A stretch of 64,000 nucleotides of DNA from Acidimicrobiales bacterium. GTDB taxonomy: Bacteria > Actinomycetota > Acidimicrobiia > Acidimicrobiales > Palsa-688. The position numbers were made by a program, and so were the translations under genes. The notes below the pieces were generated by a model. The model did no database searches and was not told where the DNA came from. It saw only the letters and a program-made list of their open reading frames with translations. Shown here piece after piece: positions 1 to 64,000 of this stretch (positions within the stretch are counted from its first letter, which is position 1; the number at the start of each line of letters is the position of its first letter). The stretch is from NCBI GenBank assembly GCA_965276635.1, contig CBDIBC010000002.1, positions 102,528 through 166,527 on the forward strand, given 5' to 3'.

Positions 1-345
1 GTTGCCGATGTCGCGGGTGACCGGCGCCTCGTGACCCTCCCCCGGGCGGTGCGAGACCGTCCGCGAGGACAGCCAGTCGCACGAGAGCCGCAACACCGGA
101 TGGATCGTCCCGTCGGGCGCAGTCCCCCGCGACCGTATGCCGGCGATGCGCTCGAGGGCGTGCTGGTGCCGACCGCGCACGGGGCCGAGCTCCGGGATGC
201 CGAGCTGCGTGGGACCGAGCCGGTGCTGGGCCGCCAGATTGCAGATGAAGTCCCGGGCCACGCGCAACTGCTCGTCGGGGTTCCGGATCCGATAGAACCA
301 GGTGGCGCCCGACACCCGCTCGGACAGGACCGCTTCCCGCGCCAC
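1..345 (-). CDS. hypothetical protein, N-terminal part (gene runs off the 5' edge of the window)
   Basis: Open minus-strand frame (VAREAVLSERVSGATWFYRIRNPDEQLRVARDF...) with GC3 above 90%; candidate GTG start near 345; no recognisable family. Confidence 0.35.
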   Translation of the reverse strand, partial: MAREAVLSERVSGATWFYRIRNPDEQLRVARDFICNLAAQHRLGPTQLGIPELGPVRGRHQHALERIAGIRSRGTAPDGTIHPVLRLSCDWLSSRTVSHRPGEGHEAPVTRDIGN

Positions 346-518
346 CGGGGATGCGGTCAGCAGCGGTCACTGGGGCTCCGGCGATCTCCTCGATCCACGA
401 CAGGACGTCGCCAGGCAACTCCAGCCGCATCTCGGGCAACGCTCAGACCCCTCTCCCCGCAACACGTCCCTTTCTCCGACACTACTGCCGCGACCGAGGT
501 GCGGCCAGGAACGCCTGC

Positions 519-1190
519 CTATGGGGCGCGCAGGGCGGGCAGCGGCCTAGGTGCCTGCTGGGCGCCGGCGAACACGACCTCGGCCCGGGCCAACAGCACC
601 GGGCGCAGGCGGCGGCGGTCGCCGCGGCTCCAGCGGTACAGGGCGTCCATGGCCAGGGCGGCCATGACCCGGGCCAACTCCTCGGTGTCGGCGGTGTCGG
701 GGATCTCGCCCTGGCTGCGGGCTGCATCGAGGGCGACGCCGAACGCCTGGTGGATGTCAAGGCGTCCCGGGGCGGGCCGGGGGACGCCGTGGGCCCAGAA
801 CCCGGCCACGGATCGCATGACTGCCGCCCGGCCGACGGGCTCGACCCGCTTGGCCAACGAAACCATCAGGTGGCGGACCACGGCCAGCCCGGACCGGCGC
901 CCGTTGGTCGCCTTCACCGCCTCGTCGTACATCGCCTCCGCCGTAGCCCACCCCAGTTCCAGGAGGATGTCCTCCTTGTGGGCGAAGTGGAAGTAGAAGG
1001 TGCCCTTGGTGACTCCGGCCTCCTGGACGATCTCGTCGACTGTCGTGTCCTCGATGCCATGTTCGAAGCCGCGCTCGGTCCACAGCCGCAGGGCTGCTCG
1101 CACCAGCCGCCGTCGCGTCGCCTTCGAGCGGTCCTGGGCCAAGGCTGTACGCCGCGGTCCATTCGTCGTCAGTACCGGATCCGATTGCAC
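519..1190 (-). CDS. TetR family transcriptional regulator
   Basis: TRRRLVRAALRLWTERGFEHGIEDTTVDEIVQEAGVTKGTFYFHFAHKEDIL HTH motif; TTG/GTG start near 1190-1193. Confidence 0.8.
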   Translation of the reverse strand: MQSDPVLTTNGPRRTALAQDRSKATRRRLVRAALRLWTERGFEHGIEDTTVDEIVQEAGVTKGTFYFHFAHKEDILLELGWATAEAMYDEAVKATNGRRSGLAVVRHLMVSLAKRVEPVGRAAVMRSVAGFWAHGVPRPAPGRLDIHQAFGVALDAARSQGEIPDTADTEELARVMAALAMDALYRWSRGDRRRLRPVLLARAEVVFAGAQQAPRPLPALRAP

Positions 1191-1256
1191 CAAGGCTGGG
1201 GCTCCTTCTCGGTACCCCGGCGGGCACCATCCCGTGACGTTACTGTTGCAGCAGAC

Positions 1257-1892
1257 ATGGCAGACGACCGTCCCGCCCGCCGCCGCTCGGGCCTCTTGCA
1301 GGACCGTTCCCGCCAGACGCGCCAACGCTTGGTCCGAGCCGCCCTGGACCTCTGGAGCGGCCGGGGCTTCGAGAACGGCATCGAGCAGACCACCGTGGAT
1401 GAGATCGTGCAGGCTGCCGGAGTCACCAAGGGCACCTTCTACTTCCACTTCGCCCGCAAAGACGAGATCCTCCTGGAGATGGGCTGGGAGAGCGCGGAGG
1501 TGGTCGCCGAGGAAGTCCGTCGTTGCCTGCGGCGGGACCGCCCGTTGGCCGATTCGCTTGCCCGGGTCATCGCGGTCCTGGTCCGTCACATCCGGGCTGC
1601 GCCGCCGGCGGCGGTCGGCCGGGCCGCCGCCGAGTTCCGCCGGAACCCTATTGACTGGGGCGACGAAGTGGGGCGGCTGGACTTCGCCTCCGCCTTCGAG
1701 GCGCTGTTTGCCCGGGCTCGGGAGACCGGGGAGCTGGCCGAAGCCCTGGACCCGGCGGAGGCCGGCCAGATGCTGCAGGCACTGGTCATGGACTCGATCG
1801 TTGAGCACGCGTCGGGTCGCGCGGACCTCGGCGGCGCGCTGCGCCGGCGAGGCGCTCTTCTTGTCGCCGGGCTCGCCGGGGGGAGCCACTAG
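1257..1892 (+). CDS. TetR family transcriptional regulator (paralog of 519-1190, divergently arranged)
   Basis: MADDRPARRRSG..TRQRLVRAALDLWSGRGFENGIEQTTVDEIVQAAGVTKGTFYFHFARKDEIL; ATG at 1257. Confidence 0.85.
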   Translation: MADDRPARRRSGLLQDRSRQTRQRLVRAALDLWSGRGFENGIEQTTVDEIVQAAGVTKGTFYFHFARKDEILLEMGWESAEVVAEEVRRCLRRDRPLADSLARVIAVLVRHIRAAPPAAVGRAAAEFRRNPIDWGDEVGRLDFASAFEALFARARETGELAEALDPAEAGQMLQALVMDSIVEHASGRADLGGALRRRGALLVAGLAGGSH

Positions 1893-2014
1893 ATCGGGTG
1901 GTCGCTCACCCAGACGTCGTCGAAGCCGAGCTGCTCGGCGCGCGCTGCGGCACGCACGACGCCACCGGGTGTGATGGCTTTGCCGAGCTGGGGGAGGTAG
2001 ATCCCGAAACGCAT
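1889..2014 (-). pseudogene. N-terminal 41-aa remnant of an LLM-class F420-dependent oxidoreductase
   Basis: MRFGIYLPQLGKAITPGGVVRAAARAEQLGFDDVWVSDHPI then TAG; ATG lies 2 nt after the upstream ACAD stop; the stop overlaps the convergent TetR stop. Confidence 0.45.
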
Positions 2015-2016
2015 CA

Positions 2017-3309
2017 CTACCGGGTCGGGGCGCTCCGGGGGACGTCGCGGAAGGGGGTGTCCTTGTCGACGGTTCGCTCCCGGGGCATGCCGAGCACCCG
2101 CTCACTGATCACGTTGCGGCTCATCTCGGTGGTGCCTCCGCCGATGCAGGCGGCCTGGCGCATCAGGAAACCGACGCCGGCCTGCCCGGCGGCGTCCTCG
2201 TCCTCGTCCCACGCCACAGCCGACGAGCCGGCCAGCTCGAAGGCGATGGTCGACTGGCGGACCGAGGACGTCCCCCCGAACAGGCGGGTCACCGCCGCGG
2301 CCTGGTCGGTGGTGCGCCCGGTCCGGATGCCGTCGGCGATTCGCTCGGTCAGCGCCGGGCCCACCAGCTCGAGGGCCCGGGCCTCGCCGACCAGCTCCAG
2401 CGCGCGAGCCCGGCGGGACGGATCGGCGGTTTCGATGTGCTTGGCCAGGCCCCGAGCCCCGCCCTCGGCGCCGTGGGCCTCGCGCTGGCCAGCGGGGCGG
2501 GTCACGTACGGCGAGCCGCCGGCAACGGTGCGCTCGTGGTACATCCAACGCACCCCGACGCTCCAGCCCTGGTCGACCTCCCCGATGCGATCGGTGTCGG
2601 GGATCTGCAGGTCGGTGATGAACTCCTGGCAGAACTCCTTGGAGCCGTTGAGCATCTCGATCCGGTGAATCTCGATCGCCGGCTGGTGGATCTCCAGGAC
2701 GAAGACGCTCAGGCCTCGGTGCTTGGGAACGTCCCAGTTGGTGCGGGCCAGGCACAGGCCCCAGTCCGCCCACCACGCGCCGGTGGTCCAGATCTTCGAG
2801 CCGTTCATGACCCACTCGTCGCCGTCGCGCACGGCAGTGGTTTGGGCGCCGGCCGCATCGGAGCCGCCACTGGGCTCGGAGAGGAACTGCATCCAGAACG
2901 CCTCACCCTTGAGGATCGGCGGCACAAGCCGGCGCTTCTGCTCCTCGGTCCCGAACTCGAGGATTACCGCCATGCACGGTGTGAAGGTCGGGACCTGGGT
3001 TTCCGACGGGTAGTCGTAGCCGACGACCTCCCGGTTGAGCGCCTCCTGGTGGGCCAAGGTCAGGCCCTGGCCCCCGTACTCCGTCGGCACGCAGATGCCG
3101 GCCAGGCCACCGTCGAACAGGATCCGCTGTAACTCCCGGCACCGAGCGATGCGGGCAAGCTCCTCCTCGTCCGAACGGACGTAGTCCCCCCCGCCCCCCT
3201 CATCACTGCGGGCGGCCGGCGCCATGTTGGCGGCCAGCCACTCGCGAGCCCGCTGGGTGAAGTCCTCTACGGACTCCGTATCGGTGCTGCTCGTCGTGGT
3301 GGTGGTCAT
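2017..3309 (-). CDS. acyl-CoA dehydrogenase
   Basis: MTTTTTSST..; ACAD N, middle (WMQFLSEPSGGSDAAG, GSKIWTTGA) and C-terminal motifs; RBS GGAG upstream of ATG at 3309. Confidence 0.85.
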   Translation of the reverse strand: MTTTTTSSTDTESVEDFTQRAREWLAANMAPAARSDEGGGGDYVRSDEEELARIARCRELQRILFDGGLAGICVPTEYGGQGLTLAHQEALNREVVGYDYPSETQVPTFTPCMAVILEFGTEEQKRRLVPPILKGEAFWMQFLSEPSGGSDAAGAQTTAVRDGDEWVMNGSKIWTTGAWWADWGLCLARTNWDVPKHRGLSVFVLEIHQPAIEIHRIEMLNGSKEFCQEFITDLQIPDTDRIGEVDQGWSVGVRWMYHERTVAGGSPYVTRPAGQREAHGAEGGARGLAKHIETADPSRRARALELVGEARALELVGPALTERIADGIRTGRTTDQAAAVTRLFGGTSSVRQSTIAFELAGSSAVAWDEDEDAAGQAGVGFLMRQAACIGGGTTEMSRNVISERVLGMPRERTVDKDTPFRDVPRSAPTR

Positions 3310-3320
3310 CGGTCGGTCTC

Positions 3321-4442
3321 CTAGGAGGCGGTGGCCACCGGCGAGGTGGCGCTGGCGTGGACGAGCCCACCCAGGCGGGCGGCGTGTTCGGCCGGGGCGC
3401 CGAAGGCGGGGACGTTGGACGTGACCCGGCGCAGGAAGAGGTGGAGGTCGTGGTCGAAGGTGACGCCGATACCGCCGTGGAGCTGGACGCAGTCCTGCAG
3501 CATCTCCGCCCCATGCAGCCCGACGTAGTACTTGGCTGCGCTCACCACCTCGGAGCGGTCGGCGCTGTCGTCCTCCACGGTGTGCGCCGCCCGGGCGGAG
3601 ATCGCGTAGCTGCCTTCCAGCCACATTTTCATGTCCGCGAACCGATGCTTGATCTCCTGGTAGGACGCCAGCGGCCGGCCGAAGGAATAGCGGTGGAACG
3701 CCCAGTCGAGGGTCGTGTCCATGGCCCATTGCATGCAGCCGACGATCTCGGCGACGCCGAGGAGGGCACCCAGGTCCTCAAGCCAGGCGACCGCACCGTC
3801 GGCCGCCGCTCCCTCGGCCACGACGCCGCCGGTTGGGACCCGCACGCCATCGAAATCCAGACGGGCGAAGCGCCTGGTCATATCCAGCCCCTGCAACGGC
3901 GTGGCAGTCAGCCCGGAGGCGTCGCCGGGGACCAAGTAGAGCGCGGTACCGCCGACGGTCCGAGCCGTCACCAGTACGTCGGCCGCCTCGGTGCCTGCCT
4001 CCACCGGTCCGCTGCGGCCACGGAGCGCGATGGTCTCGCCGTCAACCCGGGCGTCGATGGATCCGCAGGCCCATGCAGCGGTACGCTCTCCCGCCAGGAG
4101 CGCGGCGAGGGGTCCGGCGTGCTGTGCCCCGGTGCCCCACCGGCCCAGGGCAGCCGCGACCAGGTTGGTGGGGCCCAGCGGGCCGGGGGCAGCCTGCAGG
4201 CCGAACTCGTAGGCCACGAGGACCAGGTCGAGCACGCCGTCACCGCTCACGCTCCCGCCACCGGCGGCCTCGGGGACGACCAGGGACGTCCAGCCCAACT
4301 CGGCACCCCGGCGCCAGAAGTCGGGCTCGAAGCCGGCCTTGGTCCCGGCCAGGGCGCGCACCTTGGTGAGCGGAGACTGCGCCGCGAGGAACTTCCTGGT
4401 GGTCTCCTCGAACAGTTGCTGGTCTTCGGTGCGGTCGAACAT
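3321..4442 (-). CDS. acyl-CoA dehydrogenase family protein (partner subunit of the adjacent ACAD)
   Basis: MFDRTEDQQLFEETTRKF..; ACAD fold; the YEG position reads AFG; stop lies 11 nt before the downstream ACAD start. Confidence 0.8.
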   Translation of the reverse strand: MFDRTEDQQLFEETTRKFLAAQSPLTKVRALAGTKAGFEPDFWRRGAELGWTSLVVPEAAGGGSVSGDGVLDLVLVAYEFGLQAAPGPLGPTNLVAAALGRWGTGAQHAGPLAALLAGERTAAWACGSIDARVDGETIALRGRSGPVEAGTEAADVLVTARTVGGTALYLVPGDASGLTATPLQGLDMTRRFARLDFDGVRVPTGGVVAEGAAADGAVAWLEDLGALLGVAEIVGCMQWAMDTTLDWAFHRYSFGRPLASYQEIKHRFADMKMWLEGSYAISARAAHTVEDDSADRSEVVSAAKYYVGLHGAEMLQDCVQLHGGIGVTFDHDLHLFLRRVTSNVPAFGAPAEHAARLGGLVHASATSPVATAS

Positions 4443-4877
4443 CCTGGCCGGCTCCTCCCCCTCGGCATGCTGCGCCCGGCGGCGCCGGGGTAATCGTATC
4501 GCTATTGCACAGCGCGCGACATCGGGCCGTCCGGGCCGGCAAGTGGCGGCCCGTCGTAGGTCTCCAGGCTCGTGAACTCCTCGACCCGGTGGGCGGCGCA
4601 GGCGGGTGATCTGCCGCTGCGGCCGGCCTAGCGGGACGGTGCAGGCCAGGACATGATCGGCCAGAAGCCCGAGTATCTCTTTCACCGCGAGTTCCTGGCG
4701 CACCAGCACCGTGGTGATGACTCCGCCGAACCCTGCGGCGCGCGCTGGGGCAGGATGTTGTGGGCAAAGGGGTACACCGAGCCCTCGGCGCTGATGCTCA
4801 GTCGCCCCAGCCCGCTGTCCATCGCCATGACCCGCGTCAGGTCCAGCGAGATGAGAAGTAACACCGGTGCCGCTCGG

Positions 4878-5426
4878 ATGGTGGCTGCCGAAGTGCCGGC
4901 CACGCTGTCGAGGATGAACCGCCGGGACTTCGAAGCTGACGATGTCGAGTGGGCAGCAAAGCTCATGGAGCGACGACGGCAGGTCTGCGCTGGCTACTCA
5001 CCGATGTTTTGGCGGCCAGCAGCTGGGGTGACCGGGCTACACGCCGGGTTCCTCAGCTGCCTTGCCGCCAACCCGGCCAACGTGTGCCTGCGAGCGGAAC
5101 ACGGCTTCGTCGTCGGTCAGCTCCGCCAGGCCGAGTGCTTCGTGGACGACTTCGCTGTCGACGAAACAGGGATCTGGGGTGACGACGGGCGGGATTTGCT
5201 TGACGAGCTGTGGGCGCGGGTCGCAAACGACACGCCCACCACCATGCGTGTCGTGACCGCAAGGGCGGACCGGGACAAGGTGGCAATGCTCACCGCCGCC
5301 GGCCTGATCCTGGCTGAGCAATGGTGGGTCAAGCCGCTCGAATCGACTGCAGCATCCGACACTGCCTCCGGCCGCGTGACAGGACCAGGGTTCTCGGGAC
5401 TGCTCGGTCCAGCTCCGCCGGTCTAG
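4878..5426 (+). CDS. putative GNAT-family acetyltransferase (start uncertain)
   Basis: HGFVVGQ..FVDDFAVDETGIWGDDGRDLLDELWARVANDT..AAGLILAEQWW resembles an acetyltransferase core; weak. Confidence 0.3.
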   Translation: MVAAEVPATLSRMNRRDFEADDVEWAAKLMERRRQVCAGYSPMFWRPAAGVTGLHAGFLSCLAANPANVCLRAEHGFVVGQLRQAECFVDDFAVDETGIWGDDGRDLLDELWARVANDTPTTMRVVTARADRDKVAMLTAAGLILAEQWWVKPLESTAASDTASGRVTGPGFSGLLGPAPPV

Positions 5427-5735
5427 GACCCGGGCGGTCCCGTCCTGCTCGTCGACCGGCTGGACCATGACGGTGACCTCGCCAGCGTCGAGAACGCGGC
5501 TGCCGCCATGGGGACCGTGCTCGCCATCGTCCCTGCCCCTATCGGAGACGACCGTAACCACGACCTTGCCGATCGGAACTGGACCGTGGCCTCCCAGTGG
5601 TACCTCGGCCAGCCCAACTCGATGCAGTAGCGATCGGCTACCGGGGGTCTGGGCGCCCGGGTCCCTCAGAACAGCTCATCGAGCAGGGCGGAGCTGAGCC
5701 TGTCGTCAGCTGTCGCGACGCGGCGAACCGACGGC

Positions 5736-6329
5736 TCACCACACACCTGGGAACAGCCGCCGGCGTCCGGCAGTGAAGCGGCGGTAGGGTTCCCCGAGGG
5801 CGTCGAATAACGTTCGCTCCTCGACATGGATGCGGACGATGAGTCCCACAGTCGGAACGACGACGAGCACGGCGAGCGAGAGCCAGTTCCCCAGCGCCAA
5901 GCCCATGCCCACGAAGGTGATGATCATCCCGCTGTAGGAGGGATGCCGCACCCATCGGTACGGTCCGCGATCCACCACCGTCTGGCCCGATTGGACCCGG
6001 ACATCGACGGTGAAGAACCGTCCGAGCAGGGTGATGGCCCACTGGCGGATGACGATGCCAGCCCACATCAAAATCAGGCCCACCACGAAGGCGGCCCATC
6101 GCCAGAGCGTGATCGCCGCGCCCGGGATACCGCTCGCAAGCAGGAAGGACCCGACGATCCCGGCGGCGACCGACGCGATCACCACCGCCAGGCTGCCGCG
6201 ATCCGAACGCAACCCCTGCCGGTTCAGCAAGCTCCGGAACCGGGTGCGTTGTTCCGGGAGCACGAACCCGCCGACCGTCAAATAGAAAGCGATCTTCGCT
6301 GCGGTGTCGGTGTACGGCAGCGGCGTCAC
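5736..6329 (-). CDS. isoprenylcysteine carboxyl methyltransferase (ICMT/PEMT) family membrane methyltransferase
   Basis: Multiple TM helices; RHPSYSG motif; EERTLFDALGEPY. Confidence 0.75.
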   Translation of the reverse strand: MTPLPYTDTAAKIAFYLTVGGFVLPEQRTRFRSLLNRQGLRSDRGSLAVVIASVAAGIVGSFLLASGIPGAAITLWRWAAFVVGLILMWAGIVIRQWAITLLGRFFTVDVRVQSGQTVVDRGPYRWVRHPSYSGMIITFVGMGLALGNWLSLAVLVVVPTVGLIVRIHVEERTLFDALGEPYRRFTAGRRRLFPGVW

Positions 6330-6374
6330 CCGCCAAGTCTGCCCTTCGCCGCCATTCGTCGCCCAACGAATCGG

Positions 6375-7100
6375 CTAGCTCACTGGTTCGTTGCGGTACA
6401 TCGCCTGGGATATCGCCCAGCAGGCCAGGCTGCTCGGCGTCGTCGTCAGCAGCGAGCGCGGCTGTCCGGGGGTGAATCCCTCGCGCTGGCCGACGCTCAT
6501 GCCGACCATTCCCTCGACGGCCACGTCTCCCATGCCTGCGTCACGCAGGGCGGCGCGCTGCTCGTCGTCGCTGATCCGCTGCGCCTCGATCGACATCCTC
6601 GCCGCGGTCGCCGCGGCGGCGTCGGTCCAGGTCAGGTCGCCGGTCCGTGCAGCGCCTGCACCTGCCGGCCCGTCCAGTCCTCGGCGAGCAGGCGCAGGGT
6701 GGCCACGGTGGCGATGTCCCCCGGGTCGACCCACGGCATCGGTCCTCCAGCCGCCGGACGGTGGTCAACCGCCCGGCCCGCAGGCCGTCGAGATCCATGA
6801 GCAGGTTCGTCATGAAGTACCCACAGCGCAGATGCAGCAGCGCGGTGCCGGTCTCATCCCGCGCTGCGTCGAGACGCTCCTCGATGCTGGCCAGCCGTCG
6901 ACGAAGCCCATGCCGTGGCGTGCCTCGGCGCCGATGCTGCTCAGGAGCACCACACGGGCGATCCGGTTCTGGCGCATCGCCTCGGCTACCCCCAACCCTC
7001 CACCCGCGCATCACCGCGAGCCCCCAGTACCTCCGCGGATCGAGAAGGTGTCGTTGACAAACCGCGCTTGGGGCCGACTCATCTCGCCGTAGCGGGTTCG
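6375..7100 (-). pseudogene. NmrA-family NAD(P)H-binding protein, disrupted by at least two frameshifts
   Basis: RIARVVLLSSIGA (one frame), LHLRCGYFMTNLLMDLDGL (second frame), QRISDDEQRAALRDAGMGDVAVEG (first frame again). Confidence 0.5.
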
Positions 7101-7375
7101 TCCACAGGGAACGTGGCCATCCTCTTGCGGCGGGCGAGGCCGCCATGTCAGCGACAGTACGCCAGTACTTCTCAAGGGCGTCGACCTCGCCTGGGTCATC
7201 CGCCGTCACCTCGACGACGTCGCCGACCAGCTCAACGACCGGCCACGGAGAACAGCAGTCTGTTGGCCGGTTGGCAGCTTTCATAAGATTGGTGCGACCA
7301 CTGCGCGGGCAGGAGATCCGTGATATCCACGAACGGTCGCGGCCGTCGGTCCTGATCCGGCGACGACGGGAGGCG

Positions 7376-8181
7376 ATGCCGGTGGAGACGCTGGACCAGC
7401 GGTTTGACGACGAAGGCGGCGAGATCCGCTGGACGAGCATCGGGGACGGCCCGCCGATCGTGCTCGTCCACGGCACCCCCTACTCATCGTTGATCTGGCG
7501 CGCGATCATCCCAGCGCTCTCAGCTCGCCGACGAGTCTTCCTCTTCGATCATCTCGGCTATGGCCGATCTGAGCAGCGTGAAGGCCAGGACCTCAGCCTT
7601 GCAGCGCAGGGCCGCCGCTTCGCCAGACTGCTGCAGCATTGGCGCCTTGACCCCCCGACCGTCGTTGCGACCGACATCGGGGGCGCCATCGCCCTGCGCG
7701 CTCTCCTGCTCGAAGGCGCCTCATTCAGCGACCTGCTGCTGTTCGACGCGGTCACCGGCGGTGATTGGGAGCGTGGACTGTTCGCGCTCATGCTCGAACA
7801 CACAGAGGTCTTTGAAGCGCTCCCCGGCTACGCCCACCGCTGGTCGCTAGCCATATGCACAACGCCACGCATCTGGGAATTCGTCCCGGCGTGCTCGACG
7901 AACTGCTCGCCCCCTGGCTCGGCGTCAACGGCCAGGCCGCGTACTACCGCCAATACAGCCAGCTGCGTCAAGCCGACACCGCCGAGTACGAGCACCTGCT
8001 CACCGAGATCGCGGTCCCCGTGCGAATCCTCTGGGGCCGGCACGACCAGATCCTTCCCAACTACTACGCCGAGTGGACCGCCTCACGGCTTCAAGACGCA
8101 CCTTTGTTGTGGGAGGACAGCGCCGGGCACCTACTCGCCGAGGACACCCCGGCTCGGCTCGTCGCCGAAATCCTCGCCTAA
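7376..8181 (+). pseudogene. alpha/beta-hydrolase fold protein with one frameshift near 7840 (or an assembly indel)
   Basis: N-terminal part IVLVHGTPYSSLIWRAIIP..FDHLGYGRS in frame 2; C-terminal part VPVRILWGRHDQILP..SAGHLLAEDTPARLVAEILA in frame 1; RBS GGGAGG before ATG 7376. Confidence 0.6.
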
Positions 8182-8231
8182 TCGGCTCGGGGGCCCCGGT
8201 ACCGACCCAACCCGGCCCGTAAGACGATCCG

Positions 8232-8984
8232 TTACCGGGATGAGGTACCTGGTCGCGGGTCGCCAAGCTGGAGGGCCTCGATTGCACGGTCGAGCCATTC
8301 GGCCATGAGCTGTCGTTCGGCGTCGCTCAGCATGTCGAGTCGCGGCGCGACCGCACGGAAGGCGACGGACGTGGCCATCGGCCCGTCGTCCGAACGTTCG
8401 GGCCCATTCGTGAGGATCTGCTGGAGAACTGCCTTGTACATGGCGTCGGCGAGACCGGGATCACGGTGCTTGGGCGGCATCGACAGCAGCGCCAGAATCG
8501 TTCCCATCCCTGCCGCCTGAACGAGGTCGACGGCGCGCTGTTCGCCGACACACAGCCGTCCGGTCAGCGCGACCCGGTGAACTCGCGATTCCAAAACGTG
8601 CTTGCCCGATCGCGCTGCGGGCGAGTGCACCACTCGGTCCGGATCGCTGAGAAGACGGAAGAGGGTCGGGTTAGCGACGCCGAAGTCGATCTGGGTCACC
8701 CATCCGGCGCGCAGATCCTCGAGCGGATCGACGTCATCTGCCGTTGCCGCCTCCACAACCGCAGCTTTGGCAGACACGTAGGTCGCCATCACATGCTCGG
8801 CCACGGCCTCGAGCAAGCCGTCCTTATCGCCAAACAGACGGTAGAGCGTTGGCGCTTGCACACCGGCTCCGTCGGCGACCCCGCGCGTGGTGACCGCCAC
8901 CGGCCCTTGCTCTCGAAGCAAACGCGCTGCGACATCGACGATTTTCGCCCGCATGTCGCTCCGGCTGGTTGTGGCATCGACCAT
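8232..8984 (-). CDS. TetR family transcriptional regulator
   Basis: MRAKIVDVAARLLREQGPVAVTTRGVADGAGVQAPTLYRLFGDKDGLL. Confidence 0.8.
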   Translation of the reverse strand: MVDATTSRSDMRAKIVDVAARLLREQGPVAVTTRGVADGAGVQAPTLYRLFGDKDGLLEAVAEHVMATYVSAKAAVVEAATADDVDPLEDLRAGWVTQIDFGVANPTLFRLLSDPDRVVHSPAARSGKHVLESRVHRVALTGRLCVGEQRAVDLVQAAGMGTILALLSMPPKHRDPGLADAMYKAVLQQILTNGPERSDDGPMATSVAFRAVAPRLDMLSDAERQLMAEWLDRAIEALQLGDPRPGTSSR

Positions 8985-9013
8985 GAACCAAAGCTAACGC
9001 ATTGTTGCTATCC

Positions 9014-9041
9014 CTGTGTTATCGTTGAAACGATCTGAATG
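9014..9041. promoter_or_regulatory. palindromic candidate TetR operator in the divergent promoter
   Basis: ATCGTT-GA-AACGAT (9021-9034), flanked by TTGCTA ... TAGCAA, in AT-rich DNA between the TetR (8232-8984, minus) and the NmrA-like gene. Confidence 0.35.
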
Positions 9042-9056
9042 ATTCCATCGTTAGCA

Positions 9057-9644
9057 ATGAGACTGGTCATGATCATCGTCACCGGAGCCACGGGCGCCCT
9101 CAACGGCGCAACCGTCAATCACCTGCTGGACCGCATACCTGTCGACGAGATCGTCGTGATCGCGCGCAACACGGCCAAGGCCCAGCGCTTGGCGGATCGC
9201 AGCGTGGCCGTACGGCACGACGACTACGCCGACCCGGATTCCCTGCCGGTCGCATTCGAGGGTGCTGATCAGCTGCTGCTGGTGTCGTCCAGCGATCCGG
9301 GTGCTGACGCCGTGAGCCTGCACCGCCTCGCGATTGACGCAGCAGTCACCGCAGGTGTCCGACGGATCCTTTACACGATCCACCAGGGCGCTGCACTCGA
9401 CACCCCGTTCGGCCCGGGCCGCGACCACGCCGCGACCGAGCAGCTGCTCGCCGAGTCCGGCGTCGCCTGGACCTCGCTGCGCAACGGCTTCTACGCCCAC
9501 AGCCTCAACTGGCTGATGGGCCCGTGGCTCGAGACCGGAGTCATCGCCGTGCCCGCCGACGGACCGGTCTCGTGGACCGCACGCGAGGACGCCGCCGAGG
9601 CATCGAGCCGGAGGCCACCCGGGACCGGCTCGGTGAAGGCCTAG
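9057..9644 (+). pseudogene. NmrA-family NAD(P)H-binding protein, C-terminally truncated and fused to an LLM fragment
   Basis: MRLVMIIVTGATGALNGATVNHLL..RRILYTIHQGAALD..LRNGFYAHSLNWLM; only about 190 aa present before the frame changes. Confidence 0.55.
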
Positions 9645-10061
9645 CCGCAATCCTCCGCCTACTGCGCGGGGAGGTGGTTACCGAGACCACCGACTGGTAT
9701 ACCCTGAATGACGGTCGCACTCATCTCCGGCCCTACACCCAGCCGCATCCGGAGGTGTGCGTGGCCAGTGCCGTGACTCCCTCTGGTGGCCGCCTCGCAG
9801 GCCGCTACGACCTGGGGATGCTCTGCGTAGCGGCCGGGGAGCCGCTGGGTCACCGCCAACCAGGAGGAGCTGGTGACCAAGCGGGTAGCAGCTGCCACCC
9901 AGATGTTCGCCAAGCACGAGGCGGAGCAGGCCTCCAAGGGTCCTCGCCCCGAACAGCTTTCAGTCACCGACGTCGCCTTCAGCGGCCAGCTGATCGGTCG
10001 ATCCCAAACCGGCGATGTGACGGCCCGGGGCGGTGCTGAGCGGCAGCCGGGTAGCCGATGA
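9605..10061 (+). pseudogene. internal fragment of an LLM-class flavin/F420-dependent oxidoreductase
   Basis: AILRLLRGEVVTETTDWYTLNDGRTHLRPYTQPHPEVCVASAVTPSGGRLAGRYDLGM; no N- or C-terminus; frame changes. Confidence 0.45.
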
Positions 10062-10081
10062 GCGGCTTGTAGGATACTTCG

Positions 10082-10732
10082 ATGGCTACTGGCGAGCAGG
10101 CTCGCGTCGCAGCGCTGCGATCACCGGGTCGACCCCGCCTCTACGAGCCGGATGCCGAGCGAGACCGAATCCTGAGCGCCGCCATCGAGGTGCTGCGACG
10201 CAACGACGGCGAGGAGGCCACCCTCGCCGACATCCTCACCGAGGCTGGGTTGTCGACGCGAGCCTTTTACCGGCACTTCCAGAGCAAAGAGGACGTGATC
10301 CGGGCCCTCTACGGGCGTGACGCTGAGTCCTTCGCCAACCATCTCCGCCGCTACGTCGACGCTGCGCCCGATCCGCTGGCTGCGCTCACTGCTTGGATCA
10401 ACGAGGTGTTGGGCTTGGCCTACGACCGTCGGCGGGCCGAGCGGCTGGCGGCCCTCAGCTCGGCGATGATCACCCGGATCGTTGCCGGGACCCCCGTGCA
10501 GGAGGTCGGCGACGCGCTGTACGTCGAGCCGCTGCGGGCTGTTCTCGAGGAGGGCCTGCGCAGCGGGGCCTTCCCGGCGGCCCGGCCCGAGCTTGACGTG
10601 CGGACAATCCGGGCCGCCACCTGGGAGGCGGTCAACTGGGCACGAAGCCGCCCCGTTCGCCTGACCAGGCGAGAGGCATTGGACCATGTCCTGCGCTTCA
10701 GCCTCCCTGCCCTCGGGGTCGCGCCGGCATAG
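10082..10732 (+). CDS. TetR family transcriptional regulator
   Basis: DRILSAAIEVLRRNDGEEATLADILTEAGLSTRAFYRHFQSKEDVI. Confidence 0.8.
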   Translation: MATGEQARVAALRSPGRPRLYEPDAERDRILSAAIEVLRRNDGEEATLADILTEAGLSTRAFYRHFQSKEDVIRALYGRDAESFANHLRRYVDAAPDPLAALTAWINEVLGLAYDRRRAERLAALSSAMITRIVAGTPVQEVGDALYVEPLRAVLEEGLRSGAFPAARPELDVRTIRAATWEAVNWARSRPVRLTRREALDHVLRFSLPALGVAPA

Positions 10733-10860
10733 TCATCGCCCCGGCCTCGGTCAGCAGCCGGAAGACGTCCTCTGGGCGAGCCCGGCATCGGGCCGGATTT
10801 CCGACCGCTGTGCACCCGGTACCATTCGCTTCGGCAGGTCTCACGGGGGTCCCGGTCGCC

Positions 10861-11769
10861 ATGCGCTTTATATTCCAGTATCCAGAGGTCCAAGGCAGCG
10901 ACGGCGATCTTCTCGACTCCGGTCCGGTGGCAGATCTGGCCAAGGGGGCGGAGGCGGCTGGATGGGACGGGTTCGCGTTCACCGAGCACCCTGCACCCGG
11001 AGCCCGGTGGCTGGCGACGGGCGGCCACCAGACGCTGGATCCGTTCGTGGCGCTCGGCCATGTCGCTGCGGTGACCACCCACCTCCGACTGCTGACCTAT
11101 CTGAGCGTTCTGCCCTACCGCAACCCGCTCCTCCTGGCCAAGGCGGCGGCCACCGTGGACAAGTTGTCGGGTGGCCGCATGATCCTGGGGGCGGGGACCG
11201 GGTACCTCAAGTCGGAGTTCTTCGCCCTCGGCGTGGACTTCGACGAGCGCAACGACCTCTTTGACGAGGCCCTGGAGGTGATGGCCCGGCACTGGAGCGG
11301 GGAGGCGTTCTCACAGCGCGGCAGGCACTTCGACGCCCGCGATATCAAGGCGAGGCCCCGACCGGTGCAGGATCCGATCCCGGTCTGGATCGGCGGCAAC
11401 TCCAAGCTGACCCTGCGCCGGGTGACGGAGCGGGCCCAGGGGTGGATGCCGCTGACCGGGCCGGCCGAGCTCGCCCACACCGCCCGCACGGCATATCTGG
11501 CGACCTTCGACGACGTCCGCGCCCGCATCGAGCTTCTCAAGGACATGGCTGGCGACCGGGCCAACGCTCTCGACATCGCCCTTGGCTACACCGACGCCTC
11601 GGTAAGCCATCCCGACAGCGATGTCGAGCGCCACCGCGACGTCCTCGGCCACCTGGGATCCATCGGCGTGGGATGGGTAGTGGTCGCCGGGCCGAGCGGT
11701 TCGCCCCAGGCGTCGCTGGACTTCATCGCCGCCTTCGCCGCCAACTACATTGGCGGCGACAGCCGGTGA
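10861..11769 (+). CDS. LLM-class F420-dependent oxidoreductase (luciferase-like)
   Basis: MRFIFQYPE..; FAFTEHP, LGAGTGYLKSEF, PIPVWIGGNS motifs. Confidence 0.8.
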   Translation: MRFIFQYPEVQGSDGDLLDSGPVADLAKGAEAAGWDGFAFTEHPAPGARWLATGGHQTLDPFVALGHVAAVTTHLRLLTYLSVLPYRNPLLLAKAAATVDKLSGGRMILGAGTGYLKSEFFALGVDFDERNDLFDEALEVMARHWSGEAFSQRGRHFDARDIKARPRPVQDPIPVWIGGNSKLTLRRVTERAQGWMPLTGPAELAHTARTAYLATFDDVRARIELLKDMAGDRANALDIALGYTDASVSHPDSDVERHRDVLGHLGSIGVGWVVVAGPSGSPQASLDFIAAFAANYIGGDSR

Positions 11770-12344
11770 GCGCCCCTGACGGCACCGGACCGGTATCGAT
11801 GGGACCGGTCCGGCTCGGTCCGCTGGCCGACGATCAGCTCTCGCCCCGACAGCGTGAGGTGGTGCAGGAGGCGGTCGTCGGCTCGACGGTCAACATCTAC
11901 CGGAGCATGGTGCGGGCCACCGAGCCGGCCGCGGCCATGTTCAACATGGGCCGGACGTTGCGCCGGGAGGGGCTGACCGACCGCCAGCGCGAGATCCTCA
12001 TCCTGCGCACGGGCTGGAAGTGCGCCTCGGGGTACGAGTTGGCCCAGCACCAGCGGGTGGCACGTGCCGCCGGCATGACCGTAGCTGACATGGAGCGCAT
12101 CCGCCGCGGACCGGATGCCGCCGGCTGGGAGCCCGGCGAAGCGGCGCTATGCCGGGCCGCAGACGAGCTGCACGACACCGGAACCCTCAACGACGCCACG
12201 TGGGCGGCGCTTGCCGAGCGCCACGACGAGGCCCAGGTCATCGGGGTCGTGATGCTCGTCGGCTACTACCACCTGGTGTCGTATTGCCTCAACGCCCTTG
12301 GCGTACCACTGGAGAAGGGCACCGAGCCGTTTGCCACAGGTTGA
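11766..12344 (+). CDS. carboxymuconolactone decarboxylase (CMD/AhpD-like) family protein
   Basis: GTGA overlap with the LLM stop; LTDRQREILILRTGWKCASGYELAQHQ CMD motif. Confidence 0.7.
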   Translation: MSAPDGTGPVSMGPVRLGPLADDQLSPRQREVVQEAVVGSTVNIYRSMVRATEPAAAMFNMGRTLRREGLTDRQREILILRTGWKCASGYELAQHQRVARAAGMTVADMERIRRGPDAAGWEPGEAALCRAADELHDTGTLNDATWAALAERHDEAQVIGVVMLVGYYHLVSYCLNALGVPLEKGTEPFATG

Positions 12345-12645
12345 CCAGGCGGGCAGCCGATCAGCTTTCACACTGTGGGACCGCCGCTCGGGTCGGCTCG
12401 TGAGCCGTCGGCGGCCCCGAGCCAGTACGGTCGGGGGGAGCCAGGATGCTGGCCGAGCGAGGGGAGGCCTAGGACGTGCGGCAGGTGCTTGATGGAATCA
12501 TCCGGGTGAAAAACCCGTGGGTGCTGCCTCCCACGACCAAGGGGTACACGGCCCGGCCGAACCTTGTCCGATCCCGGGTTCCTCGGGTCATTGTGCGGCC
12601 GGCCCGCCGAAGCCCGCTGCGACCGGCCGTGGAACTAGGACGCTA

Positions 12646-13236
12646 GTGCGACTCGGGATCATCTCCGACGTCCACTGCAACGCCACTGCCATGCAGCGCG
12701 CCGTTGACGAGCTGGCCGGCTCGGTAGACGACATTCTCCTTGCCGGTGACGCTGTGCTGCAGTACCGCTTCTCCGATGCGGTCATCGGGGCGGTGCGTGA
12801 CAACCGGATCACCTATGTCACGGGCAATCACGAACAGATCCTGTTGGGCGAGCACGGGCGGCGGGCACGGGAGGCACCGGGCATCGACGCCCGCAACCTC
12901 GAGGTGATGGCCGCGGCTCCCTTCAGTCACGAGCGTCGGGTCTCGGGCAAGCGGCTCTTGATGGTGCACGCCAGCCCGTTCGAGCCCTACAACGACTACC
13001 TGTACCAGGGAAGCCCGCAGCTGGCCCGGTGCGCAGAGCTCGATGCGGACATCCTGGTGCTCGGCCACACGCACGTGCCCATGGCGACACGCGTCGGTTC
13101 GACCCTTGTGGTCAACCCGGGGTCACTGGGCCAGGGCGGCGATCCGGCCCACCCGGGTATGTCCAGTTACGGCGTGCTCGACACCGACTCCGAGGAGTTC
13201 GCCGTGCATCGATTCGTACTGCCCGTCGACCGCTGA
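12646..13236 (+). CDS. metallophosphoesterase (YfcE-like)
   Basis: VRLGIISDVHCN..GNHE..LMVHASP..VLGHTHVP; AGGA RBS 6 nt before the GTG. Confidence 0.75.
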   Translation: MRLGIISDVHCNATAMQRAVDELAGSVDDILLAGDAVLQYRFSDAVIGAVRDNRITYVTGNHEQILLGEHGRRAREAPGIDARNLEVMAAAPFSHERRVSGKRLLMVHASPFEPYNDYLYQGSPQLARCAELDADILVLGHTHVPMATRVGSTLVVNPGSLGQGGDPAHPGMSSYGVLDTDSEEFAVHRFVLPVDR

Positions 13237-13276
13237 CCGGCGGCCGGCCTGTCGCCAGTCAAGCCCCGATCGGTGA

Positions 13277-13930
13277 CTACGCCGGACCGTTGGGGAACTT
13301 CAGCAGCGACCCGGCGTCGACCCGCAGCTGTTGGCCGGTCACGTAGCGCGACTCGTCGGAGGCCAGCCAGAGCACCGCATTCGAGATGTCGACCGGCTCT
13401 ACGTAGGGGATCGGCATGGCCTGGAAGTACGTGAACGCCGGCAGGGCGTCCTCGCGCGTCGGGTTCTCCAGGTCGGGGCGGAACGTCTTGTAGAGGCCTT
13501 CGTTGTTGAGCAGGTGCGTGTTGCAGTTTGTCGGGTGGATGGCATTGGCGCGAATGAAGCGGGGGGCGAGGTGAAGGCGATCTGCTCGGTGTAGCCGATC
13601 AACGTCTTCTTCGACCACGAATAGCCCGCACCGCAGCGCAGATCAACTTCTCACCGCCGAGCGCCGCGGGGCAGACGTTTCTCAGCACCTTGAAGCAGTA
13701 CGACACTTCCTTCACCCGCGACATCCCGGACTTCGGGTTGCTCGGGTCGGCGATCTCGGTCCAGTTGGCCGCCTACGGGCTCAGCTTGGCCGGAGCCAAT
13801 CCGACGTCGTCGATGTTCATCTCCAAGCTGCGCCAGGTGGACAGCTGGGACGACAACGGGCTGCTGTCCGACAACCCCGCCCACTTCACCGGGTTCGGCA
13901 ACGCCGCCAGCTCGGGCCGCGAGGCTGTGC
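13277..13930 (-). pseudogene. short-chain dehydrogenase (carveol-DH-like SDR) remnant, C-terminal part intact, upstream part frameshifted
   Basis: IRANAIHPTNCNTHLLN..PIPYVEPVDISNAVLWLASDESRYVTGQQLRVDAGSLLK; no Rossmann N-terminus in frame. Confidence 0.5.
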
Positions 13931-14153
13931 CTTCTACGAGCAGCTCAAGGGCGGGAAGTGGTCGCCGGCCACAGGCGGACCCATCTGCGGTAATTACATC
14001 TCCTTCCCCAAGCCCTGAGTCAACCACGCCCTGAGCCAGCCCGAGCTCGCAGGCCGAGCGGGCCTGCGAGCCGCCGATGGGCGTTCTGTGCCGGGATGGA
14101 TCTGCGGGGCTTGGCGGCGGCCGGCCGTGGCGACCACGGTATTGGGAGGCGGC

Positions 14154-15341
14154 CTACCAGGCCAGCGGGAAGTAGTCGATGCCGCGCAGGGACGAGCCGT
14201 TCCACTCCAGGTCGGCACCGGAGGCGAGGGCGTACTCGGGGATCCGCCTGTGCCACTCCTCAACCACGACCTGCAGCTCCATGCGGGCCAGATGCGAACC
14301 CAGGCAGCGATGCACTCCACCGCCGAAGGCCAAGTGCTTCTTGTCGGGGCGCTGGAAGTCCACCGTGGTGGCCTCCGGAAAGGCCGGGTCGATGTTGGCC
14401 GACGCCAGGGCGATCGTCACCAACCGGTCCTTGTGCAACGGGCAGCCGGCGATTTCGGTGTCCTCGGTGACCCGCCGGCTCACGCCCTGGACGGGCGTCT
14501 CCCACCGCAGCAGTTCCTCGATGACCTGCGCCTGCTGCTCGGGGTGCTCGATGACCAGCTGCCGGGCCTCGGGGTGGGTGACGAGGTAGTGGAAGATGCA
14601 CTGCAGGGAGATGGTGACGGTGTCCAGCCCGGCGGCCAGCAGCAGGAAACATATGCGAAGTATCTCGCTGTCGGTCAGCCGCTCGCTGTTGATCTCCGCC
14701 GAGAGGAGATAGCTGATGAGGTCGTCGGTCGGTGTGACCCGCCGCTCCTCCATCGCCGACGCGAAACGCCCGTAGACCTCCATTGCGGTGTCGATCTGCA
14801 ACTTCTTCGCCGACTCCGAGTCGGGCGCCAAGGTTTCGGCCCGGATCATGACATCCTTCCACCGCACGAGGTTGTCCAGCTCGTCGATGGGCAGGCCGAG
14901 GAGGCTGAGGAACGTCGAGCACGGCAGAGGTACGGCCAACTCGGCGGAGAGGTCGCAGGACCCGCGGTCGATGAAGCTGTCGATCAGCTGGTTGGTGTAA
15001 GCGCTGATCGCGGGCCGCAGGGCGGCCATGCGTCTGGGCGCGAAGAGCGGATCGAGCAGCCGTCGGTAGCGGATGTGCTCGGGTGGGTCGACGTTGAGGG
15101 GAATCACCGGCTCGGAGCTGCCCATGATGTCGGTGACCGTCGTCGTCACCGACGAGAACAGCGCCGGGTTTCGCAGCGCTGACTCGACGTCGTCCCGTCG
15201 CAGGATCGTCGCCGACCCGTCACCGGCACCCTCGACGTAGTCGACTGGCGTCTCCCCGATCAGCCGCCAGTAGTAGGCGCGAGGATCGCGAGCCCGGTCC
15301 TGGGCCCACTGGCGAAGCTGCTCTTCGTCGGTGACGGTCAT
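14154..15341 (-). CDS. cytochrome P450
   Basis: MTVTDEEQLRQW..; FGGGVHRCLGSHLARMEL heme-binding loop; EELLRWETPV. Confidence 0.9.
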   Translation of the reverse strand: MTVTDEEQLRQWAQDRARDPRAYYWRLIGETPVDYVEGAGDGSATILRRDDVESALRNPALFSSVTTTVTDIMGSSEPVIPLNVDPPEHIRYRRLLDPLFAPRRMAALRPAISAYTNQLIDSFIDRGSCDLSAELAVPLPCSTFLSLLGLPIDELDNLVRWKDVMIRAETLAPDSESAKKLQIDTAMEVYGRFASAMEERRVTPTDDLISYLLSAEINSERLTDSEILRICFLLLAAGLDTVTISLQCIFHYLVTHPEARQLVIEHPEQQAQVIEELLRWETPVQGVSRRVTEDTEIAGCPLHKDRLVTIALASANIDPAFPEATTVDFQRPDKKHLAFGGGVHRCLGSHLARMELQVVVEEWHRRIPEYALASGADLEWNGSSLRGIDYFPLAW

Positions 15342-15489
15342 GGCGGCTGCCCCCTGGAAGTTGCGCGATGTTTGATTCCTGCAGAGCATACACTCGAGCC
15401 AGGAACGCCGACTGCAGCCGGCCGACGTTCTTGCGCAATTGCCGCCGCCAGGGCGGCGCCCGTCAGTTCGGAAAAGGGGAGGGCATTCG

Positions 15490-16782
15490 ATGCGAGTCGA
15501 GGACATGGTCCTCATTAGCGTGGACGACCACACCGTGGAGCCACCGTCGATGAGCGAGTACTTCCGTGAGCATGTTCCGGCGAAGTACCGCGATCGGGTG
15601 CCACGGGTGATCCGGCGCGACGACGGCAGCGACGCCTGGCTGATCGAGAGCAAGGAGATCGCCACCTTCGGGCTCAACGCCGTCCAGGGCCGCCCGCGAG
15701 CGGCGTGGGGATCGGACCCGGCCAGCTTCGACCAGGTCCGGCCCGGCACATACGAGATCCACGCCCGAGTCCAGGACATGGACGCCAACGGAGTGCTGGC
15801 GTCACTGTGCTTCCCGTCGTGGCCGGGCATCGCCGGCCAGTTCTTCGTGGCGAGCGAGGACAAGGACTTTGCCGCAGCGATGGTTCGCGCCTACAACGAC
15901 TGGCACCTCGACGAATGGTGTGGCGCCTACCCGGGGCGCTTCGTGCCCCTGGCCATCTCTGGCTTCCCTCTCGGCGGGGAATGGATGGCCGGCGAGATCC
16001 GTCGGATGGCCGAGCGCGGCTGCCACGCCGTGTCGTTGCACCCCGAGACCTACCGGGCCGATCACCCCGACTACCACGGCGACGAGTGGGACGACGCCTG
16101 GAAGGCCTGCGAGGACACGGGCACGGTCATGGTGTTCCACTTTGGTGGCATGCCCACGTTCATGCCCCGCTCGCCGTTCTCTGTCATCCCCCACGCCATG
16201 CCGTTCCAGACGGCGATCTTCGCCGCCGAACTGCTGTGGTCGCCGATCATGCAGCGCTTCCCCGGCGTCCGCATGGCCTTGGCCGAGGGCGGCATCGGCT
16301 GGATTCCCTACTTCCTCGAGAAGGCCGACTTCGTCTACGACCACCACCGCCTGTGGACCGGGGCCGACTTCGGCGACAAGCTGCCATCGCAGGTGTTCCG
16401 CGAGCACGTGCAGGGCTGCTTCATCGACGACCTGACTGGCCTCCGGGCGCGCGACGTGATCGGTATCGACATGATCACCTGGGAATGCGACTACCCGCAC
16501 TCCGACTCGACGTGGCCGCAGGCCCCTGAGGTGCTCATGAAATCCCTGGAGACGGCCGAGCTCAGCGACGAGGAGATCGACAAGGTCACCTGGTCCAACG
16601 CCGCCCGTTGGTACCAGTTCGATCCCTTCGAGCACCGGACGCGCCAGGACGCCACCGTCGGGGCGCTGCGGGCGCGGGCCACCGACGTAGACACGACGGC
16701 GCGTGAGTACGGCAATCTCGACCACTCTTACGGGCTCGACATGAACGCCAACCAGTTCATGGATCGCGCCAACCGGCCCTGA
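15490..16782 (+). CDS. amidohydrolase family 2 (ACMSD/LigW-like metal-dependent hydrolase)
   Basis: MRVEDMVLISVDDHTVEP..; strong GGGGAGGG RBS. Confidence 0.8.
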   Translation: MRVEDMVLISVDDHTVEPPSMSEYFREHVPAKYRDRVPRVIRRDDGSDAWLIESKEIATFGLNAVQGRPRAAWGSDPASFDQVRPGTYEIHARVQDMDANGVLASLCFPSWPGIAGQFFVASEDKDFAAAMVRAYNDWHLDEWCGAYPGRFVPLAISGFPLGGEWMAGEIRRMAERGCHAVSLHPETYRADHPDYHGDEWDDAWKACEDTGTVMVFHFGGMPTFMPRSPFSVIPHAMPFQTAIFAAELLWSPIMQRFPGVRMALAEGGIGWIPYFLEKADFVYDHHRLWTGADFGDKLPSQVFREHVQGCFIDDLTGLRARDVIGIDMITWECDYPHSDSTWPQAPEVLMKSLETAELSDEEIDKVTWSNAARWYQFDPFEHRTRQDATVGALRARATDVDTTAREYGNLDHSYGLDMNANQFMDRANRP

Positions 16783-16907
16783 CCTGCGCTCACCCGGAGG
16801 GCATCACCCATGGTGGGGAGGGTCCGGCACCAGAGGTGCCGGAGGCCAGGTTGCCGAAACCGCCCGAGGACCGGTCGAGACGCACGTCACCTGGAGGAGG
16901 ACAACCC

Positions 16908-17096
16908 GTGAAGATTCGCATCGAGACATCGGCGTGCACCGGCCACGGCCGCTGCTACTCGTTGGCGCCAGAGGTCTTCGAGTGCGATGACGCCGGCTAC
17001 GGCAGGATCGCAGACGAGGATGTGCCCGAGGCCCTGCGGGACAAGGCGATGATCGGGGCGCAAAACTGTCCCGAGCAGGCCATCACCGTCGAGTAG
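16908..17096 (+). CDS. ferredoxin (single-cluster, P450-type)
   Basis: VKIRIETSACTGHGRCYSLAPEVFECDDAGYG..AQNCPEQAITV; GGAGGAGG RBS. Confidence 0.8.
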   Translation: MKIRIETSACTGHGRCYSLAPEVFECDDAGYGRIADEDVPEALRDKAMIGAQNCPEQAITVE

Positions 17097-17165
17097 CTGC
17101 GCCGGTTGCGCCGCGGCGGTACAACCGGCGGCCTCGGCGGTCCGTATCGCAGAAGGAGCAGAGAC

Positions 17166-17665
17166 ATGACAGGAACGCACGAGTCCAGACTGCTTATCGA
17201 CGCCCCGCTCGGCGACGCCGTCAGATGGCCGGCCGAGTACATCGACGAGTATCCCTGGGAGCGCGACCTCGGTGTCGCCGACGTTTTCGGCCAGAAGACA
17301 CGGCGCAAGGTGGTCAAGGAGGCCGCTGGCGTGGTCGGCGCGATCGTCCCGTGGAATTATCCGTTCGAGGTGGCGCTCAACAAGTTGGGTCCGGCGCTGG
17401 CAACCGGCAACACCGTGGTCCTGAAGGCTGCGCCCGACACACCGTTCAACGCCACCCGGATCGGGCGGTGTCCTCGAGCGACATCGAGCGCGCCCTGAGC
17501 GTGGCCTCCCGTATCCGGGCCGGGGTGCTCACCATCAACGGATCCAGCTGGTACGGCCCGGCATCACCCTTCGGTGGGTTCAAGCAGAGCGGTGTCGGTC
17601 GCCAGAACGAGTTCGAAGGGTTCGAGCAGTACACCGAGACCAAGACCTACGGGCTTCCGGCCTAG
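17166..17665 (+). pseudogene. aldehyde dehydrogenase remnant with about 250-aa internal deletion
   Basis: [27 protein letters not shown] joined directly to the C-terminal IRAGVLTINGSSWYGPASPFGGFKQSGVGRQ across a frame change; strong RBS before ATG 17166. Confidence 0.6.
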
Positions 17666-17794
17666 ACGACGTTTTTCGCCGAGGCGCTTCCCGAGCTTCG
17701 GCCCGGTAGGGTCGCACCAGCCCTCGCCGCCGTGGACACGCCAATGTCCACGGGAGCGTCCCGCCTCGAGGGGTGGGTTGGGTACCTTCCCCAC

Positions 17795-19000
17795 ATGGAC
17801 ACCGAAGACCGGCAGGTCGTCGACAACGCCGTCGACCACCTCCTCGAGGAGCATCCCCCGGCGTCAACCGAGCCTGTGGAGTTCCTGCGGGCACAGTTCG
17901 ACGCCGGACTGGCCTACGTCTGGTTCCCGCCGGGTTACGGGGGCTTGGGGCTACCCCTCGAGTTGCAGCAGGCCGTCGACCTGCGGCTTGCTGCGGCCGG
18001 AGCTCCGCCGAGCGGCCGTACGACCAACGCCATCGCCGCCGGACAGGGAGCGGCCAGCATCCTGGCCTACGGCAGCGAGGACCAGAAGCGCCGTTACCTC
18101 CGACCGCTCTTCACGGCCGAGCTGATGGGTTGTCAGCTCTACAGCGAGCCCGGCTCGGGTTCGGACCTTGCGTCCCTCGCCACTCGAGCCGTACGCGACG
18201 GCGATGAGTGGGTCGTCGACGGGCAGAAGGTGTGGACCTCTGGAGCCCATCGCGCCGACATCGCCATTCTCCTGGCCCGGACCGATCTCACGGTTCCCAA
18301 GCACGCCGGGCTGACCCAGTTCGTCGTCGACATGCACGACCCGGGCGTCGAAGTACGGCCGCTGCGGCAGATGTCGGGCGGCGCCGAGTTCAACGAGGTG
18401 TTCCTCGGCGGGGTGCGGGTTCCGGACTCCGAGCGACTGGGCGAGGTCAATGACGGCTGGGCGGTGTCGCAGCACACCTTGCTGGCCGAGCGCTACAACA
18501 TGCCCCAGGTGGCCAGTCGCGGGGAAGGAGCCATCTCCCTGGCCGTCGATGCGTGGCAACGACGGCAGGACAAGAGCTCACCGACGGCACGAGCCCTGCG
18601 GGCGGAGTTGCTTCGCCACTGGGTCGACAACGAGGTGCTCCGCCTGCTGTTGCGCCGGGCGGCCGAGCGGCGGGCTCTCGGGATCGCCGGTCCGGAGGGC
18701 TCGCTCGGGAAGGTGGCGGTCTCCGCCACGCTGCGACGACTGAACGAGTGGGCACCGGCACTCCTCGGCGCCGAGGGCTGCATCCTGCCAGAAGGGTACG
18801 ACTCGCTGCCGGACGACCGGGTCGGGATGCGCAGGATGGCCTCCGATCTCGCCGCAGCGTGCGTCGGCAGCCCCGGGGTTGCCATCGCCGGCGGCACCGA
18901 TCAGATCCAGCGGAACATCATCGGCGACCGGGTGCTCGGCTTGCCCCGTGAACCGGCGGTCGATCGGGGGGCGCCCTGGATCCAGACGCCGCGCAACTGA
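17795..19000 (+). CDS. acyl-CoA dehydrogenase
   Basis: YSEPGSGSDLASLATRAVRDGDEWVVDGQKVWTSGA..IAGGTDQIQRNIIGDRVLGLPRE. Confidence 0.85.
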   Translation: MDTEDRQVVDNAVDHLLEEHPPASTEPVEFLRAQFDAGLAYVWFPPGYGGLGLPLELQQAVDLRLAAAGAPPSGRTTNAIAAGQGAASILAYGSEDQKRRYLRPLFTAELMGCQLYSEPGSGSDLASLATRAVRDGDEWVVDGQKVWTSGAHRADIAILLARTDLTVPKHAGLTQFVVDMHDPGVEVRPLRQMSGGAEFNEVFLGGVRVPDSERLGEVNDGWAVSQHTLLAERYNMPQVASRGEGAISLAVDAWQRRQDKSSPTARALRAELLRHWVDNEVLRLLLRRAAERRALGIAGPEGSLGKVAVSATLRRLNEWAPALLGAEGCILPEGYDSLPDDRVGMRRMASDLAAACVGSPGVAIAGGTDQIQRNIIGDRVLGLPREPAVDRGAPWIQTPRN

Positions 19001-19048
19001 GCGGCGCCATCCAACCTCGCACTGCTTCGCCTCCCGAACGGCAGCCGC

Positions 19049-20212
19049 TCAGCTCCGGGTGAGGACCATTGCGCCGCACTGGGGGCCGTGGGCGTTGGCT
19101 ACCACGGCCACCTTGGCGTGGGGGACCTGGCGTCTACCGCACTCGCCTCGCAGCTGCAGTACCGCCTCGGTGAGAAAACCCAGACCGTGCAGGCGCCCCT
19201 CGGTCAGTTGACCTCCGTGGGTGTTGAGCGGAAGGCTGCCGCCGGGGCCGATGCGCTTGCCGTTGTCGACCCAGTCACCGAACTCCCCGATACCGCAGAA
19301 TCCGAGGGCTTCTATCCAGGAGATGGTGATGTGGGTGAAGCCGTCGTAGAGCGCGGCCACGTTGACGTCCCGGACGCTGACCGACGCGTCGCACCACAAC
19401 CGCTTCGCACACTGACGGGTGCCCCCGAAGAGGAGGTCATCGGGGAACGTCCAGTCAGGGGTGCGGCCGGTCCCGTAGGCGATGCTGTCGATGAGCACGG
19501 CCGGCTTCGCCAGGTCGGCGGCTCGTTCCGCAGTCGTCAACACTGCGGCGCAGGCCCCGCTGACTGGGTAGTCGCAGTCGAGAAGGACCAGCGGTTCGGC
19601 CACCGGACGCGAGGCCAGGTAGTCGTCCATGGTGATGGGGTCGCGCAGCACGGCCCGTTCGTTGCCGGCCGCCCATCTCCTGGCGTTGACGGCAATGTGG
19701 CCGTAGTCCTCGTTCGAGCCGCCCAGCTCGGCGATGCGGCGTTGCTTGCGCATGCCCATCGACTGGATGATCCCGCCCGCCAGGCCGTAGGGGGCGGTGA
19801 ACTGCTCGTGGCCGCCGGCCGGCTGGCGCTCGGTGAGCACCGCCCCCTGATGGCCGGCGGCACGGGTGATGGTCCGATACACCAGAACCGTGTCGCACGC
19901 GCCGGAGGCGATGGCCATCGCGGCATCCAAGGCGCCCGCCAGCCCGGAGGGGCCGCTGCCCATGATGTCGTTGAAGACGTGGAGGTTGTCGATGCCGAGC
20001 AGTTTCTGCGCGCTGATGGCCGTGGGTGAGTCCCCCCGGCCGCCGAACTGGTACTCGACGATCCCGTCCACGTCGGCAGGGGTGAGGCCGGCGTCCGTGA
20101 GCGCGCCGCGGCATGACGTCAAGGTCATGCTGCGGATGTCGGGCGCACCTGACCGAGCGATGGGAGAGTAGCCCACGCCGGCGATGGCGACGGGCCGGGA
20201 CAGGCGGCTCAT
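19049..20212 (-). CDS. thiolase-like lipid-transfer protein (Ltp2/SCP-x type)
   Basis: MSRLSRPVAIAGVGYSPIAR..; ATGA overlap with the upstream DUF35 gene. Confidence 0.8.
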   Translation of the reverse strand: MSRLSRPVAIAGVGYSPIARSGAPDIRSMTLTSCRGALTDAGLTPADVDGIVEYQFGGRGDSPTAISAQKLLGIDNLHVFNDIMGSGPSGLAGALDAAMAIASGACDTVLVYRTITRAAGHQGAVLTERQPAGGHEQFTAPYGLAGGIIQSMGMRKQRRIAELGGSNEDYGHIAVNARRWAAGNERAVLRDPITMDDYLASRPVAEPLVLLDCDYPVSGACAAVLTTAERAADLAKPAVLIDSIAYGTGRTPDWTFPDDLLFGGTRQCAKRLWCDASVSVRDVNVAALYDGFTHITISWIEALGFCGIGEFGDWVDNGKRIGPGGSLPLNTHGGQLTEGRLHGLGFLTEAVLQLRGECGRRQVPHAKVAVVANAHGPQCGAMVLTRS

Positions 20213-20616
20213 GCCGGGGTCCCGGCCAGGCGGAACTGCGGCAGGCTCCACTCGCCTCGAACCTCGAACGTCACCTCGACCGGAGCCCCGCCCTTGACGT
20301 CCTCCGGCGCACAGCCGACGACGTTGGTGAGGATCCGGGCGGAGGGGTCCTCCTCGAGCTCGACCAGTGCCAGCACGAACGGCACCTCGAAGGCGGGGTC
20401 GAAGGTCTGGCGGGCGACGGTGAAGGCGTAGATGTGGCCCCGGCCGCTCACCTCAGCCGGCGTCAACGGGTCGGCCCCACACATCTGACACACCACGGTG
20501 GGCGGGTACTGGTACCGGCGACACGCATCGCACCGCTGCACCAGCAGCTTCCCTTGGCGGGCGCCTTCCCAGTAGAACTCCGACACCGCGTCGGGTTGCG
20601 GCACGGGCTTGTCCAT
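20209..20616 (-). CDS. DUF35 OB-fold / zinc-ribbon protein (Ltp2 partner)
   Basis: MDKPVPQPD..LLVQRCDACRRYQYPPTVVCQMCG..; RBS CAGGAGAAACAC. Confidence 0.75.
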   Translation of the reverse strand: MDKPVPQPDAVSEFYWEGARQGKLLVQRCDACRRYQYPPTVVCQMCGADPLTPAEVSGRGHIYAFTVARQTFDPAFEVPFVLALVELEEDPSARILTNVVGCAPEDVKGGAPVEVTFEVRGEWSLPQFRLAGTPA

Positions 20617-20742
20617 GTGTTTCTCCTGACTGCTTCGAGCCACCGGACGGCAGCGTATCGGTCCGTCCGCAGCGGACACCTCGGTAGTCCGTTGCTACCG
20701 TCCTCGACAGGGGCCAACGAGCTCAGGAAGAGGACTGGGAAA

Positions 20743-21345
20743 ATGGGAGCGATGCTGCGGGTGGGTCTGGTGGGGGTGGGATGGGGTGCGCTCGTCCACG
20801 CTCCTGCGTTCCGCGCCGTCGCTGGATACCAACTCGTCGCCCTGTGTGCCACCCGTCCGGAGAGCGTGGCGCGGGCGTCCGAGCGACCCGGTGTCAGCGA
20901 CACTTCGACGGATTGGAAGTCCTTCGTCAGGCGCGACGACCTCGACCTGATTTCCATTTCCGCACCCGTACCGTTCCACCGGGAGATGACGCTCGCGGCG
21001 CTCGACGCCGGCAAGCATGTGCTGTGCGAGAAGCCTCTGGCGATGAACGGTGACGAGTGTCTCGACATGGTCCTCGCCGCCGAGCGCAGCGACCGGGCCA
21101 CTGCAGTTTGCTTCGAGAACCGCTGGTCCCCCGAGCGGCTGGCTATCCGGGAGCTGGCGGAGGGCGGAGCGCCGGGCCCGTGTCGTTTGTGCAGGCAACC
21201 GTCCGAGGATTGGCTCCCGGCCTTCGACGGCGCGCCGACCTCCCTGCCCTCGCTGCGAGACGGCTGGAGAGTGCAACAGATCATCGATGCAGCGCTGCGC
21301 TCCTCCGACGGCGGCGGATGGGTCGACATCGAGCAGACGAAATGA
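20743..21345 (+). CDS. Gfo/Idh/MocA-family oxidoreductase, unusually short (200 aa), possibly internally deleted
   Basis: MGAMLRVGLVGVGWGALVHAPAF..GKHVLCEKPLAMNGDEC. Confidence 0.55.
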   Translation: MGAMLRVGLVGVGWGALVHAPAFRAVAGYQLVALCATRPESVARASERPGVSDTSTDWKSFVRRDDLDLISISAPVPFHREMTLAALDAGKHVLCEKPLAMNGDECLDMVLAAERSDRATAVCFENRWSPERLAIRELAEGGAPGPCRLCRQPSEDWLPAFDGAPTSLPSLRDGWRVQQIIDAALRSSDGGGWVDIEQTK

Positions 21346-21361
21346 GGCTAGGAGTGGTGCG

Positions 21362-22560
21362 ATGACGAAGCCCTTGGCCGGCGTGAAAGTCGTCGAGCTC
21401 TCGATGTGGGCCTACGTGCCCTCGGCCGGCGCGGTGCTGGCTGACTGGGGAGCGGACGTCGTCAAGATCGAATCCCCCTCGGGCGATCCCATCCGGGGCC
21501 TGGTGAACGCCGGAGTCGGGCCTATGGCGGATATCACCTTCACCTGGGAGATCTTCAACCGCAACAAGAAGGCCATCGCTCTGGACCTCACCAGGCCCGA
21601 GGCGCAAGAGATCGTCTACATGCTGGCCGCAGACGCCGACGTGTTCCTCACCAGCCTTCTGCCACCGGCGCGCAAGAAGCTGGGCGTGGACCTGGCCAGG
21701 ATCCGGGAGGCCAACCCCGGCATCATCTACGCCTCCGGGACCGGTCAGGGAGCCCGGGGCCCCGAAGCCGATCGCGGCGGCTACGACTCCATCACCTTCT
21801 GGTCGCGCGGTTCTATAGCCGCAGCGGTCACCCCTCCAGAGCACCCACGACCGGTGGGCATGCCGGCCGGGGCGTTCGGCGACTCCATCTCTGGCATGGC
21901 CCTCGCCGGCGGGGTGGCCGCTGCGCTCGTGCAGAAGGCTCGAACAGGCGAGGCGTCGGTGGTCGACGGCTCGCTGCTCGGGACGGCCATGTGGGCCATG
22001 CAGATGGGGATCGTCGGCGCCGCCGTGGCAGCTGCCGCCCCCTCGCCAGCCAAGCTCGACGTCGCCCCGGTGGCCAACCCACTGGTTACCAGCTACCGAA
22101 CCTCCGACGACCGGTGGGTGGCCTTGTTGCATGCTGCAGCGCGATGCCTACTGGGACCGGCTGTTCGCGACCGTCGGGCGGTCCGACATCCTCTCCGATC
22201 CCCGGTTCCAGACCCGGCAGACCGCACCGCCAACGGTGATGCTGCGGTAGCCGAGCTGGAGACGACGTTCGCCGAGCACCCACTGGCTCACTGGCTAGAG
22301 GTCCTGCCTGCCAGAAGGGGCAATGGGACGTGGTCCGGCTGGTATCCGAGGTTGGGTCTGACCCGCAGGCGGTCGCCAACGGCTTCATTCAGGACGTGGG
22401 CTACGGGGAGGACCGTTCATTGCCGATTGTCGCCAATCCCGTTCAGTTCGACCGGGCTCCGCCGGAGCTGCGGCTGGCGCCGACCTTAGGGGAGCACACA
22501 GACGCCGTCCTGGCGCCTCTCGGTATGGACGACGAGGCGATCCGAGGTCAAGATCAGTGG
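21362..22560 (+). pseudogene. CaiB/BaiF family III CoA-transferase, at least three frameshifts
   Basis: MTKPLAGVKVVELSMWAYVPSAGAVLADWGADVVKIESPSGDP in one frame; DAYWDRLFATVGRSDILSDPRF in a second; DRSLPIVANPVQFDRAPPELRLAPTLGEHTDAVL in a third. Confidence 0.6.
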
Positions 22561-22696
22561 CGGAGTCGTATAGCCCCGGGCAGTCGTGTCCAGGGCCCGC
22601 ACCCTCGGGTGCCAATGACAAGGAGCTCGTTCGAGAGCGACTACCCGCACTCGGACGGCAACTGGCCCACACCCGCAAGCTGCTGGCCGAGGCCGC

Positions 22697-23674
22697 TCAT
22701 GAAGCGGAGTTGATCGATCGTCGCTCGACGGCGTCGGCGAACTGACGCCAGTCCTCGGCGTAGCGGCGCGCCTGGTCGGCCACCTCATAGATCCGGCTGA
22801 GAGGGACCGCGCCGATGTACTCGCACCATCGGGCCGCCGTGCCTGCGGCGTCGAACCAGGAGGCGAAGTCGGCGCTGTCGTCGCTCGACCGGCACGCTGT
22901 GTCCCCGGTCCACGCCGGCTCGGATCGCGTCGGCGGGCTCCACGGGGCCGACACCTCCCTCTGGTGGGAGCGGCGAGGGTCCTCGCCGCGCTCGATGCGG
23001 TTTCGCACCGATCGGACGGTTTCCGGAGCGGCCCCCACCTCCTGCGCGATCTGGCGCAGGGAGGCCCTCGGGCTGGTAGCGATGGCGTCGGCAATCCGAG
23101 CTCGCACCGCCGTCGCGTGGACCGGCCGCACCCGCCGGTCCCGGCCGACACGTACGTGGGGTTCCGGCCTGCTGTCCCCCGCCCGCACCGCAGCCCTCAG
23201 TCGACCCACGGTCTTGTGGTCCAACGCGCAGATCCGTCCGATGGCCCGATCGGATCGCTCTCGTGAGGTCGCGAGCAGGCGCCTCGCCGCTGCGCTGCGC
23301 TCGGCGATGGACAGCGGCAGTCCGTGCTGGACGTTGGCCTGTACTGCCTCGATGAAGGCCTCGTCGTCTGTGCCGTGAAAGAGGCGGGCGTTGATGGTCG
23401 TCAGCCGGAGCTGGCGCGCAGCCACCACTCGGTGCATCCCATCGATGACCTGGAGGGTGGTTCCGGACACCAGGATGGCCGGCCACCGGTCGGGCACCTC
23501 AGCCAGCGCCAATACGTGCTCCCGCTGCAAGTCGCGTGCCCGCAGCGAGGGTCTATGGCGCAGGTCCTCCACCCTGAGTGTCGTCTCGTCGCTGTGAGAG
23601 GCGAGACGCAGGGGCACCGGGACCCGGGCCGCGTCCTGATCGATGGTGTGGCCGGTAGCTGCGGCGGTGGTCAC
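22697..23674 (-). CDS. StrR-family (ParB-like N-terminal domain) pathway-type transcriptional regulator
   Basis: VEDLRHRPSLRARDLQREHVLALAEVPDRWPAILVSGTTLQVIDGMHRVVAARQLRLTTINARLFHGTDDEAFIEAVQANVQHGLPLSIAERSAAARRLL. Confidence 0.7.
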   Translation of the reverse strand: MTTAAATGHTIDQDAARVPVPLRLASHSDETTLRVEDLRHRPSLRARDLQREHVLALAEVPDRWPAILVSGTTLQVIDGMHRVVAARQLRLTTINARLFHGTDDEAFIEAVQANVQHGLPLSIAERSAAARRLLATSRERSDRAIGRICALDHKTVGRLRAAVRAGDSRPEPHVRVGRDRRVRPVHATAVRARIADAIATSPRASLRQIAQEVGAAPETVRSVRNRIERGEDPRRSHQREVSAPWSPPTRSEPAWTGDTACRSSDDSADFASWFDAAGTAARWCEYIGAVPLSRIYEVADQARRYAEDWRQFADAVERRSINSAS

Positions 23675-24068
23675 GTGGAAGGTCCCCCCAAATCACGCCA
23701 GTGTCGCTGTAGTTGTACTTCGCGCGAGCAACCACATGCTACGGTAAAGTCAGTCGACGTCTAAACTTTCCCTGGTGCGCGCCGTCGACCGTGCAGCTAT
23801 CGTGTCGGTACCACTTGTTGTATATGTGCGCTCCGGGGGGGTCATGCTGTGCGACGGAGCATGCAAGCGCCTGGCCGCGCCCTGCGTCGTGGAGCCAGCC
23901 GGGCACAAGTTGTTCCCGGTCCGCCTACCTGGATGGACGAACGACACGAGGGAGACAGAGACATGGCAGGTCACTTGGAGGGCAAGGTCGCCTTCGTCAT
24001 CGGTCAGCAGACTCGCCGTCGACGCCGGATCGCCACTCGAGCTCCCCGGCCGGCCGGTATAGATCCGA

Positions 24069-25275
24069 GATGAGCGCCATCGAGGAGCAGCCCGTCACCA
24101 CGGCGGGGACGACCTGCCCGTTCGTTCGCTACGAGGAGGTCAACGTAGGCAAGGCCGACGCCCTGTGGCACTTCGCCAACTTCGACCGCAAGCGGGAGCA
24201 GGCTCGAATCCACTTCGGCGATGCCGACGGGCACGAGTTCTGGATGCTGACGACGATCGAGGATATTCGGACGGCTCTCCAGCAGCCCGCCACCTTTTCC
24301 AGCCGCTCGGTGCAGCCCAACGATCCTGATCCCCCCTACCAGTGGATCCCTGAGATGCTCGACCCGCCGCTGCACACCCAGTGGCGCCAGCTGCTCGGGC
24401 CGACCTTCACCCCAGCGGCGATCGCCAAGCTCGAGCCCAAGGTCCGCCAGCGGTTCAGTGAGATCCTCGACGAGGTGGCAGCCAGGGGCCGCTGTGATTA
24501 CGTCGCCGACGTCGCGCTGTGCTTCCCCAACACGATCTTCATGGAGATCATGGGCCTACCGGTGTCGGACGCCGCCCAGTTCCAGGCGTGGGAGACTGCA
24601 ATCCTGCACGGGAGCGTCGGCAAGGAGGCGTCGTACAACGCCATGATGGAGGTTGTCGGCTACTTCGGCCAACTGGTCGCCGAGCGGCGCAAGACCCCTC
24701 GCGACGACCTGGTGAGCGCCGCGCTGTCCTACCGCATCGACGGCGAGTTGGTCTCCGACGAAGACCTCCTCAGCCTGTGCCTGCTCCTCTTCATGGCCGG
24801 CCTCGACACGGTTGCCATGCAGCTGTCGTACTCGATGCTGCACTTGGCCACCCACGCCGACGACCGCCGCCGGCTGATGGCGGAGCCAATCCTCTGGCCT
24901 ACCGCCATCGAGGAGTTCCTTCGCTACTACTCCTTTGTCACCCCAGGCCGAAAGATCGTGCAGGACGGTGAGTTCCAGGGCTGTCCGATCAGGGCCGGCC
25001 AGATGGTCTACCTCCCGCTGGTCTCGGCCAACCGCGATCCGCAGGAATTCTCTGACGCCGGCAAGGTCCTGATCGACCGGGAGGTCAACCGGCACATAGC
25101 CTTCGGTGTTGGACCCCACCGGTGCCTCGGCACCCACCTGGCTCGCCAGGAGCTGCGCATCGGTCTGGTCGAGTGGCATGCCCGCATCCCGGACTACCGT
25201 CTCGCCGAGGGGTCCGCGATCGTCGAGCATGGTGGGCAGGTCGGCCTCGACAACCTGGACTTGGTCTGGAACTGA
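24069..25275 (+). CDS. cytochrome P450
   Basis: MSAIEEQPV..; FGVGPHRCLGTHLARQEL; EEFLRYYSFV. Confidence 0.9.
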
Positions 25276-25305
25276 CCCGGTCCGCTGCCGTCTCGGCGGT
25301 GGTGT

Positions 25306-26091
25306 TCACGGAGGGGGCGGCAGGGCGCTGGGGTCCGGGTGGCCGGGCCCGAAGCTGCGCACGTGGACGACGTCGATCATCTGCCCGGCCGGGCGGGTCA
25401 GGATGAACACCAGGGCTTCGGCCATCCACGCCGGGTCCTGGCCGGGACCGGCGACCCGGGTCAGGTAGCCACTGGCATCCCACGCCGGGAAGGCGGCCTC
25501 GACCTCCTCGGGCGCGAAGTTGGACCCGAAATCGCTGGTGACGGTACCGCTCACATAGTTGGACACCCGGATGCGGTCCTCCTTCAGCTCGTGCACCATC
25601 ATTCGCGAGAAGTGGTCCAGGCCGCCCTTGGACGCCCCGTACAGGACCATGGAAGGGAGGTAGTCGCTCGTGATCTCTGAGGTCACATTGACGATGTCGC
25701 CCCCGCCGGCCTTGCGGAGCAACGGGATGGCCGCACGCGTGGTGTAGATCGGCCCGAGCAGGTTGACTCCCATGACGTAGGCGATGTCCTCGTCGGTTGC
25801 GTCCTCGATCCGGCGGACCCGGGCCACGCCGGCCACGTTGAGCAGCGCGTCGACCCGGCTGAAAGCCTCGTCGATTCGGCCGAAGGCGTTTCGAACGCTG
25901 GCTGGGTCGGCAACATCGCAGATGACCGGGGTCGCCCTGAGTGCATTCGCCTCCTTCTCCAGGCGGTCTCGGCCTCTCGCCAGCATCACGACGTCAGCTC
26001 CCTCGCTCGCGCAGAGCGTGGCGGCGGCCAGCCCGATGCCCGATGATGCTCCGACGACCACAACCACCCGCCCGTCCAGACGCTGCCCCAT
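25306..26091 (-). CDS. SDR-family oxidoreductase
   Basis: GRVVVVVGASSGIGLAAA..; YGASKGG. Confidence 0.85.
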   Translation of the reverse strand: MGQRLDGRVVVVVGASSGIGLAAATLCASEGADVVMLARGRDRLEKEANALRATPVICDVADPASVRNAFGRIDEAFSRVDALLNVAGVARVRRIEDATDEDIAYVMGVNLLGPIYTTRAAIPLLRKAGGGDIVNVTSEITSDYLPSMVLYGASKGGLDHFSRMMVHELKEDRIRVSNYVSGTVTSDFGSNFAPEEVEAAFPAWDASGYLTRVAGPGQDPAWMAEALVFILTRPAGQMIDVVHVRSFGPGHPDPSALPPPP

Positions 26092-26260
26092 CTGCGATCC
26101 CCCTGCCCCTCGAGAGCACCGAGATTAGCGAAGATCCCGCCGACTTCGCAGGGCCCCGATCATCAACGGTATCCTCCGCTTACGCAGGCCGGTGGTCACA
26201 ACGGGTACAGCCGGGCGTGTGCATCGACAGTGACGGACCGGGTTGGTCACTTCGGCACGG

Positions 26261-28366
26261 TTATTCAGAGGGCCCCGGGTTGGGACCATCGAGTGGCAGC
26301 TCGTTCGGTCGGGGCGGCGCCGATTGGCTGTCGGGAGGGTCATCTTCCCGGGCAAGGGCCAGGAGGTTGACCCGGTCGCCGGGTGCGAGCGTGATCCCCG
26401 GGTCGGGTCGGCGCAGCTTGCGGTTGTGGATGACTGAGACGGGAATGTAGTTGGGCGGCCAGGTGATGTCTCGCAGCATCTCGCCTGCCGCAGGCGAGTC
26501 GTTGGCGAGTGAGATCTCGACGACGCGGTAGCTATGTAGCGGGGTACGGGGCTGGTGGAGGGCCGAGGTCGCGTCTGGCACCGCCGAGTCTGCGGCCAGC
26601 TGCCCCTGGATGGTCTCTGCTTGGACGGAGCTGAGCCGCCGGGCCAGCCCCTCGACCACGTCCTGGTTGGTGATCCACCCCTGGACGTCTCGGCCGTCGG
26701 TGGACAGGACCGGTAGGCCGTCGCGTCCGTAGAGCACCAGCTGGCGCAGCGCCTGGGCGAGGGACTCATTGACGAACAGTGCTTGCGGCTCTCCCACATG
26801 GGTGACTGGTCCGATCAGCGCCGGCCAGTCCGGTGCGGAGAATCCGTTGGCCGATGCGTCCGGGTTCTGAGCCGCGGGGAGCGGGGCGCGGAAGGCGTTC
26901 ATGGCGTCGGCGACGGTCAGATCCTGCAGGCCCCGCAAAGGAGTGGCCCGGTCGATATCGGTGCCCCGGCGGAGCAGCTTGGTGGTGTAGATCGTGCCGT
27001 AGCTCAGCGCCCGGGAAACCGTCGAGGCGACCGCCACGGCCAGCATCACGGGCAGAGTCAGAGTGAAATCGCCCGTTAGCTCCACCACGCTCGCCAGCGA
27101 CGTCAACGGCGCGCGGGCCGCAGCGGTGAACACTGCACCCATGGCCACCACGGCGTAGAGCGCGGGCTGGCCGGCGCCCGACCCGAACACCTGGTCCACC
27201 ATCACGCCGAAGGCCATACCGGATGTGGCCCCGATGAACAACGACGGTGCGAACACCCCGCCCGAGCCGCCGATGCCGATAGTCAGGCTGCAGGCGAGTA
27301 TCTTGGCGAACGACAGCAGGATCAAGAACCACACCCCGTAGCCGCCCCCGACGACCTTGTACATGACCGGGTACCCGACGCCGTACATCTGCGGCACGGC
27401 CAGCAGCAGCAACCCGAGCAGCACCCCGCCGACCGCCGGCCGAGCCCACTCCGGGCGGCCCTTCCAAAGGCGATCACATAGGTCCTCCACCTTGTACAGC
27501 ACCGCCTTGAACGCCAGTCCCATCAGGGCGGCGATAGCCGCCAGCAGGACGATGAGCAGGTAGTTGTGAAGGTGGTGCAAGGCGATGCCCGACGGAAAGC
27601 GGCTGAAGAACGCGCCGCTGCCCAAGAAGGCCTGGCTGATGACGTCGGCGACCATCGACGACAGCATCACGGTGAAGATCGCCTCGATGGCGAACTCGCG
27701 CAAAATGAGCTCGACGCCGAAGAACACGCCGGTGATCGGCGCGTTAAATGTGGCGGCAATGCCCCCGCCGGCTCCGCACGCCACCAGGATCCGCATGCGG
27801 TTCTCGGGCATCCGTACCCACTGCCCCAAGGTGGAGGCGAGCGCCGAGCCGATCTGGACGATCGGTCCCTCCCGACCGACGGAGCCACCGACGCCGATGC
27901 ACACGGCGGAAGCGACGGCCTTGATCCCGCTGACCTGCGGGCGGATCCGGCCGCCGTTCTCGGCCACAGCGATCATCACCTCGGGCACGCCGTGGCCACG
28001 TGCCTCGCGGGCGTAGCGGTAGATCAGGGGGCCGTATACCAAACCCCCGAGGACCGGGATCACGACGAAGAACCCCAGGCCCAGCCACGGCAGGTGGTCG
28101 CTGCCCGTGTAACCGGCCTGGCCGAACTGCTCGTGTCCCGTCGCCAACCACGTCGCCCCGTAGATGAGGTAGCGGAAGGCGATGGCGCCGAAGCCGGCGC
28201 CCACACCGACGACCAAGGCGACAAAGAACAGGCCGAACCGGGAACCGCGCAGCCACCCGCCCGCCCCGCTTACCCAGCCCGGAGGGCCGGCCGACGCCGG
28301 CCGGCTGCTTGCGGCACCTCCCGTCGCCCCGGTGGTGTCCAAGACCATCTCAGCGTCGTCGGTCAC
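26261..28366 (-). CDS. ClC-family chloride/proton transporter with C-terminal CBS pair and TrkA-C domain
   Basis: GREGP, GIGGSGGVFAPSLFIGA, and CBS-like motifs followed by PGDRVNLLALARED. Confidence 0.85.
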   Translation of the reverse strand: MTDDAEMVLDTTGATGGAASSRPASAGPPGWVSGAGGWLRGSRFGLFFVALVVGVGAGFGAIAFRYLIYGATWLATGHEQFGQAGYTGSDHLPWLGLGFFVVIPVLGGLVYGPLIYRYAREARGHGVPEVMIAVAENGGRIRPQVSGIKAVASAVCIGVGGSVGREGPIVQIGSALASTLGQWVRMPENRMRILVACGAGGGIAATFNAPITGVFFGVELILREFAIEAIFTVMLSSMVADVISQAFLGSGAFFSRFPSGIALHHLHNYLLIVLLAAIAALMGLAFKAVLYKVEDLCDRLWKGRPEWARPAVGGVLLGLLLLAVPQMYGVGYPVMYKVVGGGYGVWFLILLSFAKILACSLTIGIGGSGGVFAPSLFIGATSGMAFGVMVDQVFGSGAGQPALYAVVAMGAVFTAAARAPLTSLASVVELTGDFTLTLPVMLAVAVASTVSRALSYGTIYTTKLLRRGTDIDRATPLRGLQDLTVADAMNAFRAPLPAAQNPDASANGFSAPDWPALIGPVTHVGEPQALFVNESLAQALRQLVLYGRDGLPVLSTDGRDVQGWITNQDVVEGLARRLSSVQAETIQGQLAADSAVPDATSALHQPRTPLHSYRVVEISLANDSPAAGEMLRDITWPPNYIPVSVIHNRKLRRPDPGITLAPGDRVNLLALAREDDPPDSQSAPPRPNELPLDGPNPGPSE

Positions 28367-28382
28367 CGAGGCGTTCCATGCG

Positions 28383-28907
28383 TCATCGGATCGCTCCGGG
28401 CGGGTTCAACGCGGGCAGGTCGGCGGTTTCTGCGGGCCATTCGCTGTCGGGGACCTCGCCGGCGGATGCCGCAAACACCCGCATGGCATCGGCCACCGCT
28501 GCCTGCTCCTCGGTGGTCAGGGAGCGCAGGATGTCGGTGATGAACACCCGACGACGATCGGTTGCGTCGTCGACCACCTGCCTTCCCTCCCGGGTCAGAG
28601 ACACCAGCACGGTCCGGCGGTCCTTGCGGGCCCGGTGACGGCGGATCAGCCGCTTGCGAACCAGGCGGTCACACATCCGGCCGGCCGTAGACGGGGCCAC
28701 GCCGAGCGCACCAGCTAGGTCGACGAGACGGTGCGGACCACGCGAGGCCAGCACGACCAGGGTCCTGTACTGGGCGATGGTGGTCTCCTCGGCGGTCGCG
28801 CCGAGCGACCGGGTGGCCACAGCTATCAGCGTGCGGCTGGCGGTCAGCACCGCGCCGACGACACGCTCGTCCACCTCGTGCTCTCCGGCCGGTCTCTCGT
28901 CCGCCAT
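28383..28907 (-). CDS. MarR family transcriptional regulator
   Basis: MADERPAGEH..; MarR HTH; RBS GGAAGGGTGGAGGG; 17-nt gap to the ClC start. Confidence 0.8.
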   Translation of the reverse strand: MADERPAGEHEVDERVVGAVLTASRTLIAVATRSLGATAEETTIAQYRTLVVLASRGPHRLVDLAGALGVAPSTAGRMCDRLVRKRLIRRHRARKDRRTVLVSLTREGRQVVDDATDRRRVFITDILRSLTTEEQAAVADAMRVFAASAGEVPDSEWPAETADLPALNPPGAIR

Positions 28908-29188
28908 CCCTCCACCCTTCCTTCCGAGCGATGCTTGCTGCCTCATTTTATAGCAGACTGCAAGGAATTAGCTCCGGCAATCGTCTACGGGGCGCCATGG
29001 GACCGGTGGCGTCCCGCAACCAGTGAAGAGGAGCTCGACGACCGCCGCTGTCGGGCATCGCGACCTCGGCACGATCGTGCTCAGGTCGGGTCGTGATCAG
29101 CCGATTAATACCAGGAAGCCTTGTGGCTGAGCCACGAAGCGCACGTGCACGTGCCCGTGCGACGGGCGGGGGGGACGGAGACGAGTCC

Positions 29189-30574
29189 ATGATGGCCGAA
29201 GCAGACTGGGAAGAAGAGCAGACCCGGGCGCAGCGGCTCCGCGCTTCGGTTCTCGGGATGCTCGCCCTCGGGGGTCTCAGCATCCCGGCGATGGTCCTAG
29301 GATCGGTAATCGCGTCTGGCGCCACGAAGTACGTGATCTCGGCCGCCTTCATTCTGCTGGTGATAGCGCCGGTCGTCATCGCCCTGGTGCGTATAACCGA
29401 GCACAAGCAGCAGCTCACCAATGCCAAGGTCCGCCTGCTGGCCCGCGAGCTCTCGGAGGCGCTACGGGCTGCTGAGCGGGAGGCAGAGGAACGGGACATG
29501 CAGTCACGGCGTCAGCACTTCGAGAGTCGTTTGGCGAACGCCTTGGACATGGCCGGTGGCGAGCCGGAGGTGTTGGATGTGATCGAGCGATCGTTCACGT
29601 CGGTGCTGCCAGGCTCCTCGGTGGAGCTCCTGCTGGCTGACAGCAGCCAGGCCCATCTGACCAGGATGGCAAACGTCGCTCCGGCCGGCGAGCCAGCTCG
29701 AGGAGTGACCGGCGGTTGCGGTGTCGATTCACCTGACCAGTGTCCGGCTGCGCGTCGCGCCCAAACCCAGCACTTCTCCGACAGCACTGACCTCGACGCG
29801 TGCCCAAAGCTCCGGCAGCGACAGGACGGTCCCCTCTCCGCGCTCTGTGTGCCGGTGTCGATCATGGGCCGTACGGTCGGCGTCATCCACGCCACCGGGG
29901 CCCCGGGTGCCATCGTGGAGGGCAACCAGGTGCATGATCTGACGACCCTCGCCAAATTGGGCGGCGCCCGGCTCGGGCTGCTCAGGGTGATGGCCGAGAC
30001 CCAGCTCCAAGCCTCGACGGACAGCCTTACGGGACTGTTGAATCGACGCTCTTTCGAAGAGAAGAGCACTGCGCTCCGGCGGCGTCATCCCGTGTTGACA
30101 GTCGTCATGGCTGATCTCGATCATTTCAAGGCGCTCAACGACACGTATGGCCACAACACGGGTGATCGCGCCTTGCGCCTCTTCGCCCAGGTCCTGCAGG
30201 AATCCATGCGCGCTGACGATGTGATCTGCCGCCATGGAGGCGAGGAATTCGCCATCGCTCTTCCCGCCTGTCCGCCTGAGACTGCCCGCAGCATCTTGAA
30301 TTCGATGCGTGTCCGACTTGACGCCGCGATCACTGTTGCCGGGGCGCCCAAGTACACCGTGAGCTTCGGTGTGACCGAGGCGCACACGCACGAAGAGCTT
30401 TCAACTGCGCTGGAACGGGCCGACCGTGCGTTGTTCGATGCCAAGCTCGCCGGACGCGACCGCGTCGTCGTTCACGACAACGCCGGCCAGGTCGTCCACG
30501 GCGACGACATGACGGACGACGGAGAGGCGGAGATGCGCAGGGTTCTACCGGACACGTACCGACCACATCGGTGA
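29189..30574 (+). CDS. membrane-anchored GGDEF diguanylate cyclase with a sensor region
   Basis: TM segments; LTGLLNRRSFEE..RHGGEEFAIAL. Confidence 0.8.
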   Translation: MMAEADWEEEQTRAQRLRASVLGMLALGGLSIPAMVLGSVIASGATKYVISAAFILLVIAPVVIALVRITEHKQQLTNAKVRLLARELSEALRAAEREAEERDMQSRRQHFESRLANALDMAGGEPEVLDVIERSFTSVLPGSSVELLLADSSQAHLTRMANVAPAGEPARGVTGGCGVDSPDQCPAARRAQTQHFSDSTDLDACPKLRQRQDGPLSALCVPVSIMGRTVGVIHATGAPGAIVEGNQVHDLTTLAKLGGARLGLLRVMAETQLQASTDSLTGLLNRRSFEEKSTALRRRHPVLTVVMADLDHFKALNDTYGHNTGDRALRLFAQVLQESMRADDVICRHGGEEFAIALPACPPETARSILNSMRVRLDAAITVAGAPKYTVSFGVTEAHTHEELSTALERADRALFDAKLAGRDRVVVHDNAGQVVHGDDMTDDGEAEMRRVLPDTYRPHR

Positions 30575-30677
30575 CTGGCGCTGGCAAAGGGATACCCCAT
30601 AGCGGGAGCCCAGGCGCAACACCTTGGCCGGGGCTAGAACGGTCGTTTGTGAGATCGTCGAGCCAAGTGTCGGTGAC

Positions 30678-31358
30678 CTAGGGCGTCGGGGTGTCTCGAA
30701 TGGGGAGAAATCCACAGGGGTCCTCGGCGACGCGCACGAGTCCACCGTCGATCTTGTCGAAAACGACGACCGAGCCGGCACCGCTGTAATTAACCAGCGG
30801 CACCACCAACCGACCTCCGCCAGCGAGTTGGTCCCTCCATGACCAGGCGACTCTTGTCGCTCCGGTCGTGACGATCACCCGATCGTATGGCGCTCGTCGC
30901 AAGCAGCCTTCCCGGCCGTCACCGATGACCACCTCGATGCGGTGCTGTCCGAGTCCAGCGAGGCTCCGCAGGGCTGCATCGGCCAGGTCCCGCTCGAGCT
31001 CAACGCTGACTACGTAGCCGTCGTCTCCTGCAAGTGCCGCCAGGAGTGCAGCGTTGTAACCGGTTCCGGTGCCGACCTCCAAGACGCGATGCCCCGAAGC
31101 TACCTGCAACCGCTCCAACATGATTGCGACCATCGTCGGCTGGGAAGCCGAACTGATCGGTGAACCGTCATCGGCGTGCTTTACCATCACGGCTTCGTCG
31201 AGGTAGGCACCGTGGGCGTCGACCTGCGGGACGAAGAGGTGGCGAGGCACGTGCTGCAACGCTTCTGCCACCGAGGCGGTGACGACCACTCCCGCGTCTA
31301 TCAGTCGCGCAACCATCTGCGCTCGGAGCACTGTCGCCGCTTGTTCCATCGTAGGCAC
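30678..31358 (-). CDS. pcm: protein-L-isoaspartate O-methyltransferase family (PIMT)
   Basis: VLEVGTGTGYNAALLAALAG..; PCMT fold motifs. Confidence 0.75.
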   Translation of the reverse strand: MPTMEQAATVLRAQMVARLIDAGVVVTASVAEALQHVPRHLFVPQVDAHGAYLDEAVMVKHADDGSPISSASQPTMVAIMLERLQVASGHRVLEVGTGTGYNAALLAALAGDDGYVVSVELERDLADAALRSLAGLGQHRIEVVIGDGREGCLRRAPYDRVIVTTGATRVAWSWRDQLAGGGRLVVPLVNYSGAGSVVVFDKIDGGLVRVAEDPCGFLPIRDTPTP

Positions 31359-31384
31359 GGGCCTGCCGGATGTAGCGGTTCAAT

Positions 31385-32617
31385 TCAGACGTCGTCGGCC
31401 CCGAGGCGACGATTTCCTTGCGGTGCGGTGTCCCGACTCGCAGCACCGCTTGGTAGATCAACCGGGGGGAGCCAACCCTTTCGATCCGTGGCAGCCGGAC
31501 TGTCGGCGCCGTTGCTGGTGGTGCGGCCGACGCCACCGCGGCCGATCCCGGCACGGAGGGACTCCAGGACGGCGATCGACTGGCCAACGAGTCCGGCGAC
31601 CGTCTCGTTGTACCCATCGGCGCCGTTGAGGACCGTGATGTTGGCGTTCGTCAATCCGCTGCCAATTCCTCTGACAACATCCGGCAGCATCGCGATCAGC
31701 TGTTGGTCGAGGGCGACGCGGTCGTTGGCTGCGGCGGCATCGGCGCGGACTCGCGTCGCCTCGGCTTCGGCAGTGGCAAGCGCCTTGATCCTCTCCGCCT
31801 CCGCCTCCGCGGGACGGACTACCTCGGCGATGAGCTGCTGCTGACGAAGCTCGGCGTTACGCTCGGCCACCTTCGCCTGCTCGCCAAGAACGTCCTGCTG
31901 GGCCTGAGCGGCGGCTAGCGGACCGGCCTGCGCCGCCTTGGCCTGCGCGGCCTCGACCTCGGCATCGTACTGAGCCCTGGCAATGGAGGTCTGACGGGCA
32001 TACTCGGCCTGGTTGCGGTCCGACTCTTGGCGCGCTTGGGCAGCCGCCTGATCCGCCGCGGACTGAGCGATAGCGGCCGTCTGGTTGACGGCCGCCACAT
32101 GTGGCTGGCTGAGCGCCTTGATATACCCGGACCCTTGATCGTCGATTGACTCGATTTGCAGCGAATCGACCACCAGACCAAGCTTGGCCATCTCGGGTTT
32201 TGACTGATCGAGGACTTCTTCTGCGAGCTTCTGCCGTTCGCGGATGAGGTCCTCGACTGTCATGGATCCGACAATCGATCGGAGATGACCGGCAAAGATG
32301 CGCCCAGTGAGGCGCGTCATCTGGTCCTCGTCAGCAAGAAATCGGGTCGCGGCGTTGGTGATCGACTCTGAATCGTTACCCACTTTGAATGCGATGACCG
32401 CCTTGACGGCCAGCGTGATCCCTTGCTGGGTCACACACGGTTCAAGAACCTCCGCCTCCTGCATCGATAACGTCAGAAAGGACACCTTGGAACGGAGCGG
32501 GAGAACGAAGGCTCCGTGGCCAGTCACGATCTTGAAAGGCGTGGCACCTTCCCCGCGGCCCTTCGATCCGCTAATCAGCATCGCTTCGTCAGGTGAGGGT
32601 ATGCGCCAACCAAACAT
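31385..32617 (-). CDS. SPFH/band-7 (flotillin-like) protein
   Basis: MFGWRIPSPDEAMLISG..; long Ala/Gln/Glu-rich coiled coil; RBS GAAGGAG. Confidence 0.8.
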   Translation of the reverse strand: MFGWRIPSPDEAMLISGSKGRGEGATPFKIVTGHGAFVLPLRSKVSFLTLSMQEAEVLEPCVTQQGITLAVKAVIAFKVGNDSESITNAATRFLADEDQMTRLTGRIFAGHLRSIVGSMTVEDLIRERQKLAEEVLDQSKPEMAKLGLVVDSLQIESIDDQGSGYIKALSQPHVAAVNQTAAIAQSAADQAAAQARQESDRNQAEYARQTSIARAQYDAEVEAAQAKAAQAGPLAAAQAQQDVLGEQAKVAERNAELRQQQLIAEVVRPAEAEAERIKALATAEAEATRVRADAAAANDRVALDQQLIAMLPDVVRGIGSGLTNANITVLNGADGYNETVAGLVGQSIAVLESLRAGIGRGGVGRTTSNGADSPAATDRKGWLPPVDLPSGAASRDTAPQGNRRLGADDV

Positions 32618-32669
32618 AGAGAACTCCTTCGTGATAGTTGCCAGTCGGGCGGAATGTCTCAGGGCGCAC

Positions 32670-32975
32670 CTAGTCGCTGAACCAGGTGACATCGACACTA
32701 CGTGCGCCACGTGTGTCGATCACGACTACCGAGACGCCCACTTGGATCTCTTTGTCAGCGTAGGCGAGGAACGTCTCGGTGCCGCCCCGGATCTGGACTG
32801 TGATCTCGCCAGCCCGATCGGTCCCGGGAATTCGGGTGATCACCCGGCCCAGCTTCCCGACAACGGTCTCGGCACTGCCGTCAGCCACCCCCTCGCTCCT
32901 TTCCCGCCCCACGGAAGATCCGCGGTGACCTACAGGACACAGTCTGTCACGGCGGCCCACCTTCAGCCCCAACAT
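32670..32975 (-). CDS. NfeD-like OB-fold protein (SPFH partner); start may be the GTG at 32888
   Basis: GKLGRVITRIPGTDRAGEITVQIRGGTETFLAYADKEIQVGVSVVVIDTRGARSVDV. Confidence 0.55.
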   Translation of the reverse strand: MLGLKVGRRDRLCPVGHRGSSVGRERSEGVADGSAETVVGKLGRVITRIPGTDRAGEITVQIRGGTETFLAYADKEIQVGVSVVVIDTRGARSVDVTWFSD

Positions 32976-33071
32976 GATCGGCTTCTGCTGAAGATCGCAA
33001 TGTGCCCGCAGCTGCGTCGCGCAGATCCCCGGAGGGAAGGGGCTTCTGGTGGTTGCTCCTCACCCGGCGGC

Positions 33072-33632
33072 CTAGCCGCCCGTGTAGGCGATGACCACGC
33101 GACGGTTCTGCTGCCGGCCGCCAGGATTGTCCGAGCCGTCGGGGTTGGTGTTGGGCGCCACGGGGTCGGCCTTGCCCAAGCCCTGAGCCTGGTAGGCGAG
33201 GGCACCGTTGCCGACGTTGGCCTGCAAGAAGGCCTGCACCGACGCGGCGCGGTTCTGGGAGAGGGTTTGGTTGTAGCTGTCGGTGCCGACGGAGTCGGTG
33301 TAGCCGTTGATCGTCACCGTGCCGGCCCCAGAGGACTTGAGCGTGCTGACGACATCGCCGAGCACGGCCTGGGAATCAGGCGAGAGGGTGGCCACGTTGA
33401 AGGCGAAGAGGATGTCGCTGCCCACGTTGAAGGTGTCGGGAGCGGGCTGGGTGGGGGCGATGCTGGTGATCCGAGGCTGCAGGCTCACGATCCGGGGCTG
33501 CAGGGTGACAACTCGCGGCGTGCCCGGTGTCGGCACCGAGCTTGCCCCCGCCGGGGAGGCCGCCGCCAGTGCGGCGCCGATGGCTGCGGCGCGCCGCGGC
33601 CGGGATCGCCACCGTCGAGGTCGGTCGGTCAT
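33072..33632 (-). CDS. OmpA-family protein with signal peptide
   Basis: MTDRPRRWRSRPRRAAAIGAALAAASPAGASS signal; TINGYTDSVGTDSYNQTLSQNRAASVQAFL...RRVVIAYTGG. Separate from the kinase only if the 8-C run at 33699-33706 is really 7 C. Confidence 0.6.
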   Translation of the reverse strand: MTDRPRRWRSRPRRAAAIGAALAAASPAGASSVPTPGTPRVVTLQPRIVSLQPRITSIAPTQPAPDTFNVGSDILFAFNVATLSPDSQAVLGDVVSTLKSSGAGTVTINGYTDSVGTDSYNQTLSQNRAASVQAFLQANVGNGALAYQAQGLGKADPVAPNTNPDGSDNPGGRQQNRRVVIAYTGG

Positions 33633-35338
33633 CGGCCCAGCGCAACGTTGGCGAAGGACCCCATGCCGCTGACGAACGACACCGTGGTGACATCCGCAGG
33701 GGGGGGCGGCCACCAGCGCGGCTTCGTAGTTGGTCACCGTCTGCTGCTCGCTGTCGAAGTTCTGGCCGCCGAGGACGCTGCAAAGACACGTGGTGTCCTT
33801 GGCCGGATCCGCCATGAACGTCTCGTACTCCTTGAGTCCGGCCGGGTCGAGCAGGGCGACACCGCTGACGGTGTGGCCAAACGCGCCAGCAGTGGCGAGG
33901 TTGAAGCTCAGTCCCTCCTCCACGTTGGTCTCCGTGCCGATGCTCGCGGCCGACGGATCGACCTTCAGGGCGGATACGACCAGCACCGCGCCCGGCTGGG
34001 CCCGCTGCACGACATAGAGCTGCAAGGTGATCCCGGCGATGGAGGACGCCATGCTGGCGATGGGCTGGTCGGGCACCTTGGTGACGACGGGGACGGAGGT
34101 GCCGGCGAGCTGGAACGTCATCGTCCGGCCCGATCCGGTGGTGGCGGGCTGGGCGCCGACGATAGGTGCGGACCCCCCGGTGCGGCGGGTCTTGCCGTTC
34201 CCCTGAGTGGCGAAGAGGCCGATGGCCACCAGCGCGATGACCGCAGCCACGGCCCCGGCCGAGACTGCGAAGCGGCGGCGAAGGTGACGCACGGATGTTC
34301 GGTCAGGCGCTGGCGGACACACCGGCTCCGCCGTCGCGACAGGTTCGGGCCGCAAGGTGGAGGGCGGGGCGGGCTGGGGTACGGCGGTTCCCTCCATGTC
34401 CAGGGCCGGTGGCGCGGCGGCGAGCGCGTCGGTGGCCGCAGCGACGAACGCGCCCGCGGTGGCGTACCGCTGGCCCCGCTCCTTTGCCGTCGCCTTCGCC
34501 AGCACCTCGTCGAGGGTGGGAGGCAGGTTCGATCCGCCGCCGCTCAGCGTCGGCACCGGTTCGTTGACCGTGGCCCACAGCCGGGCGGCGGTGTCGGCGC
34601 GGTGGAACGGGACCCGGCCGCTGAGGGCGGTGTAGAGCACGGCACCGAGGGCGTAGATGTCGGCTTCCCTGCCAACCTCCTCACCGCGGACCTGCTCGGG
34701 TGCCACATAGTCGACCGTGCCGATCCAGCCCTGGCTGCCCGTCAGGCCCGGGTCGAACCGGCCCGCTTGACCAGTCCGAAGTCACCCAGGTAGGCGTGCT
34801 CGCCACCCTCGCGCCACTCAACCAGGATGTTGGCCGGCTTGACGTCGCGGTGGAGCAGCCCGGCGGCGTGTGAGGCATCGAGGGCCGACGCGACCTGCGC
34901 CACAAGACCGAGCGCCCGGCGCGGCTCGAGCGCCCCCTCATCGTCGATGATGGACCGCAGATCGGCGCCTTCGATCCACCGCATAGTCACGTACAGCAGC
35001 CCGCCCTCCTCGCCCGCGTCGATGATGGGAACGACGTGGGGATGCTCGAGCGAAGCCGCCAGTCGGCATTCCTGGGCGAAGCGCTGACGAAAGCGAGGAT
35101 CCTCGGCGAACCCAGGGGCGATCACCTTCAACGCCACCGTGCGGGCCAGGGCCAGATGGGTGGCTCGGCAGACCACCCCCATCCCGCCTCGGCCGGCGAT
35201 CTCCTCGATTCGGTAGCCGCCGAAGGTCATCCCGGGGCGCAGCTCCGCTGCAGGCCGCTCCGACCCGTCAGGCCATCCCCGCGCATCGTCTGTCATAGCT
35301 GAGAGTATGACAACTGCCCCGATCCGGAGGGAACCCAC
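33633..35338 (-). CDS. transmembrane Ser/Thr protein kinase (frame change near 34745; C-terminus depends on the 33699-33706 C-run)
   Basis: GGMGVVCRA, HRDVKPANILV, DFGLVKR, then TVDYVAPEQ in another frame after gacccgggcctg; TM helix FAVSAGAVAAVIALVAIGLFA. Confidence 0.65.
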
Positions 35339-35377
35339 CCTCAGGGTGGAAAAGCACTACCTCCAGACTGTTGTCCC

Positions 35378-36124
35378 ATGCCAGATGACCACGCACGTGA
35401 GGCCAAGCCCCCGATGACCCCGACACGGCAGGACGATCGGGACAGCCTCCGGTCCCGTTCGCCCGAGGAGATGAGGGCACGATCGGAGGCCCGCCGTCGC
35501 GGACTGCCGATCCTCGTGCTCCGTGAGCCGGACGGCTTCCAGCGCATCGTCTGTCTCGACTCGCCCGCGGGAAAACTGACCATCGGGCGTCGCGAGGACA
35601 ACGACATCGCGGTCCCCTGGGACCCCAACACCTCGCGCCTCCACGCCGAGCTGCAGCTGCTGGGTGGGGAGTGGGTCATCATCGACGATGGCTTGTCGCG
35701 GAACGGATCGTTCGTCAACGGCAGGCGACTGACCAGACGCCGTCGACTGCGCGACGGCGACCTCATCTCGGTTGGCCTGACCGCGCTCCTGTATCGCGCG
35801 CCGCTCGAGGCGATCGCATCAACGGCGGCGAGCGACCAGCTCCCGGCCGTCCCTCGGCTCACCGACGTCCAACGAGGTGTCCTGACCGCCCTGTGCCGTC
35901 CCTGCCGAGACCTGGAGGAACGACGACCTCCAGCCACCAACCTGCAGATCGCCGGCGAGCTGAGCCTCAGCGTCGACGCGGTCAAGACCCACCTTCGGGT
36001 CCTGTTCGCCAAGTTCCACGTGGAGCAGCTCCCGCGCAACGAGAAGCGAGTACAGCTGGCGATCGAGGCCATGCGCCGAGGCGCGGTCGTACCCGACAAC
36101 CTCGAAGTGCCCGAGAGCGGCTAA
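35378..36124 (+). CDS. FHA-domain protein with C-terminal LuxR-type HTH
   Basis: GKLTIGRREDNDIAVPWDPNTSRLHAELQLLGGEWVIIDDGLSRNGSFVNGRRL; LTDVQRGVLTAL...VKTHLRVLFAKF. Confidence 0.75.
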   Translation: MPDDHAREAKPPMTPTRQDDRDSLRSRSPEEMRARSEARRRGLPILVLREPDGFQRIVCLDSPAGKLTIGRREDNDIAVPWDPNTSRLHAELQLLGGEWVIIDDGLSRNGSFVNGRRLTRRRRLRDGDLISVGLTALLYRAPLEAIASTAASDQLPAVPRLTDVQRGVLTALCRPCRDLEERRPPATNLQIAGELSLSVDAVKTHLRVLFAKFHVEQLPRNEKRVQLAIEAMRRGAVVPDNLEVPESG

Positions 36125-36203
36125 CGGGCCCAGCGCCCGGGATTATCTGGTCGTCAACGTCGCCGCCGCAGGTAGCCCTGGTGCGACGGAGACGCTGCTG
36201 TTC

Positions 36204-36607
36204 ATGAACGCAGCGGGGAAGTGGCATCCAGCAGACCGGTGCGACGCCCACGCCATGTGGCTCGTGGAGCTCGTCGAGGAGCCTGGCGTCACACCTACGG
36301 CCGCACCCTGGCAAAGGCCCGGGCGAACATCCGGGACGCCGCGACGCTGTGGTTCGAGACCGACCCCGACGCCCTGCCGCTCGTCGACGACGTCCGCCTG
36401 CCGGCCAAGGTGCGCACCAGCGCCGCCAAGGCCCATCAGGCCCGCCTGCGGGCAGCCGTCGCCCAGGAGGCGGCGGCCACGGCGACCAAGGCCGCAGCGG
36501 TCGCCCTGGTGCGAGACGGGCAGCTGTCGGTCCGGGACGCCGCCGAGATCCGCGGGCTGTCGCACCAGCGCGTCCAGCAGGTGGTGATCCATGCCGGCGA
36601 CGACTAG
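36204..36607 (+). pseudogene. hicB: hicB antitoxin, degraded second copy (single-nucleotide frameshift, divergent N-terminus, no hicA)
   Basis: About 435 bp at roughly 90% identity to 54768-55203; a missing c in gtccacacc shifts the frame. Confidence 0.6.
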
Positions 36608-36789
36608 GCCGCCGAGTAGGTCACCAACCGCTTCACCACGTATATCCACCCACCGGGTGGCCCCGGCGGTGTTGGCGCACCCCAGCTCGCCGAGGCCGGC
36701 CTGCGCGCCCGCAGCGCCCAGCTCTACGCCCGCATCGCCCGACGAACCGCCCTTGCAGCCGCCGCGGGCGCCCAACTGCACCGTCGGTC

Positions 36790-37220
36790 ACTTCCTTACC
36801 ATGGGTTCGGCGGGGAGCGAGCTTGCTGTGTGCTCCGACCTGGACGCTCCTTCGCCCCCCTCGGGGAGCGAATGCCTCGGGAACGATGAGATCGACTGGG
36901 AACCAGATCTCTTCGCGGCCTGCCCGGCGGCTCGTCACCCACGTCCCCGGCTCGTCGTGGCCGTCTCGCTGCATGAGACTGAACCCGGCGTCGGACATGA
37001 CCTGCTCGAGGAGGGGATCGTCGTCGAGCAGCGTCGGGTCGAGCGCCAGGTCGCCGTCGAAGGTGTAGGCGGCGACGGCGAGGTCTCCGCTGCCGGTGCG
37101 GAGGTAGACGGCCTGAGCGCCTACGACGACCAGGGCCGGGCGATGTGCGCGGCGGGCTTGCAGCGCGTCGAGCAACACTCGACGGGCGACCACAGTGCGG
37201 ATGTCGTCGGCGATGGTCAT
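36790..37220 (-). CDS. putative nucleotidyltransferase-fold (AbiEii/MNT-like) protein, probably C-terminally degraded
   Basis: MTIADDIRTVVARRVLLDALQARRAHRPALVVVGAQAVYLRTGSGDLAVAAYTFDGDLALDP; high GC3; ATGA overlap with an upstream small ORF. Confidence 0.3.
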
Positions 37221-38131
37221 GCCTTGCCGGCAGGGGGCGGCAGCCGATCGATCGGGGTCCGCCACTCCGCTTCATGGTCGGTCATCCACTCCAAGAGGGC
37301 TTCGCCTTCGGCGGGCATGCGCCCGTTGCCGGAGAGGGAATCGAACGATCTGACTGAGCCCGGCCCAGACGATGCCGTCGGCGGCCCGCGCGCGGTCGAA
37401 CGGACCGTAGTTCGACGGTCGCACCAGCACGACGTCGGCGCCTTCGTCGGCCTCGAGGCCGACGGCGGTGAGGTGCGCTGCGGGCAGCCGAGGCGATCGT
37501 TGTCCGGGGGGCGTACCGTCGGAGTCCGGACCCGGAGCGGCCACGAGATCACGGCCCGCCGCGCTGTCCTGGCCGACGTCGTCGCCCCCCCACCTGTCTC
37601 GCGACCTGCTCGCGGCCGAGCCCCTTGCCGAGGCTCTCGACGCCGACCAGGGCCGGTTCCAGTGGGACGCCAGCACGGTCAAGGTCGATTGGGCGCTGTC
37701 CGCTCCCGTGCTGTGGTTCGCGGAGGACGCTCGCGGAGCTGCAACGGTGCACGTCGCCGACAGCCTCAACGACCTCCCCCGGTCGTCCGCCGCCCTGGCT
37801 GTGGGCGACGTCTCGGCCTGGCCGTTCCTACCGCTGGGTCAGCGGGGCATGACCGACCCGATTCGCATGCCGCCCGGGCGGAGACCGTGGGGCCTACACC
37901 CACGTGTCTTGCGCCATCACCGGCGACGACAGCGGCGAGATCAGCGGGCGGTGGGACGCAGACGACGAGGCGGCGATGGCCCGGCGCTGCGTCGCGGCAC
38001 CAGCCGCCGCGTACCGCTCCGGGCCGAGCGGCGGGCGAGCGTTCTATGCAGCAACGCGTTGTGCTTCCGACGCGCTTCTGCACGAGACGACAGTGCCCCG
38101 AGCACCGTGCATGAAGCGCTGCTCCACCCTC

Positions 38132-38752
38132 TCAGCCCTGCAGCACGGCCGGGTCCCGTAGCACCGCCTGGTCGTGGGGCACTGGGTCGGTCATCTCGGC
38201 GACTCGCCGGTCGAACGCCGCGCAGAGTAGGTGGACGGCGACCTGGTGTACCTCTTGGACGGTGGGCGTGCCGGCGGCGACGATCGCGACGGTGTCGTCG
38301 CTGGCGGCGGCCAGCGGATTGGGGGCCGGCCCGGTGAAAGACCACACCACCATCCCAGCTGCCCGAGCGGCGTCCGCTGCGGCGACGACGTTCGGCGAAC
38401 GGCCGGAGGTGGAGAACGCGATCAGCACGTCGTCGGGACGTCCGTGGGCGCGCACCTGGCGGGCGAACATCTCCTGCGGGCCGTAGTCGTTGGTTAGGGC
38501 GGTGAGCGCGGAGCCGTCGACGTGGAGTGCGAGAGCGCTGAACGGGGGCCGCTCCTCGAGGTACCGGCCGACCATTTCTGACGCCAGGTGCTCGGCGTGG
38601 GCCGCGCTGCCGCCGTTGCCGACCGTGAGCAGCCGGCCGCCGTCGACCAGGCGGTCGGCCAGGCGCTTGCCCCAGGCCTGTACCTGTGTCAGCGCTGTCC
38701 GCTCGAAGTGATCGAGGGCGTCGCGCAGGGCGTCGAGGTGGGTGCCGGTCAT
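38132..38752 (-). CDS. gmhA: D-sedoheptulose-7-phosphate isomerase
   Basis: SIS domain; LTVGNGGSAAHAEHLASE..IAFSTSGRSPNVV. Confidence 0.85.
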   Translation of the reverse strand: MTGTHLDALRDALDHFERTALTQVQAWGKRLADRLVDGGRLLTVGNGGSAAHAEHLASEMVGRYLEERPPFSALALHVDGSALTALTNDYGPQEMFARQVRAHGRPDDVLIAFSTSGRSPNVVAAADAARAAGMVVWSFTGPAPNPLAAASDDTVAIVAAGTPTVQEVHQVAVHLLCAAFDRRVAEMTDPVPHDQAVLRDPAVLQG

Positions 38753-39819
38753 CGGTGTGTTCCTTCGCTGGTGGTGGCCGCCTTCACCGGCCGATCGGCG
38801 ACGTCGGCCAAGTAGGCGATATCAGCGGGGGCGGTGACCTGAGCGAGCGCGGCGACGACGTCGTCGACGCCGATGGCGGCCAGGCCGGGGTCCATTAGGG
38901 TGGCGTGGGGGTCGCCGCGCCGGCCGGCCCAGAGCGCCACGTGCTGGGGGCGCCCGGGTGGGGGGCCCCACTCGTCGGGCGGCACTGGGCCGTAGAGGGT
39001 CACCGACGGGGTGCCCGAAGCGAACGCCAGGTGGGCGACGCCAGTGTCCCCGCTCACCACCCGCCCCGCAGCCTGCACGGCGGCGATGAGCCCGTCGAGG
39101 TCCGTCGAACCGGCCAGCACCGGCGCCGGGACCGCGGCACGGCGGGCTACGTCGAGGGCCAGGTCCCGCTCAGCGACGGACCCGGTGAGCACCACCCGGC
39201 GCCCGGCGCGCGCCTCGGCGTCGAGGACGGCGGCGAAGCGCTCCGAGGGCCAGCGCCGGCTTGGCGCTCCGGCACCGGGATGGATGATCGTGGCGCCTAC
39301 GGCCGTCGGCGGCGCCGCGACCGGCGACCGGCCAAGCGCCAGGTCGGCCCGATCGGCGGGGATGCCGTTGGCGTCGAGCAGCCGGCACCAGCGGGCGACC
39401 TCGTGCTCACCCGGCCGCCAGTCCGGGAAGCCCCGGGTCTCGGGAATCGCCGGGTGGGCGAAGGCGATGAGCCGCTCTGGGCGGAGCGCCAGGAGGAGGG
39501 GCTGGCTGCCCGGGCCCCGCCCGTGCAGGTCGACGGCGACGTCCGGGAAGGCAAGCGCCGGGTCGAGGGACGTCAGCTCGTGCCTGTCGCTCAGGGCGTC
39601 CGCCAGGCCCTCGCGACGGACGAGCGGCCAGAAGGCAGCCGGGGCGACCAGGGTGAGGTGGTAGTCGGCGAAGTGGCGGCGGAGGGCCCGGAGCGCAGGG
39701 ATGCCGGTCAGCAGGTCGCCGAGGTTGAGCGCCCGCAGCACTACGACTCGGGGGCGCCCCGTCAAAGCCGGCGCCCCGTCGACGTCCGGCACCGGCGTCG
39801 ACGTCCGGCACCCGGTCAC
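38749..39819 (-). CDS. glycosyltransferase family 9 (heptosyltransferase)
   Basis: VVVLRALNLGDLLTGIPALRAL..TGSVAERD..VVSGDTGVAHLA; GTGA overlap with the hldE stop. Confidence 0.75.
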   Translation of the reverse strand: MTGCRTSTPVPDVDGAPALTGRPRVVVLRALNLGDLLTGIPALRALRRHFADYHLTLVAPAAFWPLVRREGLADALSDRHELTSLDPALAFPDVAVDLHGRGPGSQPLLLALRPERLIAFAHPAIPETRGFPDWRPGEHEVARWCRLLDANGIPADRADLALGRSPVAAPPTAVGATIIHPGAGAPSRRWPSERFAAVLDAEARAGRRVVLTGSVAERDLALDVARRAAVPAPVLAGSTDLDGLIAAVQAAGRVVSGDTGVAHLAFASGTPSVTLYGPVPPDEWGPPPGRPQHVALWAGRRGDPHATLMDPGLAAIGVDDVVAALAQVTAPADIAYLADVADRPVKAATTSEGTHR

Positions 39820-41237
39820 GTCCGGCCCCCGGCGACCTCGAGTAGGCCGGTGGTCGACCGACCGGAGAGGTAGGGGAGGACGACGACCTGGCCGCCCCAT
39901 TCGGCGAGCACCGTCTCCTCGGGCAGCTGCCGGGCGGAGTAGTCGCCGCCCTTGGCGAACACGTGGGGCCGGAGGCGACGCAGCGCCGTCACCGGCGAGT
40001 CCTCCCCGAAGACGATGACGTCGTCGACGCACCCCAGCGCCCGCAGCATGGCGACGCGGTCGGCTTCGGACACGACTGGCCGTCCTGCCCCCTTGAGGCG
40101 GCGAACCGACTCGTCACTGTTGACCGCCACGATCAGGCAGTCGCCGAGCCGGCGCGCGCCGGCGAGCAGCGAGATGTGGCCGGCGTGGAGCAGGTCGAAG
40201 CACCCACCGGCGACGACCACTCGGCCGCCAGCCGCCCGGATGCCGGCGGACAGCCCGTCGGCACCACCTTCGCAAGTCGGGCCGGCATTGGCCGGGGGAA
40301 CGGGTCGCGGTCCGGAGGCGACGGGGCTCGACATCGTCGCTGCGCCGCCGGCAGCGACGAACCGACCGGCACCCTCGACCGCCGCGGTCACGGCCTCGGT
40401 CAGCATCGCACCGCCGAGGATGGCGCTGGCCACGGCGGCGGCGAAGGCGTCGCCCGCACCGCAGGTGTCCCCGTCGACAGGGGTGACCGGGGCGACGAGA
40501 GGGGCCCCGGTGCCGGCGACGAGCAGGGCGCCGTCGGCGCCGAGGGTGGCCGCCACCGCACCCACCGACCAGTGGCCGAGTGCAGTCCGGGCGAGGGCGG
40601 TCAGCTCCCGCAGATCGTCGCCGGGCCAGGCGGGGCCGGTCCCGACGGTAGGCATTATCCCGGCGACCGCGGCCCTCAACTCCGCCCGGTTGGGGGTGAC
40701 GACGGTCACGCCCGGGACGGGGACCGGCCCGCGAGGGTGGGGATCCCAGACCGTGGGCATGCGGCGGTCGGCGACGGCAGCGCGCACGCCCGGGTGGGCG
40801 GCCATCCCCCGGCCGTAATCGGAGACCAGCACACTGCCGGCCCGCGCGAGGAGGTCGCTGAGGCGATCGGACAGCGGGGCAGTCGGAGCCTCGAGGCCGC
40901 CCCGATCGAGGCGGAGCAGCGGGTGGCTGCCGGCGCGGAAGCGGACCTTCTCCGGGGTGGCGCCGCCAGCGGGCAGGGCCACCACCTCGACCCCGAGGTC
41001 CCCGAGGAGCCGGCGGACCTCGGCGCCGGCCTCGTCGTCGGCCAGGGCGGTGAGGAAAACGACGTCGTGGCGGCCGGCGGCGAGCGATGCGGCCAACGCC
41101 GCGCCTCCGGCCCGGACCACCGCGCCATGCTCGTCGAGCACCGGGACGGGGGCGTCGGGGGCCACCCGTTCGATCGACCCGTGGACGTCGCGGTCGAGGA
41201 GGGCGTCACCGACGACGACCAGGGTCGGGCCGGTCAC
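39816..41237 (-). CDS. hldE: bifunctional D-beta-D-heptose 7-phosphate kinase / heptose 1-phosphate adenylyltransferase
   Basis: N-terminal ribokinase-like part (GAGDAF); C-terminal GGCFDLLHAGHISLLAGARRLGDCLIVAVNSDESV. Confidence 0.85.
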   Translation of the reverse strand: MTGPTLVVVGDALLDRDVHGSIERVAPDAPVPVLDEHGAVVRAGGAALAASLAAGRHDVVFLTALADDEAGAEVRRLLGDLGVEVVALPAGGATPEKVRFRAGSHPLLRLDRGGLEAPTAPLSDRLSDLLARAGSVLVSDYGRGMAAHPGVRAAVADRRMPTVWDPHPRGPVPVPGVTVVTPNRAELRAAVAGIMPTVGTGPAWPGDDLRELTALARTALGHWSVGAVAATLGADGALLVAGTGAPLVAPVTPVDGDTCGAGDAFAAAVASAILGGAMLTEAVTAAVEGAGRFVAAGGAATMSSPVASGPRPVPPANAGPTCEGGADGLSAGIRAAGGRVVVAGGCFDLLHAGHISLLAGARRLGDCLIVAVNSDESVRRLKGAGRPVVSEADRVAMLRALGCVDDVIVFGEDSPVTALRRLRPHVFAKGGDYSARQLPEETVLAEWGGQVVVLPYLSGRSTTGLLEVAGGRT

Positions 41238-42439
41238 CGGGCCACCGACGGGAGGACGGCGCCGACCATCTCGTCGTAGACCGAGGCGGTGGCAGCGGCG
41301 ACCCGGGGCCAGCCGTAGCGGTTCCGGGCGCGGGCCATCCCGGCCGCACCGAGCCGGCTGCGCGCCGCCGGGTCGGCGAGCAGGGCGGCAAGCACCGCCG
41401 CCAGCCGGTCGGGATCACCGGGTGGAACGTGGACACCGGTGACGCCATCGACGACCGACTCCTTCAGGCCACCGACCGCCGCGGCCACGACCGGCACCCC
41501 GCACGCCATGGCCTCGAGTGGCACGATGCCGAAGGGCTCGTAGGTCGGCACGCAGACCACCGTGTCGGCGGAGCGCAGCAGCGAGGGGAGTGCCCCGCGT
41601 GTCACCTGCCCGAGGAACCGCACCCGGTCGGCGACGCCGTGGGCCTGGGCGGCGTCGCCGAGGCGCACCACGTCGGGGTCGGTCTCGAGATCGTGCCGTG
41701 GGCCGCCGCCGGCGATCAGCAGCTCGGTGCCGGGCAGCGTTGCCAGCGCGGCGATGACATCGCCGACACCCTTGCGCTCGACGAGGCGACCGACCACAAC
41801 CAGGCGGTGCAGAGCGGAGCGGGCGGCCACCGGCCCGCCGGGTCGGAAGCACTTCAGGTCGACGCCGCAGGGCACGACCCGCAGCCGTTCGGCGGGCGCC
41901 CCGAGGCGCCGGAGCTCACCGACCTCGTCGTGGCAGGTGGCGATGACCCGGTCGGCCTCGGCCATGATCCACTCCTCGGTCCGCAGGCGGTCCGGGGGGC
42001 TCGTGTCCTCTGCCCCCTGGTGGCGGCGCTTGACGGCGCCGAGGGCGTGAAAGGTCTGCACGACCGGCACCCCGACCGGCCGAGCGGCGGCCAGCGCGGC
42101 GAGCCCGGACATCCAGAAGTGGGCGTGGACCGCGTCCGGGGGCCGCTTTTGCCACGTCTCGGCCAGTCCGTCGGCGAAGGCCTCCATGTAGGGGCGCAGG
42201 TTGTCCTTGGCGACGGCCTGGGGCGGCCCGGCATCGACGTGGTGGACCCGCACCCCGCCCTCCGCGGTCACCCAGCGGGGCAGGCCGGGGTCGTCGCGGC
42301 GGGTGTGGACGGTCACCTTGTGGCCGAGGTCGGCGAGGGCCCGGGCGAGCGAGCCGACGTGGACGTTCTGACCGCCGGCGTCCGCTCCGCCGAGCGCGGC
42401 AAGGGGGCTGGCGTGCTCAGACACCATCGAGATCAGCAT
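41234..42439 (-). CDS. glycosyltransferase family 4
   Basis: MLISMVSEHASPLAALGGADAGGQNVHV..EPFGIVPLEAMACGVPVV; strong GGAGGTGA RBS. Confidence 0.8.
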   Translation of the reverse strand: MLISMVSEHASPLAALGGADAGGQNVHVGSLARALADLGHKVTVHTRRDDPGLPRWVTAEGGVRVHHVDAGPPQAVAKDNLRPYMEAFADGLAETWQKRPPDAVHAHFWMSGLAALAAARPVGVPVVQTFHALGAVKRRHQGAEDTSPPDRLRTEEWIMAEADRVIATCHDEVGELRRLGAPAERLRVVPCGVDLKCFRPGGPVAARSALHRLVVVGRLVERKGVGDVIAALATLPGTELLIAGGGPRHDLETDPDVVRLGDAAQAHGVADRVRFLGQVTRGALPSLLRSADTVVCVPTYEPFGIVPLEAMACGVPVVAAAVGGLKESVVDGVTGVHVPPGDPDRLAAVLAALLADPAARSRLGAAGMARARNRYGWPRVAAATASVYDEMVGAVLPSVAR

Positions 42440-43365
42440 GTGGTCACCTCCAGGAGCTGGCGGTCCCAGTCGGCGAGGAACCGTCCGAGCCCGAAGCGTT
42501 CGACGGCGTAGTCCCGGGCGGCGCGTCCGGCGGCGGCGGCCTCCGCGGGCTCGTGCACGAACCGGCGCACTCCTTCGACCACCGTGTCGAGCCGGTTGGA
42601 CACCACGCCGGCCGAGCGTGGGACGACCTCGGCGGCCTCGGTGGTGGCCAGGGCCACGACCGGGAGGCCCAGCTGCATGGCCTCGATAAGGCTCAGCCCG
42701 AGCGAGGTCCACCGGTTGGGGTGGAAGTAGACCCGGCGTCGGGCCATCTCGGCGTGTAGCTCGGCCTGGGGCACGTCGCGCCCGCCGAAGGGCTCGGACC
42801 GCATCCCGAACAGGTCGACGGCGCTCGCGGCGCGCACCGGTGCGAGGAGGTCGGTCCCGGTCACCCGGCCCCGCCGGCCGGGATCATTGATGACGGCGAC
42901 GGCGGCGGCCAGTTCGCCGGTGTACCGGTGCCCTGGGTCGACGATGCCGTGCTCGATCACCGACGTCGGGGCTTTGCCGCTGTCCCAGAACAGCTGGTTG
43001 AACCACGTCACGTGCACGACGGGGATGTCCGTCCGGTCGGCCAGGGGGTGCACCATCGACGCTACGGGTCCATCCGGCGCGTTGTGCTCGAGGTACACGG
43101 CCGGCAGGTCGCGCCCGGCGCGCCGGCCGAGCCACTGCTGGACGAGGTCGAACTCCTCCCGGCGCTGCAGGACCACGACGTCGACGTCGGTGGCGTGCAG
43201 CTGGTCGGGGGTCAGCTCCTCGGCCGACGCCGGCCAGTTCCATGTCCGGGCCCGGCCGAGGCCGCCGGGACCCCGGCCCGGCAGGACGGGGAGCAGGTAG
43301 CAGTGAGAGCCCTGCACGAACGCCGTCGTCCACGATCCGTGCACGTGCCAGAGCAGGATCCTCAC
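42433..43365 (-). CDS. glycosyltransferase (GT4-like/GT1 fold)
   Basis: VRILLWHVHGSWTTAF..EPFGGRDVPQAELHAEMARRRVYFHPNRWTSLGLSLIEAMQLGLPVV; GTGA overlap with the upstream stop. Confidence 0.7.
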   Translation of the reverse strand: MRILLWHVHGSWTTAFVQGSHCYLLPVLPGRGPGGLGRARTWNWPASAEELTPDQLHATDVDVVVLQRREEFDLVQQWLGRRAGRDLPAVYLEHNAPDGPVASMVHPLADRTDIPVVHVTWFNQLFWDSGKAPTSVIEHGIVDPGHRYTGELAAAVAVINDPGRRGRVTGTDLLAPVRAASAVDLFGMRSEPFGGRDVPQAELHAEMARRRVYFHPNRWTSLGLSLIEAMQLGLPVVALATTEAAEVVPRSAGVVSNRLDTVVEGVRRFVHEPAEAAAAGRAARDYAVERFGLGRFLADWDRQLLEVTTC

Positions 43366-44405
43366 GAGCCGCCACCACCACTGCGGGCCGGGGTGCGCCG
43401 GGCGGCGAGCTTCTCGACGGCGTCGGTCACCTCGCCGACGGGTACCTCGTCGATGCACGGGTGACCGGGGACCGGGCACGTCCTGGCCCTGCACCCGCCG
43501 CAGCCGATGTCCTGCCGGCCGAGCAGCACGTGGTCGACCCGCCAGGGCCGCCACCGCACGGCCGGTACGGTCGGCGCGTACAGGCTGACGACCGGCGTGC
43601 CGACCGCCGCGGCCAGGTGGGCGGGCCCGGTGTTACCAACGACGACGGCCCCGGCGCCGGCAAGGACGCCGGCGAGGCCGGCGAGGTTGACGCAACCGCC
43701 CAGGTCGAGGGCGCCCGGTGCGGCGACCGAGGCGGTCAGGGCTGTCTCGTCCCGGCCGCCGGTCACGACCACGTCACGGCCGGCGCGGAGCAGGCGCTCG
43801 ACGAGCTCGCGGTCGCGCACCGGGCTCCACGCCCGGGCCGTGACCGAGGCGCCCGGATGCACCACGACGTAGCCGGCGGCCGGGAGTCCGGCCGGGGGTG
43901 CCCCGAGCAGCTCGGGGCGCACCATCAGGCTTCCGTCGTCCCGGCTCTGGAGGTGAAAGCCCATTGCGGCGCCGAGCGACAGTGACCGCTCCACCTCGTG
44001 GATGTCGTCGTCGACGTGGTGGCGCACGTCGAGCAACGACCCGGGGTAGTCGACGCTGATGGCCCCGATAGTCCTGACGCCGGCGAGGCGCAGCAGCAGT
44101 GCGAGCGGCAGCGGGCTCTGGTGGAACGACGTGGCGACGACGGCAGTATGGACCTCCGCCGCCCGCACCGCGTCGACCAGGTCCTCGACCGCCCCCCGCT
44201 CGACGGGGGAGGACACGCCCTCGATCCACGGCGCCCGTCCGACGATGACCGCGTCGACGCCAGGGAGAAGCCCGGCCGCCGCGGCCCCCGCCGGGCTGCA
44301 CAGATAGGTGACCGGACCCTCGGCGGCGCACGCCCGGGTGAGCGGTCCGGTCAGGAGGACGTCGCCGACGCTGTCCATGCGGGCGACGAGGATCCCGCTC
44401 AACAC
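43362..44405 (-). CDS. glycosyltransferase family 9 (heptosyltransferase)
   Basis: VLSGILVARMDSVGDVLLTGP..VVVGNTGPAHLAAAVGTPVVSLYAPT. Confidence 0.75.
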   Translation of the reverse strand: MLSGILVARMDSVGDVLLTGPLTRACAAEGPVTYLCSPAGAAAAGLLPGVDAVIVGRAPWIEGVSSPVERGAVEDLVDAVRAAEVHTAVVATSFHQSPLPLALLLRLAGVRTIGAISVDYPGSLLDVRHHVDDDIHEVERSLSLGAAMGFHLQSRDDGSLMVRPELLGAPPAGLPAAGYVVVHPGASVTARAWSPVRDRELVERLLRAGRDVVVTGGRDETALTASVAAPGALDLGGCVNLAGLAGVLAGAGAVVVGNTGPAHLAAAVGTPVVSLYAPTVPAVRWRPWRVDHVLLGRQDIGCGGCRARTCPVPGHPCIDEVPVGEVTDAVEKLAARRTPARSGGGGS

Positions 44406-46009
44406 ATCCCCGCGAGGACCACGTCGACCGCCTGCAGGAGGTCGACGGCGACCACCGGTGCCGCCGCCACCTCGGCGGGGCGCGTCACCCGGGTCGGCAC
44501 CAGCACGCCTCGCGCGCCGGCGGCGCGTGCCGCGGCGAGGTCCGAGCCGATGTCTCCGATCACCGCGCTCGACGCCGCCGCCACCCGCACCACGGCCGCG
44601 GCCGCCTGCACCAGCCCGGGGGCCGGCTTCCGGCACGCGCAGCCGTCGGCAGGGGCGTGCGGGCAGACCTGCCAGGTGTCGAAGGGGCCGAGCAGCTCGT
44701 CCACCCGCCGGTTGATCGCCAACACCTCGTCGAGGGTGGTGTGGCCCCGACCGACCGCCGCCTGGTTGGTGACCACTCCGGTCCGCATCCCGGCGGCCCG
44801 GGCCCGCGCAACCGCCCGGCGGGCACCGGGCATCAGGGCGACCCGGTCGGGGTCACGGTTGCCGGGCACGTCGACGATCAGGGTCCCGTCGCGGTCGAAC
44901 AGGATCAGCTCAGGTCGCCACGAGGTGTCAACCCGTCGGGAGCGGGGGCGGAGCCGGTAGGGCCGGAGGGCGGCCGAGGGCCGCAGCGCCAGCGGCGAGC
45001 GGCCCAGGCCGAGGGGCGAGCCCTCCTCAGCCCGGAGCGCACCCGGGACCGCGGCCCACCCGCGTGCGGCGTGGAACACGGCGGCGGGAGGGATGAGCGC
45101 CGAGGTGACGAGCATGGTCGCCACCTCGGAGCGGGTGCGGGGGCCTGGGGCGATGCGCTCCGCTGCGAACGCTGCCGTCGTCGCGGCCCAAGTCGCGCCG
45201 AGCGCCCCGGCGAGCGCCCGGCGGCCGGTCAGCGCAGCGGCAACGGCTCCTGCGGCGGCGGCGGTCGACACGGAATAGCGGCCGTTGCGCGCCGGTCCGG
45301 CGCCCACTGCGTCGCGCCAGCCGGTGCCGTGGAGGGCCCGCATCATGGCGTCGTCGGCGTTGCCGGCCTGGGTCCGGACGCTCACCCAGCGGCCCGACGG
45401 CCGGACAGGGTGCTCGACAGTGCGGGCACCCTTGACGATGACGTACCCGGCGTTGGCGACCCTAAGGCCGAGGTCGGCGTCCTCGCGGTAGGCGCGCGGG
45501 AAGCGCTCGTCGAATCCGCCCACCTCGGCGAGCACCTCCCGCCGGTAGGCCATGTCGGCGGTGATCCACCGGGCTGCCTCCAGGCCGGCGACGCTGCGCT
45601 CCCAGTCGGTCGGCCGCCGGTCGGCCGCCAGCGGCACGCGCACCACGCCCTGCGAGGCGGCGACCTCGACCGGGAGGCCAGTCAGGTCGTCGAGGAGCTG
45701 GAGCGCCCAGCCGGGTTCCGGCGCGACGTCGTCGTCGAGGAACACCACCCACGGGCTGACCGTCGAGCGCCAACCGGCGTTGCGGGCAGCGGCCGGGCCG
45801 CGCCCACCGGAGCGGAGCACTCGCACGTCGGGGCTGACGTCGAGGGGGCTGGCGGACGCCGGGGGCCGGTCGTCGACCACCACTACGGCATCGGGCCGGG
45901 GGCCTTCGCTGTCGGCTAGCGCGGTGAGGAGGGTGCGCAGCGATGGCCGAGCGACGGTCGGCACGACCACGCTGTACCCGATCGGGTCCGGGCCGGTGAT
46001 GCCGCTCAC
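44399..46009 (-). CDS. gmhB: fusion protein: GT2 glycosyltransferase domain + D,D-heptose 1,7-bisphosphate phosphatase (HAD) domain
   Basis: N-terminal YSVVVPTVARPSLRTLL..VVVVDD..FLDDD; C-terminal ELILFDRDGTLIVDVPGNRDPDRVALMPGARRAV..GVVTNQAAVGRGHTT..CACRKPAPG..GDIGSDLAAARAAGARGVLV; GTGA overlap with the upstream stop. Confidence 0.75.
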   Translation of the reverse strand: MSGITGPDPIGYSVVVPTVARPSLRTLLTALADSEGPRPDAVVVVDDRPPASASPLDVSPDVRVLRSGGRGPAAARNAGWRSTVSPWVVFLDDDVAPEPGWALQLLDDLTGLPVEVAASQGVVRVPLAADRRPTDWERSVAGLEAARWITADMAYRREVLAEVGGFDERFPRAYREDADLGLRVANAGYVIVKGARTVEHPVRPSGRWVSVRTQAGNADDAMMRALHGTGWRDAVGAGPARNGRYSVSTAAAAGAVAAALTGRRALAGALGATWAATTAAFAAERIAPGPRTRSEVATMLVTSALIPPAAVFHAARGWAAVPGALRAEEGSPLGLGRSPLALRPSAALRPYRLRPRSRRVDTSWRPELILFDRDGTLIVDVPGNRDPDRVALMPGARRAVARARAAGMRTGVVTNQAAVGRGHTTLDEVLAINRRVDELLGPFDTWQVCPHAPADGCACRKPAPGLVQAAAAVVRVAAASSAVIGDIGSDLAAARAAGARGVLVPTRVTRPAEVAAAPVVAVDLLQAVDVVLAGMC

Positions 46010-47688
46010 GCCGGCACCGCGCGTCGCTGCCGGAGCACCCCCGGTCCCCGCCGGGGTCGGCGGACGACGAACGGCCCGAGGACCAGCAGGTCGACGGGGG
46101 CCGAGCCGAAGCATTCCATTGCGTCCCGGGGGTCGTCGACCATCGGCCTCCCGGCGGTGTTGAGGCTGGTGTTGACCAGCACCGGGACGCCGGTCCGCTG
46201 CTCGAAGGCCACGAGCAATTCGTGAACGAGGGGTTCGGTCGCCCGGTCTACGGACTGCACTCGCGCCGAGCCGTCGACGTGGATCGCCGCACCGAGGCGC
46301 GCCTCCCACGCGGGGCGCACTCGGTGGGTGAAGAGCATGTACGGGCTGGGAAACGGGCCGTCGAAGATCTCGCTCGCCCGCTCAAGGGTCACCATCGGCG
46401 CCACCGGCCGGAACTGCTCGCGACCCTTGACCGTGTTGAGCCGGATCAGCGTCTCGGCCCGGCGGGGGTCGGCCAGGAGACTGCGGTGCCCGAGCGCCCG
46501 GGGGCCGTACTCGCTGCGGCCCTGGAACCACGCCACGATCCCGTCGGCGGCGAGCACCTCGGTGGTCGTCGCCGTCAGGTCGTCCGGTCGCTCGTAGGGG
46601 AGGTCGGCTTCGAGCAGCCACCCCTCCAGCTCGTCGTCGGACCAGCTCCGCCCGAGGGCGGCGGTGCGCAACGGCTCAACCGGGTCGCCGAGGTGGTGAG
46701 CCTGGTAGAGAGCACCGCCGAGGGCCGTGCCGGCGTCGCCTGAGGCTGGCTGGACCCACACCTGCTCAAAGGGCCCGTGGCGCAGCAGGTGGGAGTTGGC
46801 GACGCAGTTGAGCGCCACGCCGCCGGCCATCGTCAGGCACCGGTCTCTCGTACGGCCGTGGAGCCAGCCGGCGAGGTCGAGGAGGACCTCCTGCAGGCGG
46901 TGCTGGACGCTGCTCGCCAGGTCGGCGTGGCGGTGGTCCCAGGCGCCCTCACCGTCGCGGGCCGGTGCCAGCTGGGCCCAGGGGATCGTCCCCACGCGGA
47001 AGCCGCCCTCGCCGTCGGCGAAGATCAGCTCCCGGAGGACCGGCAGGTGCCGCGGCTCGCCGTAGGAGGCCATGGCCATCACCTTGTACTCGTCGGAGGA
47101 GCGCTTGAAGCCGAGGTGCACGGTCAGCTCCTCGTACATGAGGCCGAGCGAGTGCGGCAGCTCCTGGGTCCGGTACACCTCGAGGTCGCCGGCAACGGAC
47201 CGGCCAGCGAGGTGGGTCGTAGTCTCACCCCGCCCGTCGAGGACCAGCACGCTCGAGTCTCGAAACGGTGCGGCGAGGTAAGCGGAGGCGGCGTGGGCGA
47301 CGTGGTGGCGCACGTAACGGAGCCGGCCGCCGTCGATGCCCGGAATCGCCGACTCCAGGAACGAAGGGGCCCTATGGGCGTAGAACGTCCGCATCGGCTC
47401 CCACTCGTCCGCAGCCAGGTCGGCGCCCGAGGTACCAGGCGCCCCCAGCAGCGACGGGTCGTAGGAGTAGGTGACAGCATCGACATCACCAGGTGAAACC
47501 CCGGCCTTACGGAGGCACCACCGGGCAGCATTCACGGGCAACTCCCATGTCGAGAACGGCACCGCCTCCTTGCCGTGCTTGATTCGCGTGAAGCGCTCCT
47601 CCTCGGCCGCAGCCACGATCCGACCGTCGATGACCAGCGCTGCGGCCGGGTCGTGGAACACTGCGTTGATACCGAAAACGACCGCCAA
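46006..47688 (-). CDS. carbamoyltransferase (NodU/CmcH/TobZ family)
   Basis: MAVVFGINAVFHDPAAALVIDGRIVAAAEEERFTRIKHGKEAVP..RYVRHHVAHAASAY..GGVALNCVANS. Confidence 0.85.
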   Translation of the reverse strand: MAVVFGINAVFHDPAAALVIDGRIVAAAEEERFTRIKHGKEAVPFSTWELPVNAARWCLRKAGVSPGDVDAVTYSYDPSLLGAPGTSGADLAADEWEPMRTFYAHRAPSFLESAIPGIDGGRLRYVRHHVAHAASAYLAAPFRDSSVLVLDGRGETTTHLAGRSVAGDLEVYRTQELPHSLGLMYEELTVHLGFKRSSDEYKVMAMASYGEPRHLPVLRELIFADGEGGFRVGTIPWAQLAPARDGEGAWDHRHADLASSVQHRLQEVLLDLAGWLHGRTRDRCLTMAGGVALNCVANSHLLRHGPFEQVWVQPASGDAGTALGGALYQAHHLGDPVEPLRTAALGRSWSDDELEGWLLEADLPYERPDDLTATTTEVLAADGIVAWFQGRSEYGPRALGHRSLLADPRRAETLIRLNTVKGREQFRPVAPMVTLERASEIFDGPFPSPYMLFTHRVRPAWEARLGAAIHVDGSARVQSVDRATEPLVHELLVAFEQRTGVPVLVNTSLNTAGRPMVDDPRDAMECFGSAPVDLLVLGPFVVRRPRRGPGVLRQRRAVPA

Positions 47689-47747
47689 TTTTTGGCCTCC
47701 TGCCTCGCGATGACCCAGCGACAGTGATACCCGGCGCCAACCAAGTG

Positions 47748-47779
47748 AATCCTCTGCAGATAATCACCTGCAGAGGATT
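47748..47779. promoter_or_regulatory. perfect 12-bp inverted repeat (candidate operator) in the divergent promoter
   Basis: AATCCTCTGCAG-ATAATCAC-CTGCAGAGGATT between the carbamoyltransferase (minus) and GT2 (plus) starts. Confidence 0.5.
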
Positions 47780-47789
47780 TACTAGGCCA

Positions 47790-48659
47790 ATGGGCACATC
47801 GCAGCGGGACCGACCGCTAACCCTCGTCGTGGCGACCATGAACCGCCGGTCCGAGGTGCTGGCGACGCTGGGCCGGGCCCTCGACCGCCCCTTCCCGCCG
47901 CCGGTGGTCGTCATCGACAACGCCTCGGCCGACGGGACGGCGGCCGCCGTCCGAGCGACCTTCCCCGATGTGGCGCTGCTGGCGCTGCCGGCCAACCTCG
48001 GTGCCGCCGCCCGCACCGTCGGCGCCCGCTTGGCGACCACCCCGCTGGTCGCCTTCGCCGACGACGACTCGTGGTGGGAGGCGGGGGCCCTCGAGCGGGC
48101 CACCGCCTGCTTCACCGAGGACCCGGCGCTCGGGCTGCTCACCGGACGGGTCCTCGTCGGCACGGAGGCGACGCTTGATCCCACGTCTGCGGCGATGGCA
48201 GCTGGCCCGCTTGACGAGTGGCTGCGCCCGTCGGCCTCCGGCCGTCGAGGCGTGACCGGCTTCCTGGCCTGCGCCGCGGTCGTGCGACGCGAGCCGTTCC
48301 TCGCCTCCGGCGGGTTCGAGCCCCACCTGGTGATCGGCGGAGAGGAGGAGCTCGTCGCCCTGCGGCTCGCCACGGCCGGATGGAAGCTCGTCTACGACCC
48401 CGAGGTGGTCGTCCGTCACCACCCCTCACCCTCCCGTGACGCCCACCGCCGCCGACGACTCCTGGCCCGCAACGCCGTGCTGACGGCCTGGCTGGCCTAC
48501 CCGCCGCCGCAAGCGCTGCGGCGGAGCGTCGCAGCTTTGACCGGCCCCGAAGGTGTCGTCGGCGCGGCGAGCGCCCTGCGCTCGGCAGGGTGGGCGGCCG
48601 GCCGGCGCCACCCGGTCCCCCAAGCAGTCGGGGCGGCGTTCGAGGCCCTCGCCGGCTGA
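47790..48659 (+). CDS. glycosyltransferase family 2
   Basis: LTLVVATMNRRSEVLATLGRAL..VVVIDNASADGT..AFADDD. Confidence 0.8.
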   Translation: MGTSQRDRPLTLVVATMNRRSEVLATLGRALDRPFPPPVVVIDNASADGTAAAVRATFPDVALLALPANLGAAARTVGARLATTPLVAFADDDSWWEAGALERATACFTEDPALGLLTGRVLVGTEATLDPTSAAMAAGPLDEWLRPSASGRRGVTGFLACAAVVRREPFLASGGFEPHLVIGGEEELVALRLATAGWKLVYDPEVVVRHHPSPSRDAHRRRRLLARNAVLTAWLAYPPPQALRRSVAALTGPEGVVGAASALRSAGWAAGRRHPVPQAVGAAFEALAG

Positions 48660-48670
48660 GCGCCGGCGGT

Positions 48671-49585
48671 TCACGAGACGTACTGGCGGGCCTTCGAACG
48701 GTCGTGGTCGGCGTCGAGGAGGCGCAGGCCGACCTCCACGTCGGCACCGACGTTCCGGCGAGCAGCGACCACCCACCACCCTCCCCTGAGTGCCTCGACC
48801 ACCGCCCGAAGGCTGTGGCCGTCGGCCGGCGCGCTGCGCAGCAGCGCCGCACTCCGGAGCGCTGCCGAGGACACCGGTCGGCGAAGCCACGTGAACCAGA
48901 GGGTGTTGCGGATCCCTTGCCGGCGACGTAGGTGCGGGTCGCGCAGCACCGATGCCTGGTGGTGGATCTCGAGTTCCGGCACGTAGGCCATCTCCCAGCC
49001 GGCGTCGGCCAGGTCGGTTCCGGTGAGCTCCTCCTCGCCTCCGATGAGGAGCCGCCCCGAGAAGCCGCCCACGGCCCGGAACGCCTCCGCTCGTACCGTC
49101 GATGCCCCGGCCAGGAAGCTGAGCAGCGGTGCGCCGGGGCCGCCCGCCGGGCGGGGGAGGGGGCTGCGGTCCATCTCCTCGGACATGGCGTCGGTGGTCC
49201 CGCCCGGCTCGACGACGATGCGAGCGGTGACCACCGCCAGGTTTGGTCGCGCCTGTAGCAGGCCTACGGCCCGGCGGAGCGACCCTGGCGACCACCACGT
49301 GTCGTCGTCGCAGAACGCCACGAACCGGGTGCCTGCCAGCATGACCCCCACGTTGCGGCCGGCGCCGCCCATGTTGCAGCCGAGCGGCACCACGGTCACC
49401 CCGGGGAAGTCCCGCCGCACCGTCGCCACCGTGGCGTCGGCGGAGCCGTTGTCGACGACCACGATGCCGGGGTCCTCCTCGAGGGTCTCGAGGAGGTGGA
49501 GGGTGCGAGTCAGCTCGTCGCACCGGTCCCGTGTGATGATGACGACGGTGAGGTCTTCGCGTAGCGACGTCGGGCTCGCGGCCAT
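48671..49585 (-). CDS. glycosyltransferase family 2 (paralog of 47790-48659)
   Basis: LTVVIITRDRCDELTRTLHLL..VVVDNGSADAT..AFCDDD. Confidence 0.8.
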   Translation of the reverse strand: MAASPTSLREDLTVVIITRDRCDELTRTLHLLETLEEDPGIVVVDNGSADATVATVRRDFPGVTVVPLGCNMGGAGRNVGVMLAGTRFVAFCDDDTWWSPGSLRRAVGLLQARPNLAVVTARIVVEPGGTTDAMSEEMDRSPLPRPAGGPGAPLLSFLAGASTVRAEAFRAVGGFSGRLLIGGEEELTGTDLADAGWEMAYVPELEIHHQASVLRDPHLRRRQGIRNTLWFTWLRRPVSSAALRSAALLRSAPADGHSLRAVVEALRGGWWVVAARRNVGADVEVGLRLLDADHDRSKARQYVS

Positions 49586-49586
49586 G

Positions 49587-50558
49587 TCAGCCGACCGGTC
49601 GCAGCAGCTCGACCAGACGGTCCCGGTCGGTGAGGAGGGCGGCCCGGCCGTCCTCGGTGCAGGCCGCCACCCGGTCCCGTCCCTCGGCGGAACGGCACCA
49701 GCCGACCGCCTCGTCGAACGCGTCGTGACTGACGGCTTCGGCGCTGATCACCGCCGGCCACCCGAGTGCCCTGGCCTGTGCGCCGACCTTGCCCCCGCCT
49801 GCGACGGGGTCGACGGCCACCACCGGCACCCCCGCGGCCAGCCCGAGGACCAGTCCGTGCAAGCGGGTCGTCACCACCACGTCGACGCGCGCTACTGCGG
49901 CCGCGAACTGCTCCGGGGTGGACAGCTGGCGGGCGTCGCCCGGGTGCAGGCGGGTGTCGAGTTCGACGACGGCGAGGTCGGTGCCGGTCAGCCACCCGTC
50001 GAGGCAGCGGTGGACGCCGTCGTGGCGCTGCCGGTTCCCGTACTCGGGCTGGGAGTGGCTCCGGATGACCGCCGCCACCGCCACGTCGGCCACCGGGCGG
50101 TGGGCCGTCCCGAGGGCCAGGTCGACCGCGGCCCGGCCCGGCTCGTCGCGTGCCAGGACCGTGACGGGGGCGAGGGCCGGCGTGCGGTCCACGACCGATA
50201 CCCCGACGGCCACCCGCTGCGAGCCGGTGAACCGGGCGAAGAGCTCCTCCACCAGCTCGCCGCCGGCGGGCCCGCAGACGAACACCAGGTGACCGACCGT
50301 CGCCGGCGGGACGTCGTGCCACGCCAGCTGGCCGCGGCGTCGGAAGGTGGCGGCCATGGCCACGTCGTGGTCGATGCCGGCGTCGTCGAGCCACCGGCTG
50401 ACGGTGCGTTGTGCGAGGAGGTCGCCAGCGGTGACCTCGGCGGTGTCGAAGCTGAACCACCCGGTCACGAGGACACCCCTGGCGCCGACGGGTGCGTACG
50501 GGTTAGGACATGCCAGGGCACTCCTGGCGGTCGACGTCGGGGTGGACTGGCTGAGCAT
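49587..50558 (-). CDS. polysaccharide pyruvyl transferase family protein
   Basis: VVTTRLHGLVLGLAAGVPVVAV; start uncertain (ATG 50558 or downstream). Confidence 0.6.
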   Translation of the reverse strand: MLSQSTPTSTARSALACPNPYAPVGARGVLVTGWFSFDTAEVTAGDLLAQRTVSRWLDDAGIDHDVAMAATFRRRGQLAWHDVPPATVGHLVFVCGPAGGELVEELFARFTGSQRVAVGVSVVDRTPALAPVTVLARDEPGRAAVDLALGTAHRPVADVAVAAVIRSHSQPEYGNRQRHDGVHRCLDGWLTGTDLAVVELDTRLHPGDARQLSTPEQFAAAVARVDVVVTTRLHGLVLGLAAGVPVVAVDPVAGGGKVGAQARALGWPAVISAEAVSHDAFDEAVGWCRSAEGRDRVAACTEDGRAALLTDRDRLVELLRPVG

Positions 50559-51811
50559 CGCTCTCCGATCTGTGGCGGGCGTTCGCTGACTTGGACCTAC
50601 CCGGATCTGCCGGTCACATCGACGACGACTCGAGTGGTGACGCAGCTTGTCGAGGAGACTGTGCAGGCGGCGCGACACCTGCATCTGGCTTACCCCGAAC
50701 TCCTCGCCGACGCGATGCCGAGCGCATCGGGGCCGCCACCCTCGCCGAAGGATCAAGACCGACCCCCATCACCGTCAAGCACTGGCCCTTGGTGCACCCT
50801 CGCGCAAGGCTGGCATTCCCTCCGACTAGGACCGCTCGCCAACTACTCGCCGCCATCCTACCGATCAGGCTGCTGCCCGCGCCGGCTGCGGCCGCCGGAA
50901 GCCCCTTCGAGCAGCTCGACCCCCGCCATGACCTTGGGGTCACGACGCGCTCAGGCAACCCGGTAGCGGTCAGCGAAGACCGACCCGTCGAAATCAAGCC
51001 TGCCGACTGGGGCGCCCTGGCGCCGCTCCGCGGCCTGAACAGTGAGAGCCGCCCACCCTTCGCTTCGACCGAGGTGCTCACCGATCTCACGGAAAGACAT
51101 ACCCCGTTGGGGTGCCGGGCTGTCATGCCGGCCGGCCGAGGCCGCGTCGGCTGACGCCGGAGTCGAAGGGCCTCGTGCTCGATGGCCAGTACGTCCGGCC
51201 GTTTGCTCTCGATGCCGAGGTAGCCCTTGAGAACCGCGACGTGCTTGGTCAGGTAGTCCGACGGCATAGCCGTAGCGCAGTCGGGCGCGAGGCTGAACAG
51301 GAACGAGTCCGTGCAGAGCTCGCGGCCACTCTCGGATGCCCGTTCATCAAGGCGATCGCAGTGGCGGCGCAGCATTGCCATCGTCTCGCCATCGACGTGA
51401 AAGGTGCGGCCACGTCGCGTCTTGGTCGTCTTAACCCTTCCGGACTCGCCGATGGCGCTGTCTACTGAGATCTGGCCCTTGGACCACCCGATGCCGGATC
51501 GACGGACGCCGACGAGCTCGCCGCGACGCATGCCGGTGACGGCCCCGAGGAGAAGGATGGCAGCGAACATCGGGAACGACGTCCGCTGCGGTCGACAACA
51601 ACAAGTGGAGCTCGTCGACTTCGGGCGGCGTCCGCTCCTTCGAGGAGTGAGTATTTGTGGGCAGCTCGAAGTCGGCCATCGGGTTGCGACTGGACATCCC
51701 GCGTCGCTTTGCCTACCGGAAGAACGGGGCGTGGAGACTTTTGGCTTGCCTAAGCCGGGAGTTGCTCTGAGCATCCCCCCGTTGGACGGACACTTCGTAT
51801 AGGAGGAGTCC

Positions 51812-52128
51812 ATGTCCATGAAGAGGAAGTCGAGGGGCGGTCGCCCGTCGAGGTTCAGTGCGGAGTTCCGCAGAGATGCGGTCTCGTTGGTCCTCGATGA
51901 GCACCGCCAGATCGCCGATGTGGCCCGGTCGGTCGGCGCGAATGAGGGCACCTTGGGGAACTGGGTCCGCCTGGAGCGCATCGAACGCGGTGAGCGCCAG
52001 GGCATGACCGTCGACGATCGGGCGGAGCTGGCCGAGCTGCGAGCCGAGAACTCTCAGCTGCGCATGGAGCGTGATCTCTCAAACGATCGATGGCCTTCTG
52101 GGTGAAGGAGTCGACGTCGTGAGCCGCT
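51812..52128 (+). CDS. IS3-family transposase OrfA (HTH), with one indel near 52078
   Basis: MSMKRKSRGGRPSRFSAEFRRDAVSLVL..LRAENSQLRMERDL then shifted LKRSMAFWVKESTS. Confidence 0.65.
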
Positions 52129-53002
52129 TCCGCTGCGTCGATGACCAGAAGGCTGCCGGGTTCCCGGTCCCCACTGCGTGTGAGGCGACGGGGGTGTCCA
52201 AAGTCGGGCTATTACGACTGGGGCGCCCGGGAGGCGGCCGGGCCGACCGAGCGTCAGATCGCCGATGACCCCCTGATCGAGTTGATGCGAGAGGTCCACG
52301 CCGCCTCTGACGGCAACTACGGGGTGCCGCGCATGTACAAGGAGCTGCGCCGGGCCGGGATGGTCATCAACGACAAGAAGGTCCGCCGGCTGATGCACCG
52401 GGCCGGGCTGATCGGACGTCACCATCGCCGCCGGTGCCGCACCACCTTCCCCGGGCCCGGCTATGAGACGGTCCCTGACCTCGCCGGGCGGCGCTTCGAC
52501 CCCGGCGCCCCCGACGTGGCCTGGTGTCAGGACATCACCTACATCGCCACGGGGGAAGGCTGGCTGTTCGTGGCGTCGACCCTCGATCTGGGGTCGCGTC
52601 GATTGTTGGGCTACTCGATGGCCGACCACATGAGAACCGAGCTGGTCACCGACGCCCTGTCCATGGCCCTCACCGCCCCGGGGCGGTGCCGCCGCCGGGG
52701 TGATCGCCCACGCGGATCGGGGCACCCAGTATCTCTCCAACGACTACCTCGAGTTCTGCCACACCCATCAGCTGCGACCATCGGTCGGAAGAACCGGAAT
52801 CTGTTGGGACAACGCCGTGGCTGAGAGCTTCTGGCAGTCCCTGAAACGGGAATGCATCCAAGGACAGGTCTTCGCCACCCGCGCCGAAGCCCGCCGAGCG
52901 ATCTTCCGGTGGGTCAACTGGTACAACGCCAGCCGGCTTCACACCAGCCTCGACGGGGTCCCCCCGATCGAGTGGGAACAGCAATACCGTCAAGCTTCAT
53001 AA
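52102..53002 (+). pseudogene. IS3-family transposase OrfB (DDE integrase core), two further indels
   Basis: SGYYDWGAR..YGVPRMYKELRRAG..; DDE region HADRGTQYLS..ICWDNAVAESFWQSLKRE; indels at an aaa run (about 52190) and a gggg run (about 52690). Confidence 0.65.
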
Positions 53003-53299
53003 CCACCCGTCCGGCCAACGGGGAGAGTCTCACTCAGCCCGGCTTGACGCATGGCGCCGAACAGCTGATCCATGACGGCTGTGTCCACGCGCTTCACCGG
53101 GTAGGACCCGACGGTGGGGGAGAACCAACGGTGGTGGAGCTTGCGGTAGTCACCGACAGTCTTCTCCGCTCGCCCCTTCTCCTCGCCGAGGTACTCGACG
53201 AGAAACCGCTCCACCGCCTCGTCGACCTGTGGGGGGCCGCCTGGTGCTTCCACACCGAAGCCGACCCCGCCGCTGACGCCTGGGTGCGAGACAAAGCGA

Positions 53300-53694
53300 T
53301 CGTTGTCCTCGAAGGAAAAGCACGCGACGTCGCCGCCGGCATCCGCCGGCGAGCGACCGCCCTCGGCCTGCCCGCCACCAAACGGACCAAGGCCGACGCT
53401 GCCGCCACCTACCTGACCAACAAGGCCCCCTACTTCGACTACCCCACCGCCCTAGCCGCCGGCTGGCCCATCGCCACCGGCGTCATCGAAGGAGCCTGCC
53501 GCCACCTCGTCGCCGACCGCATGGACATCACCGGCGCCCGCTGGAGCGCCACCGGAGCCGAAGCCGTCCTCAAACTACGAGCCGTCAACACCAACGGCGA
53601 CTACGACGACTACATCCGCTACCACCTCGAGCAAGAACACCGCCGGAACCACCACACCCGCTACCAACACGTCCGACTACCCACAGCCGCCTGA
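53300..53694 (+). pseudogene. C-terminal fragment of an ISKra4-like transposase
   Basis: AAGWPIATGVIEGACRHLVADRMDITGARWSATGAEAVLKLRAVNTNGDYDDYIRYH. Confidence 0.45.
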
Positions 53695-54008
53695 ACCGGT
53701 CCCTCCAAAGAGAGCCGCACCCAAATGCTGTTCAGTACTTTCGGCACTTAGGGCGCGACATCGGCGCCACCGGCCGGCTCTCTGACCTGCGACGATGCCA
53801 GATCCGGGGACTTCTCGCGCTTTCCATGCTTCGAGTTGTCCCTTCACCCGGCGGGCAGTGCGTTCATCTCCACGACGTGCCCGATCGGGCACAGAAGCAA
53901 AGCGGTGTCCGGTCTTCGCTATATCGCACCCACGACGGGGGGATGTCGCCGCTGCGACACCCGGGTGTCGGCCCACCGACAGTGACTAGCGGGGGATCAG
54001 ACCGGCAA

Positions 54009-54290
54009 ATGGTCGCACCACTGACGCCGGAGGGGACCGTGCCTGTCACAGCAGCGAGCGATCAGGAGACGGCCGACGTCGACACTGCGACGTGGACCAT
54101 CCCCGCCCTCAGGGCCCGCTCGGCCCACCTCCGCCACCTCGAGCGGGCCAGCCAGGACTCCTACGAGATCGGCAAACGGGACCGGGCCATCCGGGAGGCC
54201 TACGACGGCGGGGCCAAGGTCCCCGAGCTCGCCCGGTTCCTCAAGCTGAAGCGGGGCCGCCATCTACGGGATCGTCGGCACTGCCCCCTG
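54009..54290 (+). CDS. hypothetical small protein with possible HTH
   Basis: TWTIPALRARSAHLRHLERASQDSYEIGKRDRAIREAYDGGAKVPELARFLKL; start uncertain. Confidence 0.25.
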
Positions 54291-54490
54291 ACGTCGCCAC
54301 AACCCGCCGGCGTGGGTCGTGGGTACGGCTACAGGGGCCTCGTCCGCGGCCCTATGTGGGGTATCCAGTGCGGCTCAGGCGGGGGCCCGGAGCCTCGCTG
54401 CGTCGACCGCACTCATCGCGCCGGAGCCTGGTTCAGGTCGACGACTCTTTGACCCGAAAATCCAAAGCGGGTCCCCTTCAAGATTCTGTC

Positions 54491-54523
54491 TACCGTAGTA
54501 GACAGTTACCGTCTACTACGGTA
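54491..54523. promoter_or_regulatory. 13-bp perfect inverted repeat, candidate hicAB operator
   Basis: TACCGTAGTAGAC-agttacc-GTCTACTACGGTA, 10 nt upstream of the hicA GTG; nested TTACCGT/ACGGTAA. Confidence 0.5.
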
Positions 54524-54533
54524 AAGTGCGGGT

Positions 54534-54731
54534 GTGACCTCCCGGGATCTCCGCCGCCGGCTCCGTCGGCTCGGCTGCGAAGAACTCCGCCAGAGCGGCT
54601 CGCACCTGGTGGTCCAATGCGGCACGTGCCGGACCGTCGTCCCAATCCACGGGGGCGACATCCCGACCGGGACGCTGCGGAGCATCGAACGAGATCTGGA
54701 GCCCTGCCTCGGAAAGGGACGGCTGCGATGA
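54534..54731 (+). CDS. hicA: HicA-family mRNA interferase toxin
   Basis: LRQSGSHLVV..TVVPIHGGDIPTGTLRSIERDL. Confidence 0.75.
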   Translation: MTSRDLRRRLRRLGCEELRQSGSHLVVQCGTCRTVVPIHGGDIPTGTLRSIERDLEPCLGKGRLR

Positions 54732-55174
54732 CCACGACCACGACCGGCACCTACACCGCCGTCTACCAGCGCGACGCCCACGGCATGTGGCTCGTGGAAC
54801 TCCTCGAGGAGCCCCGCGTCCACACCTACGGCCGCACCCTGGCCAAGGCCCGCGAGAACATCCGAGACGCCACGGCGCTGTGGTTCGAGACCGAACCCGA
54901 CTCGCTGACCCTCGTCGACGACGTCCGCCTGCCCCCCAAGGCCCGCACCAGCGCCGCCAGGGCCCACCAGGCCCGCCTGCGAGCGACCGCAGCGCAGGAG
55001 GCGGCCGCGACGGCAACCAAGGCCGCCGCTGTCGCCCTGGTGCGAGACGGCCAGCTGTCAGTCCGAGACGCCGCCGAGATCCTCGGGCTGTCGCACCAGC
55101 GGGTGCAGCAGCTGATGGAACCCGCCGCCGCCGACCAGGCCGCCGAGAAGGTCACCAAGAGCCCCACGACGTAG
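54730..55174 (+). CDS. hicB: HicB-family antitoxin
   Basis: YTAVYQRDAHGMWLVELLEEPRVHTYGRTLAKARENIRDATALWFE plus C-terminal DNA-binding LSVRDAAEILGLSHQRVQQL; ATGA overlap with hicA. Confidence 0.75.
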
Positions 55175-55251
55175 ATCCACCACCAGGTGGCCCCGGCGGT
55201 GTTGGAGCACCACCGGGGCCCGAGCCACCCCTACACAGGAGGGATGTCCCA

Positions 55252-55866
55252 ATGTCCGACCGTAGCCCTCGGCTGCTCCCCCCAGCCGACCTCGCCCACC
55301 CGTCGCTGAGCCCCCGAACGGCGAGGCTGTACTCGAGTGCCGGGAACCATCTCGAGCGCCTGCTCGCCCAGGCCGGAACGGGTCTGACGACGTGCAACGA
55401 GGAGCAGCTGGCCGCCGTGGCCGCTGAGTGGATGGCTTCCTCCGCGTCGGCCCGCAACCAGATCCTCTGCGCGCTCCCCCACATCTGGCGGGCTCTTGGC
55501 CGCACCGATCCGCCGGACAAGGTAGCGGCCATCGGGCGGCGCATCTCCCCGCCGAAACTGACCACCTACGCACCGCTCGTTCCCGGGGAGGCGGAAGCGC
55601 TCGAGGCGGCGGCAGTAGCGGTCGGCGGCCAAGTCGGCCTCATGGTCCTCGTCGCCCTCCACGGCAGTTTCTGGTCCTCGGAGATGTGCCGGCTGCGCTG
55701 GGAGGACCTCGACGAGACGCAGCGGGTCTGGTGGGTGCGGTCCGACGACGGGCGCTGTCAGGTCAAGATCGCCGAGCGGCTGTGCCAGCTGCTACCCGCG
55801 GCGAGGCCCGCTACCGGCTGGGTGTTCGTCGGGCGCTGGACGCTTTCGGCAGTCGGGCCTCGCTAA
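55252..55866 (+). CDS. tyrosine-recombinase-like protein, truncated (204 aa, lacks the catalytic C-terminal half)
   Basis: SAM-like N-domain, then RWEDLDETQRVWWVRSDDGRCQVKI; RBS AGGAGGG. Confidence 0.4.
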   Translation: MSDRSPRLLPPADLAHPSLSPRTARLYSSAGNHLERLLAQAGTGLTTCNEEQLAAVAAEWMASSASARNQILCALPHIWRALGRTDPPDKVAAIGRRISPPKLTTYAPLVPGEAEALEAAAVAVGGQVGLMVLVALHGSFWSSEMCRLRWEDLDETQRVWWVRSDDGRCQVKIAERLCQLLPAARPATGWVFVGRWTLSAVGPR

Positions 55867-55904
55867 CCTCTCCCTCGATTTCAGAGGCGCGTGAGGGAGC
55901 GACC

Positions 55905-56270
55905 CTGGTGGTGAAACCGATTGAGAGAGCAGCATCTTGGACGACGACTGCCACGGGCCCGCAAGTGATAGCTGCTGCGGAGGCTCTTGCAGCGCGTACC
56001 GGCGGTCGTCTCCAGCGAGTCGACAACTCCGCTGCCACGATTTCGTACGGGTCACGGCGGCGCTTCAGAGTTTGGGGTGCCTACCTGTCACGCGGCAGGG
56101 ATGCGGTTCCGTACAAGGTCTCGGTCAAGACCGTTGAAACAAAGGAGGGAACGATGGTGTCGGTCACCGGCACGAGCGACGAGGGCTGGTACCTGGCTCG
56201 AGTACCCGCGGGGACTCGCCTCCTCGAGAACAGGATCATGACGGCGCTTGACGCCTTGCGGCAGGGGTAA
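55905..56270 (+). CDS. hypothetical protein (lower-GC cargo)
   Basis: Open frame VVKPIERAASW..MVSVTGTSDEGWYLARVPAGTRLLENRIMTALDALRQG; no recognisable family. Confidence 0.3.
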   Translation: MVVKPIERAASWTTTATGPQVIAAAEALAARTGGRLQRVDNSAATISYGSRRRFRVWGAYLSRGRDAVPYKVSVKTVETKEGTMVSVTGTSDEGWYLARVPAGTRLLENRIMTALDALRQG

Positions 56271-56422
56271 TGGGCTCGCAACCCCACGTTCACTCCTACT
56301 GACCGCTGGCCAGGCCGGAACCAGCGCTGAGCGCATAGAAGAATCGCACCTGGGAATCAGCGTCGACGCTTCGTAAGCCCGCTTAGGCGCTCGGGCGCAA
56401 GTTCCGTCTCTTCCACGCCGGT

Positions 56423-56857
56423 TCAGCAGGGGCGCCACTGTCCGCTGGCCACCATGGTGTCGAGAGCCGTGATGCCGTCGCGCTCGACAAGCTCGCCGAT
56501 CGCCGCGAGTGCTTCGGTGGCAGCAGCCCGAGAGGCGACAACGACGCACCGTCGGTCGGATGTCCGGAATCCTCGGTCGTCAAGCTTGGTCACGATGACC
56601 TGCCAGGACTTGGCGAACTTCCATCTGTGGCGGCTATACCGGATCACCTCCAAGGCCACCCCGAGGGCATAAGGCAACCAGGCAGCACCCGCGAAGTAGC
56701 CGTCGCCCGATGGGTAGCCCCTCGGTCCAGCTTCGAGATGGAAGGGTGTCCCGGTGTGGCTTCGGACATCTCGGGGGTGCGGAGACTGGCGGCGCCGCTG
56801 CTCGGCGCGGTCTGCTCGGTGCTGGTTGCTGCCATCCCACCGGTAGATCAGCTTCAT
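56423..56857 (-). CDS. hypothetical protein, possibly DUF559/Vsr-like endonuclease fold
   Basis: MKLIYRWDG..GDGYFAGAAWLPYALGVALEVIRYSRH..DDRGFRTSDRRCVVV; weak similarity only. Confidence 0.25.
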   Translation of the reverse strand: MKLIYRWDGSNQHRADRAEQRRRQSPHPRDVRSHTGTPFHLEAGPRGYPSGDGYFAGAAWLPYALGVALEVIRYSRHRWKFAKSWQVIVTKLDDRGFRTSDRRCVVVASRAAATEALAAIGELVERDGITALDTMVASGQWRPC

Positions 56858-57080
56858 CAATTGCGACGGCACGGTCCCTCGATGCAACGGGTGGAAGACC
56901 AGAACACTACCGAGATGCCCGGAGCGACATGACGACGCTGGCCGGTCATGCAGCACGGATCGCCGATCACGACTCACAGACGTCGAGGCCTGGGTGGATT
57001 CAGGATCGACACCTCGGATCGTTACTCCTCAGGCCCCATTCCACGAACGGCTAGCGGGATAGAGAATCACCCGCCTAGAT

Positions 57081-57464
57081 TTGGTTTTCGTGGCGGCCGC
57101 AGGGGTAATCAAGGTCCACAGGATCAAGACTGGCTGGCGAGATCGGGTGCGAGCGTACGAGGTCCTCGTCGACGGCCGAACAGCGGGGCGGCCGAAGAAC
57201 GGCGAGACGCTTGAGGCTGTTGCAGGCGTCGGTGATCATTCAGTGCAAGTGAAGATAGGACGGTGGTGGAGCAGTCCGAAGGTCGGAGTGTCTGTGACCT
57301 GTGGTGGTGCTGCAGTTCTGTACGTCAAGGCTCGGCCGATGGGGGAGCCCCTGACCGTGTTGTGGCAGGCGATCCGTCACCCGGACAGTTACATCCTCCT
57401 CTGGGCGGAGGGTTCGAGGCCACCAGACGAGCCCTGGAGGCCGCTGGACTGGGAAGGGCGCTGA
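57081..57464 (+). CDS. hypothetical protein
   Basis: ORF in lower-GC DNA; no recognisable family. Confidence 0.25.
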   Translation: MVFVAAAGVIKVHRIKTGWRDRVRAYEVLVDGRTAGRPKNGETLEAVAGVGDHSVQVKIGRWWSSPKVGVSVTCGGAAVLYVKARPMGEPLTVLWQAIRHPDSYILLWAEGSRPPDEPWRPLDWEGR

Positions 57465-57502
57465 GATAGGCGGATCTGGGGTGCTTCCTTGGACCGGATC
57501 TA

Positions 57503-57567
57503 GGGACAAAGTGGAACATGTCCCCAGGGGGGAGTGCCCTCACCTAGTGTGACCTGACGTAGGTCAC
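57503..57567. terminator. two hairpins between convergent genes (candidate bidirectional terminators)
   Basis: GGGACA-n10-TGTCCC (57503-57524) and GTGACCT-gacgt-AGGTCAC (57549-57567). Confidence 0.3.
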
Positions 57568-57594
57568 GTCGCCCGGACAAGCACCGATTGCCGA

Positions 57595-58239
57595 CTATGC
57601 TCCAGTCGCTACTGCCGTGCTGCGTTGGACGTGCTCATCGCCGGTGGTGCTCGAGATCGGTGGTCCTTCGGGTCCCGCCAGGGTAAGGCGTTCCGTTCGG
57701 AAATCAATCCGCACGGCCCGGAATCGGCTGAGGATGTCGGAACCGAGCGTTCCCATGAGTCCCGGGGCGTGTCGCGACTGTAGAGCGCCTACGCCGAGGA
57801 TCTCATTTCGAAGCGGCAGGCCGTCGACTGAGAGGTCTCCGGGTGCCGTGAGGGAAATGGTGTGGGCGCAGCCGAAGCTGGTGGCATGGCGGGTGTCGAA
57901 GGTGTCGAGGTGCAGCCGTGCGGCCAGGCCAGAGTCGATGATGCTTGCGGCGGAGCCGGTGTCAACGTCGAAGGTGAATGGGCCCCGGCCGTCGACGCAG
58001 ACGCCGGCAACCACGACCGCAAACCCCGGCACGGGTCGGACAACTCGAACGGGAACCACGATGTCGGTGGCTGACCCCGACAGGTGCGTCTCGCAGTTCC
58101 GAAACGCCGGAAAAGCGATCGGACTGCCCGCCCCAGTCGACGGTGGGCGGCTGGAGCAGCTGACCAACGATATGCCGAGGAGCACCGCACCTAGCAACGC
58201 GAGGCAGGCAGCTTGGCCCCGGCCTGCCTGCCTCGTCAT
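57595..58239 (-). CDS. retropepsin-like (clan AA) aspartyl protease lipoprotein
   Basis: Lipoprotein signal LLGAVLLGISLVSC; FTFDVDTGSAASIIDSGLAARLHL (DTGS active site). Confidence 0.5.
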   Translation of the reverse strand: MTRQAGRGQAACLALLGAVLLGISLVSCSSRPPSTGAGSPIAFPAFRNCETHLSGSATDIVVPVRVVRPVPGFAVVVAGVCVDGRGPFTFDVDTGSAASIIDSGLAARLHLDTFDTRHATSFGCAHTISLTAPGDLSVDGLPLRNEILGVGALQSRHAPGLMGTLGSDILSRFRAVRIDFRTERLTLAGPEGPPISSTTGDEHVQRSTAVATGA

Positions 58240-58659
58240 TCGCCGCCGCCGGTGCTGGGTCTGCACCGGCGGTGATCGGCTATCAGAGCACAACGTCCAG
58301 GGGCCGATTCGTTCACGGGTGCAGTGTGCCTGTTCGCTCAAGACGATGCCGATCGAGTTGCTGCGCCCAGACCAGGAGCGGCTTGAGAATTTCGGGCGGC
58401 ACCTGGCCGACCAACCTGTGAGCGATCAGGGCGCCGCCGGGATCTGGCCGCGTGGTTAGCGACGCCACGAGTGGCGGACGGAGTCCCGCGGCAACATCAT
58501 CAGGGTCCCTGGCCGCCCGTCGCCACCCTTAGGCAGGTGGAGACGACCCGCGCTGGGTGTCCGGTGCCCGCCTGGCTGGTCGGCCCCAGCCCGAGGTTCA
58601 CCATCCGGGAAGCCCCCCAGAATCGATGACCGCATACATACCCGGGCCGTTGACAGAAT

Positions 58660-59348
58660 GTGCGGATGCAGCCGCTCGTCCTGGTCCATAGCCCGCTGGT
58701 CGGGCCCAGCACTTGGAGATGGGTCGCCGAAGCGCTGGTGGCGGGCGGTCATCGAGTCACGGTTCCGTCCGTCCCCGAAACGGTGGCGTCGTCTGGTTAG
58801 GAGTCATTCGCCGATTCGGTGGCGGCCCAGGTCGGCGACGGCGACACTGTCTTGGTCAGCCATAGCGGCGCGGGTCTTCTCCTGCCGCAGATCCAGGCAC
58901 GAAGCGTCGGCGATGCCGGCCATCCGGTCTTCGTTGACGCAGGCGTCCCACCGCAGACCGGCGACGCCCGCTTGATCCCCAGCCAGTTCCGGGCGCAGCT
59001 CGAGAACATCGCCGTCGAGGGGCTGCTACCGAAATGGTCAGACTGATTCGATCCGGGCATGATGGAGATGCTGATCCCCGACGAAGAACGACGAGCTGCC
59101 GTCTGCGCCGAGTTGCCTCGGCTGCCTCTGTCGTACTTCGACGCCGTGGTGCCCGTCCCCACGGGTTGGACTGGCGGCAAGTCCGGGGTACCTTCGACTC
59201 AGCGAGCCCTACGCCGCCGATGAGGCAGAAGCCGCCCGCCGCGGATGGCCGGTCCTCGCGCTGCCGGGAGCGCACCCCGACCCGGTTACGCGACCTGAGC
59301 CGGTTACTGAGGCGATCCTTGCCCTCGTGAACAATCTGGTCGAATGAC
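58660..59348 (+). pseudogene. alpha/beta-hydrolase-like protein with an in-frame TAG, a second stop and a frameshift at a GGGG run
   Basis: MQPLVLVHSPLVGPSTWRWVAEALVAGGHRVTVPSVPE..(TAG)..DGDTVLVSHSGAGLLLPQI..; C-terminal EAEAARRGWPVLALPGAHPDPVTRPEPVTEAILALVNNLVE. Confidence 0.5.
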
Positions 59349-59380
59349 TCGCAGTCGCCGCCGTTCCGCATCAGGACGAC

Positions 59381-59800
59381 CTACCGGTGCTCGATATGCC
59401 ACTCAAGGCGAGCGAGGTGGTACACGTGAAGGTCGTCGCCCCCACGGTCCTGATTTGCGCCTCCGTGCCGGGATTGATTGAACGCGGCAAGAGCAGGATC
59501 GTCAACGTGGACGGGATGATCGCATTCAGCGGCCCGCACCGCACGCCCAGGGCCGCGCCGTCTATGCAGGGAGGCTGGCCCACCTCGTCGCCATGACCCA
59601 GGTGCTCCACGAGGAGCTCGGGATGGACTCGTCGCAGCGCTTGGAGCGTAGGACTTCTCGTCCGCGGAGACTACGAACTCGTCGTCGCCGAGCCGCTCAC
59701 CTCGTCGAGCAACTTGCCCTGGGGTCTCCCCACCTGCCGTTGCCGATGACGAGCGCGTCCCGGCGACGCACGCCCGATGCAGCCTCTCGGCCGCCATGAG
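59381..59800 (+). pseudogene. SDR C-terminal fragment (no Rossmann N-terminus; frameshifted)
   Basis: GKSRIVNVDGMIAFSGP..; MTQVLHEELG. Confidence 0.35.
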
Positions 59801-59910
59801 CCGGGAGCCGTGGAGCAGGGAACCGACCCGATTCGCCAGCCGATCCTGCTACCGCACGGTGGATTCGCTGGCGCGAATCGTGCGGTTCGTATCAATCGAT
59901 GGCGAGCAGG

Positions 59911-62900
59911 TTACGGATTGTTCCCGAAGGCGTGGGCGTCGCCTTGGGCTCCTATGAGGCGGTAACCGCTGTCGCTGTTGGCGACGATCCCGACGACAGG
60001 AGTGGTGCCGGGGGCTCCGAGCGACCCGTAGAACTTGGCGTCACCCAAGGTGAACACGCCACCATCGGCAGCGACCAGCCAGTACCCGTAACCATCAGGG
60101 GTGGCAGCCATGCCGACGATGGGCTGGTTGAGATGCCTGTCGCCCTCAGACCCGTAGAACTTGGCGTCACCGAAGGTGAACACGCCACCATCGGCGGCGA
60201 CCAGCCAGTACCCGTAACCATCAGGGGTGGCAGCCATGCCGACGATGGGCTGGTTGAGATGCCTGTCGCCCTCAGACCCGTAGAACTTGGCGTCACCGAA
60301 GGTGAACACCCCACCATCGGCGGCGACCAGCCAGTACCCGTAACCATCAGGGGTGGCAGCCATGCCGACGATGGGCTGGTTGAGATGCCTGTCGCCCTCA
60401 GACCCGTAGAACTTGGCGTCACCGAAGGAGAACACCCCACCATCGGCGGCGACCAGCCAGTACCCGTGACCGTCAGCGGTGGCGGAGACACCGATGATCG
60501 GGGCGTTGAGGCGGGCGCCGTTCTCCGAGCCCAGGTCGGCGGCGTTGCCGTGCGTGGAGAGCGTCCCGTTCCCGTCCAGCGCCCAGTACCCGGCCCCGCC
60601 CGGGGTGGCGGCGACCGCACCACCGGTCGGTTCCCGGACCGCCGCCGGTCCGCTCGGCGGCGTGGTCACCGGCGGCGTGGTCACCGTGACCGTGACCGAA
60701 GGCGTGGTCGCTGTCCCGGCGCTGTTGGTGGCGGTGACGGTGAAGGTCCCCGACGCGGTCGGGGTCCCGGAGAGCACCCCGGTAGTGGGGTCGAGGGCCA
60801 GTCCGGCTGGCAGGGCGCCCGAACCGACGGCAAACGTCGGTGTCGGGATACCCGACGCCACGAACGTGTAAGAGTAGGGCGAACCGGCAGCAGCCGAAGA
60901 TGGGCTGTCAGCGCTGAACACCGGGGTAGCGGAAGAGACCGGGGGTGCCGGCGGGCCGGCGGGGGCGACGGTGGTCGAGGCCGGCGAGGGGCTCGAGATG
61001 CCGACCGTGTTGGCGGCGGTCACGGTGAAGGTGTAGCTGTCACCGTTGGTGAGGCCGTTCACGGTGATCGGGCTGGACGTGGCGGTGGCGGTCTGGCCGC
61101 CATGCGCCGGGGTCGTGGTGTCGGTCGCGGTCACCGTGTAAGAGGTGATGGCCGAACCGCCGTCTGACGCCGGGGCGCTGAACGCCACGCTGGCCTGCGC
61201 GTTCCCGGGGGTGGCGCTGACGCCGGTCGGGGCGCCAGGAGCGGTGGCGGCGGGGGCGACGGTGGTCGAGGCCGGCGAGGGGCTCGAGATGCCGACCGTG
61301 TTGGCGGCGGTCACGGTGAAGGTGTAGCTGTCACCGTTGGTGAGGCCGTTCACGGTGATCGGGCTGGACGTGGCGGTGGCGGTCTGGCCGCCATGCGCCG
61401 GGGTCGTGGTGTCGGTCGCGGTCACCGTGTAAGAGGTGATGGCCGAACCGCCGTCTGACGCCGGGGCGCTGAACGCCACGCTGGCCTGCGCGTTCCCGGG
61501 GGTAGCGCTGACGCCGGTCGGGGCGCCAGGTCGCTGCTCGACGGTGTAGGAGTCGGTGGCGACGGCGGTGCTGGCGTCATCCGATGAGGCCGTGGCCGTG
61601 TCGGTAGCCGGCCCCGAAGCGGCGGCCGTGGACACCAGGACCGGCACGGCGATCGCTGGAAGGACTGTGCCTGCGGTCAGTGGGCTCGCCGAAGAGGCAG
61701 GATAGGCGCAGGTGACGGTCTGGTTGCTTGGGGCTCCGCACGTCCAACCCGTCCCGCTGGGCTGCCCGGGAAGAAGGCCAGCTGGGAAGGTGTCGGTGAC
61801 CGACACCGGATCGGTCTCGTCGCCGGCGGTGGGGCTGACGGTCGGCTGGATGGTGAAAGCGGAAGATGTGCCACCGGTCAACACCCCGCTGGTGCTGTCG
61901 GTGTTGGTGGCGGTCAATACCGGCAGTGGGCCGGTCAGGGTGCTGGCCGAGAAGTTGGCAACCTCGTGGGTCTCATAGGCGTTGGCCGTCGACGCTGTCC
62001 AACCGAACGTCAACTGCCACGGGGCCCCGGTCGCCGGGTTGATCCAGGACGAGGGGAAGGAGGCGTTGGCAGTGAGGCTCTGGAGGCTACCGGTGAGCGT
62101 CTGGGGCGCCGTCGCTCCGACAGGGGTGTAGGAGACGACGAAGCGCTGGGCACCCACGGTCAGCCCTGACGCAGTAGTCGCAGAGCTCGCCGTCGGGTTC
62201 ATGGCCAGTTCGACTGGCACCCCAGTCGATCGGGTGGTGGACCCAGGCGTGTCGAGGGTGTCGCCTCCCAGGTTGTTGGTGCCGCTGGGCGTGGTTCCGG
62301 CGGACGAAGCCAACACGCAGTAGCCGGCGGTGCCATTCCCGGCCCCTCGCGCGGTCACCGCCTGCGGGGAGGTGGGGTCGGAAGTGTCGTTGGTGCAGCC
62401 GCTGCCCTGGGACGCACTGTTGAGGTAGTTGCCGTACACGTCGAAGCCGACGCCCAGATATCCGTGAGGGAGTCCTGACTCACCGTTGGCGGCGTTGGCC
62501 GCGTAGCCGAGCGACCCGCCGAGGGGACCGGTGGAAGTCGGGGGGACAGGGTGAGCAGGGTCGGTGGCGGCCAGGTCGAACGATAGACCGTCACCCGCCG
62601 GCCCACCGGTACCCGAAGGAGCTCCGAACTGGTACAGATCGAACTTGACATCCAAGCCCTGACTGGTCGGAAGCCCCGCGGTGTTGAACACCGACCCAAC
62701 CCTGTCGTGAGCCGACGAGTTCAACTGCAAGGCGCCGCCGGGGGCGGCATCGGTCGCCGGCGAACAACGAGGTATCGACGTCGCACCAGACCCGGCAGCG
62801 GTCAGGCAGGCCTGGTTCGTCCCGAAAAACGCCGCCGGCAGGACCCACTGCCCCACCGGCGTGGACGCGCCGGTGAATGTCTCGCTGCCTAGGGGCGTCA

Positions 62901-63045
62901 AGGTCGTCGCGGTCGCGGCCATCGCGGGAAGCGTCGTGGCCGACAGCAAACCTACAGTGGCCGCCGCCCCCACACCGGCGAGGAATCGCCAGCGCAGATT
63001 GTCCCGACCAGCGGCAAGTACAAGTAGTAGGCGCATGCGCTCCAT
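59911..63045 (-). CDS. large secreted multidomain protein: signal peptide, L-type lectin-like domain, 2 x FN3, Ig-like domain, 4-5 x 42-aa WLVAADGGVF-type repeats
   Basis: MERMRLLLVLAAG..TLPAMAA signal; lectin signature GDGLSFDLAA...HGYLGVGFDVYGNY; exact 97-aa FN3 duplication; PYSYTFVASGIPTPTFAV..LPAGLALDPTTGVLSGTP; GYWLVAADGGVFTFGDAKFYGSEGDRHLNQPIVGMAATPDGY x4. Confidence 0.8.
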   Translation of the reverse strand: MERMRLLLVLAAGRDNLRWRFLAGVGAAATVGLLSATTLPAMAATATTLTPLGSETFTGASTPVGQWVLPAAFFGTNQACLTAAGSGATSIPRCSPATDAAPGGALQLNSSAHDRVGSVFNTAGLPTSQGLDVKFDLYQFGAPSGTGGPAGDGLSFDLAATDPAHPVPPTSTGPLGGSLGYAANAANGESGLPHGYLGVGFDVYGNYLNSASQGSGCTNDTSDPTSPQAVTARGAGNGTAGYCVLASSAGTTPSGTNNLGGDTLDTPGSTTRSTGVPVELAMNPTASSATTASGLTVGAQRFVVSYTPVGATAPQTLTGSLQSLTANASFPSSWINPATGAPWQLTFGWTASTANAYETHEVANFSASTLTGPLPVLTATNTDSTSGVLTGGTSSAFTIQPTVSPTAGDETDPVSVTDTFPAGLLPGQPSGTGWTCGAPSNQTVTCAYPASSASPLTAGTVLPAIAVPVLVSTAAASGPATDTATASSDDASTAVATDSYTVEQRPGAPTGVSATPGNAQASVAFSAPASDGGSAITSYTVTATDTTTPAHGGQTATATSSPITVNGLTNGDSYTFTVTAANTVGISSPSPASTTVAPAATAPGAPTGVSATPGNAQASVAFSAPASDGGSAITSYTVTATDTTTPAHGGQTATATSSPITVNGLTNGDSYTFTVTAANTVGISSPSPASTTVAPAGPPAPPVSSATPVFSADSPSSAAAGSPYSYTFVASGIPTPTFAVGSGALPAGLALDPTTGVLSGTPTASGTFTVTATNSAGTATTPSVTVTVTTPPVTTPPSGPAAVREPTGGAVAATPGGAGYWALDGNGTLSTHGNAADLGSENGARLNAPIIGVSATADGHGYWLVAADGGVFSFGDAKFYGSEGDRHLNQPIVGMAATPDGYGYWLVAADGGVFTFGDAKFYGSEGDRHLNQPIVGMAATPDGYGYWLVAADGGVFTFGDAKFYGSEGDRHLNQPIVGMAATPDGYGYWLVAADGGVFTLGDAKFYGSLGAPGTTPVVGIVANSDSGYRLIGAQGDAHAFGNNP
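60031..60534. repeat. tandem 126-bp repeats (about 4 copies) inside the large protein gene
   Basis: Near-identical units begin at 60031, 60157, 60283 and 60409. Confidence 0.8.
60964..61545. repeat. 2 x 291-bp near-perfect tandem duplication (one mismatch) encoding duplicated FN3 domains
   Basis: 60964-61254 matches 61255-61545 with a single g/a difference. Confidence 0.85.
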
Positions 63046-63263
63046 CTCCGATCCTCGAACCGAGGCGCTCAGCACCTCCCACAGGGTTATCGGCAGCGAG
63101 AGTCGTCACCTGAACAGGCACCGCCGACGGTCGAGAGAGAAACGGTCACGCCGACCATGGCACTACGACATGACCGTCTACGAGACCACGGTGCGGCCGT
63201 TCAGTTCGGGTGTTTTCGTGCCGATAGAGGCGTCATGGTCGGTGGCTGCGGAATCGTCGGACT

Positions 63264-64000
63264 GTGACGTCTCTGTCTCCTGGGGAACGGCGAGGGCGCC
63301 GGAATAGACCGGCGGATCATCTGCCAGTCGACCGGCTGGTACCCGACACTGCCAGAGCACAGTCCGCCGCTGGCGCCGGTCCGACCTCGCTGACAGCAGA
63401 CCTGGATCTGAGCGAAGCGCTCCGAGGGGCCGGCTCGCGTGGAGAGTGGACGCTGGTGTACCAGCCGAAGGTGCTGGCCCAGACCCGGCGGATCGAGTCG
63501 GTCGAAGCCCTGCTGCGCTGGGAGCACCCCGTCTTGGGGGTCGTGGCCCCTGACCGGTTCATCGTGGTGGCCGAAACCGCCGGGATGATGGGCGAACTAA
63601 CGCGCTGGGTGCTCGCGGAGGCCCTCGACGCCCAGACCCGCTGGCAGGCCGCCGGGGTCGACGTGGCCGTGGCGGTCAACCTGTCCGCCCAGTCAGTCGG
63701 GGACTTCGGGCTGCTCGGATGGATCGACGAGCAACTCCGATCTCGCGGTCTGCGCCCGTCATGTCTGACCGTGGAGATCACCGAGACCGCGGTCATGGCC
63801 GACCCTGAAGTCGCCACCCGGTTCCTGGCCGCTCTGCGGGTACTGGGGGTACGGGTCTCGGTCGATGACTTCGGGACCGGGTTCACTTCACTCAGCGTGC
63901 TGGCTCGTCTCCCCCTCGACGAGTTAAAGATAGACCGGTCCTTCATCCGCCGCTCCGCCACCTCCACCGCGGACGAAGCCGTGATCCGCTCGGTACGAGA
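63264..64000 (+). CDS. EAL-domain c-di-GMP phosphodiesterase (3' end beyond the window; start uncertain)
   Basis: LVYQPKVLAQTRRIESVEALLRWEHP..VNLSAQS..EITETAVM..VSVDDFGTGFTSLSVLARLPLDELKIDRSF. Confidence 0.6.
   Translation, partial: MTSLSPGERRGRRNRPADHLPVDRLVPDTARAQSAAGAGPTSLTADLDLSEALRGAGSRGEWTLVYQPKVLAQTRRIESVEALLRWEHPVLGVVAPDRFIVVAETAGMMGELTRWVLAEALDAQTRWQAAGVDVAVAVNLSAQSVGDFGLLGWIDEQLRSRGLRPSCLTVEITETAVMADPEVATRFLAALRVLGVRVSVDDFGTGFTSLSVLARLPLDELKIDRSFIRRSATSTADEAVIRSVR

Follow-up and report, generated by a model that had tools for sequence, protein, structure and literature searches.

A cluster of eleven genes occupies positions 38132-50558 of the 64,000 nucleotides of Acidimicrobiales DNA analysed here (the window), its bounds being given exactly by the stop of the GmhA gene (38132) and the ATG start codon of a pyruvyl transferase gene (50558). 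As an earlier note on this DNA had claimed, all of these genes are present and intact when judged by Pfam profiles and ORF boundaries; their starts lie far downstream of those of the longest ORFs, which corrects the ORF list. Eight of the genes form a core operon on the minus strand. Its first gene encodes a 560-aa O-carbamoyltransferase of the NodU/CmcH/TobZ type (46006-47688; TTG start with a GGAGG ribosome-binding site), followed by a 536-aa fusion of a GT2 glycosyltransferase with a GmhB-type heptose-1,7-bisphosphate 7-phosphatase (44399-46009), the cwgE-like heptosyltransferase GT9a (347 aa; 43362-44405), a short, cwgF-like glycosyltransferase of the GT4-like (GT-B) type (GT1L; 310 aa; 42433-43365), and a cwgG-like GT4 glycosyltransferase that is an MshA/sucrose-phosphate-synthase-like paralogue (401 aa; 41234-42439). 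The operon continues with the cwgI-like HldE, a bifunctional heptose-7-phosphate kinase/heptose-1-phosphate nucleotidyltransferase (473 aa; 39816-41237), and the cwgJ-like heptosyltransferase GT9b (356 aa; 38749-39819), and ends with the cwgH-like sedoheptulose-7-phosphate isomerase GmhA (206 aa; 38132-38752). The core operon is translationally coupled: neighbouring genes overlap by 4 or 7 nt at all seven boundaries, with the GTG start of GT9b overlapping the HldE stop as GTGA. An accessory module adds a 323-aa member of the polysaccharide pyruvyl transferase family (49587-50558, minus strand), the cwgL-like GT2a (304 aa; 48671-49585, minus strand), whose start lies 1 nt past the pyruvyl-transferase stop, and the cwgK-like GT2b (289 aa; 47790-48659, plus strand), which diverges from the core operon and converges on GT2a.

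Three of the core proteins carry the domains of heptose-nucleotide synthesis. GmhA matches Pfam SIS_2 (1.4e-25) and is 74% identical to the orthologue in the related locus L001. HldE combines the Pfam domains PfkB and CTP_transf_like and its alignment with NCBIfam HldE PRK11316 runs from end to end (residues 6-467 of 473); its C-terminal motif reads YLSGRSTT, and the GRSTT element, found here and in 44 loci, has been reported as a marker of NTP-promiscuous heptose nucleotidyltransferases (PMC11573728). The fusion protein, a 100% match to the database protein P0001, unites Glycos_transf_2 and HAD domains in a single chain, and its top solved relative is the GmhB of Mycobacterium tuberculosis (4pnh; 9e-21). 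In an AF2 model of the fusion (pLDDT 94.8), the HAD domain superimposes on GmhB structures with a TM score of 0.80 and an rmsd of 2.4-2.5 Å, while the GT2 domain has a generic GT-A fold; the DxDxT motif and the Cys/His zinc-loop residues of the GmhB domain are invariant in 52 homologues. GmhA, HldE, GmhB and the GT9 proteins all stay below the NCBIfam equivalog cut-offs (144 bits for GmhA against gmhA, cut-off 209; 172 bits for HldE against rfaE_dom_II, cut-off 181.5); they are divergent members of their families rather than strict equivalogs of the LPS enzymes. The locus contains no HldD-type epimerase, and when the epimerase linked to the cluster in other lineages served as tblastn query, the whole window gave no match. 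Hence, the proposal of a complete pathway to the L-glycero-beta-D-manno form of ADP-heptose fails because HldD is absent; the encoded pathway ends at the D-glycero-beta-D-manno form.

Both heptosyltransferases score 80.6 bits with Pfam Glyco_transf_9 (cut-off 22 for GT9a; E-values of 1.5e-22 and 1.4e-22 for the two proteins). GT9a aligns over residues 6-282 with the solved WaaC, is 56% identical to the annotated GT9 of the Streptomyces clusters discussed below, and carries an N-terminal GD motif and a C-terminal CxxC-x4-C-x6-C motif. The solved relatives of GT9b are 3tov, WaaF and WaaC, and its identity to the Streptomyces GT9 proteins amounts to 43-49%. Since ADP-heptose-using enzymes of the GT9 fold are known to modify proteins (work cited in PMC11573728), the cluster might serve protein glycosylation, with heptosylation followed by extension, as in the TibC/AAH heptosyltransferases that act on autotransporters. 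The four-cysteine motif at the C-terminus of GT9a and the lack of a linked lipid-carrier enzyme could be read in this way. Similar cysteine motifs, however, occur in LPS enzymes of the WaaF and WaaQ types, the GT9 sequences match WaaC, WaaF and the GT9 structure 3tov, a search of solved structures returned no TibC-type chain above threshold, and in 80 loci no conserved candidate substrate protein adjoins the cluster. We therefore regard protein glycosylation as quite improbable.

Among the remaining glycosyltransferases, GT1L has a weak Pfam match to Glycos_transf_1 (3e-9). With a profile built from 34 of its orthologues, matches are confined to the C-terminal nucleotide-sugar domain of GT4 enzymes (including SPS, TarM, GlgM, PimB', MshA and WaaG), and no recognised relative emerges for the N-terminal ~180 aa. 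The GT4 protein matches Pfam GT4 domains with E-values down to 9e-38 and scores 248.8 bits against NCBIfam MshA, under the cut-off of 462; its top solved relatives over the full length are Tll1590 (1.8e-64) and the MshA of Corynebacterium glutamicum (2.4e-51). GT2a (Glycos_transf_2, 3.6e-19) is 53% identical to the last glycosyltransferase of the operon of Streptomyces sp. CA-256286, and GT2b (1.5e-14) is 46% identical to the penultimate one of the related locus L085. For the stand-alone GT2 proteins, the small-molecule glycosyltransferase MftF is the best NCBIfam match; for the GT2 part of the fusion it is the second-best GT2 match, after EpsD. The carbamoyltransferase has both Pfam domains of its family (Carbam_trans_N, 9e-51; Carbam_trans_C, 9e-64), can be aligned along its entire length with the solved enzymes NovN, GdmN and TobZ (9e-91 to 1e-76), and is present in 63 of the 68 related loci with enough flanking sequence. 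The pyruvyl transferase matches PS_pyruv_trans (38.6 bits, cut-off 25.3) in its C-terminal part only and does not reach the CsaB equivalog of NCBIfam (26.5 versus 213 bits); it is 60% identical to its orthologue in L001, which carries PF04230, and 47.5% identical to the annotated pyruvyl transferase of a Streptomyces rimosus cluster.

All proteins of the locus align over their full length with orthologues from Acidiferrimicrobium sp. IK (60-78% identity), and the gene order is shared with the nearest relatives L001, L002 and L004 and is seen again in dozens of genomes; synteny on this scale, together with full-length orthologues, is far beyond chance. The gene for the GT2-GmhB fusion is present in at least 505 species genomes, and the best 80 of these belong almost exclusively to several classes of the Actinomycetota, most of them with the same eight-gene core. 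Where enough flanking sequence is available (68 loci), all eight core genes occur in 49 and stand in the canonical order in 31; the core is conserved in Acidimicrobiia, Thermoleophilia, one Euzebyales MAG and many orders of the Actinomycetes, while the flanking genes vary between relatives. The host was rightly described as high-GC and Gram-positive in type, since it is a member of the Actinomycetota whose nearest relatives are Acidimicrobiales (64-66% identity), but the view that such a cluster is unexpected in an actinobacterial context does not hold in the light of this distribution. The locus is real yet not unusual, as clusters of its kind are common across the phylum; how NDP-heptose enzymes are spread among Actinobacteria has already been published (Tang et al. 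2022, as cited in PMC11573728).

This distribution also bears on two other readings. In actinomycetes, septacidin and hygromycin B are made with ADP-heptose derived from sedoheptulose-7-phosphate (Tang et al. 2018; cited in PMC9978623 and PMC10948575), and a secondary-metabolite heptose cassette of this type was the alternative named in the earlier note. No matching metabolite neighbours were found: genes for PKS, NRPS, aminocyclitol, nucleoside or tailoring enzymes are absent beside the locus, and the flanks differ among relatives. Moreover, at least 49 of 68 genomes, drawn from several classes of the phylum, retain the eight-gene core, and this distribution fits a housekeeping or envelope function and not a natural product, so that a metabolite cassette is a most remote prospect. 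Hardly less remote is a recent island from a Gram-negative donor, or a diderm host with a true LPS-core cluster. The GC content of the locus (74.5%, versus 68.0% in the rest of the window), IS3-type transposase fragments just upstream (52123-52824) and a nearby OmpA-domain protein could be taken in its favour. However, the GC content of the cluster exceeds that of its flanks in all 38 of 38 related loci (median +3.1 points), so that the skew is a property of the cluster itself; the best relatives of every protein are from Acidimicrobiales (60-78% identity), the ORFs of the window that were scanned showed none for Kdo or lipid A, and OmpA-like peptidoglycan-binding domains occur in Actinomycetota as well.

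Judged by gene order and published annotation, the locus corresponds to the cwg operon of Streptomyces coelicolor. A 12-gene operon of Streptomyces sp. CA-256286 contains counterparts of ten of the window genes (43-65% identity), and in the S. rimosus cluster all eleven are represented, pyruvyl transferase included; the gene order of both clusters agrees with the published annotation of SCO6179-6190, and that of L085 with the annotations of cwgA-L. This operon, labelled 'putative cell wall glycan' and first noticed in Streptomyces in 2002 (Hong et al. 2002; cited in PMC6767563, PMC5839063 and PMC5882110), has been described as encoding a nucleotide-sugar dehydratase (cwgA; bioRxiv 10.1101/2025.04.11.648403), a 'dehydratase' (cwgD), an isomerase (cwgH), a bifunctional enzyme (cwgI), a transferase (cwgJ) (PMC5839063) and a heptosyltransferase (cwgE; PMC5882110). 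Hence, the system that had been presented as unrecognised is a recognised one, while its product is indeed still uncharacterised: our literature search found no report of heptose in an actinobacterial wall polymer and none linking heptose to cwg. A link to the cell envelope is suggested by S. coelicolor, where sigma-E controls cwg directly and vancomycin induces it (PMC6767563); no sigma-E-type promoter motif was found at the locus studied here.

We suggest that the locus is a copy of a phylum-wide cwg-type operon, the product of which is probably a cell-envelope glycoconjugate. From established knowledge of the enzyme families, GmhA would convert sedoheptulose-7-phosphate into D-glycero-D-manno-heptose-7-phosphate, the kinase domain of HldE would form the beta-1,7-bisphosphate, and the GmhB domain of the fusion would strip off the 7-phosphate; activation, in a pathway without 6-epimerisation, would yield an ADP-heptose and possibly also CDP or UDP forms, because HldE carries the GRSTT motif. 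On the cytoplasmic side, soluble or peripheral Leloir glycosyltransferases would then build a short, defined oligosaccharide, with two alpha-heptoses added by the inverting GT9 enzymes, an alpha-hexose or HexNAc by the retaining GT4 and GT4-like enzymes, and a beta-linked sugar by the inverting GT2 domain. The TobZ/NodU-type enzyme may O-carbamoylate this glycan, a heptose being the most likely site by analogy with WapO of Pseudomonas, and in the present lineage the two additional GT2 enzymes and the pyruvyl transferase may lengthen it and attach a pyruvate ketal. The enzyme set is like that of LPS inner-core assembly in Pseudomonas, which relies on a pair of Hep transferases, on a GalN transferase and on WapO, a carbamoyltransferase acting at O-7 of HepII (PMC8005017). 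The gene content does predict the heptose glycoconjugate with carbamoyl and, here, pyruvyl groups that had been claimed; its placement in the S-layer or wall is a matter of inference, and genes for export, priming and ligation are linked to the cluster in no locus examined. The product would be a glycolipid or an oligosaccharide joined to the wall; its assembly would follow that of an LPS core, and unlinked machinery would export it.

A hydropathy scan detected no multi-pass membrane protein, all eleven proteins appearing to be soluble. The locus has no flippase or ABC exporter gene, and none for a priming phosphoglycosyltransferase, a polymerase or an LCP-type ligase; such genes do not recur among 80 related loci either, the core having no conserved transporter, priming-enzyme or ligase neighbour in them. 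It is therefore conceivable, if rather unlikely, that the operon makes a soluble cytoplasmic heptose oligosaccharide or small-molecule glycoside (for example one that protects against stress, or one resembling a cofactor or thiol) instead of an envelope glycan, with the GT4 enzyme acting on a small, possibly phosphorylated acceptor. Its best solved relatives, the sucrose-phosphate synthase Tll1590, MshA and the maltose-1-phosphate synthase GlgM, use soluble phosphorylated acceptors, which counts against the envelope, and MftF ranks among the top NCBIfam matches of the GT2 proteins; in S. coelicolor, cwgA is induced by salt and cold shock (PMC13011467; bioRxiv 10.1101/2025.04.11.648403). On the other hand, in Streptomyces the operon is part of the sigma-E regulon for cell-envelope stress (PMC6767563). 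A set of five to seven glycosyltransferases combined with carbamoylation and pyruvylation is typical of surface glycans, and the LPS core is likewise made by soluble enzymes with an unlinked flippase. As a further hint, three of the four phosphate ligands of MshA (K78, Y110, T134 and R154) are not conserved in the GT4 alignment.

A perfect 12-bp inverted repeat (AATCCTCTGCAG-N8-CTGCAGAGGATT; 47748-47779), for which no Rfam family was found, lies in the ~100-bp divergent intergenic region upstream of the core operon and is unique in the window. Related palindromes are found in other loci at the equivalent position (roughly -30 to -156 relative to the start of the carbamoyltransferase gene), which makes this a conserved, operator-like element.

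The open reading frames on the minus strand between window positions 38132 and 50756 were scanned against Pfam, and this search recovered every family that the earlier note had named from the sequence, at the coordinates it had assigned. Translation starts were set by alignment to Acidiferrimicrobium orthologues together with a start-codon check, since the longest open reading frames run too far upstream, as is usual at a GC content of 75%; with these starts the eleven genes span exactly 38132-50558. GmhA is a SIS_2 protein (1.4e-25), HldE (39816-41237) combines PfkB and CTP_transf_like domains in a single protein, and the two GT9 heptosyltransferases, GT9a (43362-44405) and GT9b, match Glyco_transf_9 with 80.6 bits each against a cut-off of 22. 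One protein is a strong GT4 match, and a second, short GT-B enzyme (GT4-like) is weakly matched by Glycos_transf_1 alone. Glycos_transf_2 and HAD domains are joined in a single protein, the GT2-GmhB fusion, and Glycos_transf_2 is present in two further proteins (GT2a and GT2b), one of them on the plus strand. The carbamoyltransferase contains both Carbam_trans_N and Carbam_trans_C and begins with a TTG codon at 47688 that is served by a GGAGG ribosome-binding site, while the pyruvyl transferase is matched by PS_pyruv_trans over the last ~40 profile positions only (38.6 bits against a cut-off of 25.3). From the carbamoyltransferase gene down to gmhA, all junctions overlap, by either 4 nt (GTGA or ATGA) or 7 nt, and the eight core genes thus constitute one translationally coupled operon. 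Another small operon comprises the genes for the pyruvyl transferase and GT2a; the gene for GT2b points away from the core operon. The GT9b gene opens with two copies of the 15-nt direct repeat GTGCCGGACGTCGAC (39778-39811, minus strand), set at a period of 19 nt, which encode a duplicated PDVD peptide within a non-conserved N-terminal extension.

The gene set and its order match an operon that has been recognised since 2002. In S. coelicolor, the 12 genes cwgA-L (SCO6179-6190) form an operon that depends on sigma-E and has been described, as relayed by later papers, as encoding a 'putative cell wall glycan' (Hong, Paget & Buttner 2002, via PMC6767563, PMC5839063, PMC5882110). cwgA has been annotated as a nucleotide-sugar dehydratase (bioRxiv 10.1101/2025.04.11.648403), cwgD as a 'dehydratase', cwgH as a phosphoheptose isomerase, cwgI as a bifunctional synthase/transferase and cwgJ as a transferase (PMC5839063), and cwgE as a putative heptosyltransferase (PMC5882110). 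Streptomyces clusters were taken from records in the plasmid collection. The 12-gene operon of Streptomyces sp. CA-256286 is annotated in the order epimerase/dehydratase, carbamoyltransferase, glycosyltransferase, HAD hydrolase, GT9, GT, GT, SIS, rfaE2, GT9, GT, GT, and agrees position by position with the published cwg annotations. It possesses counterparts of 10 of the 11 window proteins (43-65% identity), and the cluster of S. rimosus has counterparts of all 11, the pyruvyl transferase included. On the strength of this order match and of the Streptomyces counterparts, we file the window locus as a cwg-type operon, the tie to SCO6179-6190 itself being one of annotation order, not of alignment. 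With this comparison, all twelve cwg genes can be placed in a family, and the old 'dehydratase' label of cwgD is, at the level of sequence, explained by the likeness of its HAD domain to the bifunctional HisB protein, a likeness that is also visible in the NCBIfam matches of the window fusion. The heptose-containing glycan with carbamoyl and pyruvyl groups that had been proposed for this locus is indeed what the gene content predicts; the accompanying view that it belongs to no recognised system has to be given up.

The window locus and the Streptomyces cwg operon share the run of carbamoyltransferase, GT2, HAD phosphatase, GT9, GT and GT, followed by GmhA, HldE and GT9, and both have two GT2 enzymes in addition. 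They differ in several respects. The window lacks the first gene, cwgA, whose product belongs to the nucleotide-sugar dehydratase/UDP-GlcA-decarboxylase family; a tblastn search of the whole window with the epimerase/dehydratase that accompanies the cluster in other lineages gave no match. GT2 and phosphatase are fused in the window and are separate genes in Streptomyces; the tail reads HldE-GT9-GmhA in the former and GmhA-HldE-GT9 in the latter; the two extra GT2 genes of the window have an upstream position, one in the opposite orientation; and the window, like S. rimosus, has a pyruvyl transferase in addition. Finally, the window has a palindromic element and no sigma-E-type promoter motif. 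The window carries one more copy, probably from a member of the Acidimicrobiales, of a known and widespread operon family, and the existing Streptomyces models are at least as testable as the window when it comes to the question of the cwg glycan.

How widespread this family is was assessed through relatives of the GT2-GmhB fusion protein, with one genome counted per species. At least 505 genomes possess such a relative, and the best 80 of these are all Actinomycetota, save for one 'Candidatus Binatia' MAG. They take in Acidimicrobiales, Thermoleophilia, Gaiellaceae and Euzebyales, as well as Nocardia, Amycolatopsis, Actinomadura, Geodermatophilus, Cellulomonas, Promicromonospora, Georgenia, Rothia and others. 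The window fusion is identical to a database protein (P0001), and its nearest named relatives, from Acidiferrimicrobium sp. IK (66%) and Acidimicrobiales MAGs, belong to the Actinomycetota, class Acidimicrobiia. The high-GC Gram-positive context proposed in the earlier note is therefore correct, but the cluster is not unexpected in such a context.

Genes in the related loci were labelled by tblastn with the window proteins; we relied on these labels since a GC3-based gene caller performed poorly at 72-76% GC, where antisense shadow open reading frames often won. The conserved core has the order carbamoyltransferase, GT2-GmhB, GT9, GT4-like, GT4, GmhA, HldE, GT9. Among the 68 loci with enough flanking sequence, 49 have all eight core genes and 31 have them in exactly this canonical order, which is the outcome of the gene-order survey that the earlier note had proposed and which defines an 8-gene core kept in Actinomycetota of several classes. 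In the window and its three nearest relatives, only the tail departs from the canonical order (HldE, GT9, GmhA). The accessory genes are less frequent: the two extra GT2 genes are found in 28/68 and 18/68 loci, respectively, and the pyruvyl transferase gene in 12/68. Other lineages have cluster genes that the window lacks, namely a cwgA-type enzyme resembling UDP-GlcA decarboxylases and dTDP-glucose dehydratases (about 32-36 related loci), a classical SDR whose gene separates hldE from the second GT9 gene (about 28-40 loci, among them L009, L010, L012, L019, L031, L035 and L038), and a UDP-glucose dehydrogenase (about 17 loci); such extra genes also lie at 7172-8326 in locus L052 and at 6876-8201 in locus L056. 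These additions hint at GlcA or Xyl, or at a modification of the heptose, in those lineages of Actinomycetes. A reduced cluster is present in Streptomyces fungicidicus p1 (locus L084, 9355-16543), consisting of an epimerase, a carbamoyltransferase, a GT2 without HAD domain, GT4, SIS and rfaE2; it has neither a GT9 nor a GT4-like gene, is adjoined by an MFS transporter, and may make a different heptose product.

The profile searches suggested in the earlier note can be extended from Pfam to NCBIfam, with an agreeing result. The pathway enzymes of the window locus find their best NCBIfam matches in GmhA, HldE, GmhB and heptosyltransferases I, II and III; none of them reaches a curated equivalog cut-off, and they are divergent relatives of the LPS enzymes. 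The best matches of GmhA are all phosphoheptose isomerase models (144 bits against an equivalog cut-off of 209). Residues 6-467 of HldE align end to end with PRK11316, the bifunctional HldE of the E. coli type, and the scores are 172 bits against 181.5 for domain II and 115 against 345 for domain I; the protein thus has the predicted bifunctional kinase and nucleotidyltransferase architecture at scores below the equivalog thresholds. For the GmhB part of the fusion, HAD-IIIA and histidinol-phosphatase domain models pass their NCBIfam cut-offs, and the nearest solved relatives are GmhB enzymes. In the structural model of the fusion (pLDDT 94.8), the HAD part superposes on GmhB structures with a TM-score of 0.80, and 52 homologues all retain both the nucleophile motif DxDxT and the loop residues Cys/His/Cys/Cys. 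GmhB is consequently the best-supported assignment within nucleotide-heptose synthesis.

Going by their family membership, GmhA, HldE and GmhB would together make a nucleotide-heptose. The earlier note had this pathway end in the L-glycero form, which requires correction: an HldD-type epimerase is lacking in the locus, Pfam detecting no epimerase domain in any of the 11 proteins, and tblastn of the cluster-linked epimerase/dehydratase found no extended-SDR epimerase in the entire 64-kb window. The product should accordingly be the D-glycero-beta-D-manno form, and D,D-heptose should be the end of the pathway unless another part of the genome encodes an epimerase. The donor nucleotide, too, may not be ADP alone, as HldE ends in YLSGRSTT. 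The motif (F/L)XXGRSTT ('STTR5') has been reported for heptose nucleotidyltransferases that also accept CTP and UTP (PMC11573728). Among the HldE orthologues, the arginine position of this motif is occupied by Arg in 44 loci, by Tyr in 11 (Nocardia, Amycolatopsis, Prauserella and others) and by His in 4. GmhA and HldE are fused in frame within the same cluster in three loci from Pseudokineococcus and Georgenia (L057, L066, L079). Such fusions have exactly the isomerase/kinase/nucleotidyltransferase architecture of the tridomain NDP-heptose synthetases described for the same pathway and phylum in Actinobacteria (Tang et al. 2022, as cited in PMC11573728); in the window, by contrast with the synthetases as described there, GmhA and HldE are separate and not adjacent, with GT9b lying between them.

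The only relatives by sequence of GT9a and GT9b in the PDB are WaaC, WaaF and 3tov, and both proteins remain below the NCBIfam equivalog cut-offs for WaaC, WaaF and WaaQ (57-58 bits against 134-185 for WaaC and WaaF). GT9a has a C-terminal four-cysteine motif, GCGGCRARTCPVPGHPC, at residues ~311-326 that is absent from GT9b and could be a metal site. Similar cysteine motifs are found in WaaF- and WaaQ-type enzymes, and protein heptosyltransferases of the TibC type possess an iron site. GT4 is close in sequence to sucrose-phosphate synthase and MshA. An inositol-phosphate acceptor for GT4 was considered and is not supported, as three of the four residues that we take to be the phosphate ligands of MshA are not conserved in the alignment. 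In the short GT4-like enzyme, the nucleotide-sugar domain is the only recognisable part. A fold search with the model of the fusion protein returned only generic GT-A matches for its GT2 domain (K4CP, WrtF, ppGalNAc-T2, PcManGT), and gave no hint of what the acceptor is. Over its full length, the carbamoyltransferase is an O-carbamoyltransferase of the TobZ/NovN/GdmN type. Acting together, the two GT9 enzymes, GT4, the GT4-like enzyme and the GT-A domain would build a defined oligosaccharide of about five residues, which would reach up to seven with GT2a and GT2b.

Among known systems, the LPS inner core of Pseudomonas provides what we regard, by analogy, as the closest functional parallel. 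In this core, GalN-HepII(7-O-carbamoyl)-HepI is built by two heptosyltransferases together with a GalN transferase and WapO (PA5005), a carbamoyltransferase that acts on O-7 of HepII (PMC8005017). The enzyme set of the window parallels that of this carbamoylated di-heptose core (WaaC, WaaF, the WaaG-type GalN transferase, WapO, GmhA, HldE, GmhB): an ADP-heptose pathway, two GT9 heptosyltransferases, a GT4 that acts next and an O-carbamoyltransferase of the NodU family, with the enzymes all being cytoplasmic and the flippase unlinked. By analogy with WapO, a heptose would be the residue that is carbamoylated. The two systems also differ. The window host belongs to a monoderm phylum without Kdo2-lipid A, and the acceptor must therefore be another one; no Kdo transferase or lipid A genes were found among the roughly 45 window open reading frames scanned, and all close relatives are Actinomycetota. 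The heptose kinases WaaP, WapP and WapQ are lacking in the window, its GT9 proteins lie far below the WaaC and WaaF equivalog cut-offs, and without HldD the heptose would be D,D rather than the L,D form of Pseudomonas.

The septacidin and hygromycin B cassettes of Streptomyces likewise represent a Gram-positive use of NDP-heptose derived from sedoheptulose-7-P, and the earlier note had named a cassette of this kind as an outcome that would overturn its reading. Such cassettes form part of natural-product clusters, in the company of aglycone and tailoring genes, and are narrowly distributed. The window cluster, in contrast, has no aglycone or tailoring neighbours, is flanked by FHA and Ser/Thr kinase genes, hypothetical open reading frames and IS fragments, and is kept phylum-wide; these properties exclude a secondary-metabolite heptose cassette. 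In Bacillota, secondary cell-wall polymers are pyruvylated by enzymes of the CsaB type (PMC6030368), and the window system would resemble this one in that an enzyme of the PS_pyruv_trans family is tied to a non-classical, putative wall glycan. The window enzyme is a distant match to the CsaB equivalog (26.5 bits against a cut-off of 213) and is accessory within the operon family, and no SLH-domain protein was detected among the window open reading frames scanned.

Upstream of the core operon, the carbamoyltransferase gene and GT2b diverge from a region of ~100 bp that contains a perfect 12-bp inverted repeat (47748-47779). Related palindromes are found at the same place in relatives, and the motif is present in L004 (~8221-8262), L002 (~8127), L012 (8271), L046 (8248), L051 (1210), L066 (8263), L068 (8178), L070 (8271), L073 (2972) and L079 (8261). 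The palindrome of L004, one of the nearest relatives, reads AATCACCTGCAG-N8-CTGCAGGTGATT, and that of L002, another near relative, is more divergent and built on ATCTGCAG. The form found in Acidimicrobiales is AATC(A/C)(C/T)CTGCAG-N8-CTGCAG..GATT; a compact form, GAATCACCTATAGGTGATTC, occurs in more distant lineages, among them Actinomadura, Georgenia and Propionibacteriaceae and, as a degenerate version, a MAG of the Streptosporangiaceae. In 1.68 Mb of loci, there are eight copies of the octamer CCTATAGG, each of them upstream of the operon; seven copies sit 31-150 nt before the carbamoyltransferase start, and the eighth lies 1038 nt before it, ahead of an epimerase gene that precedes the carbamoyltransferase gene. 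The palindrome might act as an RNA hairpin or as a binding site for a protein; deviations between its half-sites are not compensatory and no matching Rfam family was found, and the former observation favours a putative protein operator. This motif was not seen in the Streptomyces loci. The sigma-E consensus AAC-N16/17-CGTCT, like induction by cell-wall antibiotics, is a regulatory feature of Streptomyces and not part of the gene set, and no motif of this type (AAC-N15-18-CGTC) is present within ~300 nt upstream of the carbamoyltransferase or pyruvyl-transferase gene of the window. A scan for sigma-70 promoters was uninformative, as was one for terminators (one site against 1.6 expected by chance).

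Mainly because of the sigma-E control in Streptomyces, we favour an envelope glycoconjugate as the product of the operon, a reading to which we assign about an even chance; such a molecule would be assembled at the inner face of the membrane, in the way an LPS core is, and would reach the outside through export machinery encoded at other loci. Its main rival is a soluble cytoplasmic glycoside. A hydropathy scan found no multi-pass membrane protein among the eleven locus proteins, and no transporter, priming transferase, polymerase or ligase is recurrent among the 80 related loci; a function in export or ligation does not travel with the cluster. In the literature searched, we found nothing relevant that links heptose with cwg or with actinobacterial wall polymers. 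Should the glycan be identified, Gram-positive bacteria would be seen to have an envelope or stress component that is common to a whole phylum, and the finding would bear on the status of NDP-heptose as a supposedly Gram-negative immune signal.

We put forward, as a speculative and on balance rather doubtful extension, that the Actinomycetota, monoderm and devoid of LPS, almost universally build a defined, LPS-inner-core-like oligosaccharide on a conserved envelope acceptor. It would comprise two D,D-heptoses, a hexose transferred by GT4 and an O-carbamoyl group, be pyruvylated in some lineages, and be encoded by genes that share ancestry with the waa core genes and stand under a dedicated palindromic operator. 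If this is true, Gram-positive bacteria would possess an envelope glycoconjugate of a new class, and many Actinomycetota, including the human-associated Rothia, Nocardia and Actinomadura, would be sources of NDP-heptose agonists of innate immunity.

The locus (38132-50558) has a GC content of 74.5%, compared with 68.0% for the rest of the window. This jump, together with the nearby IS3-type fragments, suggested a recent transfer from a Gram-negative donor. In all 38 related loci compared, however, the cluster likewise exceeds its flanks in GC content (median +3.1 points), so that the skew is a property of the cluster and not a sign of recent transfer; the best matches, moreover, are all from Acidimicrobiales, and we reject such a transfer.

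Several features of the neighbourhood deserve mention. Just upstream of the locus lies an IS3-family transposase fragment with HTH_21 and a truncated rve domain (52123-52824, plus strand), and also upstream an open reading frame with a weak match to a transposase-type HTH (53990-55174, plus strand). Between the locus and the IS fragments, a 463-aa open reading frame (50614-52005, minus strand) has an atypical codon-position GC content and no family match. On the other side, the 2 kb downstream of gmhA (36140-38130) show short coding-like stretches that switch frame and strand in the GC-frame plot; they have no Pfam or NCBIfam matches, are not kept beside the cluster in relatives, and may be degraded genes. 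Further on, an FHA-domain/LuxR-HTH gene (35378-36124, plus strand) is divergent from a gene for a Ser/Thr protein kinase with a C-terminal OmpA-like domain (33072-35338, minus strand), which is split into the open reading frames 34742-35338 and 33072-34706 by a frameshift, so that the gene is a pseudogene or the assembly contains an error here. Genes for acyl-CoA dehydrogenases, thiolase-like proteins, cytochromes P450 and TetR proteins abound in the left half of the window (519-4997, minus strand; 14154-15890, minus strand; 17666-20452; 23713-25275, plus strand), a catabolic neighbourhood of the lipid or steroid type; the stop-to-stop open reading frames at 519-4997 overlap extensively, partly from upstream over-extension at such a GC content.

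Follow-up and report, generated by a model that had tools for sequence, protein, structure and literature searches.

The window analyzed here, a stretch of 64,000 nucleotides from an Acidimicrobiales bacterium, carries between positions 54487 and 55220 a hicAB toxin–antitoxin gene pair, hicA preceding hicB, together with a set of predicted control elements. These features are listed below.

54488–54503, unstranded: predicted operator O1, GTCTAC-CGTA-GTAGAC, a full match to GTCTA-N6-TAGAC
54491–54523, unstranded: inverted repeat of the initial annotation, running from the right part of O1 across a linker into the left part of O2
54499–54527, forward strand: predicted sigma-70-type promoter, −35 TAGACA (54499–54504), 17-nt spacer, −10 TAAAGT (54522–54527)
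54511–54526, unstranded: predicted operator O2, GTCTAC-TACG-GTAAAG, an inverted near-copy of O1 whose right half is degenerate
54534–54731, forward strand: hicA, toxin gene, 65 aa, GTG start, Gly22-Ser23-His24 motif
54728–55174, forward strand: hicB, antitoxin/repressor gene, 148 aa, its ATG overlapping the hicA stop
55189–55220, forward strand: G+C-rich hairpin 3′ of hicB, GGCCCCGGCGGTG / CACCACCGGGGCC, with a 6-nt loop

Residues 3–55 of HicA match the Pfam model HicA_toxin (PF07927; E value 8.5e-13; bit score 48.6, curated cut-off 27), and the relatives of the protein identified by sequence in the PDB are 1whz (5e-6) and 9svk, the latter of which is named as HicA family. Across the fetched loci of this HicA family Gly22 is kept in 67 of 69 and His24 in 66 of 71, and mutagenesis of other HicA proteins has shown that the active-site Gly/His residues are required (PMC11594946). 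HicA, with both residues retained, is a predicted toxin that would act as a small RNase. At 70 of the 80 genome loci, tblastn places hicA sequence directly 5′ of hicB.

Because Pfam and NCBIfam scans of the window HicB reach no HicB model, we base its identity on an AlphaFold2 model, a profile search of the PDB, and the relatives of the protein, which carry the name HicB at NCBI and JGI and some of which match PF15919/PF21748. The model (mean pLDDT 88) comprises an N-terminal β-β-β-α-β domain (strands 8–15, 21–25, and 32–35, helix 38–52, strand 61–67; pLDDT >90), a long helix (residues 70–107), and a C-terminal helix–turn–helix (HTH) at residues 112–130 (helices 112–119 and 123–130). The top Foldseek matches are E. 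coli HicB (6u0i, 6hpb) and the N-domain of B. pseudomallei HicB, with weak E-values (best 2.8e-3), and a HicB family profile matches TTHA1756 (2yzt) at 8.9e-5, the HicB structures 6g1c/6g1n at 0.004, and also 6hpb, profile matches that are graded weak (E of 1e-4 to 1e-2). Together with the gene order and the ATGA overlap of hicA stop and hicB start at 54728–54731, the HicA Pfam match and the HicB fold matches bear out the assignment of this pair, in the initial annotation, as a hicAB toxin–antitoxin operon.

The DNA-binding region of HicB gives sub-threshold HTH matches at residues 96–130, as it does in most family members, and the weak matches are to HTH_23, MarR_2, sigma-70 region 4, and UPF0175. 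The full-length window protein matches neither HTH_3 nor HTH_31 in Pfam, and one of 37 family members matches HTH_31 (E 0.009); judged by the model, the HTH is not recognizably of the Xre type. The window HicB lacks the RHH domain of class 4 HicB proteins (Y. pestis, B. pseudomallei, S. pneumoniae), with no RHH match in Pfam, no C-terminal β-strand, and a model that is all-helical from residue 70. Within helix 123–130 the residues Q124, R125, and Q128 are invariant, as is S122 just ahead of it. We posit that the N-terminal, partial-RNase-H-like domain neutralizes HicA and that the C-terminal HTH represses the operon, with the ATGA overlap and a GGAAAGGGA sequence within the hicA end coupling translation of hicB to that of hicA.

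Upstream of hicA, TACCGTAGTAGAC (54491–54503) and GTCTACTACGGTA (54511–54523) are exact reverse complements separated by a 7-nt spacer, and with one mismatch the arms grow to 16 nt (54491–54506 and 54508–54523). No other perfect short-range inverted repeat in the 64-kb window is as long; 30 first-order Markov simulations give an expectation of 0.03 repeats with arms of at least 13 nt per sequence. The repeat is identical in L087, a sibling assembly that is 99.3% identical. The initial annotation had described it as a 13-bp perfect palindrome with a nested repeat, placed 10 nt upstream of hicA. All three particulars hold: the nested TTACCGT (54506–54512) and ACGGTAA (54518–54524) are present, and the repeat ends 10 nt ahead of the GTG at 54534.

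The closest relatives, loci L001, L083, and L085, retain the half-sites of this repeat without the 13-bp palindrome, which is lost in them because the spacers differ although the half-sites are kept: the O1 spacer is tcgcga in L001, and the two spacers are agtcgc and ctgcag in L083 and tccggg and ctacag in L085, with GTCTA and TAGAC in register in all three. The sequence GTCTA-N6-TAGAC occurs once in the window, at 54488, as O1, which with its flanks reads TGTCTA...TAGACA (54487–54504). It is present upstream of hicA in 44 of the 71 fetched homologous loci (45 of 72 regions when the window is included, with the exact dyad missing in 27 of 72), and its count is 44 in the 72 upstream segments (6.7 kb) versus 5 in the remaining 570 kb (49 in 576 kb). 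The loci compared span Actinomycetota, Myxococcota, Melainabacteria, Acidobacteriota, and Dehalococcoidia; the dyad spacing is N6 without exception, and the dyad keeps a constant distance to the start of hicA even in loci that have no neighbor genes in common with the window. The operator consensus is yGTCTA-N6-TAGACr, often in the form GTCTAG-N4-CTAGAC. O2 starts 23 bp from the start of O1, and its right half agrees with TAGAC at 3 of 5 positions; as a HicB site, O2 may therefore be weak or non-functional. The tandem O1-N7-O2 layout recurs in L001, L016, L021, L048, L066, and L083, with both dyads intact in L048, and TAGAC-N7-GTCTA, which has 11 occurrences, is the junction of such tandem dyads.

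The conserved functional unit is probably a pair of GTCTA-N6-TAGAC dyads and not the 13-bp palindrome, which we attribute to O2 being an inverted near-copy of O1. One HicB dimer would read one dyad, in which the half-site centers are 11 bp apart, or about one helical turn; of the two tandem dyads, O1 would be canonical and O2 an inverted copy whose right half has drifted to TAAAG. The invariant S122, Q124, R125, and Q128 of the predicted recognition helix would match the invariant operator half-site. A perfect palindrome additionally needs the 4-bp dyad centers, CGTA and TACG, to be reverse-complementary, a coincidence of about 1 in 256 for which the inverted copying of O1 is the two-dyad model's sole account. 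Known HicB proteins repress through palindromic operators that overlap the −10 hexamer (PMC10865869, PMC11594946), with two inverted repeats in the case of Y. pestis HicB3 (PMC11594946); a literature search on the GTCTA motif with HicB found no relevant paper.

The two dyads coincide with the promoter. TAGACA-17-TAAAGT is the only promoter-like site in 54000–55600 (1.6 kb; shuffled sequences gave a mean of 0.0), and its predicted −35 hexamer is the right half of O1 and its predicted −10 hexamer the right half of O2. A promoter built in this way from operators means that bound HicB would occlude both hexamers. The promoter match would place the transcription start on G 54534, where the hicA GTG begins, making the hicA mRNA leaderless; a literature search on leaderless hicAB found nothing relevant. 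The arrangement TAGACA/TAGCCA, spacer, TANNNT, 4–7 nt, start codon is found in five other loci with the tandem layout (L001, L016, L021, L048, and L066), although L001, with the same layout, fails the promoter scan; the tandem layout is also present in L083. HicB autoregulation at the repeat was the model of the initial annotation. Its location is upheld, in that repression very probably acts in the inverted-repeat region because this region overlaps the only promoter-like site; the 13-bp palindrome as the unit of recognition is not, since it is not conserved.

Two other readings of the inverted repeat must be weighed against the pair of dyads. The repeat might be a single HicB operator, a 33-bp dyad centered on 54507 and bound symmetrically by one HicB oligomer. 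Its perfection and length relative to the simulated expectation, its identity in L087, and its overlap with both promoter hexamers all suit this proposal, as do the spacers CCGTAG and CTACGG, which are reverse-complementary to an extent that half-site conservation does not need. However, it is in the relatives that the proposal fares poorly: the palindrome is not conserved in L001, L083, and L085, where the half-sites alone stay in register, and across the family it is GTCTA-N6-TAGAC that recurs (44 cases), whereas TAGAC-N7-GTCTA is found only where dyads stand in tandem. We therefore regard a single operator as improbable. Still less credible is a hairpin in RNA or DNA, serving either as a terminator or processing signal of the upstream ORF or as a recombination site of a mobile element. 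As RNA the repeat folds at −24.1 kcal/mol (z −3.5), the homology with L084–L086 begins at 54483, just left of the repeat, as if at a module boundary, and a recombinase remnant and insertion-sequence fragments lie close by. Against this, the stem shows no compensatory changes in relatives, in which the half-sites alone are kept, the motif holds a fixed distance to hicA in loci without shared neighbors, and the repeat lies upstream of the predicted transcription start. The terminator version in particular was rejected, there being no T-tract and no terminator in the scan. We retain the pair of dyads as the preferred reading of the control region.

At the other end of the module, the hairpin 3′ of hicB folds at −32.6 kcal/mol (z −2.1) and is conserved in L085; it is probably a terminator without a T-tract and would end the hicAB unit. 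The G+C content is 69%. The surroundings of the gene pair contain the following mobile-element features.

52141–53694, forward strand: a pair of insertion-sequence fragments located shortly upstream of the copy-1 (hicAB) locus
52141–52824, forward strand: IS3-type HTH_21+rve fragment
52852–53694, forward strand: ISKra4-family transposase, C-terminal third
55252–55866, forward strand: truncated tyrosine-recombinase-like ORF, 204 aa, weak Phage_integrase match

The Pfam Phage_integrase match of the ORF at 55252–55866 is weak (E 0.0074), as is that to the NCBIfam XerA/invertase model, and since the ORF is cut short its assignment as a recombinase is tentative. In L084–L086, whose homology to the window spans 54483–55264, the start codon and ribosome-binding region of this ORF are conserved alongside hicAB. 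A tblastn search with the flanking ORFs (the recombinase-like ORF, the upstream ORF at 53826–54452, and others) gave no match in any of the 80 genome loci. In relatives a tRNA-Lys(CTT)/tRNA-His gene adjoins the cassette; L084 retains a degraded int remnant between the two, and L001 has lost int. The 64-kb window contains no tRNA gene and no intact tyrosine integrase with an adjacent tRNA/att site, and a search of it for a tRNA-Lys fragment or att site returned only chance-level matches of 11–13 nt. By comparison with these relatives, the cassette would occupy the tRNA-Lys-proximal end of an integrative island, a position that fits an island-stabilizing role.

A second copy of hicB lies in the same window and, as the initial annotation observed, lacks hicA and has a replaced N-terminus.

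36235–36681, forward strand: copy 2, hicB relic, from hicB codon 13 through 37 nt of 3′ flank
36684–36734, forward strand: recombinase N-terminal coding remnant, 82% over 51 nt to L084 928–978, E 1.3e-4

Its identity to copy 1 is lower than the roughly 90% given there, at 86.4% over 449 nt (blastn, 54765–55211 versus 36235–36681) and 87.9% in the coding core. No hicA remnant, operator, or recognizable promoter is found upstream of copy 2. Codons 1–12 are replaced by unrelated sequence (ATG at 36204), with the loss of the first β-strand; codon 137 is changed from CAG to TAG, a stop that falls in a non-conserved tail absent from most family members; and the family-invariant L119 and L129 are R and V, respectively. 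The 1-nt deletion of the initial annotation is present in the window (one nucleotide is missing at 36288/36289, corresponding to 54820 in copy 1) and is itself doubtful: L087 keeps the truncation and the stop without the frameshift, and the window has another 1-nt deficit of this kind, at 34753, by which a Ser/Thr kinase gene is split there and not in L087, so the frameshift may be an assembly error. An assembly duplication as the source of the whole copy was rejected, given the 86–88% identity and the presence of both copies in L087.

The shared 3′ flank, put at about 30 nt in the initial annotation, is present and measures 37 nt, with the homology ending in the hairpin loop; the resemblance extends farther than was claimed, in that recombinase remnants follow both copies. 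The remnant at 36684–36734 lies past a deletion of ~76 nt that removed the 3′ arm of the hairpin and the start of the recombinase, and in a protein alignment it (LAEAGLRARSAQLYARIARR) pairs with the copy-1 ORF (LAHPSLSPRTARLYSSAGNH) at a shuffle p of 0.01. Both copies thus look like the ends of two related integrative elements, and the region 36235–36734 would be a relic of the same type of island end, derived from a sister lineage, in which hicA, the promoter, and the first β-strand have been lost.

The initial annotation had instead explained copy 2 by an old duplication or transposition of the copy-1 module within the same genome followed by loss of hicA, an origin that we do not favor and consider rather unlikely. 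The copies have the same orientation, lie ~2.8 kb apart start to start in L087, and have in common a C-terminal tail and the 37 nt of 3′ flank, which L001 (Acidiferrimicrobium sp. IK) lacks. However, the tail and flank are also present in L085, which marks them as ancestral and not as a trace of local duplication, and L001 has lost them through a deletion beside a tRNA gene. Copy 1 is also nearer to L085 (88.8%) than to copy 2 (87.9%), and in 500 bootstraps the two copies are sisters in 11, versus 355 for copy 1 with L085 and 346 for copy 2 with L001, although with the four sequences near-equidistant (pairwise identity 85–89%) the tree is weakly resolved, at ~70% bootstrap. A separate question is whether copy 2 is alive, encoding an orphan HicB-like protein that is expressed and could cross-repress the intact hicAB or buffer it, and this we think unlikely. 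Without the frameshift, which L087 lacks and which the kinase-gene deficit calls into question, 36204–36607 is one ORF; the stop at codon 137 would cost it only a tail that most family members do without; the HicA-contacting helix α1 and the recognition helix SHQRVQQ are kept; and the two copies differ disproportionately at third codon positions (10/7/25). On the copy-2 branch itself, however, substitutions are spread evenly over the codon positions (6/4/7), and the changes at L119 and L129, the replaced first β-strand, and the want of a recognizable promoter or operator upstream all speak against a living copy 2.

Overall, we place at about three in four the probability that 54487–55220 is a self-contained type II toxin–antitoxin module of the HicAB kind, class 3, with its promoter inside tandem dyads and a leaderless hicA, and that copy 2 is the relic of a sister island end.

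In class 3 hicAB systems, of which E. coli K-12 HicAB (6hpb) is the model member, hicA lies upstream of hicB and HicB carries an HTH at its C-terminus (Gerdes 2024, mBio, PMC10865869). The module in the window resembles them in its gene order and close linkage, in a dsRBD-type HicA with a conserved histidine, and in a HicB with a partial RNase H N-domain (6u0i and 6hpb being the top fold matches) and a C-terminal HTH; autorepression, which in E. coli acts at an inverted repeat within the promoter, is here predicted likewise from sequence. Unlike that of E. coli K-12, the HTH consists of a long helix followed by two short helices and is not recognizably Xre-type, and full-length superposition of the window HicB on 6hpb is poor (rmsd ~18 Å). 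E. coli also employs a pair of promoters, P1 and P2, with hicO at P2, whereas we predict a single promoter within two operators and a leaderless start. Judged on these predicted elements, the closest analogue in regulatory layout is Y. pestis HicA3B3, in which the hicA promoter contains two inverted-repeat operators, BS1 and BS2, of which the principal one overlaps the −10 hexamer, with one upstream promoter (PMC11594946); however, YpHicB3 is a tetramer-forming protein with an RHH domain, its operators are unrelated in sequence to those here, and hicA3 and hicB3 are separated by 174 bp as opposed to the 4-nt overlap here. For B. pseudomallei HicAB (6g1c, 6g1n, 6g26), the HicB N-domain superposes on that of the window HicB with an rmsd of 1.0 Å over 44 columns, Gly22 and His24 have the same numbering in HicA and are needed there for toxicity, and a palindromic operator overlaps the −10 hexamer (PMC11594946); it differs in its RHH DNA-binding domain, single palindrome, and CRP site. 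The best sequence relatives in the PDB, Thermus thermophilus TTHA1756 (2yzt) for the HicB N-domain and 1whz for HicA, include in TTHA1756 a protein of 67 aa that, unlike the window HicB, has no DNA-binding domain.

The gene pair itself is ordinary, and a class of systems with an HTH-bearing HicB and a palindromic operator is already described. What the comparison of 80 loci adds is a testable operator consensus for an uncharacterized HicAB subfamily, common throughout Acidimicrobiia and with members in other Actinomycetota, Myxococcota, Melainabacteria, and Acidobacteriota. Such a consensus would give exact half-sites for mutation and make HicB-controlled promoters predictable in metagenomes. 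The comparison also points to a compact arrangement in which the promoter lies within operators and the start is leaderless. It also illustrates that a striking perfect palindrome can be the by-product of two neighboring dyads. More speculatively, and with long odds, we hypothesize that a cross-phylum subfamily of HicA and HTH-bearing HicB travels with its own invariant operator, and that in one clade the promoter hexamers of a leaderless hicAB are themselves the half-sites (TAGACA as −35 and TAGNNT/TAAAGT as −10). With recognition helix and half-site both invariant, any HicB of the subfamily could repress the promoter of any other copy, orphan relics that, like copy 2, keep α1 and the HTH included. 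Such orphans would then serve as cross-repressors of related islands that arrive, or as anti-addiction factors toward them.

The window, with a G+C content of 69%, encodes a toxin-antitoxin pair preceded by two putative HicB operators:

54488-54503: proposed operator O1, GTCTAC-CGTA-GTAGAC, the sole exact dyad in the window
54511-54526: proposed operator O2, GTCTAC-TACG-GTAAAG, 23 bp downstream of O1
54534-54731: hicA, 65 codons from a GTG start, matching Pfam HicA_toxin (E 8.5e-13, 48.6 bits, cut-off 27)
54728-55174: hicB, 148 codons, its ATG overlapping the hicA stop (ATGA)

HicA also matches the solved HicA-type proteins 1whz and 9svk. It is presumably toxic, and contains G22-S23-H24; the HicAs of B. 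pseudomallei, Y. pestis, E. coli, and S. pneumoniae depend on the equivalent glycine and histidine for toxicity or for RNase activity (PMC11594946). No HicB model of Pfam or NCBIfam matched the 148-codon product, which gave sub-threshold HTH matches alone (residues 96-130). [quoted passage not shown] The architecture is that of Gerdes's class 3 hicAB (PMC10865869).

We aligned the 37 HicB relatives and fetched 80 homologous loci from species-representative genomes, mostly of Acidimicrobiia and also of Gaiellales and other Actinomycetota, Myxococcota, Melainabacteria/Obscuribacterales, Acidobacteriota, and Dehalococcoidia; tblastn places a hicA sequence immediately 5' of hicB in 70 of them. The dyad GTCTA-N6-TAGAC is present in 45 of 72 regions covering the 90 nt before hicA (71 loci and the window), with 44 occurrences in 6.7 kb of upstream DNA; the loci in full, 576 kb, contain 49. 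The halves are spaced by N6 in every case, and the wider consensus is yGTCTA-G-N4-C-TAGACr. In the predicted recognition helix of HicB, S122, Q124, R125, and Q128 are invariant across the alignment, which parallels the invariance of the half-site. Apart from its last positions, O2 is O1 reverse-complemented, and in one relative (L048) both dyads are intact in the same tandem arrangement. L081 (600-740), the locus of P0005, a HicB relative 68% identical, has no GTCTA dyads upstream of hicA and carries several GGACGTGA-like repeat copies in their place, which may constitute a replaced promoter or operator.

The initial annotation had proposed as operator a 13-bp perfect inverted repeat (54491-54503/54511-54523), whose coordinates and sequences are exact on re-reading of the window. 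This repeat reaches 16-nt arms if one mismatch is allowed. Among the window's perfect short-range inverted repeats no other is as long (simulated sequences lead one to expect 0.03 each); the next-longest, of 12 bp with spacers of 8-12 nt, are at 47748-47779, 41628-41661, and 58200-58235. It is composed of the right part of O1 (TAC-CGTA-GTAGAC) facing the left part of O2 (GTCTAC-TACG-GTA). In the closest relatives, L001 from Acidiferrimicrobium sp. IK (GTCTAtcgcgaTAGACagcaatcGTCTActacggTACGG), L083 (GTCTAagtcgcTAGGC...GTCTActgcagTATGG), and L085 (GCCTAtccgggTAGAC...GTCTActacagTGATC), the half-sites are in register and the spacers differ, so the 13-bp palindrome is not conserved; the orientation that it implies, TAGAC-N7-GTCTA, is seen at 11 places in the loci, where two tandem sites join. 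It is thus improbable that the literal 33-bp repeat is one operator. We consider a terminator or recombination site very unlikely: the repeat could form an RNA fold of -24.1 kcal/mol, but a T-tract is lacking, the predicted transcription start lies downstream of it, and the half-sites rather than the stem are conserved among relatives.

The region also contains a predicted promoter. The sole sigma-70-like site in 54000-55600 (shuffles give 0.0) is TAGACA (54499), 17 nt, and TAAAGT (ending at 54527), with a -35 hexamer that coincides with O1's right half and a -10 hexamer that coincides with that of O2. Six nucleotides past the -10 comes the first base of the hicA start codon (GTG), from which we infer a transcription start and a leaderless hicA transcript. 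The order TAGACA/TAGCCA, spacer, GTCTA-N6-TANNNT, 4 to 7 nt, and start codon recurs in L001, L016, L021, L048, and L066. HicB bound to O1 and O2 would cover both hexamers, a layout paralleled by Y. pestis PhicA3, which has two operators, one overlapping the -10 hexamer. In many single-operator relatives (e.g., L036, L040, L056, L058, and L071) only 0-6 nt separate the dyad from the start codon and a TANNNT hexamer (e.g., TACGCT or TAGGCT) lies within the dyad's centre; in these loci the -10 appears to sit inside the operator rather than to be formed by a half-site.

A second hicB copy lies elsewhere in the window:

33072-35338 (minus strand): Ser/Thr kinase gene, two ORFs
35378-36124 (plus strand): FHA domain protein whose C terminus has a weak LuxR/GerE-type HTH; the gene lies immediately upstream of copy 2 and adjoins the kinase gene
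36235-36681: copy 2, hicB relic, 86.4% identical to 54765-55211 (87.9% in the core)
36684-36734: match to the N-terminal coding region of the recombinase of L084 (82% over 51 nt)
55189-55220: hairpin after the intact hicB

The initial annotation described copies sharing hicB and about 30 nt of 3' flank. Homology ends within the hairpin loop, but resumes past a gap of about 76 nt in the recombinase match; in L084 the recombinase gene comes after hicB, and the common unit is therefore hicB-hairpin-int. Copy 2 lacks hicA, any operator, and the first 12 hicB codons; a 1-nt deficit (36288) is present in the window and absent from the sibling assembly L087 (ENA ERZ26858887), which has the same truncation and the same TAG for CAG at codon 137. 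Indels between the assemblies fall mostly in homopolymer runs and in both directions; an indel at 34753 divides the kinase gene of the window but not that of L087, and another at 54865 would disrupt hicB in L087 but not in the window. The deletion is thus weak evidence of decay. The codon-137 stop falls in a low-confidence tail missing from most family members. Solid evidence of decay comes from the absence of hicA, of the promoter, and of beta-strand 1, from the replacement of invariant L119 by R and L129 by V, and from lineage-specific substitutions spread evenly over codon positions (6/4/7, small counts); that copy 2 is an expressed orphan we regard as unlikely. The FHA-kinase pair is conserved in L087, where the kinase reading frame is uninterrupted over about 575 codons (with a called Pkinase gene of 533 aa), which hints at homopolymer/indel errors in one or both assemblies.

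In a neighbor-joining tree of a 347-nt core (outgroups L083, L081, L002, and L003; 500 bootstraps), copy 1 groups with L085 in 355 replicates and copy 2 with L001 in 346, the two copies being sisters in 11; any two of the four share 85-89% identity. The copies therefore split at least as long ago as either separated from homologues in other genomes. Independent arrival of two related element ends would explain this at least as well as an ancient duplication would. In L084 and L001 the hicAB cassette is directly beside tRNA-Lys(CTT), tRNA-His, and a sigma-70 gene, with a degraded recombinase between hicB and tRNA in L084 and a deletion there in L001, an arrangement typical of the integrase end of islands that target a tRNA. 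In both, the tRNAs come straight after the hicAB(-int) unit, and the sigma-70 gene after the tRNAs. These syntenic loci (tRNAs at L084 1890-2117 and L001 4426-4630) have identical tRNA-Lys sequences, about 1.1 kb (hairpin and int remnant) being lost in L001. The window has no tRNA genes, copy 1 is followed by a truncated recombinase ORF and closely preceded by IS3 and ISKra4 fragments, so both loci appear to be decayed island ends.

L087 matches the window at 31261-37980 (99.3%) and 53879-55024 (98.7%), and its operator region is identical. Between these segments it has 462 nt (6729-7190), with (GCTTCGT)x8 among them; the window has 15.9 kb there (37981-53878), carrying the IS3 and ISKra4 fragments at the right end. 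The two assemblies thus differ by a strain-level replacement between the two hicB copies, whose starts lie about 2.8 kb from each other in L087 versus 18 kb in the window. The ORF upstream of hicA (53826-54452, plus strand) has no family match and differs by five 1-nt insertions in L087; near 54250-54292, one base fewer would give a reading ending in ELARFLKLKRGRIYGIVGTAP and a stop, resembling the tail of a small HTH protein. A large ORF at 59911-63075 (minus strand, about 1054 aa) has fibronectin type III and He_PIG Ig-like domains, and multiple offset L016 matches to 60052-60507 suggest internal repeats.

The catalytic His24 of HicA is kept in 66 of 71 sequences family-wide, and also in the window. 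In L084, L085, and L086, the P0002 loci and closest metagenomic relatives, it is Arg (CAC to CGC). In L001 (3772-3800), the closest genome relative, hicB is intact and annotated and the toxin gene looks dead, with GGG for the start codon, a TAG in frame at codon 3, and none of ATG, GTG, or TTG 5' of the Gly-Ser-His motif. Together these lesions suggest that the toxin was inactivated repeatedly in this clade. In the literature library searched, we found no paper that connects HicB with the GTCTA motif or with leaderless transcription; we regard the operator consensus and the placing of the promoter within operators as helpful, though not surprising, refinements of a known kind of system.

Follow-up and report, generated by a model that had tools for sequence, protein, structure and literature searches.

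The window, by which the whole 64,000-nt stretch of DNA analyzed is meant, carries on its minus strand the coding sequence of a secreted multidomain protein, whose features are collected in Table 1. The maximal ORF (59911..63075) gives 1054 aa if counted from the first GTG at 63075, and this was the length assigned in the first-pass annotation. The frame itself is real, but 1054 aa describes only the maximal ORF; the ATG at 63045 has GAGGA 6 nt upstream, and the likely product starting there is of 1044 aa, a length that is favored because an identical 1044-aa protein (P0211) is on record in a public protein collection. Clustering at 90% identity leaves the protein as a singleton in a collection of 15 billion proteins, and no relatives above 54% identity were found in protein, genome, or metagenome collections. 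Using the lectin and DUF11 region as the query, no relative above 45% identity was recovered from genome_contigs and none above 53% from metagenome_contigs. Scans for promoters and terminators in the surroundings of the gene returned nothing exceeding the shuffled expectation.

Table 1. Features of the gene and its product, in window positions (residue numbers refer to the 1044-aa product)
Feature	Positions	Strand	Basis or remarks
Coding sequence, 1044 aa	59911..63045	minus	ORF list; likely ATG start 63045; stop codon 59911-59913
Putative Sec signal peptide, aa 1-43	62917..63045	minus	Basic n-region, hydrophobic FLAGVGAAATVGLLSATTL, then AMA/A; read directly from sequence
Divergent L-type (legume-like) lectin domain, ~aa 48-375	61921..62904	minus	Carries Asp152, Gly176-Gly177, Asp202, Tyr204, Asn206
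DUF11/CLIPPER-like Ig-fold stalk domain, ~aa 376-500	61546..61920	minus	Cys pair, no lysine
FN3 domain 1, first copy of the 291-bp tandem unit	61240..61530	minus	Pfam fn3; TRF; exact-run analysis
FN3 domain 2, second 291-bp copy	60949..61239	minus	60957-61239 equals copy 1 save 1 synonymous nt
He_PIG Ig-like domain, then Thr/Pro-rich linker (TTPPVTTPPSGP)	60679..60924	minus	Pfam PF05345, E 1e-12
C-terminal six-bladed beta-propeller	59914..60618	minus	Six 42-aa GYWLVAxDGGVFxFGDAxFYGS units, last shortened
Near-identical 126-bp block, ~3.5 units, blades 2-5	60023..60467	minus	TRF 97%

The general layout proposed at first pass, a secreted protein with an L-type lectin head, FN3 and Ig stalk domains, and a C-terminal beta-propeller, is borne out. 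The predicted mature N terminus, ATTLTPL, aligns with the homologues P0121, P0122, and P0124 immediately past their signal peptides, and the order of a signal-peptide-like N terminus, a lectin head, and a stalk of one DUF11-like, two fn3, and one He_PIG domain is that of fibrillar adhesins. The 1044-aa protein contains neither an LPXTG/LAxTG motif nor a TM segment or a lipobox, and its C terminus, which ends in GYRLIGAQGDAHAFGNNP, has no sortase-type signal (motif, hydrophobic segment, and basic tail).

The head shows the beta-sandwich fold of legume lectins. Its residues Asp152, Gly176-Gly177, Asp202, Tyr204, and Asn206 align to Asp83, Gly103-Gly104, Asp123, Tyr125, and Asn127 of peanut lectin, so that both the sugar-binding triad (Asp, Gly, and Asn) and the Ca2+ loop D-x-Y-x-N are present. 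Across 64 homologues the sugar-binding and Ca2+ columns are invariant or at least 90% conserved, except for the Tyr204 column, which is not among the columns listed at that level. As the canonical residues are found on alignment, the objection named beforehand in the first-pass annotation, that the domain might lack sugar-binding residues, falls away. Moreover, the Mn2+ ligand Glu121 of legume lectins corresponds to Gly200 in the head, which in this respect resembles the Ca2+-only animal lectins, unlike legume lectins. The domain is assigned to no family by Pfam or NCBIfam and does not match the Pfam models PF18483 (Lectin_L-type_dom) or PF00139 even at E<=10; its close homologues score 27 to 36 bits against a Pfam cut-off of 78.3. 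A profile built from the 64 homologues, in turn, matches legume lectins in the PDB (E 4.6e-7 and 4e-6). Compared with peanut lectin (1ciw), ERGIC-53, and VIP36, the domain is ~100 residues longer and has additional disulfide-bearing loops. Taken together, these features suggest a Ca2+-type L-lectin head that would bind carbohydrate.

Behind the head, the DUF11-like domain has the CnaA-like Ig fold of the CLIPPER/DUF11 family (PF01345). The characterized CLIPPER domain (PDB 9ifr) is stabilized by a Lys-Asn isopeptide bond, whereas aa 376-500 of the present protein contain no lysine and therefore cannot form one; some DUF11 domains are known to be devoid of this bond (bioRxiv 10.1101/2025.04.25.650565). 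Then follow the two fn3 domains (Pfam, E 5e-19), and the earlier statement that they are encoded by a 291-bp tandem duplication with a single base of difference agrees with the repeat analysis (TRF 60957-61530, 2.0 copies). The copies are identical at 282 of 283 aligned nucleotides, the sole difference being synonymous (GCT/GCC, window 61504 versus 61213), and the 8-nt junction of the duplication is different from either flank. Because the relative P0124 has one FN3 at the equivalent position, the comparison of the sequences indicates that the duplication is lineage-specific. Other relatives differ in this region: P0121, P0122, and P0123 have the head, DUF11, and propeller in common with the query and carry no FN3 or He_PIG, and L020 and L021 have in common the head and the propeller, with a different and longer stalk. 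The number of FN3 domains in relatives is 0, 1, or 3, those copies being diverged and nonidentical. It is plausible that the duplication could permit variation of the stalk length.

A beta-propeller had been expected from the C-terminal repeats, and structure prediction indeed gave one, with six blades and a pLDDT of 90.4. Among known folds it comes closest to NHL and PknD-type propellers, with only 5 to 17% identity to all fold matches; the NHL repeat HMM (Pfam PF01436) does not match it at E<=10, and Pfam and NCBIfam assign it to no family. Sub-threshold matches of the blades to Ribosomal_L24e, DUF5818, and SUKH-3 were dismissed as spurious. The family to which the propeller belongs amounts to ~19,400 representatives when clustered at 50% identity, its named matches being all from Acidimicrobiales, and has no Pfam or NCBIfam model; a literature search for the GYWLVAxDGG propeller in Acidimicrobiia found nothing relevant. 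No other ORF within the 64-kb window contains blades. In 146 of 250 homologues the propeller stands at the C terminus, and an N-terminal hydrophobic segment is present in 163 of 246. Among its partners are YkuD, NlpC/P60, CHAP, VanY, transglycosylase-like, 3D, Amidase_3, Amidase_6, SpoIID, and PG_binding_1 domains, and also Ig-like stalk domains; no partner domain could be recognized in roughly two thirds of the short proteins with this propeller.

The blades are encoded by the second repeat array of the gene. Four near-identical 126-bp repeats had been described here; the array exists (TRF 60023-60483, 3.7 copies, 97%), but it consists of six 42-aa units, of which ~3.5 are near-identical. Over the 445 nt of the high-identity block, comparing each copy with the next gives 4 mismatches, of which 2 are synonymous, and a single synonymous nucleotide separates unit 3 from unit 4. 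In the close homologue P0121 the corresponding array reaches only 75% matches, and in L020 and L021 no array is detected by TRF at the default score; on this comparison, the near-identity of the query array lies far above the family background. Among 250 homologues, 192 of 265 arrays have six blades and 53 have five that are detectable, and multiples (11-12 and 18) also occur. Blades 1 and 6 of the query share 67% identity with the blades at these positions in L020 and align as positional orthologues of blades 1 and 6 of the closest relatives, whereas the internal blades are 62 to 100% identical to one another in the query and 29 to 57% in L020. Since the arrays are quantized at six and the outermost blades keep their positional orthology, the alignments indicate that the internal blades were homogenized at constant number (copy-correction) and not expanded. 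The gene is a clean case of concerted evolution within a closed repeat fold, in which blade number and terminal blades stayed fixed.

These observations bear on the model put forward earlier, a Periscope-type adhesin in which recombination would lengthen and shorten both arrays within the population, with length variation and possibly phase variation as the outcome. The gene has domain-sized tandem repeats that are near-perfect in DNA, on which homologous recombination is described to act in Periscope Proteins (PMC9704523), and stalk composition varies widely among its relatives. However, the FN3 array has only two copies, and the constancy of six blades with orthologous ends does not fit 126-bp units that continue to be gained and lost; a change of blade number would break the closed fold. 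Phase variation also fails: the 291- and 126-bp units are both multiples of three inside the coding sequence, so ON/OFF switching is impossible, and neither is a frame-shifting or promoter-altering tract such as defines contingency genes. Moreover, no strain-level relatives were found in the collections searched. The model is accordingly judged improbable.

A still smaller probability is given to the arrays being an assembly artifact, in which the assembler collapsed or expanded the tandem repeats, or smoothed them into a consensus, and so produced their copy numbers or near-identity. Repeats of 126 to 291 bp at 99% identity are hard for short-read assemblers, as pointed out for Periscope-class proteins (PMC9704523), and the gene occurs in one assembly only. 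Against this, the six assembled blades are exactly the family norm, both arrays keep the reading frame intact, the copies are told apart by distinguishing substitutions, and the gene lies on a long source contig of 386 kb.

With no sorting signal in the protein, its C-terminal propeller can be compared with what stands at this end in other members of the lectin-head family. Of 79 head homologues, 20 have LAxTG/LPxTG, or a TM segment with a basic tail, at the C terminus (a recognizable LAxTG/LPxTG-type motif being present in 11 of these 20), and others carry an OmpA domain. Because the propeller often occurs in one chain with peptidoglycan enzymes, and because sortase signals or OmpA replace it in other head homologues, domain co-occurrence and positional replacement suggest that it is probably an envelope-retention module. 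The propeller might instead act as a second lectin, making the protein a released, unanchored, bivalent cross-linker, for example of the biofilm matrix or for polysaccharide capture. This seems unlikely: the fold matches lead to NHL and PknD-type propellers, all at the low identities given above, the recognizable partners are mostly peptidoglycan-remodeling enzymes, which act at the wall, and the equivalent C-terminal position in head homologues is occupied by sortase signals or OmpA domains.

A functional pairing of the lectin with the nearby glycan island, also proposed at first pass, is not sustained by the neighborhood. The two are ~9 kb apart, with a transposase fragment in between. Ten island proteins and the EAL fragment were compared by tblastn with 31 homologous loci (flanks of 5-10 kb, homologues of <=54% identity), and no match was obtained in any of them, so that within these flanks no island-type genes occur and a conserved lectin/island or lectin/EAL linkage is rejected. 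The closest homologue on a long contig is surrounded by housekeeping genes.

Considering all this, we favor, with a probability of about 0.6, a secreted fibrillar-adhesin-like protein from a high-GC actinobacterium, probably one of the Acidimicrobiia, with a lectin head, an Ig-like stalk, and a propeller held at the envelope, whose repeats derive from two recent recombination events. After Sec export, the N-terminal Ca2+-type L-lectin head would bind a carbohydrate ligand, and the Ig-like modules (DUF11/CLIPPER-like with no isopeptide bond, two FN3, and He_PIG) would hold it off the cell, adhesion being the presumable biological role. The six-bladed propeller would retain the protein at the cell envelope noncovalently, from the place that sortase signals or OmpA-like domains take elsewhere in the family. 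Both recombination events would be recent and lineage-specific: a tandem duplication that gave the stalk its second FN3, and a homogenization of the internal blades, by gene conversion or by cycles of deletion and duplication, with the blade number kept at six.

Viewed as an adhesin, the protein offers little that is new, surface proteins with a lectin head, an Ig stalk, and identical stalk repeats being already well documented. The notable part is the propeller tail, which represents a very large family with no curated model; in Acidimicrobiia, which are poorly studied and mostly uncultured, its members repeatedly share a polypeptide with L,D-transpeptidases, NlpC/P60, CHAP, amidases, and further wall enzymes. 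As a more tentative proposal, one that we consider doubtful, the GYWLVAxDGG propeller could be a previously undescribed envelope-targeting module across Acidimicrobiia and relatives, a counterpart of SLH, CWB2, or choline-binding repeats, by which lectin-headed adhesins as well as peptidoglycan-remodeling enzymes would be tethered to a polymer of the wall; this polymer might conceivably be a glycan that is pyruvylated or contains heptose, similar to the one encoded 9 kb away. Gene conversion would then preserve the identity of the internal blades, since each would offer an equivalent binding site. Should the tail be such a wall-targeting module, it would explain the localization of secreted envelope proteins in Acidimicrobiia, improve the annotation of thousands of "hypothetical" proteins, and offer a handle for surface display or for cell-wall probes in this clade.

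L-type lectin heads are also found in SraP from Staphylococcus aureus (PDB codes: 4m00 and 4m01), in YwfG from Lactococcus (PDB code: 7yl4), and in Aap, SasG, and Pls (PDB code: 8g1l; PMC9999234), although the sequence identity of the head to these Gram-positive adhesin heads is only 13 to 18%. Those proteins belong to Firmicutes and are anchored covalently through LPXTG and sortase, whereas the protein described here ends in a six-bladed propeller with no sorting signal. A comparison with fibrillar adhesins and Periscope Proteins (PMC8286594, PMC9704523) reveals the same order of an adhesive head, a stalk of FN3/He_PIG/DUF11-type domains, and a C-terminal envelope module, which in the present protein would be the propeller, and Periscope Proteins likewise carry tandem domain repeats highly identical in DNA, as do the two FN3 here. 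Nonetheless, two identical stalk repeats are the minimum array, the second repeat array is a closed propeller and not a rod, and the Periscope class is defined by copy-number variation from strain to strain (PMC9704523), the present gene being known from one assembly.

Finally, the propeller itself can be placed beside two kinds of known modules. In Gram-positive bacteria, SLH, CWB2, choline-binding repeats, LysM, SH3b, and PG_binding_1 serve as noncovalent, repeat-type cell-wall-targeting modules. Like these, the propeller family is a repeat-built terminal module common to wall hydrolases and surface proteins in one lineage; its fold differs from theirs, the likeness being one of domain co-occurrence only. 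With NHL-type propellers, such as the extracellular sensor of Mycobacterium tuberculosis PknD (PDB code: 1rwi) and Brat/TRIM71, the six-bladed fold is common, but the identity is only 9 to 14% and the signature GYWLVAxDGGVFxFGDAxFYGS is distinct from NHL repeats. Moreover, the PknD propeller is joined to a kinase, whereas the family described here is joined to peptidoglycan enzymes and surface proteins.

The lectin gene, which the first-pass annotation placed at 59911-63045 with 1054 residues, is a real ORF, single and long, but lies on the minus strand, and 1054 is the count from its first GTG. The product probably has 1044 residues, its start being an ATG that lies 6 nt downstream of a GAGGA motif; this numbering was adopted because the protein from this ATG matches exactly P0211, a protein of the public collection (NCBI/ENA, 386-kb contig) that is a singleton at 90% identity. 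Residue r begins at window position 63045-3(r-1). The N-terminus shows basic residues (R14, R18, and R20), a hydrophobic stretch, and AMA|A, with the predicted mature end ATTLTPL lining up with the post-signal sequence of homologues, which is consistent with the putative Sec signal peptide already proposed.

Pfam detects two fn3 domains (E 5e-19) and one He_PIG (E 1e-12), the latter being the domain annotated as putative Ig-like, and gives no match in the first ~500 or the last ~245 residues; NCBIfam gives no match anywhere in the protein. For the lectin head, a search with residues 35-500 recovered 79 relatives with identity up to 54%, and none closer in any collection searched. Many of them have weak matches to PF18483 (L-type lectin), the more distant ones additionally to PF00139 and the stalk domain DUF11. 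The AF2 model built from 64 of these relatives is confident, with a pLDDT of 93.8 and a pTM of 0.92, and at the sequence level the head-family profile hits PDB legume lectins (E 4.6e-7 and 4e-6). Asp152, Gly176-Gly177, Asp202, Tyr204, and Asn206 correspond to Asp83, Gly103-Gly104, Asp123, Tyr125, and Asn127 of peanut lectin, all these columns except that of Tyr204 being invariant or at least 90% conserved within the family. The Mn2+ ligand Glu121 of legume lectins is replaced by Gly200, as in the Ca2+-only animal L-type lectins. Because of the profile match and the conserved sugar-binding residues, whose loss had been considered as a refutation, the head is taken as a divergent, probably functional L-type lectin.

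A comparison of the head family reveals differences in the stalk. P0121, P0122, and P0123 combine the head, DUF11, and six blades, lacking FN3 and He_PIG, and P0124 has the head, DUF11, one FN3, and the beginning of a He_PIG-like domain. The closest relatives are encoded in JGI metagenome contigs, L020:160-4620 (Ga0302324_100067705; 1486 residues) and L021:4404-8963 (Ga0302325_10040880; 1519 residues), with head identities of 53% and 50%. Their order is head, DUF11, FN3, He_PIG-like, FN3, YVTN/lactonase-like propeller, FN3, linker, and the same C-terminal six-bladed propeller, so that, compared with our protein, the stalk inserts an extra propeller (129-bp repeats, 77-81% identity) and more FN3. 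Moreover, 20 of the 79 homologues end instead in an LAxTG/LPxTG or related motif, after which come a hydrophobic segment and a basic tail, and others carry OmpA domains. Judging from these sequences, the head and an envelope-associated C-terminus are constant and the stalk is freely reshuffled, a pattern known for fibrillar adhesins (PMC8286594).

The expected β-propeller was recovered in the AF2 model of residues 791-1044 with 47 homologues (pLDDT 90.4), with eighteen strands in six equal blades. In an exhaustive HMMER scan, this family counts 19,403 cluster representatives at E≤1e-3, of which 9,626 also pass E≤1e-30, and a word-indexed search gives at least ~8,000 candidates; among the 120 matches listed, every source-named one is 'Acidimicrobiales bacterium'. 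The family is extremely widespread, uncharacterised, and uncurated. According to a blade HMM on 250 homologues, arrays contain 6 (192), 5 (53), 7 (3), 11-12 (7), or 18 (1) blades, a quantised number that fits the expectation for a closed propeller; five-blade arrays probably hold one degenerate blade, as in our protein. Among P0001-P0330, members with 11-12 or 18 blades correspond to two or three propellers. The 42-residue blades also draw spurious sub-threshold Pfam matches (Ribosomal_L24e and DUF5818), and member P0002 is named 'ribosomal protein L24E' by its source. The partner domains that can be recognised are mostly peptidoglycan-active or -binding (YkuD, NlpC/P60, transglycosylase-like, PG_binding_1, 3D, CHAP, VanY, Amidase_3, Amidase_6, and SpoIID), Ig-like stalk domains being frequent too (fn3, TIG, PKD, He_PIG, and Big). 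The propeller is C-terminal in 146/250 homologues, and 163/246 have an N-terminal hydrophobic segment.

Coordinates of the features in the window
Feature	Position	Strand	Detail
Gene cluster	3-25 kb		acyl-CoA dehydrogenases, thiolase-like protein, luciferase-like monooxygenase, amidohydrolase, cytochrome P450
OmpA-domain protein	33072-34706	-	partial protein-kinase match; upstream of island
FHA-domain protein	35378-36124	+	adjoins OmpA-domain protein
Glycan-biosynthesis island	38132-50756		GmhA-like SIS, HldE-like kinase/nucleotidyltransferase (PfkB+cytidylyltransferase), two GT9 heptosyltransferases, GT4 and GT2 enzymes, carbamoyltransferase, polysaccharide pyruvyl transferase
IS3-type transposase fragment	52141-52824	+	HTH_21 + partial rve
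Lower-G+C stretch	52.8-59.9 kb		~7 kb
Weak retropepsin-like match	57595-58341
Lectin ORF	59911-63075	-
ATG start	63045	-
126-bp unit (TRF)	60023-60483		3.7 copies, 97%
Near-identical block	60023-60467		445 nt; begins within unit 2, ends within unit 5
291-bp unit (TRF)	60957-61530		2.0 copies, 99%
FN3-copy difference	61504 vs 61213		GCT/GCC, synonymous
EAL-domain ORF	~63400-64000	+	c-di-GMP phosphodiesterase-like; runs past window end; divergent from lectin gene

Regarding the DNA repeats, the two FN3 copies agree at 282 of 283 positions compared base by base, in accordance with the single-base difference first reported, and the 8-nt junction, part of the Ala-Thr-Ala linker codons, is unlike both flanks. 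Relatives carry 0, 1, or 3 FN3 domains, none near-identical in DNA, and the pair is a lineage-specific tandem duplication that lengthens the stalk by one module. The 126-bp array is also real, although it comprises six units, of which ~3.5, not four, are near-identical. One synonymous nucleotide separates units 3 and 4, and successive copies within the near-identical block show 4 mismatches, two of them synonymous. The equivalent array of P0121 gives only 75% matches, and TRF at default score does not report it in the closest relatives, L020 and L021; therefore, this near-identity exceeds what protein-level constraint yields in the family.

The first reading of these repeats as a variation switch is largely rejected. 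Frameshift-type phase variation is impossible because 291 and 126 bp are both multiples of three. As for ongoing expansion and contraction, blades 1 and 6 share 67% identity with their L020 counterparts and 17-38% with other blades, which identifies them by sequence as positional orthologues, and both proteins have six blades in all, so the propeller has gained none. Blades 2-5 are mutually 62-100% identical here and 29-57% in L020. Internal blades have overwritten one another while their number stayed constant, presumably either by gene conversion or by a deletion/duplication cycle under purifying selection for the closed fold. That the assembled blade number is the family norm argues against assembly collapse or expansion. 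The FN3 pair could in principle allow the stalk to vary in length, as in Periscope Proteins (PMC9704523).

The proposed pairing of the lectin with the glycan island found no support, since ~9 kb separate them, island-gene relatives are absent from the fetched flanks of all 31 loci carrying head homologues, and P0121, on a long contig, sits amid housekeeping genes. The island has a raised G+C (0.74-0.76 vs 0.65-0.70 in the flanks), and heptose-pathway genes are among its content, the host being an actinobacterium, presumably Gram-positive. Beyond the transposase fragment, the ORFs in the gap are unrecognisable, candidates in the lower-G+C stretch having no Pfam match except the retropepsin-like one, and this stretch may be decayed mobile DNA. 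No relative of the EAL-domain ORF lies beside head homologues in the 31 loci. The gene set of the 3-25 kb cluster is the kind usually found for lipid or steroid catabolism in actinobacteria. What is left of the pairing idea is speculation, namely that the propeller may be linked to a wall polymer.

Taken together, the description that fits the gene product best is that of a lectin-headed, fibrillar-adhesin-like surface protein. Its propeller would retain it at the envelope, as suggested mainly by the fact that this module fills the slot taken in relatives by sortase signals or OmpA domains. The propeller family is more noteworthy than the lectin gene, its function being a testable question, and the novelty of the protein lies in this extremely widespread C-terminal module: the chain ends in an uncharacterised six-bladed propeller in place of a known anchor.
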